This document shows, one piece after another, positions 1-64,000 of a DNA stretch of 64,000 nt. Location of the stretch: assembly GCF_003704095.1 (NCBI RefSeq), contig NW_020844146.1, positions 62,001 through 126,000 of the forward strand, in the 5' to 3' direction. A program made the position numbers and the translations under genes. A model generated the notes under the pieces. It had not been told where the DNA came from. It saw nothing but the letters and a program-made list of their open reading frames with translations, and did not search any database. The stretch comes from Pocillopora damicornis. Lineage: Eukaryota. Position 1 is the first letter of the stretch, and every line of letters begins with the position of its first letter.

Positions 1-140
1 AAGAACTTGTTTTGAGATCTTAGCCCTAGGCTCAGTTTTTTCAAGGAGGGGTGCTTTACTGGAAAATTTTAGCTCAGCGAGTTCTTAAATTTTAGTTTCT
101 TATAAGCGGAGTTTTATTATACTCAAATTTGATGTCTTGC

Positions 141-1345
141 CTGTGTTAAGTTTTATTGCCCAGCTGTCAGGGTCACATGACGTAACTTTTCTGATTTGAC
201 CTTCAACTGCTGCTCCCTCATTGGCGCAGGCCAGTGAATACCACACGCAGGACATCACGTGGATCGTAATCGTACCAATGGCAGCATATTTTAATGCCCG
301 GATCAGTGCAGTGTTTGTTCCCAACTCATTTTCTCTTGCCCCTAAAAATGTAAGAAAAAAAAAAAAGAAAAATTAAACTAATAAGTAAAAAGGGTGAGGA
401 AGTTGATCTCATTAGTAAAAGTTATGCATGAACTTGAGATAAACTAAGTATTCTATAGGTGAAGGGGCTGGAGGCGACCGACCTTAGAGCCGAAAGTCGT
501 CGAATGGGGTGTGCGCATTCGCCACATAAACAAAAAAATTTTCTTTTACCAGCTACACTATGGATGTCCAATAAATCATTATTCTAATTTGGATATTTTG
601 GTTGTTTATAGTAACCTGGAGAAATTCGTCGTGTTCAACAACATCGGTCTGTTCTAACTCGCTCTTTTGAAATATTTAGGACTGAAACACGCGACATTTC
701 ATAAATGCAACTGAAATTGTAACACTGATCATGCTGATATAAATTTGTCTTAGGTTTTAGCCACCACAGTGTTTGAGAGGAATTATTCGTTTGCGAAACA
801 ACCAGATTCAAAAATTTACAGTCCATTAATCATCATTTTGGTAAAATACGAAAAGACCTACCAAAAAACGACGCCAGCCTGTAAACCCTTAAAATCCGGT
901 TGAGCCTCACCAAAGTCAGAAACTGATGCCATTCAAGATGTGTCTGAACTCCAAACACGAGCAGATCCAAGGGAATTAGCGTCAGTAAGTCCGGTACGAA
1001 TTTGGTCCGAAGATAGCGTCGACTAACCGATGATTTGTCTGTGACAAGAGTTCCTTTGTTGAAGTATCCAACCCGAAATTTAAGCAACACATCGGCGAGA
1101 AACAGCACATCAAAGATATAAACGAAAACCCAAAGAGTTGCATCTCGAGATTCGAAGCTTGCTTGATAAGGGACTAACAGACAAGTCAAGAAAATGCAAA
1201 TCGCGCTAACGGCTTCCCACAAACGATAAGAAGTCGTGCGAGGATTTACGGCAAAGTAAGGTTGTGGTACAAAATTAAAATCCTCATTGGCGAGGGAAAC
1301 TCCTCTGAAAGTAACTTGAACTTTATCGTCTTTAGCTGAGGACAT
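141..1345 (-). CDS. Cyclic-nucleotide-binding-domain family ion channel (KCNH/HCN/CNG/CNGK-like), first two exons; gene runs off the window start
   Basis: Exon 1 (1345-862) encodes S1-S4 (NPRTTSYRLWE..., PYQASF, DVLLKFRVGY, RRYLRTKFVPDLLTLIPLD, S4 LVRLNRILRVYRL). It splices in phase 1 to exon 2 (341-~141) encoding S5 (ALKYAAIGTITIHVMSCVWYSLAC...SW). The exon 2 donor is probably AG|GCAAG at 141/140. Confidence 0.85.
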
Positions 1346-2761
1346 TTTCCCGTAGGAAATGTGCTAAATATCTAAGCACTACATCTTTAACGTGGCGCTG
1401 GACGCGGAAACTCCAAAACACAACGGTTTCGTTCAATGCGCTTAGTTCGTTAAAAGATGACGCGACAAACAGTCTACGTCTTATTTGCGCGCGCTGCGAG
1501 TTGTTCATGTTCCCTGAGAGAAGAAAAAGAAGAAAGTTTAATTTGATCGAGCTTTCAGTTAAAGTCACCTTATATACAGCGCGACTCAACGTTGTTATTG
1601 ATAGATAATTTTTATATAGATTGAATGAAGCCTAAAATTGGAGCTCTATATAGTTTATTTTACTGTTCTTCGTTTACGACTCCTTTCCCCTTCTGCTGGA
1701 TGTGGGATACACTATTTCCCGCTTTCCCGCCACAACCCTACCGTTATTTTACTTGAATAGCGTCTAATCTGTTACTTTCATTTCTTTATTTACTACTCTT
1801 AATCTGTTTCCTATATTCATCTATTTCTCCATCCTTAAAAAATATAGGTTACTATCTATTACTCATCGCTGATCGAATTTATCTTTTTAAGGAAATTAAA
1901 GCTTTGGGGGGCTTTCAAGCTTTGAGGGATTTTGGAGAAAGGTTACATATTGTTCCTTTTATTATTTCGAAGTATCCTAAATGTTTTAAACGCGAAGACA
2001 TAGGACAGAAATGAAGGCAAGTGACTGAAATTTCTCTTTCCCCCTAGCAGTTCTTCCCAGTTTACTGTAGGCAATCAACATCGACCTGCTACCATCACAA
2101 ATATCTCGTGAGGATCTAGTTTCTCTTTTATTCAAACATTTTCCTCAGTCTTTACCAGCAACTCCACTGTGGACACAACAAAGAATAACTACTGCTAGCA
2201 AAGCCAAGCTTACGAGCGACTTCATCACGCCGCCATAAAACATGTAAAGAAAAAGAACGCTTCTGTTACTGGTGATTGGGGTCAGTTTTACATCTAATTA
2301 GTAGAGAGCTAATATATTATGGAACGTTAATCTGTCTCTGAAATAACCTTTTCTTGAGTCAAGGAATAAAAATCAAGGCAATTTTAGAACATCACGCTGC
2401 ATGGGTAGGGCGGACGTGCAAGTGAAAAAAAATCTTCCTTAAAATAACCGGAGTTTTCACGGACCGAGAACTAAGAAACAACTACTGAAGCAAAATTATG
2501 CTGTCACACTCAGTGAACCGGTGGAACGTTTCGTGTCGCGGAAAAAGCTCTTCTAGGAAAGCAAAGCAGAACGAGATAAGACACAAAGACAAAGACTATC
2601 ACGGATGTCACTTATGTTTGGTCCTTGACGGCAAAACACATGGTAAGTCAACAATTGTCTCTGAGCTAAACAACTTAAGGAGAAATTAGTTATAAGCTTA
2701 TTGCGAAGTACCTAAGGTTTACTTTTTATCGCAAGAAATAAGCCCTAGCCAGCGATTCTCA

Positions 2762-2917
2762 TATTGACCACCACTTAAAAGCATATCTTTTAAGTTCCTC
2801 ATTAGAGGAAAACATGTACACGTATTATCATTCTCCTTTACCATGAATTAACGGAATAGTCCAATACGTTTACACAAAGAGGTACTTAATAGCTATGCTT
2901 TCAAATGGTGGTCAATA
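2762..2917. mobile_element. Small MITE-like element with ~24-bp terminal inverted repeats
   Basis: TATTGACCACCACTTAAAAGCATA ... TATGCTTTCAAATGGTGGTCAATA; a related partial copy lies at ~3751-3830. Confidence 0.6.
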
Positions 2918-2957
2918 CTCATGAGCACATAATTCATTAATTAATTGGGTGTGAAAT

Positions 2958-3085
2958 GAAAGCTATTTGTAAATGCGCTAAACTTTGTGGATTGACGGCT
3001 AAAAGCTAAAATAAAATATTGAATCACTCCTCTTGAGCTTTTAGCCGTAAATCCACAAAGTTCAGCGCATTTACAAATAGCTTTC
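2958..3085. repeat. Fold-back inverted repeat (~49-bp arms, 2 mismatches)
   Basis: GAAAGCTATTTGTAAATGCGCTAAACTTTGTGGATTGACGGCTAAAAGCT pairs with AGCTTTTAGCCGTAAATCCACAAAGTTCAGCGCATTTACAAATAGCTTTC. Confidence 0.85.
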
Positions 3086-5145
3086 TTGTTGCGTTCATTC
3101 CTACATCCAGATTTTACAGGACTGATTTCTGAGGGCTGTGAAGTGACGGACAAACCCATTGTGAAACTTTTGTTTTTCGAATCAGTAAACACTACATGAT
3201 TCTCTCAGTCAGGAGAATACTAGAAGCTACCTATGTCATGAAGGTCAAATTATTTATTCGTTCCCACGGGTTGAAAAATTGGGTCATGCGTGTGAAATGA
3301 CTTCTCAGAAACACAGGAACTTTATGGTGCAATCAATTAACTTTGTCAAATTTGTTTTCTTCATCTGTGAGGAATTGTCTTAGCTTAATTGATCACATGT
3401 ACACATTTTTCACTCAATTTTTAAAAGCCCTTATCCATCATTTAGGAATGGATTGATTGTATAGGAAAAGATTACATAATGGTTACTCTTGGCGAAAAAG
3501 GTTGGCTGATGCAAGAAGTGATCATGTCATGATTCTCTTAGTCAAGAGAATACTAGAATCTATTTGCATAATGAAGGTCAAATTATTGATTCTCGGGGGT
3601 TCGAAAATTTCGTCATGCGGGAGAAATCATTTCTCAGAAATACAGAAACATTATGATGCAATTAATGCACTTTGTCGGATCTGTTTTCCTCAACCGGGAG
3701 AGCAATTGTCAGTCAATCCTCCATTTCCCTTAACTTAATTATGTGCACGAATTGACTACCACTTGAAAGCAAATTTTTAAAGTTCCACTTTGTGTAAATT
3801 TGTTAGACTATTCCTCTAATCCTGTTTAAAAGAACGATTTTCACGGTCGGCTTCCTAAAGAGTAGATAATGAAGTAAAAGCCTATATAAAATTACTGTAT
3901 TTACTCGATTACGCCCCTTCCCCCGAATAATCGAACTAACAAACGACTACTGAAGCAAAATTATACCGTCACACTCAATGAGCTGGTGGAATGTTCCGTG
4001 TCGCGGAATAAGCTTTTCTAGAAAAGCAAAACAAAACGAGACAAAAAGAAAGACACAAAAGACGAAGACTATCATTGACGCAATGTGAAGGCAAACTGGC
4101 GGAACCAAGAGAAGTTACTTAAACAGTAATTACCACACTGAAACCACTAATGACATCCTGAAGACATATTAGAGTTCACATTTTATTCTAGAGCGCGTTT
4201 TTGTGGAATTTCCGCATTTTAACAAACAAAATGTCGAGTGAAACTTACGTCCAAACATCGATTGGAGCACAAATACCCTCTCTGGAGTATAGAATTATGT
4301 TACTGTCTCACTGAACTGCATTTCTCTTCTTCGCTTTCCTTCTGAGTATAGTTTTAGGGCTCCATCTCTTGGAAAAGGCCCCTGTTAAGTGAAAGATTGA
4401 GGCCCACCGGGTCCCCTGGCCAATTTCTAGATCAAACCCTGGAGTTATTGCAATACTTTCACGGTACAAATGTGGTGATAATTATCCCTCTTCCTTTTCC
4501 TTTTTTGTGCCAAACGCAATTCAAACATATCTCTCGATGCTAACGTTCATCAAATATTACATTGCTTATATAACCTATAACAATTCCGAAGGGTTTATAG
4601 ATTTTTCACTTTGCAGTAAAAAGCATAATAATCCGTGGTTTAAAAGCATTTTTCTATTTAAAGAATTTTTTTTACTTTAAGCAGTAGTTTCATCTTAAAA
4701 ACCGCCAGGAGTTATCAGTACCCGAAGAATTCTCTCTCTATACACGATTATGATCGCTGATCAGCTGCAGTTGTAACACCTATATCTTAACTCCTATATC
4801 AGAGATCCTTATTACTTGTTTGTTACATGGCGTTTTTATGCCGCCATTCTCGCTTGTTAGAAACCCTAGTTTACGACGAAGTGTTTTTTTTTTTCGCGCG
4901 ATGAAACGTCTCACGCGCGCTAATTTGGTAGCTACAGGAAGTGCATATTTCCTTTTCTCCTCTAATCTCATTGTTTCCATTTATCAAAATTTCGTTTAAT
5001 TTAAGGAGTTTTTCCGTGAAAACGTCCACCCAACTCATTAAGTATGACATATGCAGATGTCCATGACTGCAGAAGAAAGACATTCTCTTTATTGGTTGAT
5101 GCAAGGGGATGACGCAAGGTCTGAACACAACACGCTGAGACAGAC

Positions 5146-5152
5146 TATAAAA
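5146..5152 (+). promoter_or_regulatory. Candidate TATA box of the HIT-like gene
   Basis: TATAAAA ~100 bp upstream of ATG 5250; a CRE-like TGACGCA lies at ~5110. Confidence 0.45.
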
Positions 5153-5249
5153 TAGACGACTACGTTTTTACTCTTCATTCCTTGAACGATTTGCATCAAC
5201 TGAAAGGTATTCATCGAGAAGAAGAGTTCGTCCAGAGATCAACCAAAAG

Positions 5250-6889
5250 ATGGAGGTTAAAACGTCTGTCTATGACTTTAGTCTGCTGAGAGACGGTAAA
5301 TTCAGGGTGAATTTTGACTGTTACAAAGCCAGACCTCATTTTATTATTGCGTTAGACGATTCGCCTAAAACAGTGTACGAAGACCTAAGCGATGATCAAA
5401 AAAAAAAGGTAATCAACTTAGCCCTGCTGATGGCCACTAAACACGGTCTCGGGGAATCAAGGGCTGTTTTGTCCCAGCACTGTGGATACTGGTACAATTC
5501 GACGTATAACTATCATGCTCATCTTTGTGTAAATCACGAGAAATACCTCGGTATCTTGGATGGAGAAAAAAACACGCTCAAAAACTGGTCCCATTCTGAT
5601 GAAGCCATTAAGAAATATCCAACTAGTAAAAGGAAGGATGAGGTTGACGAAATCAACAAAATCATCGCTGATAAAGTAGCCAAGGACGTTACCGAGGGGG
5701 GCAACGACATTCTTTTTCACCCATCAGAACCAAGAGTTGGATTTGCAGTCGAGGAGTCACATAAACCAACTAACCCTCAAGCTTGGTTTAATGTTCAAAA
5801 GAAAATGATGTTATACGCAACTGGAAAGGATCTCACCAACCCTAAGGGAAATGGGAACTATTTCGGATGTCACGTATGTTTGGTCCTCGACGGCAAAACA
5901 CATGGTAAGTCAACAATTGTCTCTGAGCTAAACAACTTATAGAGAAATTAGTTATAAGCTCATTGCGGAGTACCTAAGGTTTACTTTTTATCACAAGAAA
6001 TAAGCCCTAGCCAGCGATTCTTTTCCTTTCGTTTCCACTTCAACGTCCGCATCTATCGCTAGAATATAAAATTAAAACAGGTTAATGATGCAATTCATAA
6101 GGATACCCGTGCTGATTTAAGTCAATAATCATTTCCTTCCATTTTGAATAGGGGCTCATCTTTTGTAGCTCATGATCAAATTACAATGAAGTCGAAAAAA
6201 ACAGTTGAACAATATTTAGTTGTTCTAGCATAATTAGAGAACTAAAATAGAGATGTTAGTGGACTTTCACATTGCCTGAATATTTGTTAGCGAAAGGAAA
6301 CTGTTATGGAAAAGCATACCCCGCTATGATTTCATTCTTCAACAAATTACGAAACACATCTAAATTGAATAACCTTCTCCACTTAAGTACAATGCATGAA
6401 TCAATATCAGTATCTGAGCAACTGCCCACCTACCCCTCCCCTAACCCAACATTAACCCTAACTTGTTATCAATTGACTGTTGTTGAGTTAGGGGAGGGGT
6501 AGGTGGGCAGTTGCCCAGATACTGATATTGATCCCAATGCATTTCATACGTAAATGGAAGAGAGCACAAGTTCCAGTTCAAAATATATCAAAGTTCCAGT
6601 TCTCTAAGTCCATCCAGGTGGGAAGGAGTAGTCGCCATTAAACTGACATATGAACCTAATCGGTTTCAGTTACTCCTGTTACATTTCAAATTTGTGTTTC
6701 CTATCTGTAGCTATTCAATAACATTTATTCGACTTTTCAGGCTTCGACAATATAGCTGTTTCCAAGTGCCTTGTTGGCTTCATTGAAGTAACTGGATCGA
6801 AGTTCTACCGAGATCTCTGTCCAAATGAAAAGAGGGAAACCTGGTTTGATCGTTTCCGAGAAAGTAGTCGTGGCTATTCACCATGGTGA
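5250..6889 (+). CDS. Uncharacterised HIT-fold (aprataxin/DcpS-C-like) protein, 2 exons (5250-5904, 6741-6889), ~267 aa
   Basis: Donor CATG|GTAAGT at 5904/5905 and acceptor TTTTCAG|G at 6741 join in frame to ...GFDNIAVSKCLVGFIEVTGSKFYRDLCPNEKRETWFDRFRESSRGYSPW*. Motifs FDCYKARPHFII (cf. aprataxin DKYPKARYHWLV) and YHAHLCV (cf. HIT H-x-H-hydrophobic). Confidence 0.7.
6398..6534. mobile_element. hAT-like MITE in the intron of the HIT-like gene
   Basis: ~55-bp terminal inverted repeats (ATCAATATCAGTATCTGAGCAACTGCCCACCTACCCCTCCCCTAAC...) flanked by the 8-bp direct repeat CAATGCAT at 6390-6397 and 6535-6542. Confidence 0.85.
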
Positions 6890-9449
6890 GCATGGTGCTC
6901 ATCGTAAAACTTGACCATTGCTTTAGTCCATTTCTTTTTATGATAAGATTAGTTTTGTCTAATATTTCTACCTATTCAATCTTATAGCCGTTCAAGTATT
7001 CGCTGATATGCGGTAGCAGATCCACTCTAATCTGTTGGCAAAAAGCAACGCACGGGTTCTCAGATTAACAAATGGATGAAAACAAGTCAAATGATTTAGT
7101 TCTAAGAGTTAAGCGAAGATCGAGGAATTTTGATTGCCCTAATGTAATCATTTTACTTTTTGGATATAGATCAGAAGTATCGTGATCTTGTGTTAAGTTC
7201 TTTTATTTGGATATACATCTAGGAAAGTTGTAGCACTTTGGAATATATTTAATCGCAATACACTGGTATAGATAGTCCATGACGGATGACTTTCGCAAAG
7301 CGAAATGATATGTAAGAGTCAGATATCATTTTGAAATACCAGATACCTTGTCAGAGTGTAACTGAGTTTTAACAAGCACCAAGTAGTAAATGGAATAAAA
7401 TTTCATTTTTAAAATTAATGGTGCACAAAGCGTGTTTTTTTTCTTTACATCTGTTGACATTAGAGTCTCTAAAAAGACGTCTATCATTGATCCAGTGTTG
7501 ATAATTTTTTGCCAAATGCGTTGACATCTAGTTGCTATGTAGTTCCCTGTCAGAGAAGTATTCATTTCCAAAGTACATCTAGTTGCGTATCTTAATCTTA
7601 ACGGTTGACTGATAACAAGTGTGCATGCTTGGAGTGATTCTATTTATCTTTCAAGCTTTTAGCCGTAAATCCGCAAAGTTCAGTCGCATCTTCGAATAGC
7701 TTTTAGGTGTTACATAAATATTTCTGAAGGCTGTAAAGTGACAGACGAACCTATTGTGAAGCTTTTGTTTTTCGAATCAGTAATCACCACATGATTCTCT
7801 CAGTCAGAGAATACTAGAGGCTGTCCATGATATGAAAGTCAAATTATTTATTCGTTCCCACAGGTTGAAAAATTGAGTCATGCGTGTGAAATGACTTCTC
7901 AGAAATACAGGAACTTTATGATGCAATCAATTAACTTTGTCCAATTTGTTTTCTCATCTGTGAGGGATTGTCTTAGCTTGATTGATCACTTATGTGTACA
8001 TTTTTCACTCAATTTTTAAAAACCTTTATCCATCATTTAAGAATGGATTGATCGTATAGGAGAAGATTACATAATGTTTATTCTTAGCGAAAAAGGTTGA
8101 CTGATGCAATAAGTAATCATTTAATGATTCCCTCAGACAAGAGATTACTAGAATCTATTTATATAATGAAATAAATAATGAATTACTTTAATTATTTGAA
8201 TCAATCGTGAAATTATTGATCCTCGTGGGCTCGAAAATTTCGTCATGCGTGAGAAATCATTTCTCAGAAAAACAGGAAGTCTAGGATGCAATCAATGCAC
8301 TTTTTCGAATTTGTTTGCAGTCATGCATATAAAACTAGCAGTTTCTAATAGAAAGTGAAGTGCTGTGAGGTTAATTCAAGGTACTTTCGCCGCAAAACTA
8401 GACAAAATTCACCATTACAAAGGCAATTCCCACTTCAGCATACTACAAAGCATGCGGTCCATTCTGTCAATGTTACGCATGATTGGTTCGCTACCGCTGA
8501 CCAATGTACCGTACATACAAACATATTTCGGTAGCCCGACCAGAAATCGAAATCAAAACTGGCTGTAAACTCTTGCCAAGACCTACGCGCCACAGAAAGC
8601 CCGTTAGTGTTGCTGCTCGCTCGCAGCAATTATCTATAAGAAAAACGGGAAAGTTAGAGAACTTGTTCAAATTAGTGTTCCTTACGCAGAGAAAATGTCT
8701 TATGTCCACATACCTGACCCATTTTTATTTTATATTGACAATTTATGATTTCGTCTCTGTCATCGTAATTAATTTCTTACAATGTAAACACCAAGAAATT
8801 TGTCTTTGATCAATTAGTGTTCTCTAGTTGATACTTTTCGTAATTCTTGTTCGTCATCGATTCAGAACTTAAAAATGTTCAAGGAAATATTGCTTTACAG
8901 TAGCGGTTACTCTGAAGGAAAAGGACGGTGTAATAACCCTCCCGTCCTCTCCCCCGCCCCGAGAATCAATCAATGCAACCATAAATTGTGTTGCGTAGTC
9001 GTATGCACTACCACTTGAAGGCATAGCCTTTACGTTCTTCTTTGCGTGAACGTGGAACACTATTCCGTCCATTTTATAAAAAGGAGGAAAGCATTGAGAT
9101 CGATGAAGATCGATGAAGATCGAATACTCGGTAGTTCGAGTAGTAACCTAGGGCCTTTTTTCACTCTTGGTCTGTCCTATTACGGTTAGTTTGAAAACGT
9201 CCCTCGTTTTTTTTCCATGTTTTTTAATTATGTTTTCCAGATAATAATTACATAAATTAGTTTAGCAGAACATGCTTGTTAACAGATCACGCTTTTTTTT
9301 GGTATCTTGTTTAATCTACAATTTTTAGGAAATTCACATTTCCTGGGGCACACGATAGGCTCCTACTATGACCACATCAGTGAGATCATATAGTCAATTC
9401 ACATCTGTCCATAAATGGGTCGTAGCTTATTTAAAAGCCTAAATAACTA

Positions 9450-10125
9450 TACCATTCAGCTTCATATTACGTGGTCAGTGGCTGTCAATCCAGAGGTACA
9501 ACGGGAAGGACTTGCCTGGTTTTAAGACAAAGTGATCGTTAAAGAGACAGCAGGTAGCAGTTTTTTAATGACAAATGGTTTCACCAGAGGTTACATGAGC
9601 ATTTAGGATTGTTCTCCTAGGTGGGTCTTATTCTCCATATAGGACGAGACCTTGACAGACGACAATCCAAAATGTATCGCTGGACGGCTCGGTCAAAGTG
9701 CTTACCCATGGGGAAGGCGTCACAGTTAAACGCTTTGGAGGCGAAGGAACGGGTGGCTGGAGTTATCTCACCTATGACTGGAAGGTAGGCCATACATATC
9801 AGCTCAAAGTGAACGTGAAATCAGATGCAAACGAAAGCGACAAGGTCGTCTTCACGGGTTGGTTCCTCATCCCAGAGCTGAATATCTGGCGACTGTTAGC
9901 ACCATTCTAGGTGCGTCCTATGGCAGCAAGGAAGAAACTGGAGAATCCCCACTCGTTTCTTGAAAATTGGATTGGAAATGGCCACCGCCGTAAGGGCTTG
10001 TGGGGTCCAGCAAGGATCAGGACAGACCGTGGTCCTTGGGTGCAAGCTATACACGGAAGACTGTAAACATCTAAGTATTACTACTGGTGGACCGGCATTG
10101 TCAGATAAATCCTTGGGCCCGTAAA
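9450..10125 (+). pseudogene. DUF3472-family (bacterial-type) pseudogene, intronless
   Basis: Reads WF*DKVIVKETAGSSFLMTNGFTRGYMSI*DCSPRWVLFSI*D, then a frameshift at ~9670, then VKVLTHGEGVTVKRFGGEGTGGWSYLTYDWKVGHTY...FTGWFLIPELNIWRLLAPF*VRP...PHSFLENWIG. This matches recalled DUF3472 motifs (YFMANGF.GY.G.Q, LFSVW, FGGEG.GG, YSFLENF). Stops at 9533, 9604, 9640 and 9908. Confidence 0.75.
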
Positions 10126-11359
10126 GATGTTCTTCCCCCAGTATTACATCTGTTCTACGCTTGAATTCCCCAACAAGCCGCAATGGAGTTCCTGCCCACG
10201 AGTCCTAGATTCCCACCGTCAACATCTGAGAGCTTATTTACATAACAAGTTTATGCATACACTTTTGGTTTATGCACTTTTTTGGGCATACATATGGAAA
10301 ATTGCATCTTTTGCATTGGTGGTCTGTCCAATTAATCAGTAATAAAAAATTATTAATGTCATTTGTAGTTCATTATTCAAAGTTGTAAATGCATGATCCT
10401 GTCAAATTATTTGTTCTCACTGCACTTTCTAACACATATAAATGAAAATGAAACTAATGTTTAGGGCATTCACTTGTCTTCTGTGAAAAGATTTTAAAAT
10501 AGCTTTAGCAAATAAACCACAACTTTTTGTTGCGCATGCTCTGACTGATCATGGAAAAGACGTCAAACATGCTTAAAGCTTAAGGCGGTATAGTGACTCA
10601 CGATGGTACAAACATTAATAAAATCCTCTCTACACAACTTTTTTCGCATCACTTCCTCTTTAAGGTCTTAATTCAATGAAAAAAAAGTATTCACTCCAAA
10701 AAGCTGCAAAATATACATAGATTAGATCCCCTTTCGTCTACTGGTTTGGTTTTGTTGTTATTTTGAAGGGCGTTTTACGCCATTATATCCTGTAATACTG
10801 ATGTGGCTGGCCAATGTCAGACCCATGTCTCTCGTTGCTTCTGACGTCTGGCGAACCTAAACACAGAAACAACGAGCAGAGTTCGAGATGATAATATGTG
10901 ACAAAATAAAGCCCGCTATGGCAACTTTGTGTGCGAAACAATCCTACTTGCAAGACCTGCGCAATCCTGAGTTCCTATCATTAAAGCCAGGTTTGAACTA
11001 CGTTTTGTTTGAGTTTATCCAACAATTATGCCGAACATTACACAAAGAGTGATAAGTGCCCATCACATAATATTGATAGCGATAATAATAGTAAAAATGA
11101 TGAAAATGACAAAAGTGAAAACAATTGATTATAACTATTACAAGAATAATCTTAAAGTCGTAATAATAGTAATCGATGTTTTAATCGCGTCTGTATAAAA
11201 AATAAACAATTCAACTGCGTGTTTGTCAAGTTTACATCGCCGTAGCCGTCAAAATATCAAAAGGACGTCATCACTCATATTTCCTTACCATTTTGACATC
11301 ATCTGCGATATACAACGAGGCAAAGCGAAATATGGATTCTACTTCTTAAATAAACAGTT

Positions 11360-14300
11360 TCAAATAAAACGAAAACTCCCACTGTACTTACGATTGGCTT
11401 CAGGAGGAGGTGATCCATCCCAAACAGTGTTCCTTTCTCCCTCAGTCGCTTCTTGTGCATCGCTGTCTAGTTCTGCAGCAGCACGTGACGCAAGGTAATT
11501 GGCAAGGGCTATGTAGATGTGCTCTCTCAAGACTGGATCAACGGAGGGCTCGGCGCTAGGAGGTACTGTAGTTATCACAATTGGGAAGATTATTTCGGTG
11601 TTGAAGGCCTTCTTCACGCGTACTTTAAACTACATAGAATTAACAATCAAAAAGTGTTGAATTGACATTGGAGAGAACCATTTATCAGGTGTAACCGTGT
11701 CGGATAGTTTACCTTCATAAAAGGAAGGAGAACAATTAAAGTGAGAAGTAAACAGAAAAGCAGCATGGAACATGAGTTTTTCTTCCCGCGGCAGTTTTAC
11801 GTCAACTGAATCAAAGTGGTCGGAAAAGGGGCTGGAAGTTGCACGCATTAGTGCTCAGCTGACTTACATTGTGTCTACTCGAGCTAAAAAGCGCCATTGC
11901 TGCCTTACTAATTTTCCTAGGTAGCTGGCGGTCCTGGGTTTACTTTAAAGCCTTAGTAATGAGCGATGGAGCTAGAAGATTGGTAAGAGACGCCTGGGAC
12001 GGAAAACGGGGGGGGGGGGGGGGGGGGAGAAACTATTTCATGTCCCTAGCTTCCCACGGCTTCACCGCGCGTTTTCGCGACTGTGCCGCTCAAAGTACCC
12101 ACAATGCTGTCAATGGCAAAGGTTACTGATGGTGATACCGACTCATCGGGAGAAAAAAGTTCCAAGGAGGAGCCTTAAAACGCAAAGGAACAATATCTGT
12201 AAAACTCTGGCCATGAAAAATACCCCTTCAACTATACCCTGTGAGACAAGCACTTACCCTGATTGCGTAAGAAATGTCAATACATCCGAATCCTTTAGTC
12301 GTTGGTTGTACAGGTGGAATGACGAAAGAATCAAGCTCGACATTGGTTTGATCTCCAGGTGCTAGTTCTTGTTCTTTCTTTAGGATGTAAAGCTTCTCTG
12401 TTACTTTACGTGTTGTAGCTAAGCAAAAAGGCAAACAGACAAAACTTAATCAAGGTATCTTCAAAAATGAAGCCACCATAAAAATATCCGAGCATCATCA
12501 TCATTTTCCCGATAAATGAACTTAATTTCTACGAGGGCTTAGGGATGAATGGTTGACAGTGTGGAGAATCAGCAATAAGACATTGGGAGTTAAAGGATTT
12601 TAAAAAAAAATTTTATGAACGTAGAACAAAACACGTTACATACCTGGTGAGGTCAGATAGGCCCGTAGATTGGGAGTAGAAACTTCCCTGCCCCTTAATC
12701 CCTCCTTCAAATTTTTCAATGTTTCATTCCCTGACCTCTAACATCCTAAGATCAGTATGCAATTTTCCATACTCCTCCCTATTCATTTCCCTTGGTACTC
12801 AAAAGAGAATTGGTTGCAAAATCGAGAGCTCCTTTCGTGGCGATCATTTGCTTCTTTTTCATGAGCTTAATGTCACTTTGAATTAGAGGCGACACTGTGA
12901 GGAGAAATTAGATGCTTGCCGCTTCTATTGGTGTAAAAGTTAATCCTTACCTTCCGGTGCCTTGTATAGCACTGTCTGTACCAGTTGCGCTTCAAAACCG
13001 ATAACTGTTTTGCTGCTTTCATTATTAACATGCCCAGATATCTTGACCTCCTGACCAGGGCAATAAGCAAGACGTTCTATGCGGGCTTTGGTGTGCAGCT
13101 GACCTGAAGGGCAACATGGCCATCCCAACATACGATCTTCTTGTTTCACTCTTGGTTCCTGTCGACAACAAATGATCAGAGAGTATCCAAAACGTGGTGA
13201 GCGATCGCCGACATGATTACCCTAGGACTTTCAATTTTGATTTCTTTCTTCCTTCGTGAAATCAATTATAAAATCAAACATTTCTTCTTAGGAAAACGTG
13301 CAGCATATGCCGTTATTCAATAGAACCAAAGAGTCATAGGGCAAAGAAAGAATCAGCAATGTGATCATACATCATGTTCAGGACTAAAGACAGTCCGTTA
13401 TACAATGCCTCATGCACTAGGGGAAACGAAAATGTAAGGGATTCTAATTTGGGTTTGTTTTCGATGCGCAAAGATAAGTTGCGGTGGCTCCCCCCTCGAA
13501 CCACATCTAGAAGAGTTCCCTCTTGGGCCTGAGCCAGTACTTACCAGGAATTCTGGATTCCTAGTCTGCACGCGCTCGACAATAACTAGCGGTGTGCGGG
13601 TATTGAGGTCAATTCTCCACGGTCGCTCCACCACAGCGTCTAACCAATATCGTACACTACCGTAGGTACCTTCAAATGATGTTGGTAATGCGGACACAGG
13701 AAGTGGGAATTGAAAAGGGAAATTGTAGTTTCCAGGTTGAAGCTTTACGTCACTTCCGTTTTGGAAAGGTGCTATAAAGAAAATAAATTAAACGTTAGTT
13801 TGGATCGAAATGAATAAGATTAAGGTCAAATTAATAAATACAGATATTTTCAGAATATGTTAAACGCTGCCGAGGAGTTGATGTAAGAAATTGTAACGCG
13901 CTTTTATTGGTTTGATTGATCGCCAATTCGCCAGTATTAACTGTCGGGGTTTTTTTCCTTTCTCTTTCGAGATTCGATCGACCAAGCGCTGATGGGTCCA
14001 GAAAGATAATTTAATTTCATCTAGCTCTTGAAGAACGACCTTCCAAGCAAGCAAAGTTATCGAATAGCTACATCCTTATCAAAAGGTTGAGAAAACTGAG
14101 CTGATCGTGATTCTACCTCTTTCCACTTTTTTAGTTATGTCTAATGATGAAAAAGGGAATGGAGACACTGAAATCTATTTTGAATGTTTAGTGTGTCACT
14201 ATTGCCATTCTCATGAAAAATCAAATTGAGAATTTTCGGAGTCTTGATCTACCTGCTACTTATCTCTTTGATTAACTGTTATGGCTGCTTGAAAATGGGC

Positions 14301-15414
14301 CTTTAATGAGACAGTAATTTTTTTAAGAAGAAAACGCATCTGTTGTTTTAATATTTGAATTTGGGATTCTAGTGCTTCAAAGAAAAAATAATCTTCGTTT
14401 TGCATCTTCAAACGAGAAAATTTAATCAGTTTTCTCTCACAAAGGTGTTTATTGAGAAGCGTCAGAAAAACCGAGTAAGAGCGATTTTGTCCAGAGCACG
14501 CGAGAAAGTGCGAGGCCGCCAAGGGGTCTGTGAGGGGTCTGGCACTAAGCCTCATACTGATCAAACAGGGAAAGCTGACATAAACAATCTAGTTGGCACA
14601 CTATCGCGGTCGAAACATCAATTTGTGGGGTAACGCATCTACATTATCAAACAGTTTTTCATTTTCTTTAATTTAAATTAAAATTTTCTGTAACGCTGAA
14701 AATGACTCAATTAATTGGACTTTGGAACGAAAAAATGCTTGTCTTGTTTCGTGTTTCTTGAGACGAAAATCCCTTTTTAGCAATTCACTTCTTCAGGAGG
14801 ATCGTTTGTGGGGAAGGAAACCGTTAAGTTAATGGAAAAAAATATTAAACAAACAACAGAACTTGGACTACTCCCGCATTTTCTCATCCGAATTCAAATT
14901 AGCAGCTACTTAACGATACGAAAATGAAATTAGGCTCGAGCGCGAAAGCTTGCAAAGGCTGGGTTTTCTTTCACTGTTCGAAACCCTTTCACACTGAGGG
15001 CTACATTCATACTTACCGGCAAAAAGTTGTTAAAAAAAAGATATTCAGATCTCAGGGTAGTGTTACAACAATGAATATTTTGAAAGACGAGTGACTGATT
15101 TGTGTTCGTCGTAAGTCTAACTAGTATGTTGCTAATTTAAAATGTTAAATTTTGAAAGTAGTCCCTCATAACACGGAGAAAATCTTACCTCTTCCTAGAA
15201 GAATTGACTGAAAGCTCAGATAGTTTTCTCTTCTGGCATAGGTGACTTTACCTGAACGAATACGCACATGCCCTACACCATGCAGCTCAACACGAACACC
15301 TCTCAGATTAATTTCTTTGTTTGTATTCAGAAGCAACACGCCAGAAATTGTATCGCCGGGCTGAAATACTCGTTTGTCTCCGGTAAGAGCGATTGCAAAA
15401 AGATTCGCCATCAT
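11360..15414 (-). CDS. Alpha-arrestin (arrestin domain-containing protein) paralog 1
   Basis: Exons 15414-15189, 13771-13545, 13158-12951, 12418-12258 and 11629-(11392 or stop at 11360); possible extra last exon at ~10856-10783. Arrestin_N/C motifs VFQPGDTISG, PGNYNFPFQF, LPTSFEGTYGSVRYW, AYCPGQ, CIDISYAIR. Confidence 0.9.
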
Positions 15415-15904
15415 TCATCACTTCCTTTGAAGAAGTTTATGCGAGCAGCTTGTTGACACGTTATCGAGACAGCGAAAGAACGCTTCCTCGCTTTATCAAA
15501 GCAAAACAATGGCTGCCACATAGGACAGGGGAAAGGTTATCATTGCGTGACCTTTCGAAACTTATAATTTGGGTAATCATGCGTCAAAGATTTGAGAGTT
15601 TTAAAGTAAACCTTATATTTAATACTTATCATCTTTAAGTTTTCAACCAATTTAAATTCAAAACAGCTGTGGGAAAATATTTATTTAAAAAATATGTTTT
15701 ACAAAATCATATTGAATGCTCCTTTCGTGACATTTTTTAACCAATCGAATCATTATTGATTGACAAATGTCAAACCTGTCAAATGTCATGGTTTGTTGAC
15801 TGTTCTCCAGTCCTCCCCTGGTCTATGCGCGTTTGCTATGCCATTAAAGATATAGTAGTTTTCCTGGGTGATCTTCACAATTTGGATTTGTGAGGATCTC
15901 AGAG
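15415..15904. promoter_or_regulatory. Probable bidirectional promoter region (alpha-arrestin 1 / XRCC4)
   Basis: Divergent start codons ~490 bp apart; CCAAT boxes at ~15647 and ~15741. Confidence 0.55.
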
Positions 15905-18900
15905 ATGCCGCAGAATTTTACCAGAATCACAGCTGAAGATGTTCAATATTATCTTCTTGTAGAATTATTTGACCAAGGCAAAGATGGATTCGACCTCACC
16001 GTTTGCAATGGCGATCACGTTTGGCGCGAAACAGGTAAATAGTCTGAAAATATGGAACCAATTATCATCTTGATGAAGGATTCCTCTTTATTCAGCCATG
16101 TATCTTGTTTAGAATCTGGAAATATTGGCAATACGCTTGCATTTTTGGTAGTCAATTTACTGGTTCCTTTTGTAATTAGTTCAGACAACCTGATTCAGGT
16201 AAGGTCTAATTAGGAAAATGACAACAAGTTTAACTGAATAATGGCTGTAAATATATGAAAATCATATATGTCCACTGCGGTTGAAGAAACGAATATAGAA
16301 GCGATCCTCGCAGCTATGAACACTACTAAACTAGTAGTTGAAAACAAGGTCTAAAAAAAAATCCCACCCCATGGACCATGATACCCCCTGTCTGTGTTTG
16401 TGACAGTTGTAGTATCCACTTTGCCTTCACAGCCAATCATGTTGGCTGCTGTTAATTGTATTCACTTAAAAGTCTAGGAAGTGAAGTTTTTCTGCCATAA
16501 ACCATGCTGAAAACCCCTTTGGAAACATATGCTGTATTACAGAAGGTTCCAGTGCTCTTTTCCTCATTTATCATAATATGATTTCAATTCCTTTTTTTTT
16601 TGGTTGTTGTGCTTTTGTTTTTTTCTACTTTGAGATATTCAATGTGACAGTGACTGATGGCAGCTTTAGATAAAATTGAAAATATGGCTCTGAATCTCAG
16701 GTGATGACTGAGATCATTTTTAACATCAACAGCATCTTTAGTTGGTGATTATTTCTATTGTTATCATGAACTTAATGTGCAATTCAGGGGAGATGCTGTG
16801 AGGAGAAATTAGATGCTAGTCACTTTTAAGGATTTACTTATGTTGTTTATTTTTTCAAGTTGATTCATTGACAGTTGAATCTATGGCAAAGACTGCTGAT
16901 ATGAGTGTTACTGAATTTGCTGATCAAACAAGCAGAGCACTGACAGGCCAGACAACAAGTCAGGATAATTTTGTCTTTCAAGCCAAGCCTAAAGAGACAA
17001 AGTTACAGGTTGGATAAAACCTTTTGAGGCATTTTTGATTAATTACATTTGGGTATCTTTAGATATCTGTTACAAATGACTAAGATGGAATAAAACTGAG
17101 TAGTTGATTAAGCTATTTCCATTTCCTGAATTTCGATAAGAATAGAAACGGTAAGTGATTGATACAGACTTGATGTGGTGAGATGCTGAAAAAAGCTTTG
17201 TTCCCACAAGCCAGATTTTTGTTTTATTTTAGAAGAGAAACAGCAACATAAGTTAATATATATTTAATTTTTGTAAGCCCAGCTTTTTTAAAAGTTCAAG
17301 ATGGCTTGAAACTCTCACTGGAAAAAGATAACGGAGGTTCTAAAACAGCGTGATGTGATTTACAAACTAAGCATGTAAGATCTTCAAAATATATTATTGA
17401 TATGTGTGCCAGAAGGAGAAGCAGTAAATTTAGATGTTATCTACAACCTACTATAGATTCTGATTTCTCAATACTCAAGTCCAAATACTTTACCTTAAAG
17501 GGTCTTTTATCCAATTAAAAAAATTTTAGCTTTCCATTCAAATAACACGAAGAAAGGCAGGGAAAAGTATGCTGGGTACGAATGCAATGTTAGGGAAAAC
17601 AGAACCAGTTATGGTTTATCAGGATTGTCAGCAACTTGACTTGAGGGAAACTACAGATAATGAGATATCTTCTAATGATTTTTTTGCTTTTTAGTTCTCT
17701 TGGAAGATGCATATTGGTGATGGTGTTAAGGTAGTGAAAAGTTCAAAAGTCCTACAGACTTAGTATTGTTCATAAACAGTAATGATTAATGTATATTCAA
17801 GGTGTTCACAGGGGATATATTAAGGCCTAGATAAACTAAAGATATAATTATTTAATAACTGCATAAATAAGATTGAATTTTATTTACACATACATGTATA
17901 TGACACTTCATTGTTGACTTAAGATATGTATTTTTTGAAATTAATATACATACATTATTCTGTCTCATTCCAGTTTCAACTGGGTTCTCTGACTTTGCCA
18001 AAAGTTAGTGACAGTGTTCAAGTAATCAAGAACATGTTTGATCTGGCTGTAAACCAGATGACACAGTTAAAGGTAATTGTAACTGATGTGTAATTTACAT
18101 TTAAATGAAACTGAAATGAATGACTAATGCTCTCTTTGTTACCTGAATATAAAATTAACAGATATAGAATGGCACTAGATGGCAATTGTTTTCATAGACT
18201 TGGACTGCATGATACTTCATCCTCTAGAGTCCATTAACCCTTTAACTCTCAGATCAAATTTGTAATTCTCCTTACTGTCAACCATACAATTATTATGTTA
18301 GTTCAGAGAATTTAGTATTGAGTCAACTTATTATTTCCAAATTGATATTTTTCTTTGTTCTCATCACTTATCTGGTTGATATTGTATTAATACTGTAATG
18401 AGAAATTCTGTCTTGGTTACTTATGGGAGTTAAAGGGTTAAGTTTCACTAGCACATTTAAGTTACAAAGTAGAGCCACCCCCTCTCCCCCCCTGTCACTG
18501 TAATTTGTCTAACTGTATACTGATAAGTTGCAGTGCCCATTATACACCTGGGTGTGGAAACGCTCTCTGACTAAAGTGTGTTGTGCAAGAACACAACATA
18601 AAGATCAGGCAAGGGCTAATGAATATAGACTTATGCAAGCCATTTAAATTCCAGCTTACCAACCGCTAAGCTATGGCATAAACTGTCATAATTTAGGTCT
18701 CTTTTTCAAGAACTCTAATTAATGTAATCCCCATTGCAATAATTGTACTTGTGAAAATGAAAGATATAAAATAGCAGATTGGTAGCTATTTTTTCCAGTA
18801 GATTTTATTGGCAACTTGTTCATGTGTTCATACATGTATGTTTATTATCTTTTAGCAAGAAATGTCATCTTTGAGATCTGACAATACCAGATTATCTTCG

Positions 18901-21900
18901 GAGAGAAAAGATACCCTGAAGGTTAGCAGTCTTATTTAACACTTTAACCCTTAAGAGTGACTGACTTCTAATTTCTACTGGCATTCAAGAGTATCACTCA
19001 TGAATCAAGTGTAAAGGTCATAAGAACAAAGCAGATAATCATTTATTTAAGCAGCTTTTGATTTTCCTTGTTGGTACCATAAGAAATGTAGAGAGGTGAC
19101 AGTGTAGAGAATATGAATTCTAATCTTAGGATGTACACGGTTAAATCTAAAGCGATTGACTGATTGATTGACTGACTGGATAGTTTTTTTTAATGATTGA
19201 TTGAACCTCTACTTCTATACAATAACTGTATAATTATTTATTAATTTAATCACTTTGATTAACTTAACATTATATTTTTTCAGCTTCTTGAGAAATGTGT
19301 CACTGCCAAAGAAGAAATGGAGAAAGATTTATTTGAAAAGGTTATTAAGGCTGTGACTTACTTTAATTTATTATCAGTAAACAGGAGAGTCGTTCCAGTT
19401 CTTGAGCATGTTTTTAGCTCTTCCTCTCCAAAGATCTCAGAGTCTCTGTCTATCACGAATTTTTTGTGATGATTTTAGCAAGTGTTTGAAAAGGTATTCA
19501 TATTATTAGAATAATTATTTTTAGGCACTTCTAGACTTAAAAGGGTTGCTTTGATATTTACTGGTATTTGGCCATTTGAAAGTTAAGATTTGTCATTGTT
19601 AATCATTTTTTATTTATTATTATTATTACTTATTGTAATTGCAGTTTGCAGCAGTGCTAAATGACAAGAAGAGCAAGATAAGGCAATTGAAGGAGCAAGG
19701 TTTGTTCACCTTGTGTTAACTGTAGATGGAATTCTGATTTTTGTAAAATGATAACAATTCTTTATTTGTTTATATCCATGCAAATACTGCAGTAAAAGAG
19801 GCTTCTTCTTCACAGCCAGTACAAGGTAAAGTGTACATAATGAAATAAATAATAATTTATGATAGTTATTTCTTATAAATCTATTACATGACTTTCCTTG
19901 ATTGGAAAATGAACTTTTCCAAAAAAAATGTGACATTGAATAATTTATGCTTGGTCAGCTCTCTTGCCTGCAGTTCTTAAATGTTAACTTCACAGTAGCT
20001 TATTAGGGGTAATTTTCTAAAGGAACTGAGTTGATAACGTAAATCGTAATGAGTTTCCAAAGTGTCACACCAGCTTAGCCTACCAGCAAATTTCTCTCAC
20101 AAGACAAATCTAAACTTTGCCTTACAGGCATATAAGTTTGGAAAGTTGACCAGCACACCAGAAATCTTTAGTAGACATCCAAAGTTGAACCTTCAATTTT
20201 TCACTGTTAACAGAAATACTGGTACTCAATTTCATTGCAAATTAGATTTGCCTCTAATTTCTTTGTTTTTAATTATATTAACCTTCAAATTTTCAAGATA
20301 TGTCGCAGTTTTTCTCATAATATAATTATTATACTTTTCCCCAGGTAATAATGAATCACTAGACTTAGCCAACAGAAATAAAGGAAAATCTAAAGGTACA
20401 GCCATCAGGTATAAAGCAGTTACTTTAGTAATAGACTGACTGTGAGAATGCATTTTGATTTTGCTTCATAAAACCAAATCCAAAGTAATACTAATGGTCA
20501 ATTGGAAAGAAATATCACAAGAAGGTGATCCAAAAAAACAAAACAAGCCAAATGTCCAATGTTCAGGAAAATGCCAGTGAACTAGTCAAAAATGGTTTTA
20601 GTTTTGTATCTGATTGGTTGAGAAAGTGGCATGTCTATTGAGTTTTCTGCACAGATCATGTTGTGAAATAAAGCAAAACCCAGGCAATCCTATATTACTT
20701 TGGGCACTCAGATGAAAATTGCTTTTAATTAATAATGATGGCTTAATTTTTAATGAAAGAAATGAGGTGATATTTGTCACTTAAGATAATTTAATTAAAA
20801 AAGAGGCTCTCTTTTCATGTGTTATTTTCAAAGGCAAGAGGATACTGGTGATGACACAGACATTGAAAAAACAGATACAGAGGATGTAAGCTAAAGATTT
20901 TACATGAAGGGTTACTTTTTTGTTCTATTTTCATTTTAAATTAAGTACAAATTGACTCTAAATCTTAAATCTTGATTTGAGTTGGTTCTTCCCTTAGCAA
21001 AGGATGTTGATGGGAAAGGCTTTGCTCCAGTAATCATGCCATCTGTAATTAAAACAATATATTAATAAATACATAATGATATAGTTATAATATGATGGTC
21101 AGTCACTTGAGTTAGTGGCAGTCTTAAGCAGCTTTTCTTGCAAAAACAGCCTTTGAAAGCATCTCATGATCATTTTATTTTGTCTTTAACCCTTTAACTC
21201 CCAAGATCTGATTGTTAATTCTCCCCTCTAGCTGCTACACATTTCCATGTAAATTAGTTACGAGAACGTGGTGCTAGATCAAGATAGCCGCTTCTACCTG
21301 ATAAGCTCGAATATTCTCATTACCTTTTTGCTGAATAATGTATGGGTGTTATAGGGAGAAGTTTCATGTTCATAACATCTGGGAGTTAAATGGTTAACAC
21401 TTGACTGCAGGTTTTACAGTTCTTGTTACTTACTCTAGTTGACACTTCACTTTTTATTATTGTTTGACATTCATCACCATAAGCAGCAATTACAGTTTGG
21501 GTAAAAGGTTGCTTAACCCTTTAACTCCTGGATCAAATTTGCAATTCTCCTTACTGTCAACCATACAGTTCTTATAATGTTAGTTCAGAGAATTTAGTAT
21601 TAGATCAACTAATCATCCCCAAATTGAGATTTTCATTATTCTCAACACTTATCTGGTTGATACTGTATTGATATTGTAAGGAGAAATTCTGTCTTGGTCA
21701 CTCATGGGAGTTAAAGGGTTAAGTGGCACATTGGATGTGAATTTTTTTTCCCTGTAGTCACCTATCTCTGAACCTGTGAGAGGAAGGAAAAAGAAACCAA
21801 TGTCTTTGTCTACACCATTAAGTCAAGCTTTGTTACCAGATGATGAAGATGAAGGAGTTGTACCAACTGTGAAGAGGTAATATTTGGAAAAGAAAAACAA

Positions 21901-23194
21901 AAAGTAGGTATATTGTTATTGGAAGCTAAAGGATGGAGAAAGAAATACTGAAAAGACTGGTGACAAGTATTGGTAATATAGGGAGGTTATATTGAGTGTC
22001 GAAAGGAATTCAAGATGTCTTTCTATTGGTTTTGTTTAACCATTTTCCTTCGTAGAGTTAAAAGCGTCTAATTTCTCCTTAAAATCTCATCCCTGAATCA
22101 AACATTAAGTTTACGAGTATAAAGGAAATGATCACCAATTGAAGAACCTATTTTTTTGACAATTTCTGCTCATCAGCACTATAGGAAATGTATAAAGAAC
22201 AGTATGGAGGAAATACATATTGTTGTTAGGGTGTAAAGGGCTAAAAGTCGTTCTTCGTACCAAAAATAACCTACGGATTTTTTGCTGGCGTTCTCTCACG
22301 TTTCAGGCAATTTAAGTGTCCTTCTTTTGTGATTTTTCTCCTGGTTCTTATTGGCAGTTATGATTACTATGGTTATGGTTTGAGGACACTCAATTGGGAA
22401 GCACTCTTGGGTTAATCTAAATTCTGTTTTCTTTTGTTTGTTTGTTGGTTTTTTTCAGGCGCCGTAGAAGGAAACCTACAGAATCCCCTGCAGCAAAGCT
22501 AATACTTCCCAAGGTACCCTCCGTCAGGAAGACGCCTAGCAGTTCCTCCGGGGAGAGGTGGGGGTGATTAACATTAAGACAAGTTGAGATGTTAGTCTTT
22601 GAAGGACGATGGGAAACAAGAGGCATACGTTTTGAATTTCGTTATTTTAAATTTCCACCAAACTGGATACGTGAATGTTAAATGTCTGCTAAATTTCAGC
22701 TAATTCTGTCGCGGTTTGTAAACCACAAGCCGCCCCTCCTTTTCGGCTTAAATCTGTCGCACGAGTCAAAAAAAAATAATAATAATAACAGTAAAACAAT
22801 TAATAATTGTAGAAAAAATGATGTTAGCGCGTCGCGCAGAACTCTTGGAGTCATGCGCATGAAAAGTAGTCCCAACTTCCCGTGAGCCTCACTCCCAGAG
22901 TTCTACGCGGCGCACTAACATCAACTTTTGTCGCTGGTTTTTTTTAGACTCGCGTTAAGGAAAGAGATGGACTACTCCTAGTCCACGCGGTTTATGAAGC
23001 GCAAAGCTTTCACTGGTGTCGCTCTTCCTTTCACCCACACTTCTTACTGTTTTGACAACACAAACAGCTTCAGACGCGCACGTAGTAGTTACATCTTTTT
23101 ATCTTGCAGTTTGACTTCAAGTCGATCTCGCCTTCGTCAGCGATCATCAGACACATTACCTCCTGATGCGGAAGATTTGATGGCTGAGATGTAA
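15905..23194 (+). CDS. XRCC4: DNA repair protein XRCC4 (NHEJ), 12 exons
   Basis: Exons 15905-16034, 16860-17008, 17695-17730, 17974-18072, 18856-18921, 19284-19340, 19645-19699, 20345-20408, 20834-20885, 21758-21876, 22459-22557 and 23110-23194, all GT-AG and in frame. GFDLTVCNGDHVW, VKFQLGSL and LEKCVTAKEEMEKDLFEKFAAVLNDKKSKIRQL (cf. human [30 protein letters not shown]); basic NLS KRRRRRK; C-terminal EDLMAEM*. Confidence 0.93.
16243..16362 (+). mobile_element. Fragment of the tRNA-related SINE-like repeat (same family as 35037-35445 and 37580-38047)
   Basis: CTGTAAATATATGAAAATCATATATGTCCACTGCGG...GCGATCCTCGCAG...AACACTACT...AGTAGTTGAAAA. Confidence 0.65.
18234..18441. mobile_element. piggyBac-like MITE (TTAA target, CCCT termini)
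   Basis: TTAACCCTTTAACTC...GAGTTAAAGGGTTAA, ~210 bp, near-identical to 21513-21722. Confidence 0.85.
18936..19144. mobile_element. piggyBac-like MITE, diverged copy
   Basis: TTAACACTTTAACCCTTAAGAGTG...AGGATGTACACGGTTAA. Confidence 0.6.
21186..21397. mobile_element. piggyBac-like MITE
   Basis: TTAACCCTTTAACTCCCAAGATC...GGGAGTTAAATGGTTAA. Confidence 0.8.
21513..21722. mobile_element. piggyBac-like MITE
   Basis: TTAACCCTTTAACTCC...GGGAGTTAAAGGGTTAA. Confidence 0.85.
22819..22923. repeat. GC-rich hairpin/inverted repeat in the last XRCC4 intron
   Basis: 33-bp arms TGATGTTAGCGCGTCGCGCAGAACTCTTGGAGT and ACTCCCAGAGTTCTACGCGGCGCACTAACATCA, 4 mismatches. Confidence 0.75.
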
Positions 23195-23916
23195 AATAAA
23201 TACGACTCATGTGGCTCATGGAATGGAGATGTCTTACGACAAGACATTGTAAACTTTAATCTCTCGCTCACCAATAACACAAATTGATTCAACGTTTGTT
23301 AAAAATGGGAATAAAACGTTCTGAAGCCTAATGTTGAAATTCTTTGTCACAACCCCCCTGGTATGGCTTAACTTCCGCAATGTGGCACCTCTGTAACGAA
23401 AACTATTTTTGAAATACTTTGTGCTTGGTAATAGAACATAAGTTTTTTCTCGGAGTCCCTTAGGTTGTAACTTTATTGCGTTAAGAGAATTTCGAAGTTG
23501 AATAGTCCGGAGCTAACCCATGTAGGCATTTGAATACCATGGTGAAATAAACTAACTTGTGGAACAGACATGCACATCCCCTTAACTAACATTAAAAACG
23601 GCTGAATGTGGATGCTTTTTCATACAAAGAGCAACGGCATTTTGATCAATCAGTCAATTAAGCTTATTATGGCAAATGTGCACCGCCTCTGGATGGGCGT
23701 CGAAAGGATTTTCTTGAAGGGGCTTCTTCGTCGGAAATTTATCGACAGGAAGATTGATTATTCAGCAATAAATCATCTTTTTTTTCTCAGTTTTTCTGTA
23801 ACCCTAGGACCTTATCAGCTATTCCTACAAAAATAGCTTTTCCCGTCAAAATTCTTGGATCAGTCATAGAGGAGACTTACAGAAAGTTATAAACTCTGTC
23901 TTTGGGGATAGGATGC

Positions 23917-26900
23917 TTAGTTTTTGACAATCATTTGTTCAGGACCAATAGGAAACGATGCTGTTGTGTTCTCGGTCCCAGTCTCCGTAATAATCAAAGT
24001 ATCGTGCTCTCTGTACCCGCCAGCTCCAGGTTTTCCTTCGGGAACTACAATCATTGGTTCCATGGTAATGATCATCCCAGGCTCCAGAACTGTGTCCACG
24101 TGCTCGAGGAACTCTAAGCCCCAGTCTCTTCCATAGTAGTGAGAAAGAACTCCCGTGGAGTGTCCGTAGCCAATGACTCGGTATTGCAGAATGTCGTGTT
24201 CCATATAAATTTCATTCAGTTCCCGTGCAACGTCACCGCAGCGCATGCCTGGTTTGACTAGTTCCAGGCCTCTACGGTGAACCTTGTTATTGATCTCCCA
24301 GAGTTCCATATGTCGATCTGATGGCACGTGATCAAAGAATAACGTCCGCTCTAGAGCAGCATAGTTTCTATTACAAAACAAAAATACCAGCAAAATAAAT
24401 AACGTTAGAAAATCAGGCAAAAAAAAACACTCGGAAAAAAAACACTCGAGCGCTCCTAGCAGGAGTGTTGATCCCAGTATCAATCCATGCCACTTGTTGG
24501 CTCGGATACACTGAGCTGTAAGAGGCTCTTGCTAGCTTACGTATTGACTCGATCCATGTGACAAACATCCTGCATACTTATATTCACGTTCTGGGAAGTC
24601 GCAATGCTTTTGGACAGCGTTATGTACCAAGGATCGCAGGCTCTGACGAGATATTACTAGCATACTACGTTCGACCTGGCTGAATGTTTTGCGTATCAAA
24701 GCGGAGCCTCCCGCCGATCCGATTTAGTCATCATTTGTATAAGAACCTTTATGAATGTAAGAGAAGACATCTACTTTCTGAATAGATAGACTTACCCTGC
24801 TATCATTGGAAAGCAGTTCAAACTCAGAATATCGCCTTTTTGAACTCGTCGACTTGTAGGAAAGTTGTGTGCACCGTCTGTGTTTATTCCTGACTGCAGC
24901 CAAGACCACGCTAGATAGAAAAGAATGTACGCACAATGAGTAAAGTGTAATGAAAGGGGAGTAGATAACTCCATGATGGGTTATACAGGGAACTCCTCAA
25001 GTGAGGGGTACTTATCTCAGAAGTAAAAACAGGAGTAAAAATTTCACGAAGATATCTCTCACTTGAGTAAAAGAACTTTGGTATGCACCCCAGTAACATC
25101 CTTGAGTGTTGGGGTTATTTTTTGGGAGTTAAGTTAGATTTTTTGGGAAGGGCCCATCAATAAAGTTCAAAAAAAGCGTAATTAAAAATGTTCTGTTAAA
25201 GATCAAACAAGAATTCCGATAACTTACTATCTCGGATATCGATTTGTGGAAATGTTACAGCGACCTCCCGCATCATCGCACTATTTGAAGCGATCACCAC
25301 TTCATACTCTGGGACACCCTCGTGTAAGGTCTTGATTCCTGCATACGCCCCAAGCTCTGCTATTCGAGAGCCTTGACGGACTATTTCGACCTCCTCTGGA
25401 GACTTCACTCGTCGAATTTCCATGGCTGCATCTGCTACGTCGACAAATTTGGCATGCGGTAAGGCCTCTGAGAAACTTTGCAGCGAGGCTCCCATATCTG
25501 GAAACTCTACACCCACCGTCTTTGCAGACTGTAACTGATAGTTTTACAAAGAGGCGATAAATAAGAAAATATATACATACTCCTATGCAGGCATCTAAAA
25601 TCAAGAAGTAGTCTAACTAATGATCTTGGAAAGGCAACTCGCAAATTTTCGCTTTAAAGCTGCAGATTCCCAAGTAGAGGGGTCAAACGAGATAAAAAAA
25701 AAGCTATTTTTCCAAACAGTCCTAAGAGGAAAGATAATCTGCAATGCGTGGAGGACATTTGAAATCAAAGTGCAACCATTGATTTCGGGAGATGAAATGG
25801 AATTAATTTTACTTGAGAGATTATTCCTAGTTTTATATGAGTGGTTTCGCTGTATTACAGGTGGAAGACAACACAAAGTCAAACATCTGATTATTCGTGT
25901 TATTAAACGAATTTTATCTTCTTTTCGATACCTGTTGTTGCATGGCGTAGTAAAAATTTTCCTTTTGCCAGTTGGTGTAGCTAATGTTATCGCAAGTTCC
26001 TCGTCTCCATGGAAACCCATAATCTACAGCTGTAAACAGACAAGACCCATCAGTCTCAACAAAAAAATTCTACTTGAAAAAAAAAACTCTTTACTTTAAC
26101 AGTAAAGTTGTTAATTGAACAAGGACATTTGACAAGTTCTTACATGGCGTAATTGTCAATGCTTTTTCGTCAGTAATGACCAAGGCGTATTGCCGTCCCA
26201 TGGAACAGTATAGAAACTCGCTGAAGTAATAAATGTTGTAGTAAGAAGTGAACACGCATGCGTCAAGGCCATTTTTCTCCATGTAAGAACGGATACTGTT
26301 CAGACGCCGGTTCATTTCTTCAGAAGAAAATAGTGGTTGGGTCTGAAAATAGATTTTACATACACATAAAAGAACGTGAATCATGTAGAAATAAATGAAT
26401 GGAGGAATGTAAGATTTTTTAATGGCGATCGACTCATTGAGAAATAAACCGAGAAAGTAAGATAGAAAGACGAAGGAAGGAAAGAGAGTTTTCAGAATTA
26501 CCGTTACGAATAGGAAAAAACACTTTTGCGCTATAAAATAGATTGAATACTACGTAAAAGTAGTCCACAGTTTCAAGGTCAATTTTATTAGTTCACGGCG
26601 TTTTCTAGGGTCGTTTTTTTGTACCTTTCGTGTCAATCGTCGGAAATTCCTTCTTTTAGCGTCACAAACCACGCAGTAATTAATTATCGCGGAGGGGGGA
26701 GGGGGGGGATGAGGACTTTGGGGGGAATCACATAGATTTCAGGGGGGGAACAACAGAGTATAAAAAGGAGACTATAGAAAATTGACCGCCAGTGATGGAA
26801 GATCACGAGAATATTACGGAGCCTTATTCGTCGCAATTGTGGTACCCGAGCACAATACGTTTTCTTCGCACCCTGCAATCTTCTTCTACTCAGATTAAGT

Positions 26901-27167
26901 TTGAGGGGTCCACGCACCCTTCACCTCGGGATAGTCCTCCCGTTATCAGGTTATTAGTGTGTATTATTCTGAGGTCAGGGCTTCATTCTCAGACCTGTGC
27001 CTTTTTAAAAGACAGAGAGCTTTTTGAGGGGTGACCGGCCGCTCTTAATTGATAATTTAGCTAACCTTTCCGCCATTGTGAAGCTCGAGGGTTCTCGGGA
27101 AGTAATCGTGTTTCCCGCGAAATAAAACTGGTGTTAATAGGTTCTTGAGTTTGCGCAGTGTTTTCAT
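23917..27167 (-). CDS. Creatinase-like protein (creatine amidinohydrolase family, M24 pita-bread fold), divergent paralog, 6 exons
   Basis: Exons 27167-27066 (MKTLRKLKNLLTPVLFRGKHDYFPRTLELHNGGK), 26342-26144, 26029-25932 (VDYGFPWRRGTCDNISYTNWQKENFYYAMQQQ), 25534-25228, 24910-24796 and 24367-23917; all GT-AG and in frame. Motifs QSGINTDGAHN, GDILSLNCFPMIAG, ALERT, GYGHS.G.LSHYYGR, MEPM, GAGGYREHD. Confidence 0.92.
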
Positions 27168-28240
27168 CCTAGCTAACGAATCTGTAAAGCAACCACACGA
27201 TGGCTTTAATCGCAACAAAATTATGTTTAGATTAAAATAAGTAGACTTAATTTGAAGTCCATAAACTCACACGGGGTTAGAGTAAATTTTGAATGGGTTT
27301 CAGTTATATCACTGGGAAAGGTTTTTCTCCTCTTTCCTTTCGACTGAAAACTAACAGATGAAACCCCACAAACCGTAAATCAAAGACAAAATTTAACTTT
27401 TATCTTAATCCTGAGTAACGCTAACCAGCTGACCCAGACTACCCTGTAGACAATCCGTCCTTTAAAACAACAGCTAGCATCGCTGCCCCAATCCCTCGCG
27501 GCTCGTTCTCCTTCCGTCTTCTCTTTCGTGCCTCGTTCAGCACTCGAAAATGACGAAAGCTCGCTAGCAAGCCATCTTCACAGTGTTCAGGCTGAAAAGT
27601 TGGAAAAATCGTAGTCTACATTTCATGTTCAAAGTGTTCGGTCCGAAATATGTCACTGGTTTATACTGTGTATGCCACTATTCATCAGCAGGTCATAGCG
27701 TGACATAGAAATCTCTTGGTTTCGCAACGCTAAATGCTAATTCAGGCAAAGGTTTGAATAAAAAGTGTGAGCTGTGTATTTTTGAGAAATCCTTAACTTT
27801 ATAACGAATCCCAAGTGGGGCTTAGTTTTCAGTCAGTTCGCCAGCAAAAAACATCGGGGAATTGGGTAATAACAAAAATAGAAACGGCCTTAGAACCGTC
27901 CGGTGTTAGCCAGCCAGGTTTTACAAACGACTCAAACAGACAGTTTTCATGAATTTTGTACAAGGCTTCTACTGATATTTGTCACACATTAAGATCGATT
28001 CTTAGCGAATATTTAAAAGAAAACATGCTTTTTACATCTCCTCAGGTCACCTTTGGACACTGAAAAAAGAAGACGAGTCCGCTGGTAGACAAATAATATT
28101 ACAGGAGACATTATTAATCTTTCGTTCAACTGCCGGTCAACTGCAGTAGATTGCATGTCAACGGTACCATTACAATCTCGATGTATATCAGGCACTTATG
28201 TACGGACATTAATTAACCTTAGGCCGAGCTACAAACCTGA

Positions 28241-28560
28241 TTACTGGGTAACGTGGATTAGAGATGGAGAGTTCGCAAAATAGTACCAGAGCCAAGTTGC
28301 GTTACATGCCTGGATAAGAATGAACAATGAATGAGTTGCCAATTGGATCCTATTGTTTACGCACAGATTTCTGGGATCGCCACGAGGAAGAAACTCACTA
28401 GAAGGAAATGTATGGCGAAAGTTTGTTCCGACGTCCAGATAAACGATTTTAGCGAGAGATTTTCGCTTTTTCGCCGCTCTTTTATCAGAAATTGATTTGG
28501 GTAATGCTGATACAAGGGAGGCGTAAGTTTTTGTTTGAAAAACCATGTAATATGTAGTAA
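28241..28560 (-). pseudogene. Unknown protein-coding fragment, paralogous to 29650-30100(+)
   Basis: TKTYASLV...SLAKIVYLDVGTNFRHTFPSSEFLPRGDPRNLCVNNRIQLATHSL aligns with the + strand copy, with many synonymous differences. Confidence 0.5.
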
Positions 28561-28759
28561 AATCTACCGATTAACTTGTCTTCATGCGTAAGGTTTATTG
28601 TGAATTTGACATCGTGTAATAACTATAAATCGCCTAGGAATAACTCAACCAAGCCGTTCCAGATTTTTGTACTTGTGTTAAGTCTCAGTACTTCCAGCGT
28701 TTTTCGTGGCTTGGTAAAACAAAAGAGCGCGAGAATAGTTGCTTGAGAATTAAATATTA

Positions 28760-29200
28760 TTCCGGTACATTAAAGTGATGAATCACCTATACTGCTTCTT
28801 TGTTGTGATGAATGTGAACGAATCAGTGTTGATAGTTGGCTCAAAGCTGAACCTTTTCTTCTGTGACGAAGAGTAATACAAATTGGTCCCTTAAGGAGTG
28901 ATGCACAACCGATGATATGTCCACAGTTTCTGCCGGAGTTCCCGTGATCTTGCTTTTCTTGACAAGATCCTTCAAGGAGTTCGAGAAGAAAAGTTGCAGC
29001 TCAAAGACCTTTGGATTCTTCTCAAACAAGCTATCACTTGAGCGAGGGATTTCCTCGTGTTTTTCATCGCTTATTTCATCCTTTCAGAGAGCAACAGCTC
29101 GGTAAAAATATTTTCCATCTCCGTGGACAACGACTTCTCTCCTTAATAGAGGTATATTTTCAAACGTCGTAATTTGTTCATTAAATACGTTAACAAGCAT
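28760..29200 (-). pseudogene. Decayed OTU-like cysteine protease domain, probably transposon- or virus-derived
   Basis: Minus strand reads REVVVHGDGKYFYRAVAL*KDEISDEKHEEIPR...GTPAETVDI...HHFNV, cf. OTU consensus GDGNC.YRA, G.W, HY/HF. The catalytic Cys is replaced and there is an in-frame stop. Confidence 0.6.
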
Positions 29201-29350
29201 GAAAACAGGCAGTTCATATATAAATACAACTGAAAAGACTTAAATTAGTTATTTCCTAGCGATTCCTGGCTAGTTTTGTAATATTTCGAGACCATTAAGT
29301 GATGACGATTTCACAATAGACCTTACGCAAGGAGAGAAGTTTTTCGGTGA

Positions 29351-29643
29351 AGAAATGTAAAATTGTTTCCGTGTTTACATAGCCTGCTGTAAACACGCGG
29401 GAGGTTGGGAGAACACGAGATAAGCGTAGGAAACCACGACGCGAAGCGGAGTGGTTTCCAGCTTATCGAGTGTTCTCCCAACCTCCTGCGTGTTTACATC
29501 AGGCTATGTAAACACGGAAACCATTTTACATTTCTTTCATAAAATAACTAATGAAAGAGGAACGAAAACCGTGTTTACATACGCTCATGTAAAATGGTTT
29601 TATGGCCAATCAGAACGCGCCTACTATTTGAATTATTTTATAA
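29351..29643. mobile_element. Non-autonomous element with a ~185-bp near-perfect palindrome
   Basis: 29351-29535 folds on itself (AGAAATGTAAAATTGTTTCCGTGTTTACATAGCCTG...CAGGCTATGTAAACACGGAAACCATTTTACATTTCT), followed by a GGCCAATCAGAACGCGCCTACTAT...TTATTTTATAA tail. Confidence 0.75.
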
Positions 29644-29649
29644 TGTTTT

Positions 29650-30100
29650 TTATAACATATTTCGCGGTAATCCCAACAAAAACTTACACTACCCTCGTAT
29701 TAAAATATCTTTATCCATGTATGATAAAACTGCGACAAAAAAGCCATAATCTCTCGCAAAAATCGCTTTTTTGGACGTCAAAACAACCTCTGGCCATACG
29801 TTCCCTTATAGCGAGTTACGATGTTTGCCCCGTGGCGATCTCAGAACTCTTTGCGCAAACGCAAGGATCCGATTACTGGCAACTCATTCATTACCTCTCT
29901 GCTTTGGCGGATCAAGTACAAAGGTCAGGAGGGTCAAGATCCACTCCTCCATCGCATCGCATCTTTTAACTTCTTGCTTGAAACGAAAATTCTTCCAACG
30001 ACAGGATCTCTTATTACAGCTCAACTTGAAGTATCCAAAATTTACTTACCCTTTCAAGCTTATAGTGCGCGCCGATGTGAAAAGAAATCTGTCTATTCCT
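29650..30100 (+). pseudogene. Unknown protein-coding fragment, paralogous to 28241-28560(-)
   Basis: TKTYTTLVL, then a frameshift, then SLAKIAFLDVKTTSGHTFPYSELRCLPRGDLRTLCANARIRLLATHSL. Confidence 0.5.
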
Positions 30101-30725
30101 AAACATAATCCGGACCATCCCTTGGCCTTTCCGATCAAAAGAGCCTGGGTTCTCCATTTATTCGACTATTTACTTTTCTCGGTAGAAATTAAGAAATGGG
30201 CAAATACAGTGATTATATTGGTATTCGCCTTACTCTGTGTGACAAACACAACGTGGTTTCAGTCGTTTTCATGTGAGACGAGTCAGCCTTGCACTGATCC
30301 TAAGAGGGGGAGGGGGATCGTGGAAAAAGAGACGAGTGACAGGCTTTTGACACTTCCCCCTCGGCATTTTTTCATTTCTGAACGATGCTATAAGATACTT
30401 TCTGTTCTGCAAGAATTTCTAGTCACGAGAGCTTCAAAAACATCTAAAGTTCCATGTGGAGGAACGAAGTGGAGATATGAGGGTGCTCCTAAAGAAGTAT
30501 GTAGATAAAATATATGAAAGGGAGAATATGATTAAATATGTTTTAATAACTCTGTCTCTACGGTCCCTATGAGGTGACTCATTTTTTACGGTCAGCTCAT
30601 TAGTAAAATTGGTTGTGAGTCCTATATCGCTGTGTAGAAATTCAAGAGTAGAAATCCTATAAGAAAAGCCATAGTAACAGCGGCTTATGGCTTGTGGCTT
30701 ATAGATTGCAATTAACTACCAGGAA

Positions 30726-33507
30726 TTAGTTTTTAATGATATTGTGTTCTGGTCCATATGGGAACTTTGTAATATTTTCGCTATCTGTTTCCTTGACAAC
30801 CAGTATATCGTGTTCTCTATATCCACCTGCACCAGGCTCCCTCTCGGGTACTGTAATCATTGGTTCCATGGATACCACCATGTTTGGATGTAACACCGTC
30901 TCGATATCTTCGCGGATTTCCAGCCCAGCTTCACGTCCGTAATAATGAGAAAGAACGCCGAAGGAATGACCGTATCCAAACGTACGATATTTCAGCAAAT
31001 CGTGTTCGAGGTATAGCTCGTTCAGTTCGTTAGCTATGTCACTGCAACGCGCGCCTGGCTTTATGAGCTCCAGGCCCCGACGATGAACCTTGCAGTTGAC
31101 TTCCCAGAGTTCTATATGCCGGTCTGATGGCACGTGATCACAAAAGAGTGTACGCTCAAGTGCTATGTAGTATCTAGGGAAGACATAAAGATACAGAACT
31201 GAGAATTGACGTGCAAAGGGGCTAACTGGAAAGAAACACAGTAGTCGATTAATGCTCCGGCTTGCCATGCCTGTTCAGGCATTGTGGAAAATTATTATGG
31301 CTGCGGGTTGCCATATTTGTCCAGCAGCTCGGAATAAAGGGATAGAAAACGGAGATCTGATAATGATGATGCTGCAACAACTTTTCAACTAAAAATTAAG
31401 TTTTTCAAAAACATATTCATATGTTTTTCTTACAATTTCTGTTTATCATCTCCATAGAGAAAGGACTGGAACCTAATGAAGCCAGACCTGTCGATTCCGA
31501 GATTACCGCACAAAGCATTGGACCTCGGAGTCTTCCGTTGTAAATAAAGTCTTTTAAATCAAAGCTATATGATTTATACTCGAGTAATTACTGCGCTTGG
31601 CCCTCTGTCGCAAGTGTCCCAGATAGCAGACACCTGACGTTAAGCAGATTGCATAAAAAATTTTAAACAACAACTTACCCAGCTATCATAGGAAAGCAGT
31701 TCAAACTGAGTATGTCTCCCTTACGCAATCGCCGCGTGGTAACTGGATTATGAGCACCATCGGTATTAATTCCTGATTGGAACCAAGTCCATGCTGAGAA
31801 ATACAAGAGCGACAATAAAATTAACCAAAAAACCCTGCAACCCTGCGCTCCACATTTTTCTTGTAATTGAAGACTCCCAAGAAACAAAAAGAAAATGAAT
31901 AAAGGAATTTAAAAAGGATGAACAATTGAAACATACTATCTCGTATTTCAGAATGTGGATATGTGTCGGCGATCTCTTTGACCATCGCGTTTGTTGACGC
32001 CAAAGCAATCTCGTGCTCAGCGGCACCTTCCTTGATTGCCTTAACAACTGCCTCTCCTCCAAGATCAGCGATACGTGCTCCTTGCTTTATAAGTTCAATT
32101 TCTTCGGGAGATTTAATCATGCGCATTTTCATGGTCGGTTGACTGACATCTACGAATTTTGCATAAGGTAAAGCATCGGAGAACTTTCGGTGACTGTCGA
32201 GATGGACCCAATCAAACTCCAGACCTACTGTTTTCGCGTCGCCAACCTTGTAGAGATAATTGACGTCTTAGTGACTGCTAAAAAGGGAAAATATCCTGCG
32301 ACAAATTTTACGATCACAGTAATCCTCATGCAAACCTGTTGTTGTACAGCGTGATAGTAATTGTCTCTTTTCCAGTCCGTATAGACGATGTTCTCACCGA
32401 ATGTTCGGCGCCACGGCTGACCGTAGTCGATGCCTGCAAAATGGAGAAAAATCGCGTTGCACTTTTCGAACAAATGTCCAATGCCTCGACAGTTTTCGTG
32501 AATATCATGCAAACGCTGATAGCAACACGTCCAAATTATTTCTTTTTACACCNNNNNNNNNNNNNNNNNNNNNNNNNNNNNNNNNNNNNNNNNNNNNNNN
32601 NNNNNNNNNNNNNNNNNNNNNNNNNNNNNNNNNNNNNNNNNNNNNNNNNNNNNNNNNNNNNNNNNNNNNNNNNNNNNNNNNNNNNNNNNNNNNCCCCCCC
32701 CCTTCCCACTCCAAGGCGATCAATGATTACTACCAGAACCTTACTGAAAAATAAAATTTTAAAAAATAGGGAAAAGAAGAAGATTATACAGCAAAGCTTA
32801 CCAGCAGAAACACTTGTCGTCTTCGACGGGGTGACAATGAGCGCATACGGCCGACCAAAGTAACAGTACAGGAAATCGCTGTAATAATGTATGTTGTGAT
32901 AGGATGTAAATACGCATGCGTCAATCCCGTTTGTCTCCATATGGCGTCGAATCATGTCCAGACGGCGTTGCATTTCTTGGGACGAGAAGGTTGGTTTCAC
33001 CTACAATTGGAAAAGCGTGATGATGAGTAACTGTTGGCTTGGGTATGAGCCCTTGTACACTCTTAGCTTGTTAGTTCGTTTCCTCGAGATGAGAATTGTT
33101 TGCCTAAAACGACTCAGTCTTTTAGCTTCTGGCCTCCTGTCTTTAATAAGATGCTAAAATTTCAATTTCCGTAAATTAATTATATAACACATTATTACGC
33201 ACACAGGTAGAAGAAGAAAGTTTTTTAGGGTCGGCAAGCTAGGAGACTGGGTATATATTTTTTGCGTTTTTAGCCGTGACTTGTTCAGTAATCAGATCTT
33301 ATACCTCATTGCAAACAGACATTGCAAAGACAAAGAGCAAATTGCACGCTTGACAAGAATAACATGAACACAAACCTTTTCGCCATTATGACATTCAAGT
33401 GTACGAATGTCTTTGTGATCGCTCAGCACATTCAAGCTTAACAACCGTTGAAAGACTGGAACCAAAGTTCGTCGAGAAAAGCGTACGTTTTTGGTCAAAA
33501 GAAACAT
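30726..33507 (-). CDS. Creatinase (creatine amidinohydrolase, EC 3.5.3.3), canonical paralog, 6 exons, with a putative mitochondrial presequence
   Basis: Exons 33507-33376, 33000-32802, 32433-32336, 32246-31937, 31793-31679 and 31173-30726; all GT-AG and in frame. Near-colinear with recalled Pseudomonas creatinase: FTSYHNIHYYSDFLYCYFGRPYAL, GQPWRRT...NIVYTDW.RDNY, MRMIKS.EE, TWTWFQSGINTDGAHNPVTTR, YRTFGYGHSFG.LSHYYGREAGLE, MVVSMEPMI, ENITKFPYGPEHNII. Confidence 0.95.
32553..32693. other. Assembly gap (N run) within creatinase intron 2
   Basis: Run of N flanked by poly-C. Confidence 1.
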
Positions 33508-35036
33508 CTGAAAAGAAGACATGGGAATGGAAGTAAATCGCGTGGGATGGTTCACAATGTCCCAAAATCCGTGGTACAACTACTAATCTCAAAATAAACT
33601 GGGTTATGGCGAAAGCATGACACATTTTATAATGGACTTTCGTTCAAACAAGAAGTCCGTCTAAATCTCACCACCAACAGAACTTTTTCAATTCTTTGAC
33701 AAACGTTCTGTCTCCAGATATTTAATTGTTTGTGTCTTCTTTTAATCCTGACAACTTTCGGGTAAATGACGATTTAAGATAAGTCAGGGATTCGAAAATA
33801 TCACTCAGCCGAAACTGATTAAATTCTTGAATTAAGAGTTCGAAAGAAAGATGGATATTGTCATAAAAAAAATGGTTGGGAGGGGGGGTGGGGGAATGGA
33901 GGAAAATTAAAATCAGTCTAATTTCCACTTAATCATCATATGCAATCACTTGGTGCTTTGATATTCTGCTGCAGTCTATTTTTTGGTCAAAAATAACAAT
34001 TGATGATTGGTGAAAATTGAAACTAAAGGTTAACGCCGTATCTTACGTGACAAACAATGGGTAACAAAAACAAAAAACAAAACAAATTTATTTATTTTAG
34101 CAATTAAAATACATATCTAACAATCCCGACCAGCGAAATTCATCGAGGCGGGAGGGAAACAAACATTAAAATAAATTCTTCAATAACAAGTTTAAGTAAA
34201 AAGAGGAAATGACTACGAAAGCATGCACATATACGAACAGTGAAAAACAGCAAGATAAGTTAACGATAAGCCAATTAGGTATTACATGTTACAACTAGAA
34301 TAAAATTAAACGCGAAATAAACAACAACAACAACAAATGAAGCTAAAAAGATTGTAATTTTCTAAATTTATCAATTTAAGTATGGACGTCAAAATAAGTA
34401 TCCTCTCGCATCAAAATGTTCAGCAGCTGTCTATGAAATAGTCTTTGAAATTTCTACTTAGGTAGAGCACGAAGACAGATGGGACCCACTCTTAAAATAT
34501 AATTTTTCATATGTTCTGTTCTGGAATGTTTAGATAGAGATTGCCAGCCGCTAACAACTGCATAATCAGTCATAATTTATGCGTCTCCGCTCTTCTATTC
34601 ATCTCACACCCTTACGTAATTGTTTTTTTCGTATTACTTGCTCAGTTTTTGGGTCCTGGTAATTGAGAATTGTACTTGAACGAAATGATGATGTTTTAAG
34701 AAATCATTTAAGTGCGTGTCAAATTTAGCTTTTAGGATTAAAATAAAACCGGGGCTGCAGACAGATCAGAGGCTCTAAAACGAACGGACCGATCGCTGAA
34801 AACTACTGATGCATTAAATAATTACGCGTTTACAGACGAACGTTTATGCAATAAAACATTCAGTCGAGGTAAAGGGTCGCTAGATTCACTGCATATGTTA
34901 CAAAAATTTAACTTTCTTTACATTACTTCTGGGACCGGTTGCATCATACGCGTGCGGAAAGTATTTCGGCTAAAATAGGTTGATTCCAGCGCGGCCCTTT
35001 GTGCTTCAATTGAAGTTAGAGTACTTCTATTGGGGC

Positions 35037-35445
35037 TGTGAATATATGAAAGTCATATTTGAACTGCGGATAAAGACGTGTATATGATAGCGATCTTCGC
35101 AGTAATGAACACTACTTTAACAGTAGTGAAAAGAATGCCTGAAAAAAATTGCACCGGTATCGCCAAGGTCATGGGTTCAAATCCCGCACAGGCCTTCTTT
35201 TCACTACTGTTAAAGTAGTGTTCATTACTGCGAAGATCGCTATCATATTCAGTACCACTATTGTTTTCTATACATAAGCAATATTCTTTAGAATAAATGA
35301 CTGTGAATATATGAAAATCATATATGTGAACCGCGGATAAAGACGTGAATATGAAAGCGATCTTGATAGTAATGAACACTACCCGAGCAGTAGTCAAAAT
35401 AAGGCCTGAAAGAAAAAATATTCAGGCCTGTATGGGATTGGAACT
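35037..35445. mobile_element. Cluster of tRNA-related SINE-like units in direct and inverted orientation
   Basis: Repeated TGAATATATGAAA.TCATAT...GCGGATAAAGACGTG...AGTAATGAACACTAC; B-box-like GGTTCAAATCCC. Confidence 0.75.
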
Positions 35446-37579
35446 GGCTGATTTGTGTGCGTTACAGCGATGACAAGCGTCCCCGGGGAGGCTGAAGGCA
35501 GAAGCTTCCACTCGAGGCTTCGTCGCTTATCGCTTAACGCACTTAAAAACAGTCAAGCGCACACAAAACCGCTTGTTACGCACGCCACATGGAAGGCGAT
35601 TTTTCATGTAAAAGTGAAAGAAAGCAGAATCTTTAACAGTACGATGATTTTATGCATCAAATTCGATTTAGGTCTGATATCTTAATACTCATTGCATGTT
35701 CATTGCAAATTGCCACCTTGAATTCGAAACCTCAACTCATGAAAATCGCTTGAAGTTTGTGGAACAGCCATGAAAGTGCCTGAGAATCACGGCAAGAGGA
35801 AACATGGAAATAATATGAAAAATAAACGTCAACATCGTGCTGATGAGCAATTCGAGATTCGCCAGAGTAAAGGCAACTTAATGGTTACTGACGAAACTTC
35901 AGATGAGACCGAAGTCAACAATCTACCTGTGCAAGGAAAACCATCGGTGTTTCCGGTCTGTGATTTTACTTTTCTCTCTTATAGCCCTTACTTTTTAAAG
36001 ATTTGCCGGAATCGAAATGACTCGTTGAAGCAACAAGCAAAGCTGTGTTTGTGCGAAGATTGGCTCTGTTGACTAAGATTTCTTCTTAAATCGAAGCTTA
36101 CCTCGTTCAGTTGCGTGCTGGAGTCACGAACGTTCTTTTTAGGCAAGAAAGGTACGCACGGTCGCAGTCAAATAAAATCGATAGTGGAAAGAGATGGTCT
36201 GCACCATACTACATTATGCATTCAGTTCTTGGATAGAGAAAACAATGACAAAAACATTACATTTCCACTGGGAAAACAGATTTGTTTTACAATAGTATGG
36301 AACTGTGCGGAAATTTTACCAAGTCTTTTTATACGTATTTGTCGCGTATTGAATGGTTCTCAAGGACAAACGCAATCACTGTTTTTAGTATGTAATTTGA
36401 GACCGGGTTTAGAGACGGTCAAATTTGATGTACGTCGTAGTTTGGAGCCTTTCAAAGATTTCGATGGCCACTTTGATCCTTCTTTAACAGCACTGACCAA
36501 ACGCTCTTTAATGGTGCATGTGTTTGAGACCGTTTACGGTCGAGAAAAGGCCTGTTGTTGCGTTATACAGCGTTACTATTGCATACTATTGTTACTATTG
36601 TAAATCTGCTTTCATAAGTAAAAGCAAATTAACTTATCGTGAGTATTGTATGGTAAATCTACTATCTCGATCATTGACTGAAGGACAGTTGAATGTGAGC
36701 CATGAAAGGAGTCACTTGACCAATGAATAACTCTACACTGCACACGGCAACACGCCGGGAAAGCCAGAAAGCAAAAGGCAGTCGATCGTTAAACGGTGTT
36801 GATAGGCTTGTGCGACTCCTGCCTTTCGCTTGCGTTTTAAATCTTTTGACCTGAAAGCTTAGCTGTTATTAGGATACCCTCTAATGACTTTCGTTTGCGA
36901 TGTGATATTAAGGGTTAGTTTTAAGGTGTCATTCCCCCATCTGTATGTTCTTGAGGTTTAGCAAAGCCCGTTGAGATTGTGTTACAAAAGGTGATATTTG
37001 CATGTGTGCGCACTATTTTTTTTGTTTGTTTTCAAGTATCAGTCTCTCTCGCAGAAAATAACTCCAGAGATACGTTTCTCAAACCCCTATTCTAAGTATT
37101 CTTTATTCTTTAAGCATATTTGAAACTCTGTACGTTTTTTATTAAACGTTGAGCGTGACAAATTTGTTCTTAGGAGGCGTAAGGCTTCTCCTTTCGCGAA
37201 TCCCTTATCTACGCTATTAAATGTATAATATGAAGAATAGTTCGTGTATTAGAAGGTTGCTGTCTCTTTATAATGCGTTTGCATGACAAGGGTCGATTCC
37301 CCGTTAAATGGCTCGCGAATTTGATATTATTCACAAAGCCATCGGCTGTGAGTGTAGCTGCTGTCAAATGAATAGATTCTCGGGCATGGCTGCAGTTTCA
37401 ATTCTTTCTGAATCTCTTCAGTCGCCTCCTAGCAACGAATTTGTCACGGAGGAATGACAGGAGTCGCACAGGCCCGCAAACACTTTTAAGATTTCAAAGG
37501 AACGGTAAAAGACAGTGAATCCCCATTTACATTCCACGCTTATTCACGCTATCTTGCTGCCACCAGAGATATTCACTCG

Positions 37580-38047
37580 GCTGGTCATGAAGTTGGTTCT
37601 AAATAAACCCGTGAAGAGATGGTTAAGAATATATGAAAGTCATATATTTGAACTGCGGATAAAGATGTGAATGAAAGTGATCCTCGCAGTGATGTGCACT
37701 ACTTAGGCAGTAGTGAAAATAAGGCCTGAAAAAAATTTATTCATTATTTTATTTATTCATCTCTTCACGGGTTTATTTAGAACCAACTTCATGACCAGCT
37801 CCCAGTTGGCTTGTTAGGTCAGTTGGTAGAGCGCTGCACCGGTATCACAGAGGTCATGGATTAAAATCCCGTACAGAGCGCTGCACCGGTATCACAGAGG
37901 TCATGGATTCAAATCCCGTACAGGCCTGAATTTCTTTCAGGCCTTATTTTCACAACTGCCTAAGTAGTGCACATCACTGCGAGGATCACTTTCATTCACA
38001 TCTTTATCCGCAGTTCAAATATATGTCTTTCATATATTCTTAACCAT
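37580..38047. mobile_element. tRNA-related SINE-like unit plus an inverted, circularly permuted partial copy
   Basis: A/B-box-like GGTCAGTTGGTAGAGCG...GGATTCAAATCCC with an internal 47-bp tandem duplication. 37580-37621 is the reverse complement of 37758-37799, and 37619-37731 is the reverse complement of ~37936-38047. Confidence 0.8.
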
Positions 38048-39221
38048 TTACTGAATATTTTGTTGCATCGGTAGTTTTCAGCGATCGGCCCGTTCGACTC
38101 AGAGCTTTCAATCTTTATGCAACCCCGGCTTTATTTTGGTCCTAGAAGCTAAACTTGACACGCACATGGATTGCTTAATTTAAGATATCATCATTCCGTT
38201 CAAGTATAATTCTCAACTAACGGGATCCAAACTGATTTGGAATGTAACCTTTTTATTTCATCGAAAGCACAGCGTTTTCGTCATGTTCGCACAATGCGCT
38301 TGTAACCTCTATCGCCAATGTTCCCTAACCAATCGAATATTAGTCGAGGTTCATGCGTTCAAAATTTTCATGGGTTGCTCAAAAAAAGTATCAAAAGTTT
38401 AAAGTAAGCCAAAAAATGGATATATTCGCCCAATTTCTGCTGTCTTAAAGGTCAATGGTCGCCATCAGATGGAGCGAAGTTAACCACGAGAACAGAGTAA
38501 AGAACAGTGATACTCACGGGTGCAAAAATGTTGCGACATCAGATACACGTTGATGTGACTTAGAGAAAAATATTTAAGTACATTTTGTTCAAAATTGAAC
38601 TCACCATATGACTGGAAGATTTCACGGAGCACTGAACCACACCAGAGAACATGCGTCACGATATGCCTGTTTAGGCGAAAACATATTACCATTATTGAAA
38701 GCAACTTCATTGTTTGATGATGTGTTGATGTTAACGTGATGTAAATATTCATCACGCAAACAACTCCCAATACATCGAGTTTGGTGCTCGTTCATCCTAC
38801 TCTAGATACACCGATTATAAATCGAAAACTCGATTTTTTTCAAACAAAGTTGCAAAGGCTCGCAGTTTTAGAATACTCGAATAATTGCACAAAAAAAAGA
38901 AAAAAAAAAGTACGCAAACAAGCTAAGATTCATCTGGTAAATGACAAACTATCACTGGTTCCTTCCTAACGAACCAGTGTTTCTCATTTAAAAAGCGTGT
39001 ATAAAAAACGAATATTATTTTGAGCATAATTTGGAAAAGTTGGGCATTGCTAGTAGCATAAAATGCGCTACTTTCGCTTTTTAGGAGCTCGCCTTTTATC
39101 GCTCTGTTATTTGTTTGTTTTCGTTGGTTTATTCATTTGCTTTTTCATCTAACATTTTCATTTTATCTTTTTCTAATCATTTTTTTTTGTCCTCTCTGAT
39201 TCAAGACATTTTATCTATCTC

Positions 39222-39342
39222 ATAACGGGATATGGTTTGATGCTTCTCTGGTTTACAGATTTAATGAATGTAACCGAAGAAGTTACAATTCATAGACCCA
39301 AAGTTTCGACACTCCTGTCTCGGTGCCTTCATTAACGGGATG
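39222..39342 (-). mobile_element. Penelope-like terminal repeat remnant with a degenerate hammerhead ribozyme core
   Basis: Minus strand GTTAATGAAGGCACCGAGACAGGAGTGTCGAAACTTTGGG (cf. CUGAUGA-stemII-GAAAC); the direct repeat TAACGGGAT marks both ends. Confidence 0.45.
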
Positions 39343-39496
39343 TTCTCACGTATTGCGTGACATACCAAAAATAGCGAAAAGAGAGAAGTCTAGGTACTAG
39401 TGTTTTCTCGAACCTCCTTCACCCTTCTTTTTTCTTCCGGCATCTAAAAATGGCTGGCAATTTGCCTACTCAGCTTATGGTGTACTGCTCTTTCTA

Positions 39497-42400
39497 ATGG
39501 GAAAAGTTGATTTTTTTAAGGTTGTATTTCAGGGTGATAAGACAACGTTCTTCCCTGGTGAAGTTATCCACGGTAATGTTAACGTTAAGGTAAACAGCGA
39601 TCTTAAACTTCGCGGCATTCGAGTGGAATTCCACGGGGAAGCGAAGGTCTACTTGTCTGGCGGAAATCATAGGAGAAAGCGCCCAGCCAATAGTGAAGAG
39701 TACATTAACCTGGTAGCCACCTTGTATGGGAAAGGTTAGTCATTTAAACACTTCTGTTGCTATTTACACAGCTTCAAGATCTTTGCGGGTTGATGTTATT
39801 ATTAATTACAGAAGCTTATGACATTAGCAGAGAAAACATATGATATGATTTAGAAATTGACAGAATTTTTACTTATTGATTGTCAAAGCTTCTAAGGCTT
39901 AGTGCAAAGAAGTTGTAAGAATTAGCGATATGGTTATAGATAGATGATAATTTGATAGCCATGGTAGACTCAGTTTGGCTTAGGTTTCTAGGGATTTCCT
40001 GCGTAATATTTACACGCGTCAACTCGCCTAAACACCACAACAGACTGAGGCTTGTTTTGGGACCAGACAGGTTATTAAATGTATATATCCTACGTAAATA
40101 GAATATTACACTATTACACAAAAGGTATTTGACGAATACACTAAACCAACGGTCCACTAATCGAGAATAAATTACAAACACGAATGAGATTAAGATACAA
40201 TCAAAACTGTCGATGGTGTGGGTGGAAGGGAAACTAGTAAAACTTTCTTAAAGCTAGAAATAAGCTTTTTGCTTGCTTGCTTGCTAGATAACTAACAGTA
40301 GAAATAATTTCGCCATTAAAACGCGTTGGCATGGTGAATAGTCATTGGCTCTACCCTAGTCTTATGACTTGCATGCTGAACAAATTGCTCAAATTGAGGA
40401 AAGGCTAATATGCACCTTGCCTGTACCCAGTCCAGACCTTTCAGTTATCGATGTCTAGATTCATATTTATAGAGATTAATATTCACTTCAAAAATATTGT
40501 GTAACTAACTAACTGGTCTGTGGAAAAAACAATGTTTGAATTGCTTACTAAATTAAAGAGGCATTGACTCTGAAGCTTGAACTGAGGGGCCAGACAGGTG
40601 GAGTGACTTAACTTTGTCATTCAGCTTGTTGGGTGATGATTTGAAGGTACTGGTTAACTAAGAACGGAATGGTAGTAAAACATGAAATGTGTAATAAAAG
40701 TTAATTGGTGCCAGTTCTGAGAAAGTGAAACAGTTCAAATGTATCACACGAGGCGACCATTTTGAACCCATGCCTTACAGTCATTCAATTTCAGCTACAT
40801 GTATAAAAGCCCTATCCTACTCCTATGATTTGCATGGTGAACAAAGTGCTCAGTCCAAGAGAGGACTATTATGTAAACCGCCTGTGCCTACTTTAGACTT
40901 CTCAGTTATCAATGTCTAGATTTATATTTAATAGAGATCAATATTCACAGTTTTCTTGTTAATATTTTACATCTGTAACATATTATAAAGAAATAATCGT
41001 TTGTTTCAATCCACCACAACTTCTTGCTTGAGGAACTAATAAAAGCCCAGTGTTTACAAAATAATCATGAACAAAGCAGAGATTAAGTCCGCTGCTATGA
41101 CTTTGCTGTGCAAAAATAATGAGGCATTTAAATTTATATGGTATGAAACATATTGAAATTCGGTCTTAACTTTAAAAAGCTCAGGTCCTGTGTGCTGTTT
41201 TCATCAGCCACTTACCAGCCAAGATTTGGCAACAGTTACTTCTCTCAGTTGGCAAAAGAGGCCAAGGGGTGTGGTTCAATTAGTTTGTGCACTTAGTTTA
41301 TACTTTACCTCTAAGAGCTAATAATAATGCCACTGCTATGAAGTAAAAAATTATATGCATTTTTTAAAATGAATTTAAAATGACACACTCTTCTTTTAGC
41401 ACCTGAGCAGTCTGGTGAAAATCCAGTGCTAGGGCCTGGAGAGTACAGCTTTCCATTCCAGTTTCACATGCCAAGTGATAACCTACCAACATCCGTTGAA
41501 GGAAACTTTGGTCATGTGCGATACTGGCTTAAAGCTTTCATCGATCGTCCATGGAGATTTGACATTACAACAAAATCAGTGTTCACTGTTATTGAACGTG
41601 TTGACATAAATCTAACACCAGGCTTATTGGTAAGTGTCAGCTTATGATTAAATGACCAACAAATATTTTGCTGTCTTAAGTTTCACAGTACTGTCCACAA
41701 AAATACTGTCCAAGTTTTAATTAAAACTCTTCAATCCCTTAGAGTGACTAGCATCTAATTTCTCCTCACAGTATCACTAAAGTATCAAACTGAAAGGTCA
41801 TGGGCGTAACTAAAGATGCTCTTGGACCTGTATAGAGAACAATATGGAGAGTGTGTATATTGATGTTTAAGGGTGTAAGGTTGGAAAAGCTTGAAGGAGG
41901 ATAAAAGTGTATTAATTGAAAAGAGACTATTTACCATGTCTGAGTGAGAAATGTCTACACCATCAGAATTTGGGTAGAAAGCAGAAAGTTCTGCAGAATG
42001 GCAGGGAAATTTTTCAGTCTCCTATACTTGACAGTGAAGTTAAAGTACCCTTTTTTAGTGCAAAATGGGGGACAACTTTCAGTTAAAACAAAAACTTAAA
42101 TGAGTTTTTGGATTCAAATTTCCAGGGTTGTAATAAATTATATATGTTTTGATGGTTTTTCTGTCCAATTAGCAACCTTGTCAAGTTGAAAAAGAACAAC
42201 AGTATGGATTTGCTTGCTTGGCTGGCCCTATAAATGTGACTGTTCAAACAGACAGAGGAGGTTACTGTCCAGGGGAATCTATTGCATTTTCAGCATTCAT
42301 TAACAACCAATCAGGCTGCGGACTCAGTGGGGCAGAGATTATTCTGTATCAAATTTCAGTCTACACAATTAAGGGTGGTAAGTTAAGGGTGGGTGGAAAA

Positions 42401-44065
42401 GAATAGCAGCTAATTGAGGTAACAGCCATTAAATGGTTGGTTGAATTAGAATGGAGTTATTGAAGTAGCCTAGTGTCTCAAGCCTTAAAGTAGTCTGCTG
42501 CTGCTAAATTATTATTGTCAGTTTTGGAAGGGTGAAGATGAATGAACTAAGAAATCAATATTGCTACCCTTCCCAAGTAGGGATATTAATCTTTTCATGA
42601 TAACACACTCCATACCTCAGTTCTTAACTTGTTGTCAGAAAATAATTGAAAAATTACAACTCTTATTAAGCTAACTACAGTACAACCTCATTTATTTCAT
42701 CTGTGATGAAGCAAAATGAAATCAGGAAGTGCAGTATTAAATATTTGTTTTATTAATAAGTATTCCTTACCCAAGGTAATACAAATAAATCTATTTTATT
42801 TTTCCATCTACTTTTAATTTAGGTATGAGTTCAGGTAAAACATCAGGAAAGCATGTAAATGAAATTGTGGCTTCATTAAAAAGAGATGAGATTAGAGGAG
42901 TTGGAGATCATCACCTGGAGATGGTACCACTTAAAATTCCCTCCCTTCCCCCCACAATGTCAAGTTGTAGCTGTATTAAGATATCATATGAAGTGAAGGT
43001 AATCTTATGTGTATCAAACATGATTGCTTCTTGGCACCAAAATTTTGAGCAACAAGGAGTCAGATTAGGTTACATAATGCCAATTAAATAATTAAATGAA
43101 AGTAATTTTACCTTTTTTAAGGTGAAAATCTTTAAGTTATTAATATTAAAGATTGCATATATTATTTATGCAAATGGTTTGAGCCTGAGGGTCACATGTG
43201 GCAATGGAGTATGATCGTCTAGGTGATTGTAGTCCTGAGGAGGACTGTTGGTGGTAGTGGTGACTGACATTTCAATAACCTAAGCAGAAGTCAAGTAAGA
43301 TTTTATCTTGGTTCTTCATTTGAAATAACATCTCTGGAAAAATTTATATATGATTGTTAATGAGGAAGATATAATTATATGGTTTCTAGATTATTATTAT
43401 CATTTTGAAATGCTTTCATTCTCATAACTGGGTGATAAATTATAATTTAAACAAAGTCGTTTCTGGTTAGCCTGACTACACATTATGATTGCTGCTCAGA
43501 ATGGTGTTATTGGTGTTTGTAACTGGCAGATAATCAATGTGATGCACTGATGTTCAATTTTTCCACCTGCAGTTCATCCTCCATGTCAGTGGATGGAGAG
43601 CAAAGGACCTTATTCTATCAGTTCCATTAACAATAGGCTCTGTACCTTACCAACCACCAGTTCTTCCAACATCTGTGGAACCCTCAGCTCCCCCACTCTC
43701 CCCTCCCCCCTACTCTGAAGGTCAGACATACCCTGGTGTGGGTAAGTGATTATCTAGACAAGAGTTTTGAATTAGACAAACAGTAGTTTTTCGTTGAAGT
43801 CTCCTGTCACAATCTTCTTACAATTCATTTATTGATTTATCTTTTTTTCTCTACAGCTCTTCCATCGTACGCAGAATGTGTGTATGGTGGGGTGTCTGTT
43901 CGTGACGAGAATGATTCCAACGACATGATGAGTGACTCAACCTTCACTCCAATGTATCCGTTTGTTAGCCATTACGAGGTTCCCTCTGCTGCAAGCCAAG
44001 ACTCTGCTACTGTGGCTGCTGCTCAACAGCCACAAGTCTCATCTAGTAAAGTGCCTCTGCCTTAA
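39497..44065 (+). CDS. Alpha-arrestin (ARRDC3/4-like) paralog 2, 6 exons, with PSAP, PPPY and LPSY motifs
   Basis: Exons 39497-39734, 41400-41629, 42173-42377, 42823-42998, 43573-43741 and 43857-44065, in frame; tail VEPSAPPLSPPPYSEG...ALPSYAEC...FTPMYPF. Confidence 0.93.
40370..40950 (+). repeat. ~120-bp diverged direct repeat (40370-40486 and 40831-40948) in arrestin-2 intron 1
   Basis: GCATG.TGAACAAA.TGCTCA...TCAGTTATC.ATGTCTAGATT.ATATTTA..AGAGAT.AATATTCAC occurs twice. Confidence 0.7.
43207..43300 (-). mobile_element. Penelope/retrozyme-like short repeat fragment (same family as 60388-60494)
   Basis: Minus strand GACTTCTGCTTAGGTTATTGAAATGTCAGTCACC...CAACAGTCCTCCTCAGGACTACAATCACCTAGACGATCATACT. 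Confidence 0.5.
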
Positions 44066-45586
44066 ATTTGAACATTTGTACAATTTCATGCATCGAAGTA
44101 CTAGTCAGTGCTTATTGTTTCCCCTCAGTTACGTCAAAGTACTTTATGTCAAGTTTTCTAATTTCTTTTTTATTGTAACACGTTAAAATTACCTCCAGCT
44201 CAAAGATGATTACACATTAGCCCAGCTAAATTAATTTTAAAAAAAGGGACAAAAAAATGAGTAAGAATTTACTGAGAAGGAACCTGGACAAATGATGAAT
44301 TAGACTGAGACGGTTTTTGATGAAAAATGCGAAAAATTTAGACCTCAATGTAATAATAGACATCTTTGGACTCTCGATGACCTCAATTGAAAATTGCTCT
44401 CAATGTAATCAGAGTGTGGTGGAGATGGGTGCTTGAAATAAGACCTAAACTTTCTAGCAATTGACTTTCATATTCCGTTTGAAATGAGAAGGTGATCAAT
44501 ATGTTTGATTAATTTCGTCTCAATGTAGATAGCTGAACTAAGTAAGTAATTAATTAAGTAAGCAAGTTAACTCTTTATTTAAAGAGGGTAGCACTTAATA
44601 GCCAAAGGGTTAATAAACTTGTAGCCCTCTTACAATACATTTGGTAATACTGATACAAATATAGATATCAATAAGTAAAAATAAATACATTATTATAGAA
44701 ATAGAAGAACAGTTTAAAAAGTTAAAAATGTCATGAAGATGATGCCTTGAGAGTTTAAGTACTTTTTATCAAAAAGGTATATAAGTTGTTTTAGACTCTG
44801 GAATTAGCCTGATATATCATATTTATTCAAGTTGTGGGTTCTAAATGGGGTAAAAGATCTTCAATAATTAGAATTAGGAGACCGTCAATTTTGAGCCCGC
44901 GAATGAAGTAGATACAGATTTTTTTTTGTATCATTTCTCTGTCTATGATAACTATTTTTAGAACAATGTTTTACGATTCGGATTAGTGATTTTAACTTTA
45001 CCTTGAGCAGCGTTTTTCCCAAATGTACATTTTGCTGTCGGTTTATGACTATGAACAGAGACGCGATAAAAAATGATTCAGTGATTTATTCAGAATTTTT
45101 TGATGAATTGTTATGTTAATATATAAATCTTCTAGTAGGTCAGTAATTAGGAATAGGGTGTTATTTGAATATCAAAAAAGTTCCATAGTGTAACTAGAAA
45201 TATTGGTAATTCAAATCGAAATTTATTAAGTTAAAGTTACAAATAAAATCCAACAACTGAAACAAAAGCACGGTGATCGATTTGCAGCAACGCAGTAACT
45301 TGATTAACAATATGTTAATGAGGAGCTTGATGTACTCCATGCTCCTGAAAAGAAGTTAACATGTGGTCAGAGAATTTCGCCGCTTATTCTTGATGAGCGA
45401 TTTCTTTACGCAAAAATTTCCGTATTCCCTCTCTCTCCATATTAGGGAATTTTGATAATGTTCTTGTTTAACTGTCCGCGTGTTTTTTTTACTTTAAGAT
45501 CAGATATATTATAATTGCTTGACAGTTATGGAGACTTGATTTCCTGTATTAGGAAAGATGAAGTAGCTTACCGCTTTGTTGTTGTC

Positions 45587-45602
45587 CTTATTATTATTAA
45601 TA

Positions 45603-45637
<35 letters not shown>

Positions 45638-45663
45638 ATTTTTATTATTATTGGTATTATTAA
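45587..45663. repeat. (TTA)n microsatellite
   Basis: Imperfect TTA run. Confidence 0.9.
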
Positions 45664-46051
45664 TATGCGACAGCCGCCTTAATGATAGAGGTTATTTTCC
45701 TCCAACAAACCGTATCGAAGTGGGAAGCCACTTTGTTCTATTACCCAGAGAAACTCATCTAAACAACGTATGCTTGAGGCTTCTTTTGTTTCAGCTGCGA
45801 TCAGGTCTCCAAGCTATTTTACCCATCAGCAAATATGTGAAAATTAGAATATGCAAATTTCTGTATAAGTTCTCCGCTCTAGTGACTCTGTCTCTTTATA
45901 CATAAATATGTTGTCATCAAGGATTACGAGCGAATATGTCTAAACGCGACTTTTAAGAGCAAGCAATTGAGGAAACGTTTTCCAATCATAAACATTCGTT
46001 TAACAGCTCAATCTTCAAGCTAAATTTTACCATGTAGTGTACAGAACTATC

Positions 46052-49000
46052 ATGGAAAGTATAGAGTTGTTTGCAGTTGAAATTTACGGGGATGGATGTT
46101 TTTATCCGGGAGATGTTGTGTACGGCGACGTATATTTGAAGACAAATGAAGAACTGACGGTCAGAGAAATTCGCATCGAGTTTTATGGGGAAGCAAAGGT
46201 TTCATGGTCCGAGGCGGCGAGAAAGAAGCGACTTGGAACGCGTGATTACTCGAATTACGAGCAGTATTTAAACATTGCAGTAACAGTTTATGGAAAGGGT
46301 AAGAAGCCACTGTACCTAGCTTGTAAATATTGAATACTGCGGGTGTTTTAAAATGCATAATTGATCGCAATATTGATCGGTGAAAATCAGCTGGCTCTTG
46401 AGTCATAAGTCACTTCGATTTTGCATTGCCGCATAATATACAACTGAACTTTGCGGTTTGTTGCATTGGCTATCTTAATATTCAGTTGCAAATGCTTTGC
46501 TGGGCATATTTCAAATATATACTGCTGTTTACTGCAGCTTATAATTCACTGTGAACTGATATCTCTTTATTCCTATTCACTTGAATGATACTTGATAACT
46601 TTCATGACTGAAGAAAATTTGCTTGCAGACACTGACGGCAAATTAAAGAAATAAAAAAGCACAACATTTTGTTGAGATCTTTAAGTTTTCAGGGGGTTGG
46701 ATTAAAAGATTTTGTTTAACAGGTTATCATATTCGACCCCTCGAGGCTCTCCGTCACTTCATGCAAAAATACGTTTCCAAAGCAAATGTCATCTCCAAGT
46801 ACTTTCAATTTAACTACTTAGAGTTAGCTTGTAAAATCGATATTACATTCGCTCTTGATCAGAACTTTCGGGTAAGATCTGTCGATCTCTAAAATGCAGA
46901 GACAGGCTCGGCTGCGCCTCGTGTGCCATTTGTTCTGTTTGTAACACATCTTGTTAGTAGACGTACGTCATCTGTAACATGTTACTGAACGTACACAGCC
47001 GGAGTTAAGGAATCTATTTTCACTCTACTATGAAATTAATCTCTTAACAGTTCCGGGTCAAATCGGCGCAAATCCAGTCTTGCCCAGTGGGGAGCATTCC
47101 TTTCCATTCGAGGTTCGGCTCCCAGAAGACAACCTTCCCACCACATTTGAAGGAAAACATGGCCACGTGAAATACTGGCTCAAGGCCATTCTTGATCGGC
47201 CGTGGAAAGATGAGATTAAGATCGTAGAACCGTTCACCGTCACGGAGAGGATTGATGTTAATCAGCCGGAGTTTCTCGTAAGATCATGCACCGATCATTC
47301 AGTACAATGTAAACTACATGAATATATAATTATAAAGCGCATGGCTACACTATTAATGGTAATACTGATGGTAAAGAATTTGAACTCGGAGCACCATTCG
47401 TTCAAATGGAGATGGAAAGAGAGCGCGAAAGAGTAACTCCGAGGCGCGAAAAATAGAAAAACCAACAAACACACCCACACACACATGCAAACCTCGTTGC
47501 TTAATCTTTTGACACCTATCTTAAAATGGGAAATTTTCCTGTTGCCGTTCAGTAATGACCGAGGCGGTGGGGGGGGGCTCAAGACGCAGCTTTGTCCCAG
47601 AGGACAACGGACCATCACCATAGGTTCCCTTGTTCCTAAGTTTCGTTGTGTTGAACTAAAACGAAATTTGGATTGAAAAGAGAGATATCAATATCATGTT
47701 TTGTTTCGCTTTAAGCGCCCAGCTCAAATCCAGGAAGACCGGACAATGGGTTGCCTGTGCTGTGTCTCTGGGCCACTGAGTGTCACAGTCAGGACAGACA
47801 GAGCAGCCTATTGTGGAGGTGAACTTATGACAGTGACAGTGTACGCTAACAACCAGTCGAAACACAGGATTCTTGGAGTGGAATTAGAGCTCATTAAGGA
47901 CACTGTATTCGTCGCATCTGGAGGTGGGTGGAACATTCGACCTTTAGTGTATTTCTCACAACAGAGTTATTCCCTTAGCGCACGTTCATTGGCTGACGCG
48001 GTGCTAAGCAAAGTACGTTAGTTCGTTTAACAAGTTATACTTAGCATGAACGAATTACTTTTTTCCGTTCTCTCTAGGTAAAAAGGTTTTCAGTGCTGAA
48101 ACTATCGCAACTATCACAAAAGCTTGTAATAAGACCTCGAACACAGACGGACATGACTTCTTTGAGATGGTGCCATTTCTCATCCCATCCTTAACGCCAA
48201 CTATGAAGAACTGCAGGTGTATAAAGATTTCGTACCAAATGAAGGTAAATTTTCCATGTTCACAGTTGTTTTTCCAGGGTTCCAATAACCGAAAGACGCT
48301 CTCAGACAAAACAGACACGAATCATCTTGAAATACGTTATCTAAATTTTTCAAGTATCTCGTTGGCACCCCGCCTGCACTCTTCCGGGCTCCATCTTAAT
48401 CATCGTCGGTCATGTCTGGATTTTATTTTCTATATTTCTTTCTTTTTTTCTATTTTTCCTTGGTTTACGGTGAAGATAATTTTACAAATTGCAAAAAATT
48501 AACTCATGGCAGTAATTAATATTAATGTTAAATAATAGAGTGCATTTCGACTTAGTTGGGATACAAGCAAGAAGGTAGTAAGAGATGTCTGGAGAAAAAT
48601 TTTAGTAAAAAACGAGTGACAATCAGTGACTGGTTTCTGAGCCATACCGCGAAAGTGGTGTGAGTTTTCTAAAACGCCTCTGACCACAGAAAATAGTTAA
48701 ACAGACCCAATGCAAGAGTCAATTTCAACTTAATTACTCCTATCTTTCTATTTCCTAATCTGTTCTTCTAGTCCACTCTGCTGATACGAGGATCCGTAAA
48801 CTTCTGTGTCCATTTACCAATCACCATCGGCTCCATTCCCTGCCAAGTGAGTACATCTCGCAGACCATCCTTAAAAGGCTCCAACTCTTCGATATCATCA
48901 GGTGTCACGTTCATGGGATTCCCGTCAACGTCTATGGAACACTCTGACGGTATGATATCATTTAATGAAGAAGGTTAAAAGTCTTACTTTCCGGATACAC

Positions 49001-61418: not shown

Positions 61419-63330
61419 TGTTGGTCAGCGGCTACTCGCACGATCATACAGAGTCCGCTATGATGTCACGAGTTTGGCGTCAGATGTGTGACAACACGAT
61501 GGCGAACGGAACTCGAACTTGTGGGAAATGTGAGTTAAAATGTCAATAACTTCGAGTCACGATTCAACGATTACTGCATACAAGCTAACTACCGCGAACT
61601 CGCTAAAGATCCTCTTACAGAAAGAGCCGCTCATTACAAAAGTCTTCTGAGAGAAATTTCAGCTTTACGCTCTGCACTTCCAGATGAAGCCTTGTCGGTC
61701 GTCAGATACACAATCGAACCTCAAATTCCAGAGGGAGATTAAAAGAAACCCTTGGTTTAGATGAATAAAATACGAGCCTATTACACTGGCAGCACAGGAA
61801 GTTCTCTCCTGACTGATCGATACAAGTTCTGAACTACCTCCCAAACCCATCACGAGTCCATGCAAGAGTGGAAAGTTAAGGTGAGACACGCTGGTAGCCT
61901 ATGTGGCTATGGCGATCTTAGTGATGAACGGTGTAGAGAAAAATTTATATTTGGGCTGAATGATGATAACATACGTACGGAGTTGCTTAAAACACATATA
62001 AAACCTGACAACTTTAAGAATTCCCTTTCCGATGTAGTCGCCGAGGCGAGAGCTATAGAGTCCGCCAAGCAGACAAACAAATTAATCGCAAACTCGTCCA
62101 TAAGAATTGACGAAAATGTCCACTGGACAGGCCTCAGACACAGCCAGATGAAACTTCGAAGGGAACCTGGTACATATTTTTAGTGAAGACTACAGGAAGT
62201 TCTCTGTTAAATACAGGTTTAAACATTCCACATCATCCCCCTGCCATTCTAAAGATAACAGAAGAGCTGAAGCTGCCATTAAAGTTGCAGAATCCTTGTT
62301 AAAAAGAGCTGATGACTTCCACAGTGCTATGCTGATATACAGGAACAAACAACCTCAAGGTCACACTTACTCGCCAGCCCTTCGCATGCTTCTACAACAT
62401 GCCAGAACCACACTCCCTACCACAGATTAACTCTTGACCCCCACCACACTAAACCATAATTGTTGAGGAGGAGATCTCAAAGAAAAGGTGCCATAGCAAA
62501 ACACATTACCACAAGTCAGCTAGTGTAGAATAAGAACCACTCATCATTGGTACTTATGCTTATGCTAAACCACCTCTGCACCAGCATGGGAAACCATGGA
62601 TCTATGGAGAAGTGATCAACCAACACTGCTTAAGGCTGCATGATTCAAAGGAACAGAGTCCAACTAAAGCCTGCAGACCCATCTTCCTGGAACCAATCCC
62701 CAAGAAGTTGAAATAAGCACACACAACACAAACATTTACCAGAAATGGTCAATGGAAACTGCAAAGCAACCACAGTCCAGTCAACACCCTTCAGCCCAAC
62801 CCAGTCTACCACTTTAGGGACCCCCCTTTCCTCAGACCCCAGTCAGTTTGCAAATCATAAATACCACACTAGTTGACCCTCAGGCCCCTGAAGACCAAGC
62901 ACCAGACATTACACCACCACAACCCCCGGAACTAACACAGAAGTTAAGCAGACCCAGTCTAGACGGCTAATTTAAAATCCCAAAAGACTGAAAGACTATG
63001 TCACAAACTAGTCATAAGCTGTTTTTTTATTTATAAGCATCGACTAAGAGTCACTGAACATACAAACAGTTAACATGCATTTCTACTATTGTTCTATTGT
63101 TGTCATTCGAGTGTAGCATACCATCTGTATGGTCCTAGGCTATGGGTATTTAAGTTATAGTCCCAGGTTGGTTTTTGTTTTGGGTTTTTAGTCTCTTTCT
63201 TTTGTTAGGAGATGTTGGTTAGTGGCTACTCGCACAATTATACGTCAGAGATACATTCTTGTAGTCTGCCATTTTGATTGCACTAACCACAAATAAAGGA
63301 AGTTCTGTCACAAGTATTGGCCCCTAGACT
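61419..63330 (+). mobile_element. Degenerate, internally deleted Ty3/Gypsy LTR retrotransposon
   Basis: LTRs begin TGTTGGT.AG.GGCTACTCGCAC at 61419 (truncated) and 63213; PBS TGGCGTCAG at ~61475; purine tract before the 3' LTR; gag fragment (LCGYGDLSDERCREKFIFGLNDDNIRTELLK) and integrase C-terminal fragment (HSTSSP...RAEAAIKVAESLLK...LIYRN...SPA). RT/RNase H are absent and stops are frequent. Confidence 0.85.
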
Positions 63331-64000
63331 TGGTGTCAGAAGTCATGATGGTGTTGTTTCTGTCACTAGTATTGGTCCCTTAACTAAATCTCTGAGGTGA
63401 TGACTATAAATAAATTGAAAGCTGTTGAACTACCTGTGAGGTGTGTGCAATGTAAGATTTGCACAAATTTTGTCGATATTCTCGCAAATTATGACTGGCA
63501 AATACAGAGAGACGAACTTGAGTCATTGTTTTAAGTGTGTTTCGATTGAGAGATAACACTCTTAGACTGCTACGAAACTGGTACTATGAAAATGAAGAGA
63601 AGTTCAGCTGATGGTTTTGTCACTAAATACAGTCGACTCTTGCCCTGTAGACTACTCACCATTATGAACACTCTGCCATTGTGGACAAGAGCCCTGAGCC
63701 CCCCGGCAAAATGCTTATTTCAAATGCTAATTATTTATAGGAATGAGAAACAGATAAACCAGCTCTTTATTCAGGTTTTTTAGACAAAAATAGATAGATT
63801 GTTTAATTTTATGAGTCTTTCATCTGCAACCATCATACATTTGTTTATATTGCAAGAAGTTTATCGCAACTGTTGCATCCATTGGTTGGTCTTCCTGTGT
63901 TGTCTCAGTTGAGTTATGGTGTTCTAAATGGTAATGATGGTTATTGTGGTAAAGTCAATCATTTTGATAACTAGTGGCTGTCTGTTTACTTCAGATTTGG

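What the first reader, a model, noticed from the sequence alone, without database searches (positions are those of the whole stretch)
23917..33507. Two intron-containing bacterial-type creatinase genes in an animal genome: candidate animal creatine-to-sarcosine-plus-urea pathway
Seen: two tandem minus-strand genes, each with six GT-AG exons at identical positions and phases and an intact frame. They sit between XRCC4 and alpha-arrestins, so bacterial contamination is unlikely. Established: creatinase (EC 3.5.3.3) is classically a bacterial enzyme that hydrolyses creatine to sarcosine and urea; vertebrates lose creatine as creatinine instead. The 30726-33507 copy keeps the residues I recall for P. 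putida creatinase (Phe62, Arg64, His232, Tyr258, Glu262, Arg335, Glu358). Inference: an ancient horizontal acquisition or a patchily retained gene, intronised before it duplicated. It would let the animal recover nitrogen and one-carbon units from creatine, which may matter for nitrogen recycling in a symbiotic coral.
Basis: partly seen in the sequence, partly recalled or inferred. Interest (0 to 1): 0.85.

Follow-up and report, generated by a model that had tools for sequence, protein, structure and literature searches.

The report
Two coral creatinase genes, old animal family
The coral genome really does carry two intact, intron-containing genes for creatinase, an enzyme usually thought of as bacterial. 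They belong to an old gene family shared with sea urchins, acorn worms and amphioxus that databases already label "creatinase-like", so this is an under-studied animal enzyme rather than a coral-specific gene capture.

Summary
Two tandem minus-strand genes, A (27167..23917, 421 aa) and B (33507..30726, 433 aa), each have six coding exons, identical intron sites and phases, GT-AG borders and open frames.

- **Assembly gap:** it lies inside intron 2 of B. PolyA RNA contigs from three of the four studies laid splice straight across it, and all five B introns are seen as joints.
- **Identity of B:** every B exon tested (2, 5, 6) has Pseudomonas putida creatinase (1CHM) as best solved match; the last exon is about 75% identical.
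- **Identity of A:** A is 62% identical to B and has changes beside the active site. It is under strong purifying selection (omega 0.02-0.10).
- **Age:** three intron sites, with phases, are shared with sea urchin, hemichordate and amphioxus "creatinase-like" genes, and a fourth with amphioxus. The intron-bearing gene therefore predates the cnidarian-bilaterian split and is not a coral-specific transfer.
- **Prior annotation:** B is 98.8% identical to a Pocillopora meandrina protein that UniProt names "Creatinase".
- **Literature:** I found no paper on animal creatinase.
- **Open points:** enzyme activity, mitochondrial targeting, the substrate of A and the expression of A are inferred or untested.
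- **Earlier scan note:** copy A was flagged before (s1-783756).

The parts
33376..33507 (-). Gene B, coding exon 1. The ATG is at 33507, directly after an AG acceptor. Encodes an N-terminal extension of about 30 aa plus the first conserved residues, ending ...NGEK, phase 0.
   Evidence: RNA joint 33376->33000 in 4 runs
32802..33000 (-). Gene B, exon 2 (start of the Creatinase_N domain; holds Phe62 and Arg64).
   Evidence: Pfam PF01321; best solved match 1CHM, E 1.5e-21
32553..32693 (.). Assembly gap (N), lying inside intron 2 of gene B (intron = 32434-32801).
   Evidence: RNA contigs of X1, X3 and X11 join 32802 to 33 across it; protein alignments are contiguous
32336..32433 (-). Gene B, exon 3.
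   Evidence: RNA joints on both sides
31937..32246 (-). Gene B, exon 4 (end of the N-domain and start of the M24 'pita-bread' domain).
31679..31793 (-). Gene B, exon 5 (holds catalytic His232 and Asn249).
   Evidence: 35 of 37 residues identical to 1CHM 218-254
30726..31173 (-). Gene B, exon 6 with the stop codon (Tyr258, Glu262, His324, Arg335, Glu358, His376). RNA contigs continue at least to about 30552 as 3' UTR.
   Evidence: 1CHM E 4.6e-75; Pfam PF00557; contig X1 record 3
36102..36146 (-). Gene B, alternative 5' exon with a GT donor at 36101. It has no ATG in this genome (TTG where related transcripts have ATG), so here it is untranslated leader.
   Evidence: 87% match to the N-terminus of transcript-derived P0424; sequence
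38605..38652 (-). Gene B, alternative 5' exon with its own in-frame ATG (adds 16 aa) and a GT donor at 38604.
   Evidence: 16/16 match to the N-terminus of transcript-derived P0430; sequence. RNA contigs run 62-86 nt beyond 33508 without lying on 33509-33650
27066..27167 (-). Gene A, coding exon 1 (ATG at 27167; short basic N-terminal extension).
26144..26342 (-). Gene A, exon 2 (Creatinase_N; Phe62 replaced by Met, Arg64 kept).
   Evidence: Pfam PF01321; 1CHM alignment
25932..26029 (-). Gene A, exon 3.
25228..25528 (-). Gene A, exon 4.
24796..24910 (-). Gene A, exon 5 (His232 and Asn249 kept).
23917..24367 (-). Gene A, exon 6 with the stop codon. Tyr258, Glu262, Arg335, Glu358 and His376 are kept. 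Tyr257 is Asn, Phe326 is Thr, and the loop after Arg335 is remodelled.
   Evidence: 1CHM E 5.9e-65; omega 0.02-0.10 against other corals

Best explanation
These are two host-encoded paralogues of creatinase (creatine amidinohydrolase, EC 3.5.3.3; the metal-free branch of the M24 'pita-bread' fold) in a Pocillopora-type coral.

Copy B is the conservative one. It is transcribed, spliced and polyadenylated, and it keeps the catalytic His232 and all known creatine-binding residues. It most likely hydrolyses creatine to sarcosine and urea. Its basic, acid-poor N-terminal extension, which bacterial enzymes lack and all animal homologues have, suggests import into mitochondria, where animal sarcosine dehydrogenase is located.

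Copy A arose by tandem duplication after the introns were in place and evolved fast at first. It has since been held under strong purifying selection, with substitutions next to the substrate pocket. It is probably an active amidinohydrolase, possibly acting on another guanidino compound.

The family is old in animals. The intron-bearing gene existed before cnidarians and bilaterians split, and it survives in corals, echinoderms, hemichordates and cephalochordates. Whether the stem lineage first obtained it from bacteria is unresolved.

Shown here: gene structure, expression of B, family membership, residue conservation, shared introns, selection on A. Inferred: enzyme activity, substrate, mitochondrial location, physiological role.
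For: Gene structure and expression:
- Both frames are intact, with identical intron sites and phases and GT-AG borders.
- All five B introns appear as CT..AC joints (GT..AG on the minus strand) in contigs of polyA or oligo-dT RNA runs from four studies.

Family membership:
- Every exon tested (B exons 2, 5, 6; A exons 2, 6) has creatinase 1CHM as its best solved match: E 4.6e-75, 1.5e-21 and 4.2e-20 for B, and 5.9e-65 and 2.8e-15 for A. Prolidases and ectoine hydrolase score far lower.
- Pfam finds Creatinase_N and Peptidase_M24.
- B keeps Phe62, Arg64, His232, Tyr258, Glu262, Arg335 and Glu358. Both copies have Asn249 and Ala260 at the positions where M24 peptidases carry metal-binding Asp.

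Comparison with other genomes:
- B is 98.8% identical, without gaps, to Pocillopora meandrina 'Creatinase' P0426 and to ORFs of 433-449 aa called on short (~1.5-2 kb) Logan contigs, which I take to be assembled transcripts.
- RefSeq 'creatinase-like' proteins exist in Apostichopus, Diadema, Lytechinus, Ptychodera, Glandiceps and Branchiostoma. The Strongylocentrotus protein is 'uncharacterized' in RefSeq and named Creatinase by UniRef.
- Intron sites and phases at alignment columns 119, 325 and 364 are shared by both coral genes and by the urchin, hemichordate and amphioxus genes. Column 185 is shared with amphioxus. The chance probability is about 1e-7, and still below 4e-4 if only a tenth of sites can accept introns.

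Phylogeny and selection:
- Corals form a clade (99/97) with A outside the B-type group. Deuterostomes form a clade (85/90). Holding all animals together costs 0.36 lnL, AU p = 0.50.
- For the A-type last exon, dN/dS is 0.02, 0.06 and 0.10 between three coral genera.

Genomic context:
- The 234-Mb genome holds only these two copies.
- G+C of the locus matches its flanks, and the neighbours are animal genes.
- The genome also has intron-split urease exons and four FAO_M (sarcosine/dimethylglycine dehydrogenase-type) loci, and many phosphagen-kinase loci.
Against: - No enzyme assay exists for any animal member that I could find, so the substrate is inferred from sequence alone.
- The mitochondrial presequence is judged only by composition; no predictor was available. 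Alternative 5' exons change the N-terminus.
- Expression and splicing of copy A were not tested, because the single read-laying run went to B.
- The tree backbone is a polytomy, so animal monophyly is allowed but not shown by sequence. Only 6% of bootstrap trees recover it.
- dS between coral genera is close to saturation, so the omega values are rough.
- Bacterial sampling for the tree came from best hits to three queries and is not exhaustive.
- Creatine synthesis genes were not established in this genome. There is only one weak amidinotransferase-family hit, and GAMT was not searchable. The source of substrate is therefore open.
Confidence: 0.8

Rival explanations
1. Recent or coral-specific horizontal transfer: a bacterial creatinase gene entered a coral ancestor, gained introns there and duplicated.
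For: - Very high identity to bacterial enzymes: about 70% over the full length to P0383 and about 75% in the last exon to 1CHM.
- Coral sequences sit in an unresolved polytomy with marine proteobacterial creatinases.
- Textbook knowledge treats creatinase as microbial.
Against: - Three intron sites with identical phases are shared with sea urchin, hemichordate and amphioxus genes, and a fourth with amphioxus. The chance probability is about 1e-7.
- Coral B is as similar to hemichordate proteins (70%, P0314) as to bacterial ones.
- All animal proteins share an N-terminal extension.
- The AU test does not reject one animal clade.
- G+C is host-like.
Confidence: 0.03
2. Ancient transfer: the gene is old in animals but was first captured from a marine bacterium by the animal stem lineage or an earlier eukaryote, rather than inherited from the first eukaryotes.
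For: - Animal and bacterial sequences differ by very short internal branches.
- The family is huge in bacteria: at least 8000 scored candidates in each search.
- Among eukaryotes I saw it only in a few marine animal phyla, one foraminiferan (Bolivina) and one long-branch sequence of unknown origin (P0025).
Against: - Creatinase evolves very slowly, so high identity alone does not prove transfer.
- The backbone is unresolved and the root unknown.
- Eukaryotic sampling here was incidental, not systematic.
- This reading is compatible with the best explanation and concerns only the ultimate origin.
Confidence: 0.45
3. The proteins belong to the creatinase family but do not act on creatine. They would hydrolyse another guanidino or related compound, or have lost catalysis. 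This applies mainly to copy A.
For: - A carries Phe62->Met, Tyr257->Asn and Phe326->Thr, plus five changes in the 14-residue loop after Arg335.
- The last-exon changes recur in A-type genes of other coral genera.
- A sits on a long branch, 0.87 against about 0.25 for the median.
- Relatives of the same fold have shifted substrate, such as ectoine hydrolase DoeA.
Against: - B keeps every listed substrate-binding and catalytic residue. It is 95% identical to 1CHM through the His232 segment.
- A also keeps His232, Arg64, Tyr258, Glu262, Arg335 and Glu358.
- Strong purifying selection argues against loss of function.
Confidence: 0.3
4. Artefact: bacterial contamination, a mis-assembly across the N gap, or a pseudogene pair.
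For: There is an assembly gap within the span. The Desmophyllum A-type copy shows a locally disrupted frame, and none of its other exons lie within 10 kb.
Against: - The gap is intronic and is bridged by spliced RNA from three studies.
- Ten GT-AG introns, open frames of 421 and 433 aa, and animal neighbours on one contig.
- An independent assembly of a sister species gives the same protein.
- Omega is far below 1.
Confidence: 0.02

Closest known systems
Pseudomonas putida creatinase (creatine amidinohydrolase, PDB 1CHM); also the creatine amidinohydrolases of PDB 1KP0 and 7YTO
   Same: - Two-domain build: Creatinase_N plus the M24 pita-bread domain.
- About 75% identity in the last exon and 95% through the His232 segment.
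- All catalytic and creatine-binding residues are kept in B.
- Asn and Ala stand at the positions of the M24 metal-binding aspartates.
   Different: - The coral genes have five introns in the coding region plus alternative 5' exons.
- They carry an N-terminal extension of about 30 aa that bacteria lack.
- They are polyadenylated.
- Copy A has substitutions beside the pocket (Phe62Met, Tyr257Asn, Phe326Thr, and the loop after Arg335).
Predicted animal 'creatinase-like' proteins: Pocillopora meandrina (UniProt 'Creatinase', P0426), Strongylocentrotus purpuratus LOC582474, Lytechinus, Diadema, Apostichopus, Ptychodera, Glandiceps, Branchiostoma
   Same: - B is the orthologue of the P. meandrina protein (98.8% identity).
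- The deuterostome genes share three to four intron sites and phases and the N-terminal extension.
- Tandem copies also occur in Ptychodera, with four proteins on one contig. The Branchiostoma locus shows the start of a second copy.
   Different: - Deuterostome genes have an extra phase-1 intron after the YYGREA motif and lack the coral-only phase-0 intron at column 220/222.
- The A-type paralogue was seen only in corals.
- None of these proteins has a published activity that I could find.
Other M24B enzymes with a Creatinase_N domain: prolidase (Xaa-Pro dipeptidase), aminopeptidase P, ectoine hydrolase DoeA
   Same: Same fold and domain order. They are detected as weak matches with E values between about 1e-13 and 1e-4.
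   Different: Scores are 50-60 orders of magnitude weaker than for creatinase. Those enzymes bind two metal ions through Asp/Asp/His/Glu/Glu, whereas the coral proteins have Asn and Ala at the two Asp positions, as creatinase does.

Membership tests
Creatinase (creatine amidinohydrolase, EC 3.5.3.3) | Domain order: Creatinase_N followed by the M24 pita-bread domain, about 400 aa in total | tested here: met
   PF01321 on exon 2 and PF00557 on exon 6 of both copies. The orthologue P0426 carries both domains. Bacterial P0003 residues 27-412 are covered in order by B exons 2-6; exon 1 is placed by eye and by the full-length match to P0426.
Creatinase (creatine amidinohydrolase, EC 3.5.3.3) | Closest relatives are biochemically characterised creatinases rather than other M24 enzymes | tested here: met
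   1CHM, 7YTO and 1KP0 are the top three hits for every exon tested, with E down to 4.6e-75. The next family (prolidase) reaches 1.4e-08 for B and 3e-13 for A.
   B has all seven. A has six of seven, with Phe62->Met, plus neighbouring changes Tyr257->Asn and Phe326->Thr.
Creatinase (creatine amidinohydrolase, EC 3.5.3.3) | Metal-free active site: Asn249 and Ala260 replace the two Asp metal ligands of M24 peptidases (the equivalence is recalled from the literature, not recomputed) | tested here: met
   Both copies read SLNCFP (Asn249) and have Ala at position 260 in alignments to 1CHM. The mapping of these positions onto peptidase metal ligands rests on established knowledge.
Creatinase (creatine amidinohydrolase, EC 3.5.3.3) | Hydrolysis of creatine to sarcosine and urea; homodimer with a shared active site | not testable with these tools
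   This needs an enzyme assay. The dimer was not modelled.
Horizontally acquired bacterial gene in an animal | Animal sequences nest with support inside a bacterial clade | tested here: inconclusive
   The backbone is a polytomy. Animals form two clades whose union is not rejected (AU p = 0.50).
Horizontally acquired bacterial gene in an animal | Restricted to one animal lineage (a recent event) | tested here: not met
   Orthologues with shared introns occur in echinoderms, hemichordates and a cephalochordate.
Mitochondrial matrix enzyme (N-terminal presequence) | Basic, hydroxylated, acid-poor N-terminal extension that is absent from bacterial homologues | tested here: inconclusive
   The first 30 residues of B have 4 Arg, 1 Lys, 1 Asp and 0 Glu. 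All animal homologues have extensions of 25-100 aa of similar make-up. No targeting predictor was available, and alternative 5' exons alter the N-terminus.

The most novel reading that the evidence does not exclude
Animals ancestrally had a complete, mitochondrial route for breaking down creatine: creatinase, then sarcosine dehydrogenase, with the urea going to a host urease. This route survives in corals, echinoderms, hemichordates and amphioxus, and to my knowledge vertebrates lack it. In stony corals a second, fast-diverged but strongly conserved paralogue (copy A) has become an amidinohydrolase for a different guanidino compound.
Probability: 0.3. Interest if true: 0.65.

Novelty: new member of a known kind. 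Interest (0 to 1): 0.42.

Why it matters
**Creatine breakdown in animals.** Textbook accounts treat creatinase as a microbial enzyme and say animals lose creatine only as creatinine. Coral and sponge microbiome studies assign creatine breakdown to bacterial or archaeal symbionts (for example bioRxiv 10.1101/2020.12.31.424895, which calls creatine a coral osmolyte and attributes creatinase to Ruegeria). A conserved, expressed, intron-bearing host creatinase in corals and several deuterostome phyla means the animal itself may degrade creatine to sarcosine and urea. That would change how nitrogen and one-carbon budgets of these holobionts are read, and how sarcosine pools in sea urchins are explained (PMC12735097).

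**Shared introns as an age marker.** The locus is also a clean case where shared intron positions settle the age of a "bacterial-looking" animal gene when the protein tree cannot.

**Copy A.** The practical novelty is limited because the genes are already annotated. The open part is biochemical, especially for copy A.

Tried and rejected
- **Search with bacterial query P0003.** It returned only bacterial relatives and was useless for eukaryotes.
- **Alignment of all twelve exon translations to a full-length protein (A1).** MAFFT scattered the short rows, so I rebuilt a smaller alignment (A2) for the third search.
- **Joined models and database searches.** All database searches used single exons by reference or public protein ids.
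- **Where the joined models were used.** The joined A and B models were built only inside scripts from window.fa. They were used locally for blastp against proteins already fetched and tblastn against loci already fetched. They were also used for MAFFT alignment, the tree and the gapless comparison with P0426; the exon-6 dN/dS used direct window slices.
- **Rfam scan of the intergenic stretch 27200-30720.** No hits, so the very deep RNA coverage there is not a known RNA family.
- **Creatininase (PF02633).** Absent from the genome.
- **Amidinotransferase family.** Only one weak hit, so creatine synthesis could not be judged. There is no specific Pfam model for GAMT to search with.
- **Literature.** No study of animal creatinase. 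The only animal use of the name was a crab qPCR marker whose function is misdescribed (PMC13351845).
- **Not run.** I did not model the dimer or predict a structure, because about 70% identity to solved creatinases makes that uninformative.
- **Rejected after testing.** Contamination, an exon hidden in the gap, and a coral-specific transfer.

Full report
**Observation**

The minus strand between 23917 and 33507 holds two tandem genes. Rebuilding the coding sequences by script from the window gives two open frames.

| | Copy B | Copy A |
|---|---|---|
| Exon 1 | 33507-33376 | 27167-27066 |
| Exon 2 | 33000-32802 | 26342-26144 |
| Exon 3 | 32433-32336 | 26029-25932 |
| Exon 4 | 32246-31937 | 25528-25228 |
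| Exon 5 | 31793-31679 | 24910-24796 |
| Exon 6 | 31173-30726 | 24367-23917 |
| Protein | 433 aa | 421 aa |

Neither frame has an internal stop. All ten introns are GT..AG. Intron sites and phases (0, 1, 0, 1, 2) are the same in both copies, and exons 2, 3 and 5 have identical lengths. The two proteins are 61.6% identical. The genome (234 Mb, 4393 contigs) has no further copy.

**The assembly gap**

The gap (32553-32693) was tested first. It lies in intron 2 of B (32801-32434).
- Contigs of RNA runs X1, X3 and X11, which come from three studies, join 32802 directly to 32433.
- A full-length bacterial creatinase aligns as residues 27-92 and 92-136 on the two sides of the gap.
- The Pocillopora meandrina orthologue aligns to the model over 433 of 433 residues with no gap and five mismatches.

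Nothing coding is missing.

**Host origin and expression**

- G+C of the locus (0.38-0.42) matches its surroundings.
- An XRCC4 domain exon lies at window 16859-17002. Arrestin_N exons lie at 13410-13697 and 47080-47436, and an ion-channel exon at 833-1345.
- RNA runs from several studies hold about half of the sampled words of 30700-33600, which is roughly the exonic share.
- I laid four polyA, oligo-dT or cDNA runs from four different studies on 27700-33650. All five B introns appear as joints with CT..AC ends on the plus strand, that is GT..AG on the gene's strand.
- Some low-depth contigs retain intron 5.
- The contigs stop matching at 33508, directly at an AG acceptor in front of the ATG, and run on for 62-86 letters that do not lie in 33509-33650.
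- N-termini of ORFs on short Logan contigs, presumably assembled transcripts, of near-identical corals locate two alternative 5' exons in the window. One is at 38652-38605, with its own in-frame ATG (+16 aa) and a GT donor. The other is at 36146-36102, also with a GT donor, but with TTG where the relatives have ATG, so it is untranslated here.
- Copy A's expression was not tested.

**What the genes are**

I searched exon by exon, by reference. The joined models were built only inside scripts and used locally.

- Every exon tested has the three solved creatinases (1CHM, 7YTO, 1KP0) as best matches.

| Exon | E value against 1CHM |
|---|---|
| B exon 6 | 4.6e-75 (about 75% identity) |
| B exon 2 | 1.5e-21 |
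| B exon 5 | 4.2e-20 (35 of 37 residues identical) |
| A exon 6 | 5.9e-65 |
| A exon 2 | 2.8e-15 |

- Prolidases, aminopeptidase P and ectoine hydrolase follow far behind.
- Pfam finds Creatinase_N and Peptidase_M24.
- The 1CHM chain index plus one equals the published residue number.
- Both copies also have Asn249 and Ala260. From established knowledge of the fold, these positions replace the two metal-binding aspartates of M24 peptidases, so both copies are of the metal-free creatinase type.
- Copy A keeps His232, Arg64, Tyr258, Glu262, Arg335 and Glu358. It has Phe62->Met, Tyr257->Asn and Phe326->Thr, and five changes in the 14 residues after Arg335.

**Is copy A decaying?**

No. A-type last exons occur in other corals (P0004, P0009 and P0014; P0014 is from Desmophyllum pertusum). 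They carry the same A-specific substitutions. For this exon, dN/dS is 0.02, 0.06 and 0.10 between three genera. dS is near saturation, so the figures are rough. In the tree, A sits on a long branch (0.87) as sister to the B-type coral sequences inside a well-supported coral clade (99/97). This pattern means an old duplication, fast early change, then constraint.

**How old and how widespread**

- A whole-library HMMER search with B's last exon found 298 representatives at E <= 1e-10.
- Look-ups and two word-index searches showed named animal proteins. RefSeq names them 'creatinase-like' in Apostichopus, Diadema, Lytechinus, Ptychodera (four proteins on one contig), Glandiceps and Branchiostoma.
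- RefSeq calls the Strongylocentrotus protein uncharacterized and the Pocillopora meandrina one an unnamed product; UniRef names both 'Creatinase'.
- A foraminiferan (Bolivina) sequence also appeared.
- B is 98.8% identical to the P. meandrina protein, so the window comes from a Pocillopora-type coral. It is about 70% identical both to bacterial creatinases and to hemichordate proteins.
- I fetched the urchin, amphioxus and hemichordate loci and mapped their introns exactly.

| Alignment column | Phase | Genes sharing the intron |
|---|---|---|
| 119 | 0 | Both coral genes and all three deuterostome genes |
| 325 | 1 | Both coral genes and all three deuterostome genes |
| 364 | 2 | Both coral genes and all three deuterostome genes |
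| 185 | 1 | Both coral genes and amphioxus |
| 447 | 1 | Deuterostomes only |
| 220/222 | 0 | Corals only |

- The chance of such overlap is about 1e-7. It stays below 4e-4 even if only one site in ten can take an intron.
- In the maximum-likelihood tree (52 rows, LG+C20), corals form one clade and deuterostomes another. The backbone is a polytomy with marine proteobacterial enzymes.
- Forcing all animals together costs 0.36 log-likelihood units, AU p = 0.50.
- Together these results place an intron-bearing creatinase gene before the cnidarian-bilaterian split. That rules out a coral-specific transfer. Whether the stem lineage first took the gene from bacteria stays open.

**Likely mechanism**

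- *Shown:* B is an expressed member of the creatinase family with a complete active site.
- *Inferred:* B hydrolyses creatine to sarcosine and urea.
- All animal proteins have an N-terminal extension of 25-100 residues that bacteria lack. It is rich in Arg, Ser and Leu and poor in acidic residues. This looks like a mitochondrial presequence, but I had no predictor and the isoforms differ.
- The genome holds intron-split urease exons on a contig of more than 740 kb. It also holds four FAO_M loci of the sarcosine/dimethylglycine dehydrogenase type and many phosphagen-kinase loci, and no creatininase. Downstream steps are therefore possible.
- Creatine synthesis could not be assessed.

**Comparison with what is known, and novelty**

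The enzyme kind is well known from bacteria, and the animal genes are already annotated automatically. I found no paper that describes or assays an animal creatinase. Coral and sponge papers assign creatine breakdown to bacterial or archaeal symbionts. A crab nutrition paper uses a 'creatinase' transcript as a marker and misstates its reaction.

**Verdict**

This is a real, correctly read locus and an ordinary member of a known enzyme family. It belongs to an old but little-noticed animal clade. The open and more interesting part is the conserved, diverged paralogue A and the untested biochemistry.

Noticed in passing
window 28341-28620 and 29294-29874; inner hairpin 29350-29425 / 29461-29536: The spacer between the two genes holds two inverted copies of a repeat (arms 75-81% complementary) and a 76-nt hairpin (93%). 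RNA contig depth at 29292-29689 is 100 to 300 times that of the creatinase exons in all four runs, with many loose ends. This looks like an abundant transcribed repeat family (MITE- or SINE-like). There is no Rfam match.
   Followed up: partly
window 28522 -> 30836 (+ strand): A GT..AG joint on the plus strand skips 2313 nt and appears in contigs of two RNA runs (X2, X3; side 29 nt). It would be an antisense or unrelated plus-strand transcript ending inside the last exon of gene B.
   Followed up: no
window 31174-31678: Low-depth RNA contigs in three runs run through intron 5 of gene B unspliced. This is either retained intron or pre-mRNA, or DNA carry-over.
   Followed up: no
L004:11168-11647 (Desmophyllum pertusum): The A-type last exon is present (82% identical to copy A), but a stretch of about 12 residues around the MEPM motif is out of register. 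No other creatinase exon lies within 10 kb upstream. This may be a decaying copy or an assembly or annotation problem in that genome.
   Followed up: partly
L002:10527-10661 (Branchiostoma floridae); Ptychodera flava contig CM083792.1: The creatinase-like gene is tandemly repeated in deuterostomes too. The first exon of a second copy starts about 2.9 kb after the amphioxus gene, and four distinct Ptychodera proteins map to one contig.
   Followed up: partly
G000:C2813:796072-797871: Two phosphagen-kinase catalytic domains lie back to back in one 759-aa open frame without introns. This is a multi-domain arginine/creatine-kinase-type gene in the same genome.
   Followed up: no
window 833-1345 (-): An exon-sized open frame with an Ion_trans domain (E 4.7e-14), so a cation-channel gene sits at the window's left edge.
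   Followed up: no

What the first reader, a model, noticed from the sequence alone, without database searches (positions are those of the whole stretch)
23917..27167. Second creatinase paralog keeps the catalytic core but has remodelled active-site neighbours: possible new amidinohydrolase specificity
Seen, canonical versus divergent copy: CYFGRPY vs CSMGRQY (Phe62-equivalent to Met), GQPWRR vs GFPWRR, WTWFQ vs WSWLQ, AHNPVT vs AHNFPT, GYYIALER vs GNYAALER, RTFGYGHSFG vs RVIGYGHSTG, and YGREAGLEIRED vs YGRDWGLEFLEH. The His232, Glu262, Glu358, Arg64 and Arg335 equivalents are retained and there are no stops. Inference: neofunctionalisation towards another guanidino acid, such as guanidinoacetate, taurocyamine or another invertebrate guanidino compound.
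Basis: partly seen in the sequence, partly recalled or inferred. Interest (0 to 1): 0.75.

Follow-up and report, generated by a model that had tools for sequence, protein, structure and literature searches.

The report
Divergent second creatinase gene in corals
A stony-coral genome carries, next to an ordinary creatinase gene, a second, expressed and well-conserved copy that keeps the catalytic residues but has changed many otherwise invariant positions, so it probably does a somewhat different, still untested, job.

Summary
Window 23917-27167 (minus strand) is an intact six-exon creatinase gene ("D"). It lies 3.6 kb downstream of a canonical six-exon copy ("C", 30726-33507) with the same intron positions and phases.

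D is not decaying:
- Poly(A) RNA contigs from 4 studies show all five introns spliced.
- Orthologs with the same changed residues occur in other corals.
- dN/dS among orthologs is 0.02-0.09.
- On an exon-6 tree, D forms a 100/100 clade on a stem eight times longer than C's, yet with an equally shallow crown.

D departs from the family residue at 39 of 171 columns that are at least 95% conserved; C does so at 9.

These changes are spread along the protein and are not concentrated beside the five key residues (5/22 vs 34/144). Four flagged sites also vary in deuterostome paralogs.

A new substrate is plausible but not shown, and no specific guanidino compound is supported.

The parts
27066..27167 (-). 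D copy exon 1. The ATG is at 27167. It encodes a 24-aa basic N-terminal extension, then the RTLELHNGGK block that starts the creatinase N-domain.
   Evidence: Sequence; boundaries; RNA joint 26342|27066 in 4 of 4 runs. The ortholog L010 has a 68% identical exon 1.
26144..26342 (-). D copy exon 2 (creatinase N-domain). It carries CSMGRQY: F62M, R64 kept, P65Q. It also carries H49Y.
   Evidence: 1CHM alignment. CSMGRQ is present in 6 of 6 D-type sequences seen (window, L010, P0416-P0419).
25932..26029 (-). D copy exon 3. It carries GFPWRR: Q86F here, Q86Y in three orthologs.
   Evidence: RNA joints 25534|25932 and 26029|26144.
25228..25534 (-). D copy exon 4 (end of the N-domain and start of the M24 domain). 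The acceptor is at 25534, per the RNA.
   Evidence: joints. LQSAKTVG is conserved in L003 and L008. PDB creatinase match.
24796..24910 (-). D copy exon 5. It carries WSWLQSGINTDGAHNFPTS: H232 kept, with T220S, F222L, P234F and V235P.
   Evidence: This stretch (WSWLQ...AHNFPTS) is identical in L003, L005, L006 and L008, so with the window 5 of 5 D-type sequences carry it; over the whole exon L003, L005 and L006 are 100% identical and L008 differs at two other positions. Joints.
23917..24367 (-). D copy exon 6 with the stop codon (M24 pita-bread domain). E262, R335 and E358 are kept. Changes: Y257N, T259A, T319V, F320I, F326T, E336D, A337W, L341F, R342L, D344H.
   Evidence: PF00557. W337, L342 and H344 are present in 14 of 14.
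30726..33507 (-). Canonical creatinase copy (C), the comparator. Its six exons are 33507-33376, 33000-32802, 32433-32336, 32246-31937, 31793-31679 and 31173-30726. Intron positions and phases are the same as in D. An N run lies inside intron 2 and was left untouched.
   Evidence: C-type orthologs are L007, L010 and L012.

Best explanation
Shown: D is the downstream member of an old tandem duplication of an animal (coral) creatinase gene. It is transcribed, correctly spliced, and kept under strong purifying selection in several coral lineages.

Shown: after the duplication it went through a burst of amino-acid replacement at positions that are otherwise nearly invariant in creatinases. These include residues directly flanking the substrate-binding and catalytic residues. 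It then froze in the new state.

Inferred: all five residues held to bind and cleave creatine are retained (their roles are recalled from the literature). D therefore most likely still folds as a two-domain creatinase dimer and still hydrolyses an amidino/guanidino carboxylic acid to urea plus an amine.

Inferred: its pocket and lid are reshaped, so its substrate preference or kinetics differ from the canonical copy. The substrate itself is unknown.
For: - Gene structure and identical intron phases in both copies.
- All five introns are spliced in RNA contigs of 4 of 4 runs from 4 studies. One 3311-nt contig covers all six exons.
- 11 of the 23 listed runs are on record as RNA. The RNA and probable-RNA rows hold 0.35-0.47 of the words, about the exon share of the stretch.
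- C and D are 62.7% identical over 383 aligned residues. dN is 0.28 and synonymous sites are saturated, so the duplication is old.
- The tandem order is conserved in another coral contig: L010 has C exon 6, then D exons 1-2 about 3.3 kb downstream.
- D-type orthologs are 81-95% identical in exon 6. They form 11 clusters at 90% identity, one of them from Desmophyllum pertusum. The next hits fall to 72% or less.
- dN/dS of D against its orthologs is 0.022-0.067, and 0.094 for L003 vs L008, where dS is 0.37.
- On the exon-6 tree, the D clade has 15 rows with support 100/100 and a stem of 0.395. The C clade has 14 rows with support 99/98 and a stem of 0.049. Crown depths are 0.080 and 0.099.
- D differs from the family residue at 39 of 171 columns that are at least 95% conserved in 119 full-length creatinases; C differs at 9 (one search gave the same 39 and 9 over 174 such columns). 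At 29 such columns no D-type sequence has the family residue.
- The five key residues are retained.
- More distant homologs that lost these residues look different: P0031, P0034, P0090 and P0137.
Against: - No biochemical or structural test was possible.
- The changes are not concentrated near the key residues in 1D: 5/22 versus 34/144. The divergence is protein-wide and could reflect altered partners, stability or localisation rather than substrate.
- F62, Q86, P234 and F326 also vary among deuterostome paralogs.
- The family sample is biased. It is the 119 best hits to one sea-cucumber protein and is mostly marine bacteria, which inflates the count of 'invariant' columns.
- The roles of R64, H232, E262, R335 and E358 are recalled from Coll et al. 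1990, which I could not read here.
- Most dN/dS pairs have saturated dS, so the ratios are rough.
Confidence: 0.5

Rival explanations
1. Same chemistry, different context. D is still a creatine amidinohydrolase. It was kept because it differs from C in expression, subcellular location, stability or kinetics (subfunctionalisation), not in substrate.
For: - All five key residues are kept.
- The substitutions are spread over the whole protein rather than focused on the site.
- The two copies have different N-terminal extensions in exon 1.
- Several flagged positions are tolerant in other animal paralogs.
Against: - Replacements occur at residues invariant in 119 of 119 family members and directly next to R335 (E336D, A337W). 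Others are close to E262 (Y257N) or two residues after the family-conserved His324 (F326T; F in 118 of 119).
- The stem is eight times longer than C's. That is more change than a simple shift in regulation needs.
Confidence: 0.3
2. D is mainly a partner subunit. Creatinase sites are built from two subunits (recalled). D may therefore pair with C to form heterodimers, with modified or regulatory sites, rather than acting as an independent enzyme.
For: - Tandem linkage of C and D is conserved in at least two corals (window; L010).
- D changed both in the N-domain loop carrying R64 (F62M, P65Q, Q86F/Y) and in the 336-344 stretch after R335. This pattern would fit a remodelled inter-subunit surface.
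- The divergence is protein-wide.
Against: - There is no direct evidence of interaction.
- The interface residues could not be mapped.
- The catalytic residues are fully retained, which a purely regulatory subunit would not need.
Confidence: 0.12
3. D is a decaying or non-functional duplicate.
For: It departs from family-invariant residues far more often than C.
Against: - The reading frame is intact and all splice sites are canonical.
- Spliced poly(A) transcripts occur in 4 of 4 runs.
- dN/dS is 0.02-0.09.
- The changed residues are fixed across orthologs.
Confidence: 0.01

Closest known systems
Bacterial creatinase (creatine amidinohydrolase, EC 3.5.3.3; PDB 1CHM, 1KP0, 7YTO)
   Same: - Every exon matches these structures: exon 6 E = 3.6e-65, exon 2 E = 2.8e-15, exon 5 E = 5.5e-16.
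- It has the two-domain architecture of a creatinase N-domain plus the M24 pita-bread domain.
- R64, H232, E262, R335 and E358 are retained.
   Different: - It is an intron-bearing animal gene with an N-terminal extension.
- 39 of 171 family-conserved columns are changed. They include Y257N, F320I, F326T, E336D, A337W, R342L and D344H, and these states were seen in 0 of 119 full-length family members.
The canonical coral copy in the same window, and animal 'creatinase-like' proteins (sea urchins, sea cucumber, hemichordates, amphioxus; NCBI names)
   Same: - It has the same exon-intron plan as C, is in tandem with it, and has the same length class.
- Animal paralogs also vary at F62, Q86, P234 and F326.
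   Different: - D is only 62.7% identical to C.
- It forms its own clade on a long stem.
- The 336-344 changes and Y257N are not seen in any of the 9 deuterostome sequences in the family set.
Other M24 enzymes with a creatinase-type N-domain: ectoine hydrolase DoeA, DMSP lyase DddP, Xaa-Pro dipeptidases
   Same: They share the fold. There are weak profile matches at 18-49 bits, far below the curated cut-offs of 171-850, and weak PDB matches.
   Different: D is far closer to true creatinases (about 60-65% identity) than to any of these. No residue pattern links it to them.

Membership tests
Creatinase / creatine amidinohydrolase family (M24, Creatinase_N + Peptidase_M24) | Two-domain architecture: creatinase N-terminal domain followed by the M24 pita-bread domain | tested here: met
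   Exon 6 matches PF00557 at 68.9 bits. The exon-2 homologs P0416-P0419 carry PF01321. All of exons 2-6 match the solved creatinases 1CHM, 1KP0 and 7YTO.
Creatinase / creatine amidinohydrolase family (M24, Creatinase_N + Peptidase_M24) | Retention of the catalytic His232 and the ligand-binding Glu262, Glu358, Arg64 and Arg335 (roles recalled from Coll et al. 1990, not read here) | tested here: met
   All five are present in both D and C. The numbering was checked against the 1CHM alignments.
Creatinase / creatine amidinohydrolase family (M24, Creatinase_N + Peptidase_M24) | Conformity to the residues that are invariant across known creatinases | tested here: not met
   D differs at 39 of 171 columns that are at least 95% conserved in 119 full-length members; C differs at 9. 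Twelve of those columns are invariant in 119 of 119, among them Y257, F320, E336, A337, R342 and D344.
Creatinase / creatine amidinohydrolase family (M24, Creatinase_N + Peptidase_M24) | Hydrolysis of creatine to sarcosine and urea | not testable with these tools
   An enzyme assay is needed.
Creatinase / creatine amidinohydrolase family (M24, Creatinase_N + Peptidase_M24) | Homodimer in which each site is closed by the partner's N-domain loop (recalled) | not tested
Processed or decaying pseudogene | Frame disruptions, no transcription, dN/dS near 1 | tested here: not met
   The frame is intact, transcripts are spliced, and dN/dS is 0.02-0.09.

The most novel reading that the evidence does not exclude
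Stony corals possess a dedicated second amidinohydrolase, evolved from creatinase, that releases urea from a guanidino or amidino acid other than creatine. This would give the host a second route from a nitrogen-rich osmolyte or phosphagen to urea, a nitrogen form its algal symbionts can use.
Probability: 0.3. Interest if true: 0.65.

Novelty: new variant of a known kind. Interest (0 to 1): 0.42.

Why it matters
Animal-encoded creatinases are almost unstudied. Three full-text searches found no paper on a host-encoded coral or invertebrate creatinase: 'creatinase-like' (0 papers), creatinase + coral (15 papers) and creatinase + invertebrates (12 papers). I judged these from titles and abstract starts only.

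A conserved, expressed paralog with a rebuilt neighbourhood around an intact catalytic set is a ready-made natural experiment on specificity in the creatinase fold. This enzyme matters for clinical creatinine assays.

In corals it could also bear on host production of urea for the symbionts. The genome also carries several phosphagen-kinase loci and sarcosine-dehydrogenase-type genes, so guanidino-compound metabolism is clearly active.

Without an assay, however, this remains a well-documented lead and not a discovery.

Tried and rejected
- **3D mapping of the substitutions.** Not possible. I used sequence distance to the key residues instead. It gave no enrichment.
- **Active-site description in open papers.** Searches, and passages read in PMC7568399, PMC5650733 and PMC11685841, gave no residue list. 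Two tries to open Bazan et al. 1994 by PubMed id and by a PMC id that I recalled found nothing held. The residue roles are therefore recalled.
- **Full-length named coral proteins.** The search with the sea-cucumber protein P0180 listed only bacteria and deuterostomes in its best 120. Exon queries see only proteins of 0.55-1.75 times their length, so they see only short ORF-type predictions.
- **Dating the duplication.** The exon-6 tree leaves D, the coral C clade and a 4-row group unresolved (support 38/0). No donor or time can be given beyond 'before the sampled corals diverged'.
- **A creatinase-specific NCBIfam model.** None matched.
- **Metabolic neighbours in the window.** None were found: an ion-channel ORF and an arrestin.
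- **Pseudogene reading.** Rejected.
- **Kinship with DoeA or DddP.** Rejected as far too distant.
- **Supplements.** Supplementary files of papers were not opened. Gene lists in coral transcriptome papers may mention these genes.

Full report
**What is there.** The window is eukaryotic DNA at about 32-42% G+C. On its minus strand lie two creatinase genes in tandem.

The finding's coordinates run exactly from the stop codon to the first ATG of the downstream gene, which I call D. I read six exons from the sequence, all flanked by GT..AG. The upstream gene, C, spans 30726-33507. It has six exons at the same positions and phases. Exons 2, 3 and 5 have identical lengths (199, 98 and 115 nt). Exons 4 and 6 differ by one codon each. 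An N run lies in an intron of C; I left it as it is.

A six-frame search of the whole 234-Mb assembly with D exon 6 finds only these two copies.

**The observation.** Alignments to the solved *Pseudomonas* enzyme 1CHM fix the numbering at SEQRES index + 1. The changes in D are:
- F62M and P65Q in the CSFGRPY loop
- Q86F
- T220S and F222L
- P234F and V235P, right after His232
- Y257N and T259A, before Glu262
- T319V and F320I
- F326T
- E336D and A337W, right after Arg335
- L341F, R342L and D344H

Arg64, His232, Glu262, Arg335 and Glu358 are kept in both copies. The roles of these five residues are recalled from Coll et al. 1990. I could not read that paper, and the open literature I searched gave no residue list.

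**Is it a live gene?** Yes.
- A look-up of public runs lists 23 that hold the stretch or part of it; 11 are on record as RNA and others are guessed to be. The RNA rows hold 0.35-0.47 of its words, about the share made up by exons.
- I laid contigs of four RNA runs from four studies on the gene. All four show the five joints 24367|24796, 24910|25228, 25534|25932, 26029|26144 and 26342|27066, each CT..AC on the plus strand. One 3311-nt contig spans all six exons.
- The RNA corrected my exon-4 acceptor from 25528 to 25534, adding Leu-Gln. The same LQSAKTVG is encoded in two orthologs.

The identity figures were computed with the shorter exon 4.

**Age and selection.** C and D are 62.7% identical over 383 aligned residues of exons 2-6. 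dN is 0.28 and synonymous sites are saturated (pS 0.80), so the duplication is old.

A search of 1.84 billion cluster representatives with D exon 6 returned three ORF-type proteins at 86-91% identity, and then a drop to 70%. One of the three is a *Desmophyllum pertusum* protein. This places the window among stony corals.

The word-index search shows 11 D-type clusters at 81-95% identity, then nothing above 72%.

A scan of metagenome contigs gave 15 loci. Seven carry D-type exons: L003, L004, L005, L006 and L008, plus L010. L010 has the end of a C-type gene followed about 3.3 kb downstream by D-type exons 1 and 2. The tandem order is therefore conserved.

The D-specific residues are fixed in these orthologs:
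- CSMGRQ in 6 of 6 sequences
- G(F/Y)PWRR in 4 of 4
- AHNFPTS in 5 of 5
- NY(A/S)ALER in 15 of 15
- W337, L342 and H344 in 14 of 14
- Position 326 is T in 12, with single S, M and L

dN/dS between the window's D and its orthologs is 0.022-0.067 and could not be computed for L008, where dS was saturated. It is 0.094 for L003 vs L008, the one pair with unsaturated dS (0.37). The C copy gives 0.016-0.072.

**Pattern of divergence.** I built a maximum-likelihood tree of the exon-6 region with 88 rows and 148 columns.

| Clade | Rows | Support | Stem length | Mean crown depth |
|---|---|---|---|---|
| D | 15 | 100/100 | 0.395 | 0.080 |
| C (coral) | 14 | 99/98 | 0.049 | 0.099 |

They show a burst of change followed by constraint. 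D's sister group is unresolved (support 38/0), so the duplication cannot be dated more closely.

I also compared both copies with 119 full-length family members, comprising 9 deuterostome sequences and 110 other, mostly bacterial, sequences. D departs from the family residue at 39 of 171 columns that are at least 95% conserved; C departs at 9. At 29 such columns no D-type sequence has the family residue. This sample is the set of best hits to one query, so conservation is overstated. The C/D asymmetry is not affected by that.

- The changes are not concentrated next to the five key residues along the sequence. Within ±3 residues, 5 of 22 conserved columns changed, against 34 of 144 elsewhere (Fisher p = 1). 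Within ±5 the figures are 7/34 against 32/132. C has 0/22 and 0/34 near the sites.
- Sea-urchin and hemichordate paralogs also vary at 62, 86, 234 and 326. The truly unusual changes are therefore Y257N, F320I, E336D, A337W, R342L and D344H.
- D's new states are not shared with the more distant homologs that have lost catalytic residues. No existing subfamily offers a functional hint.
- No 3D test was possible.

**Reading.** D is a functional enzyme-like paralog with an intact catalytic set and a reshaped surround.
- An altered substrate preference or altered kinetics is the most likely outcome, at about 0.5.
- An unchanged substrate with different regulation or location is about 0.3.
- A role mainly as a partner subunit of C is about 0.12.

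Both copies have basic, acid-free N-terminal extensions that bacterial creatinases lack. This could be a mitochondrial presequence, inferred from composition only.

The genome also has at least six phosphagen-kinase loci and four FAO_M hits of the sarcosine or dimethylglycine dehydrogenase type. Only one weak amidinotransferase-family hit was found.

**Novelty.** NCBI names such animal proteins 'creatinase-like' or 'hypothetical'. I found no paper on a host-encoded coral creatinase or on this paralog (listings and abstract starts only).

I class it as a new variant of a known kind. It is a coral-specific subfamily within the creatinase family, and its function is untested.

Noticed in passing
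L003:1286-1363 and L005:1286-1363: A stray 26-aa piece 85% identical to D exon 4 lies upstream of D exon 3, where exon 2 would be expected. No exon-2 match was found in the 1.5 kb upstream. This could be a rearrangement, a misassembly or a longer intron in that coral.
   Followed up: no
L009:283-1452: An intronless creatinase ORF on a 1757-nt ENA contig is 66-80% identical, exon by exon, to the coral canonical copy. It may be cDNA of another cnidarian in a metatranscriptome.
   Followed up: no
window 27184-27250: RNA contigs of two runs (X7, X11) leave the genome at 27184, 17 nt upstream of the D start codon. Two others (X1, X10) read on to 27250. This suggests an alternative 5' UTR exon.
   Followed up: no
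window, downstream of 23850 (minus-strand 3' side of D): The 3311-nt RNA contig of run X10 extends 1724 nt beyond window position 23850. This could be a long 3' UTR or read-through.
   Followed up: no
window 27096-27167 (D exon 1) and 33409-33507 (C exon 1): Both coral copies begin with basic, acid-free extensions ahead of the conserved RTLE(L/C)HNG block: 24 aa in D and 33 aa in C. Bacterial creatinases lack them. They may be mitochondrial presequences (inference from composition).
   Followed up: partly
window 32434-32801 (intron 2 of the canonical copy): This intron contains a run of N. It was left as given.
   Followed up: no
window 836-1345 (-), 47083-48499 (+): The neighbouring ORFs match Ion_trans (E = 4.7e-14), Arrestin_N (E = 8.4e-17) and Arrestin_C. 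These are ordinary animal genes with no metabolic link to creatinase.
   Followed up: partly
G000 contigs C2813, C1502, C983, C3794, C2178, C2075, C694; C901, C3883, C3637, C1291: The genome has 15 exon-level matches to the ATP:guanidino kinase domain on 7 contigs. It also has 4 FAO_M matches of the sarcosine or dimethylglycine dehydrogenase type. Only one weak amidinotransferase-family match was found, on C1129.
   Followed up: no
proteins P0184, P0185, P0186, P0193, P0194: Sea-urchin and hemichordate genomes carry several creatinase-like paralogs. At least P0184 and P0185 vary at positions 62, 86, 234 and 326. Animal creatinase paralogy is wider than corals.
   Followed up: partly
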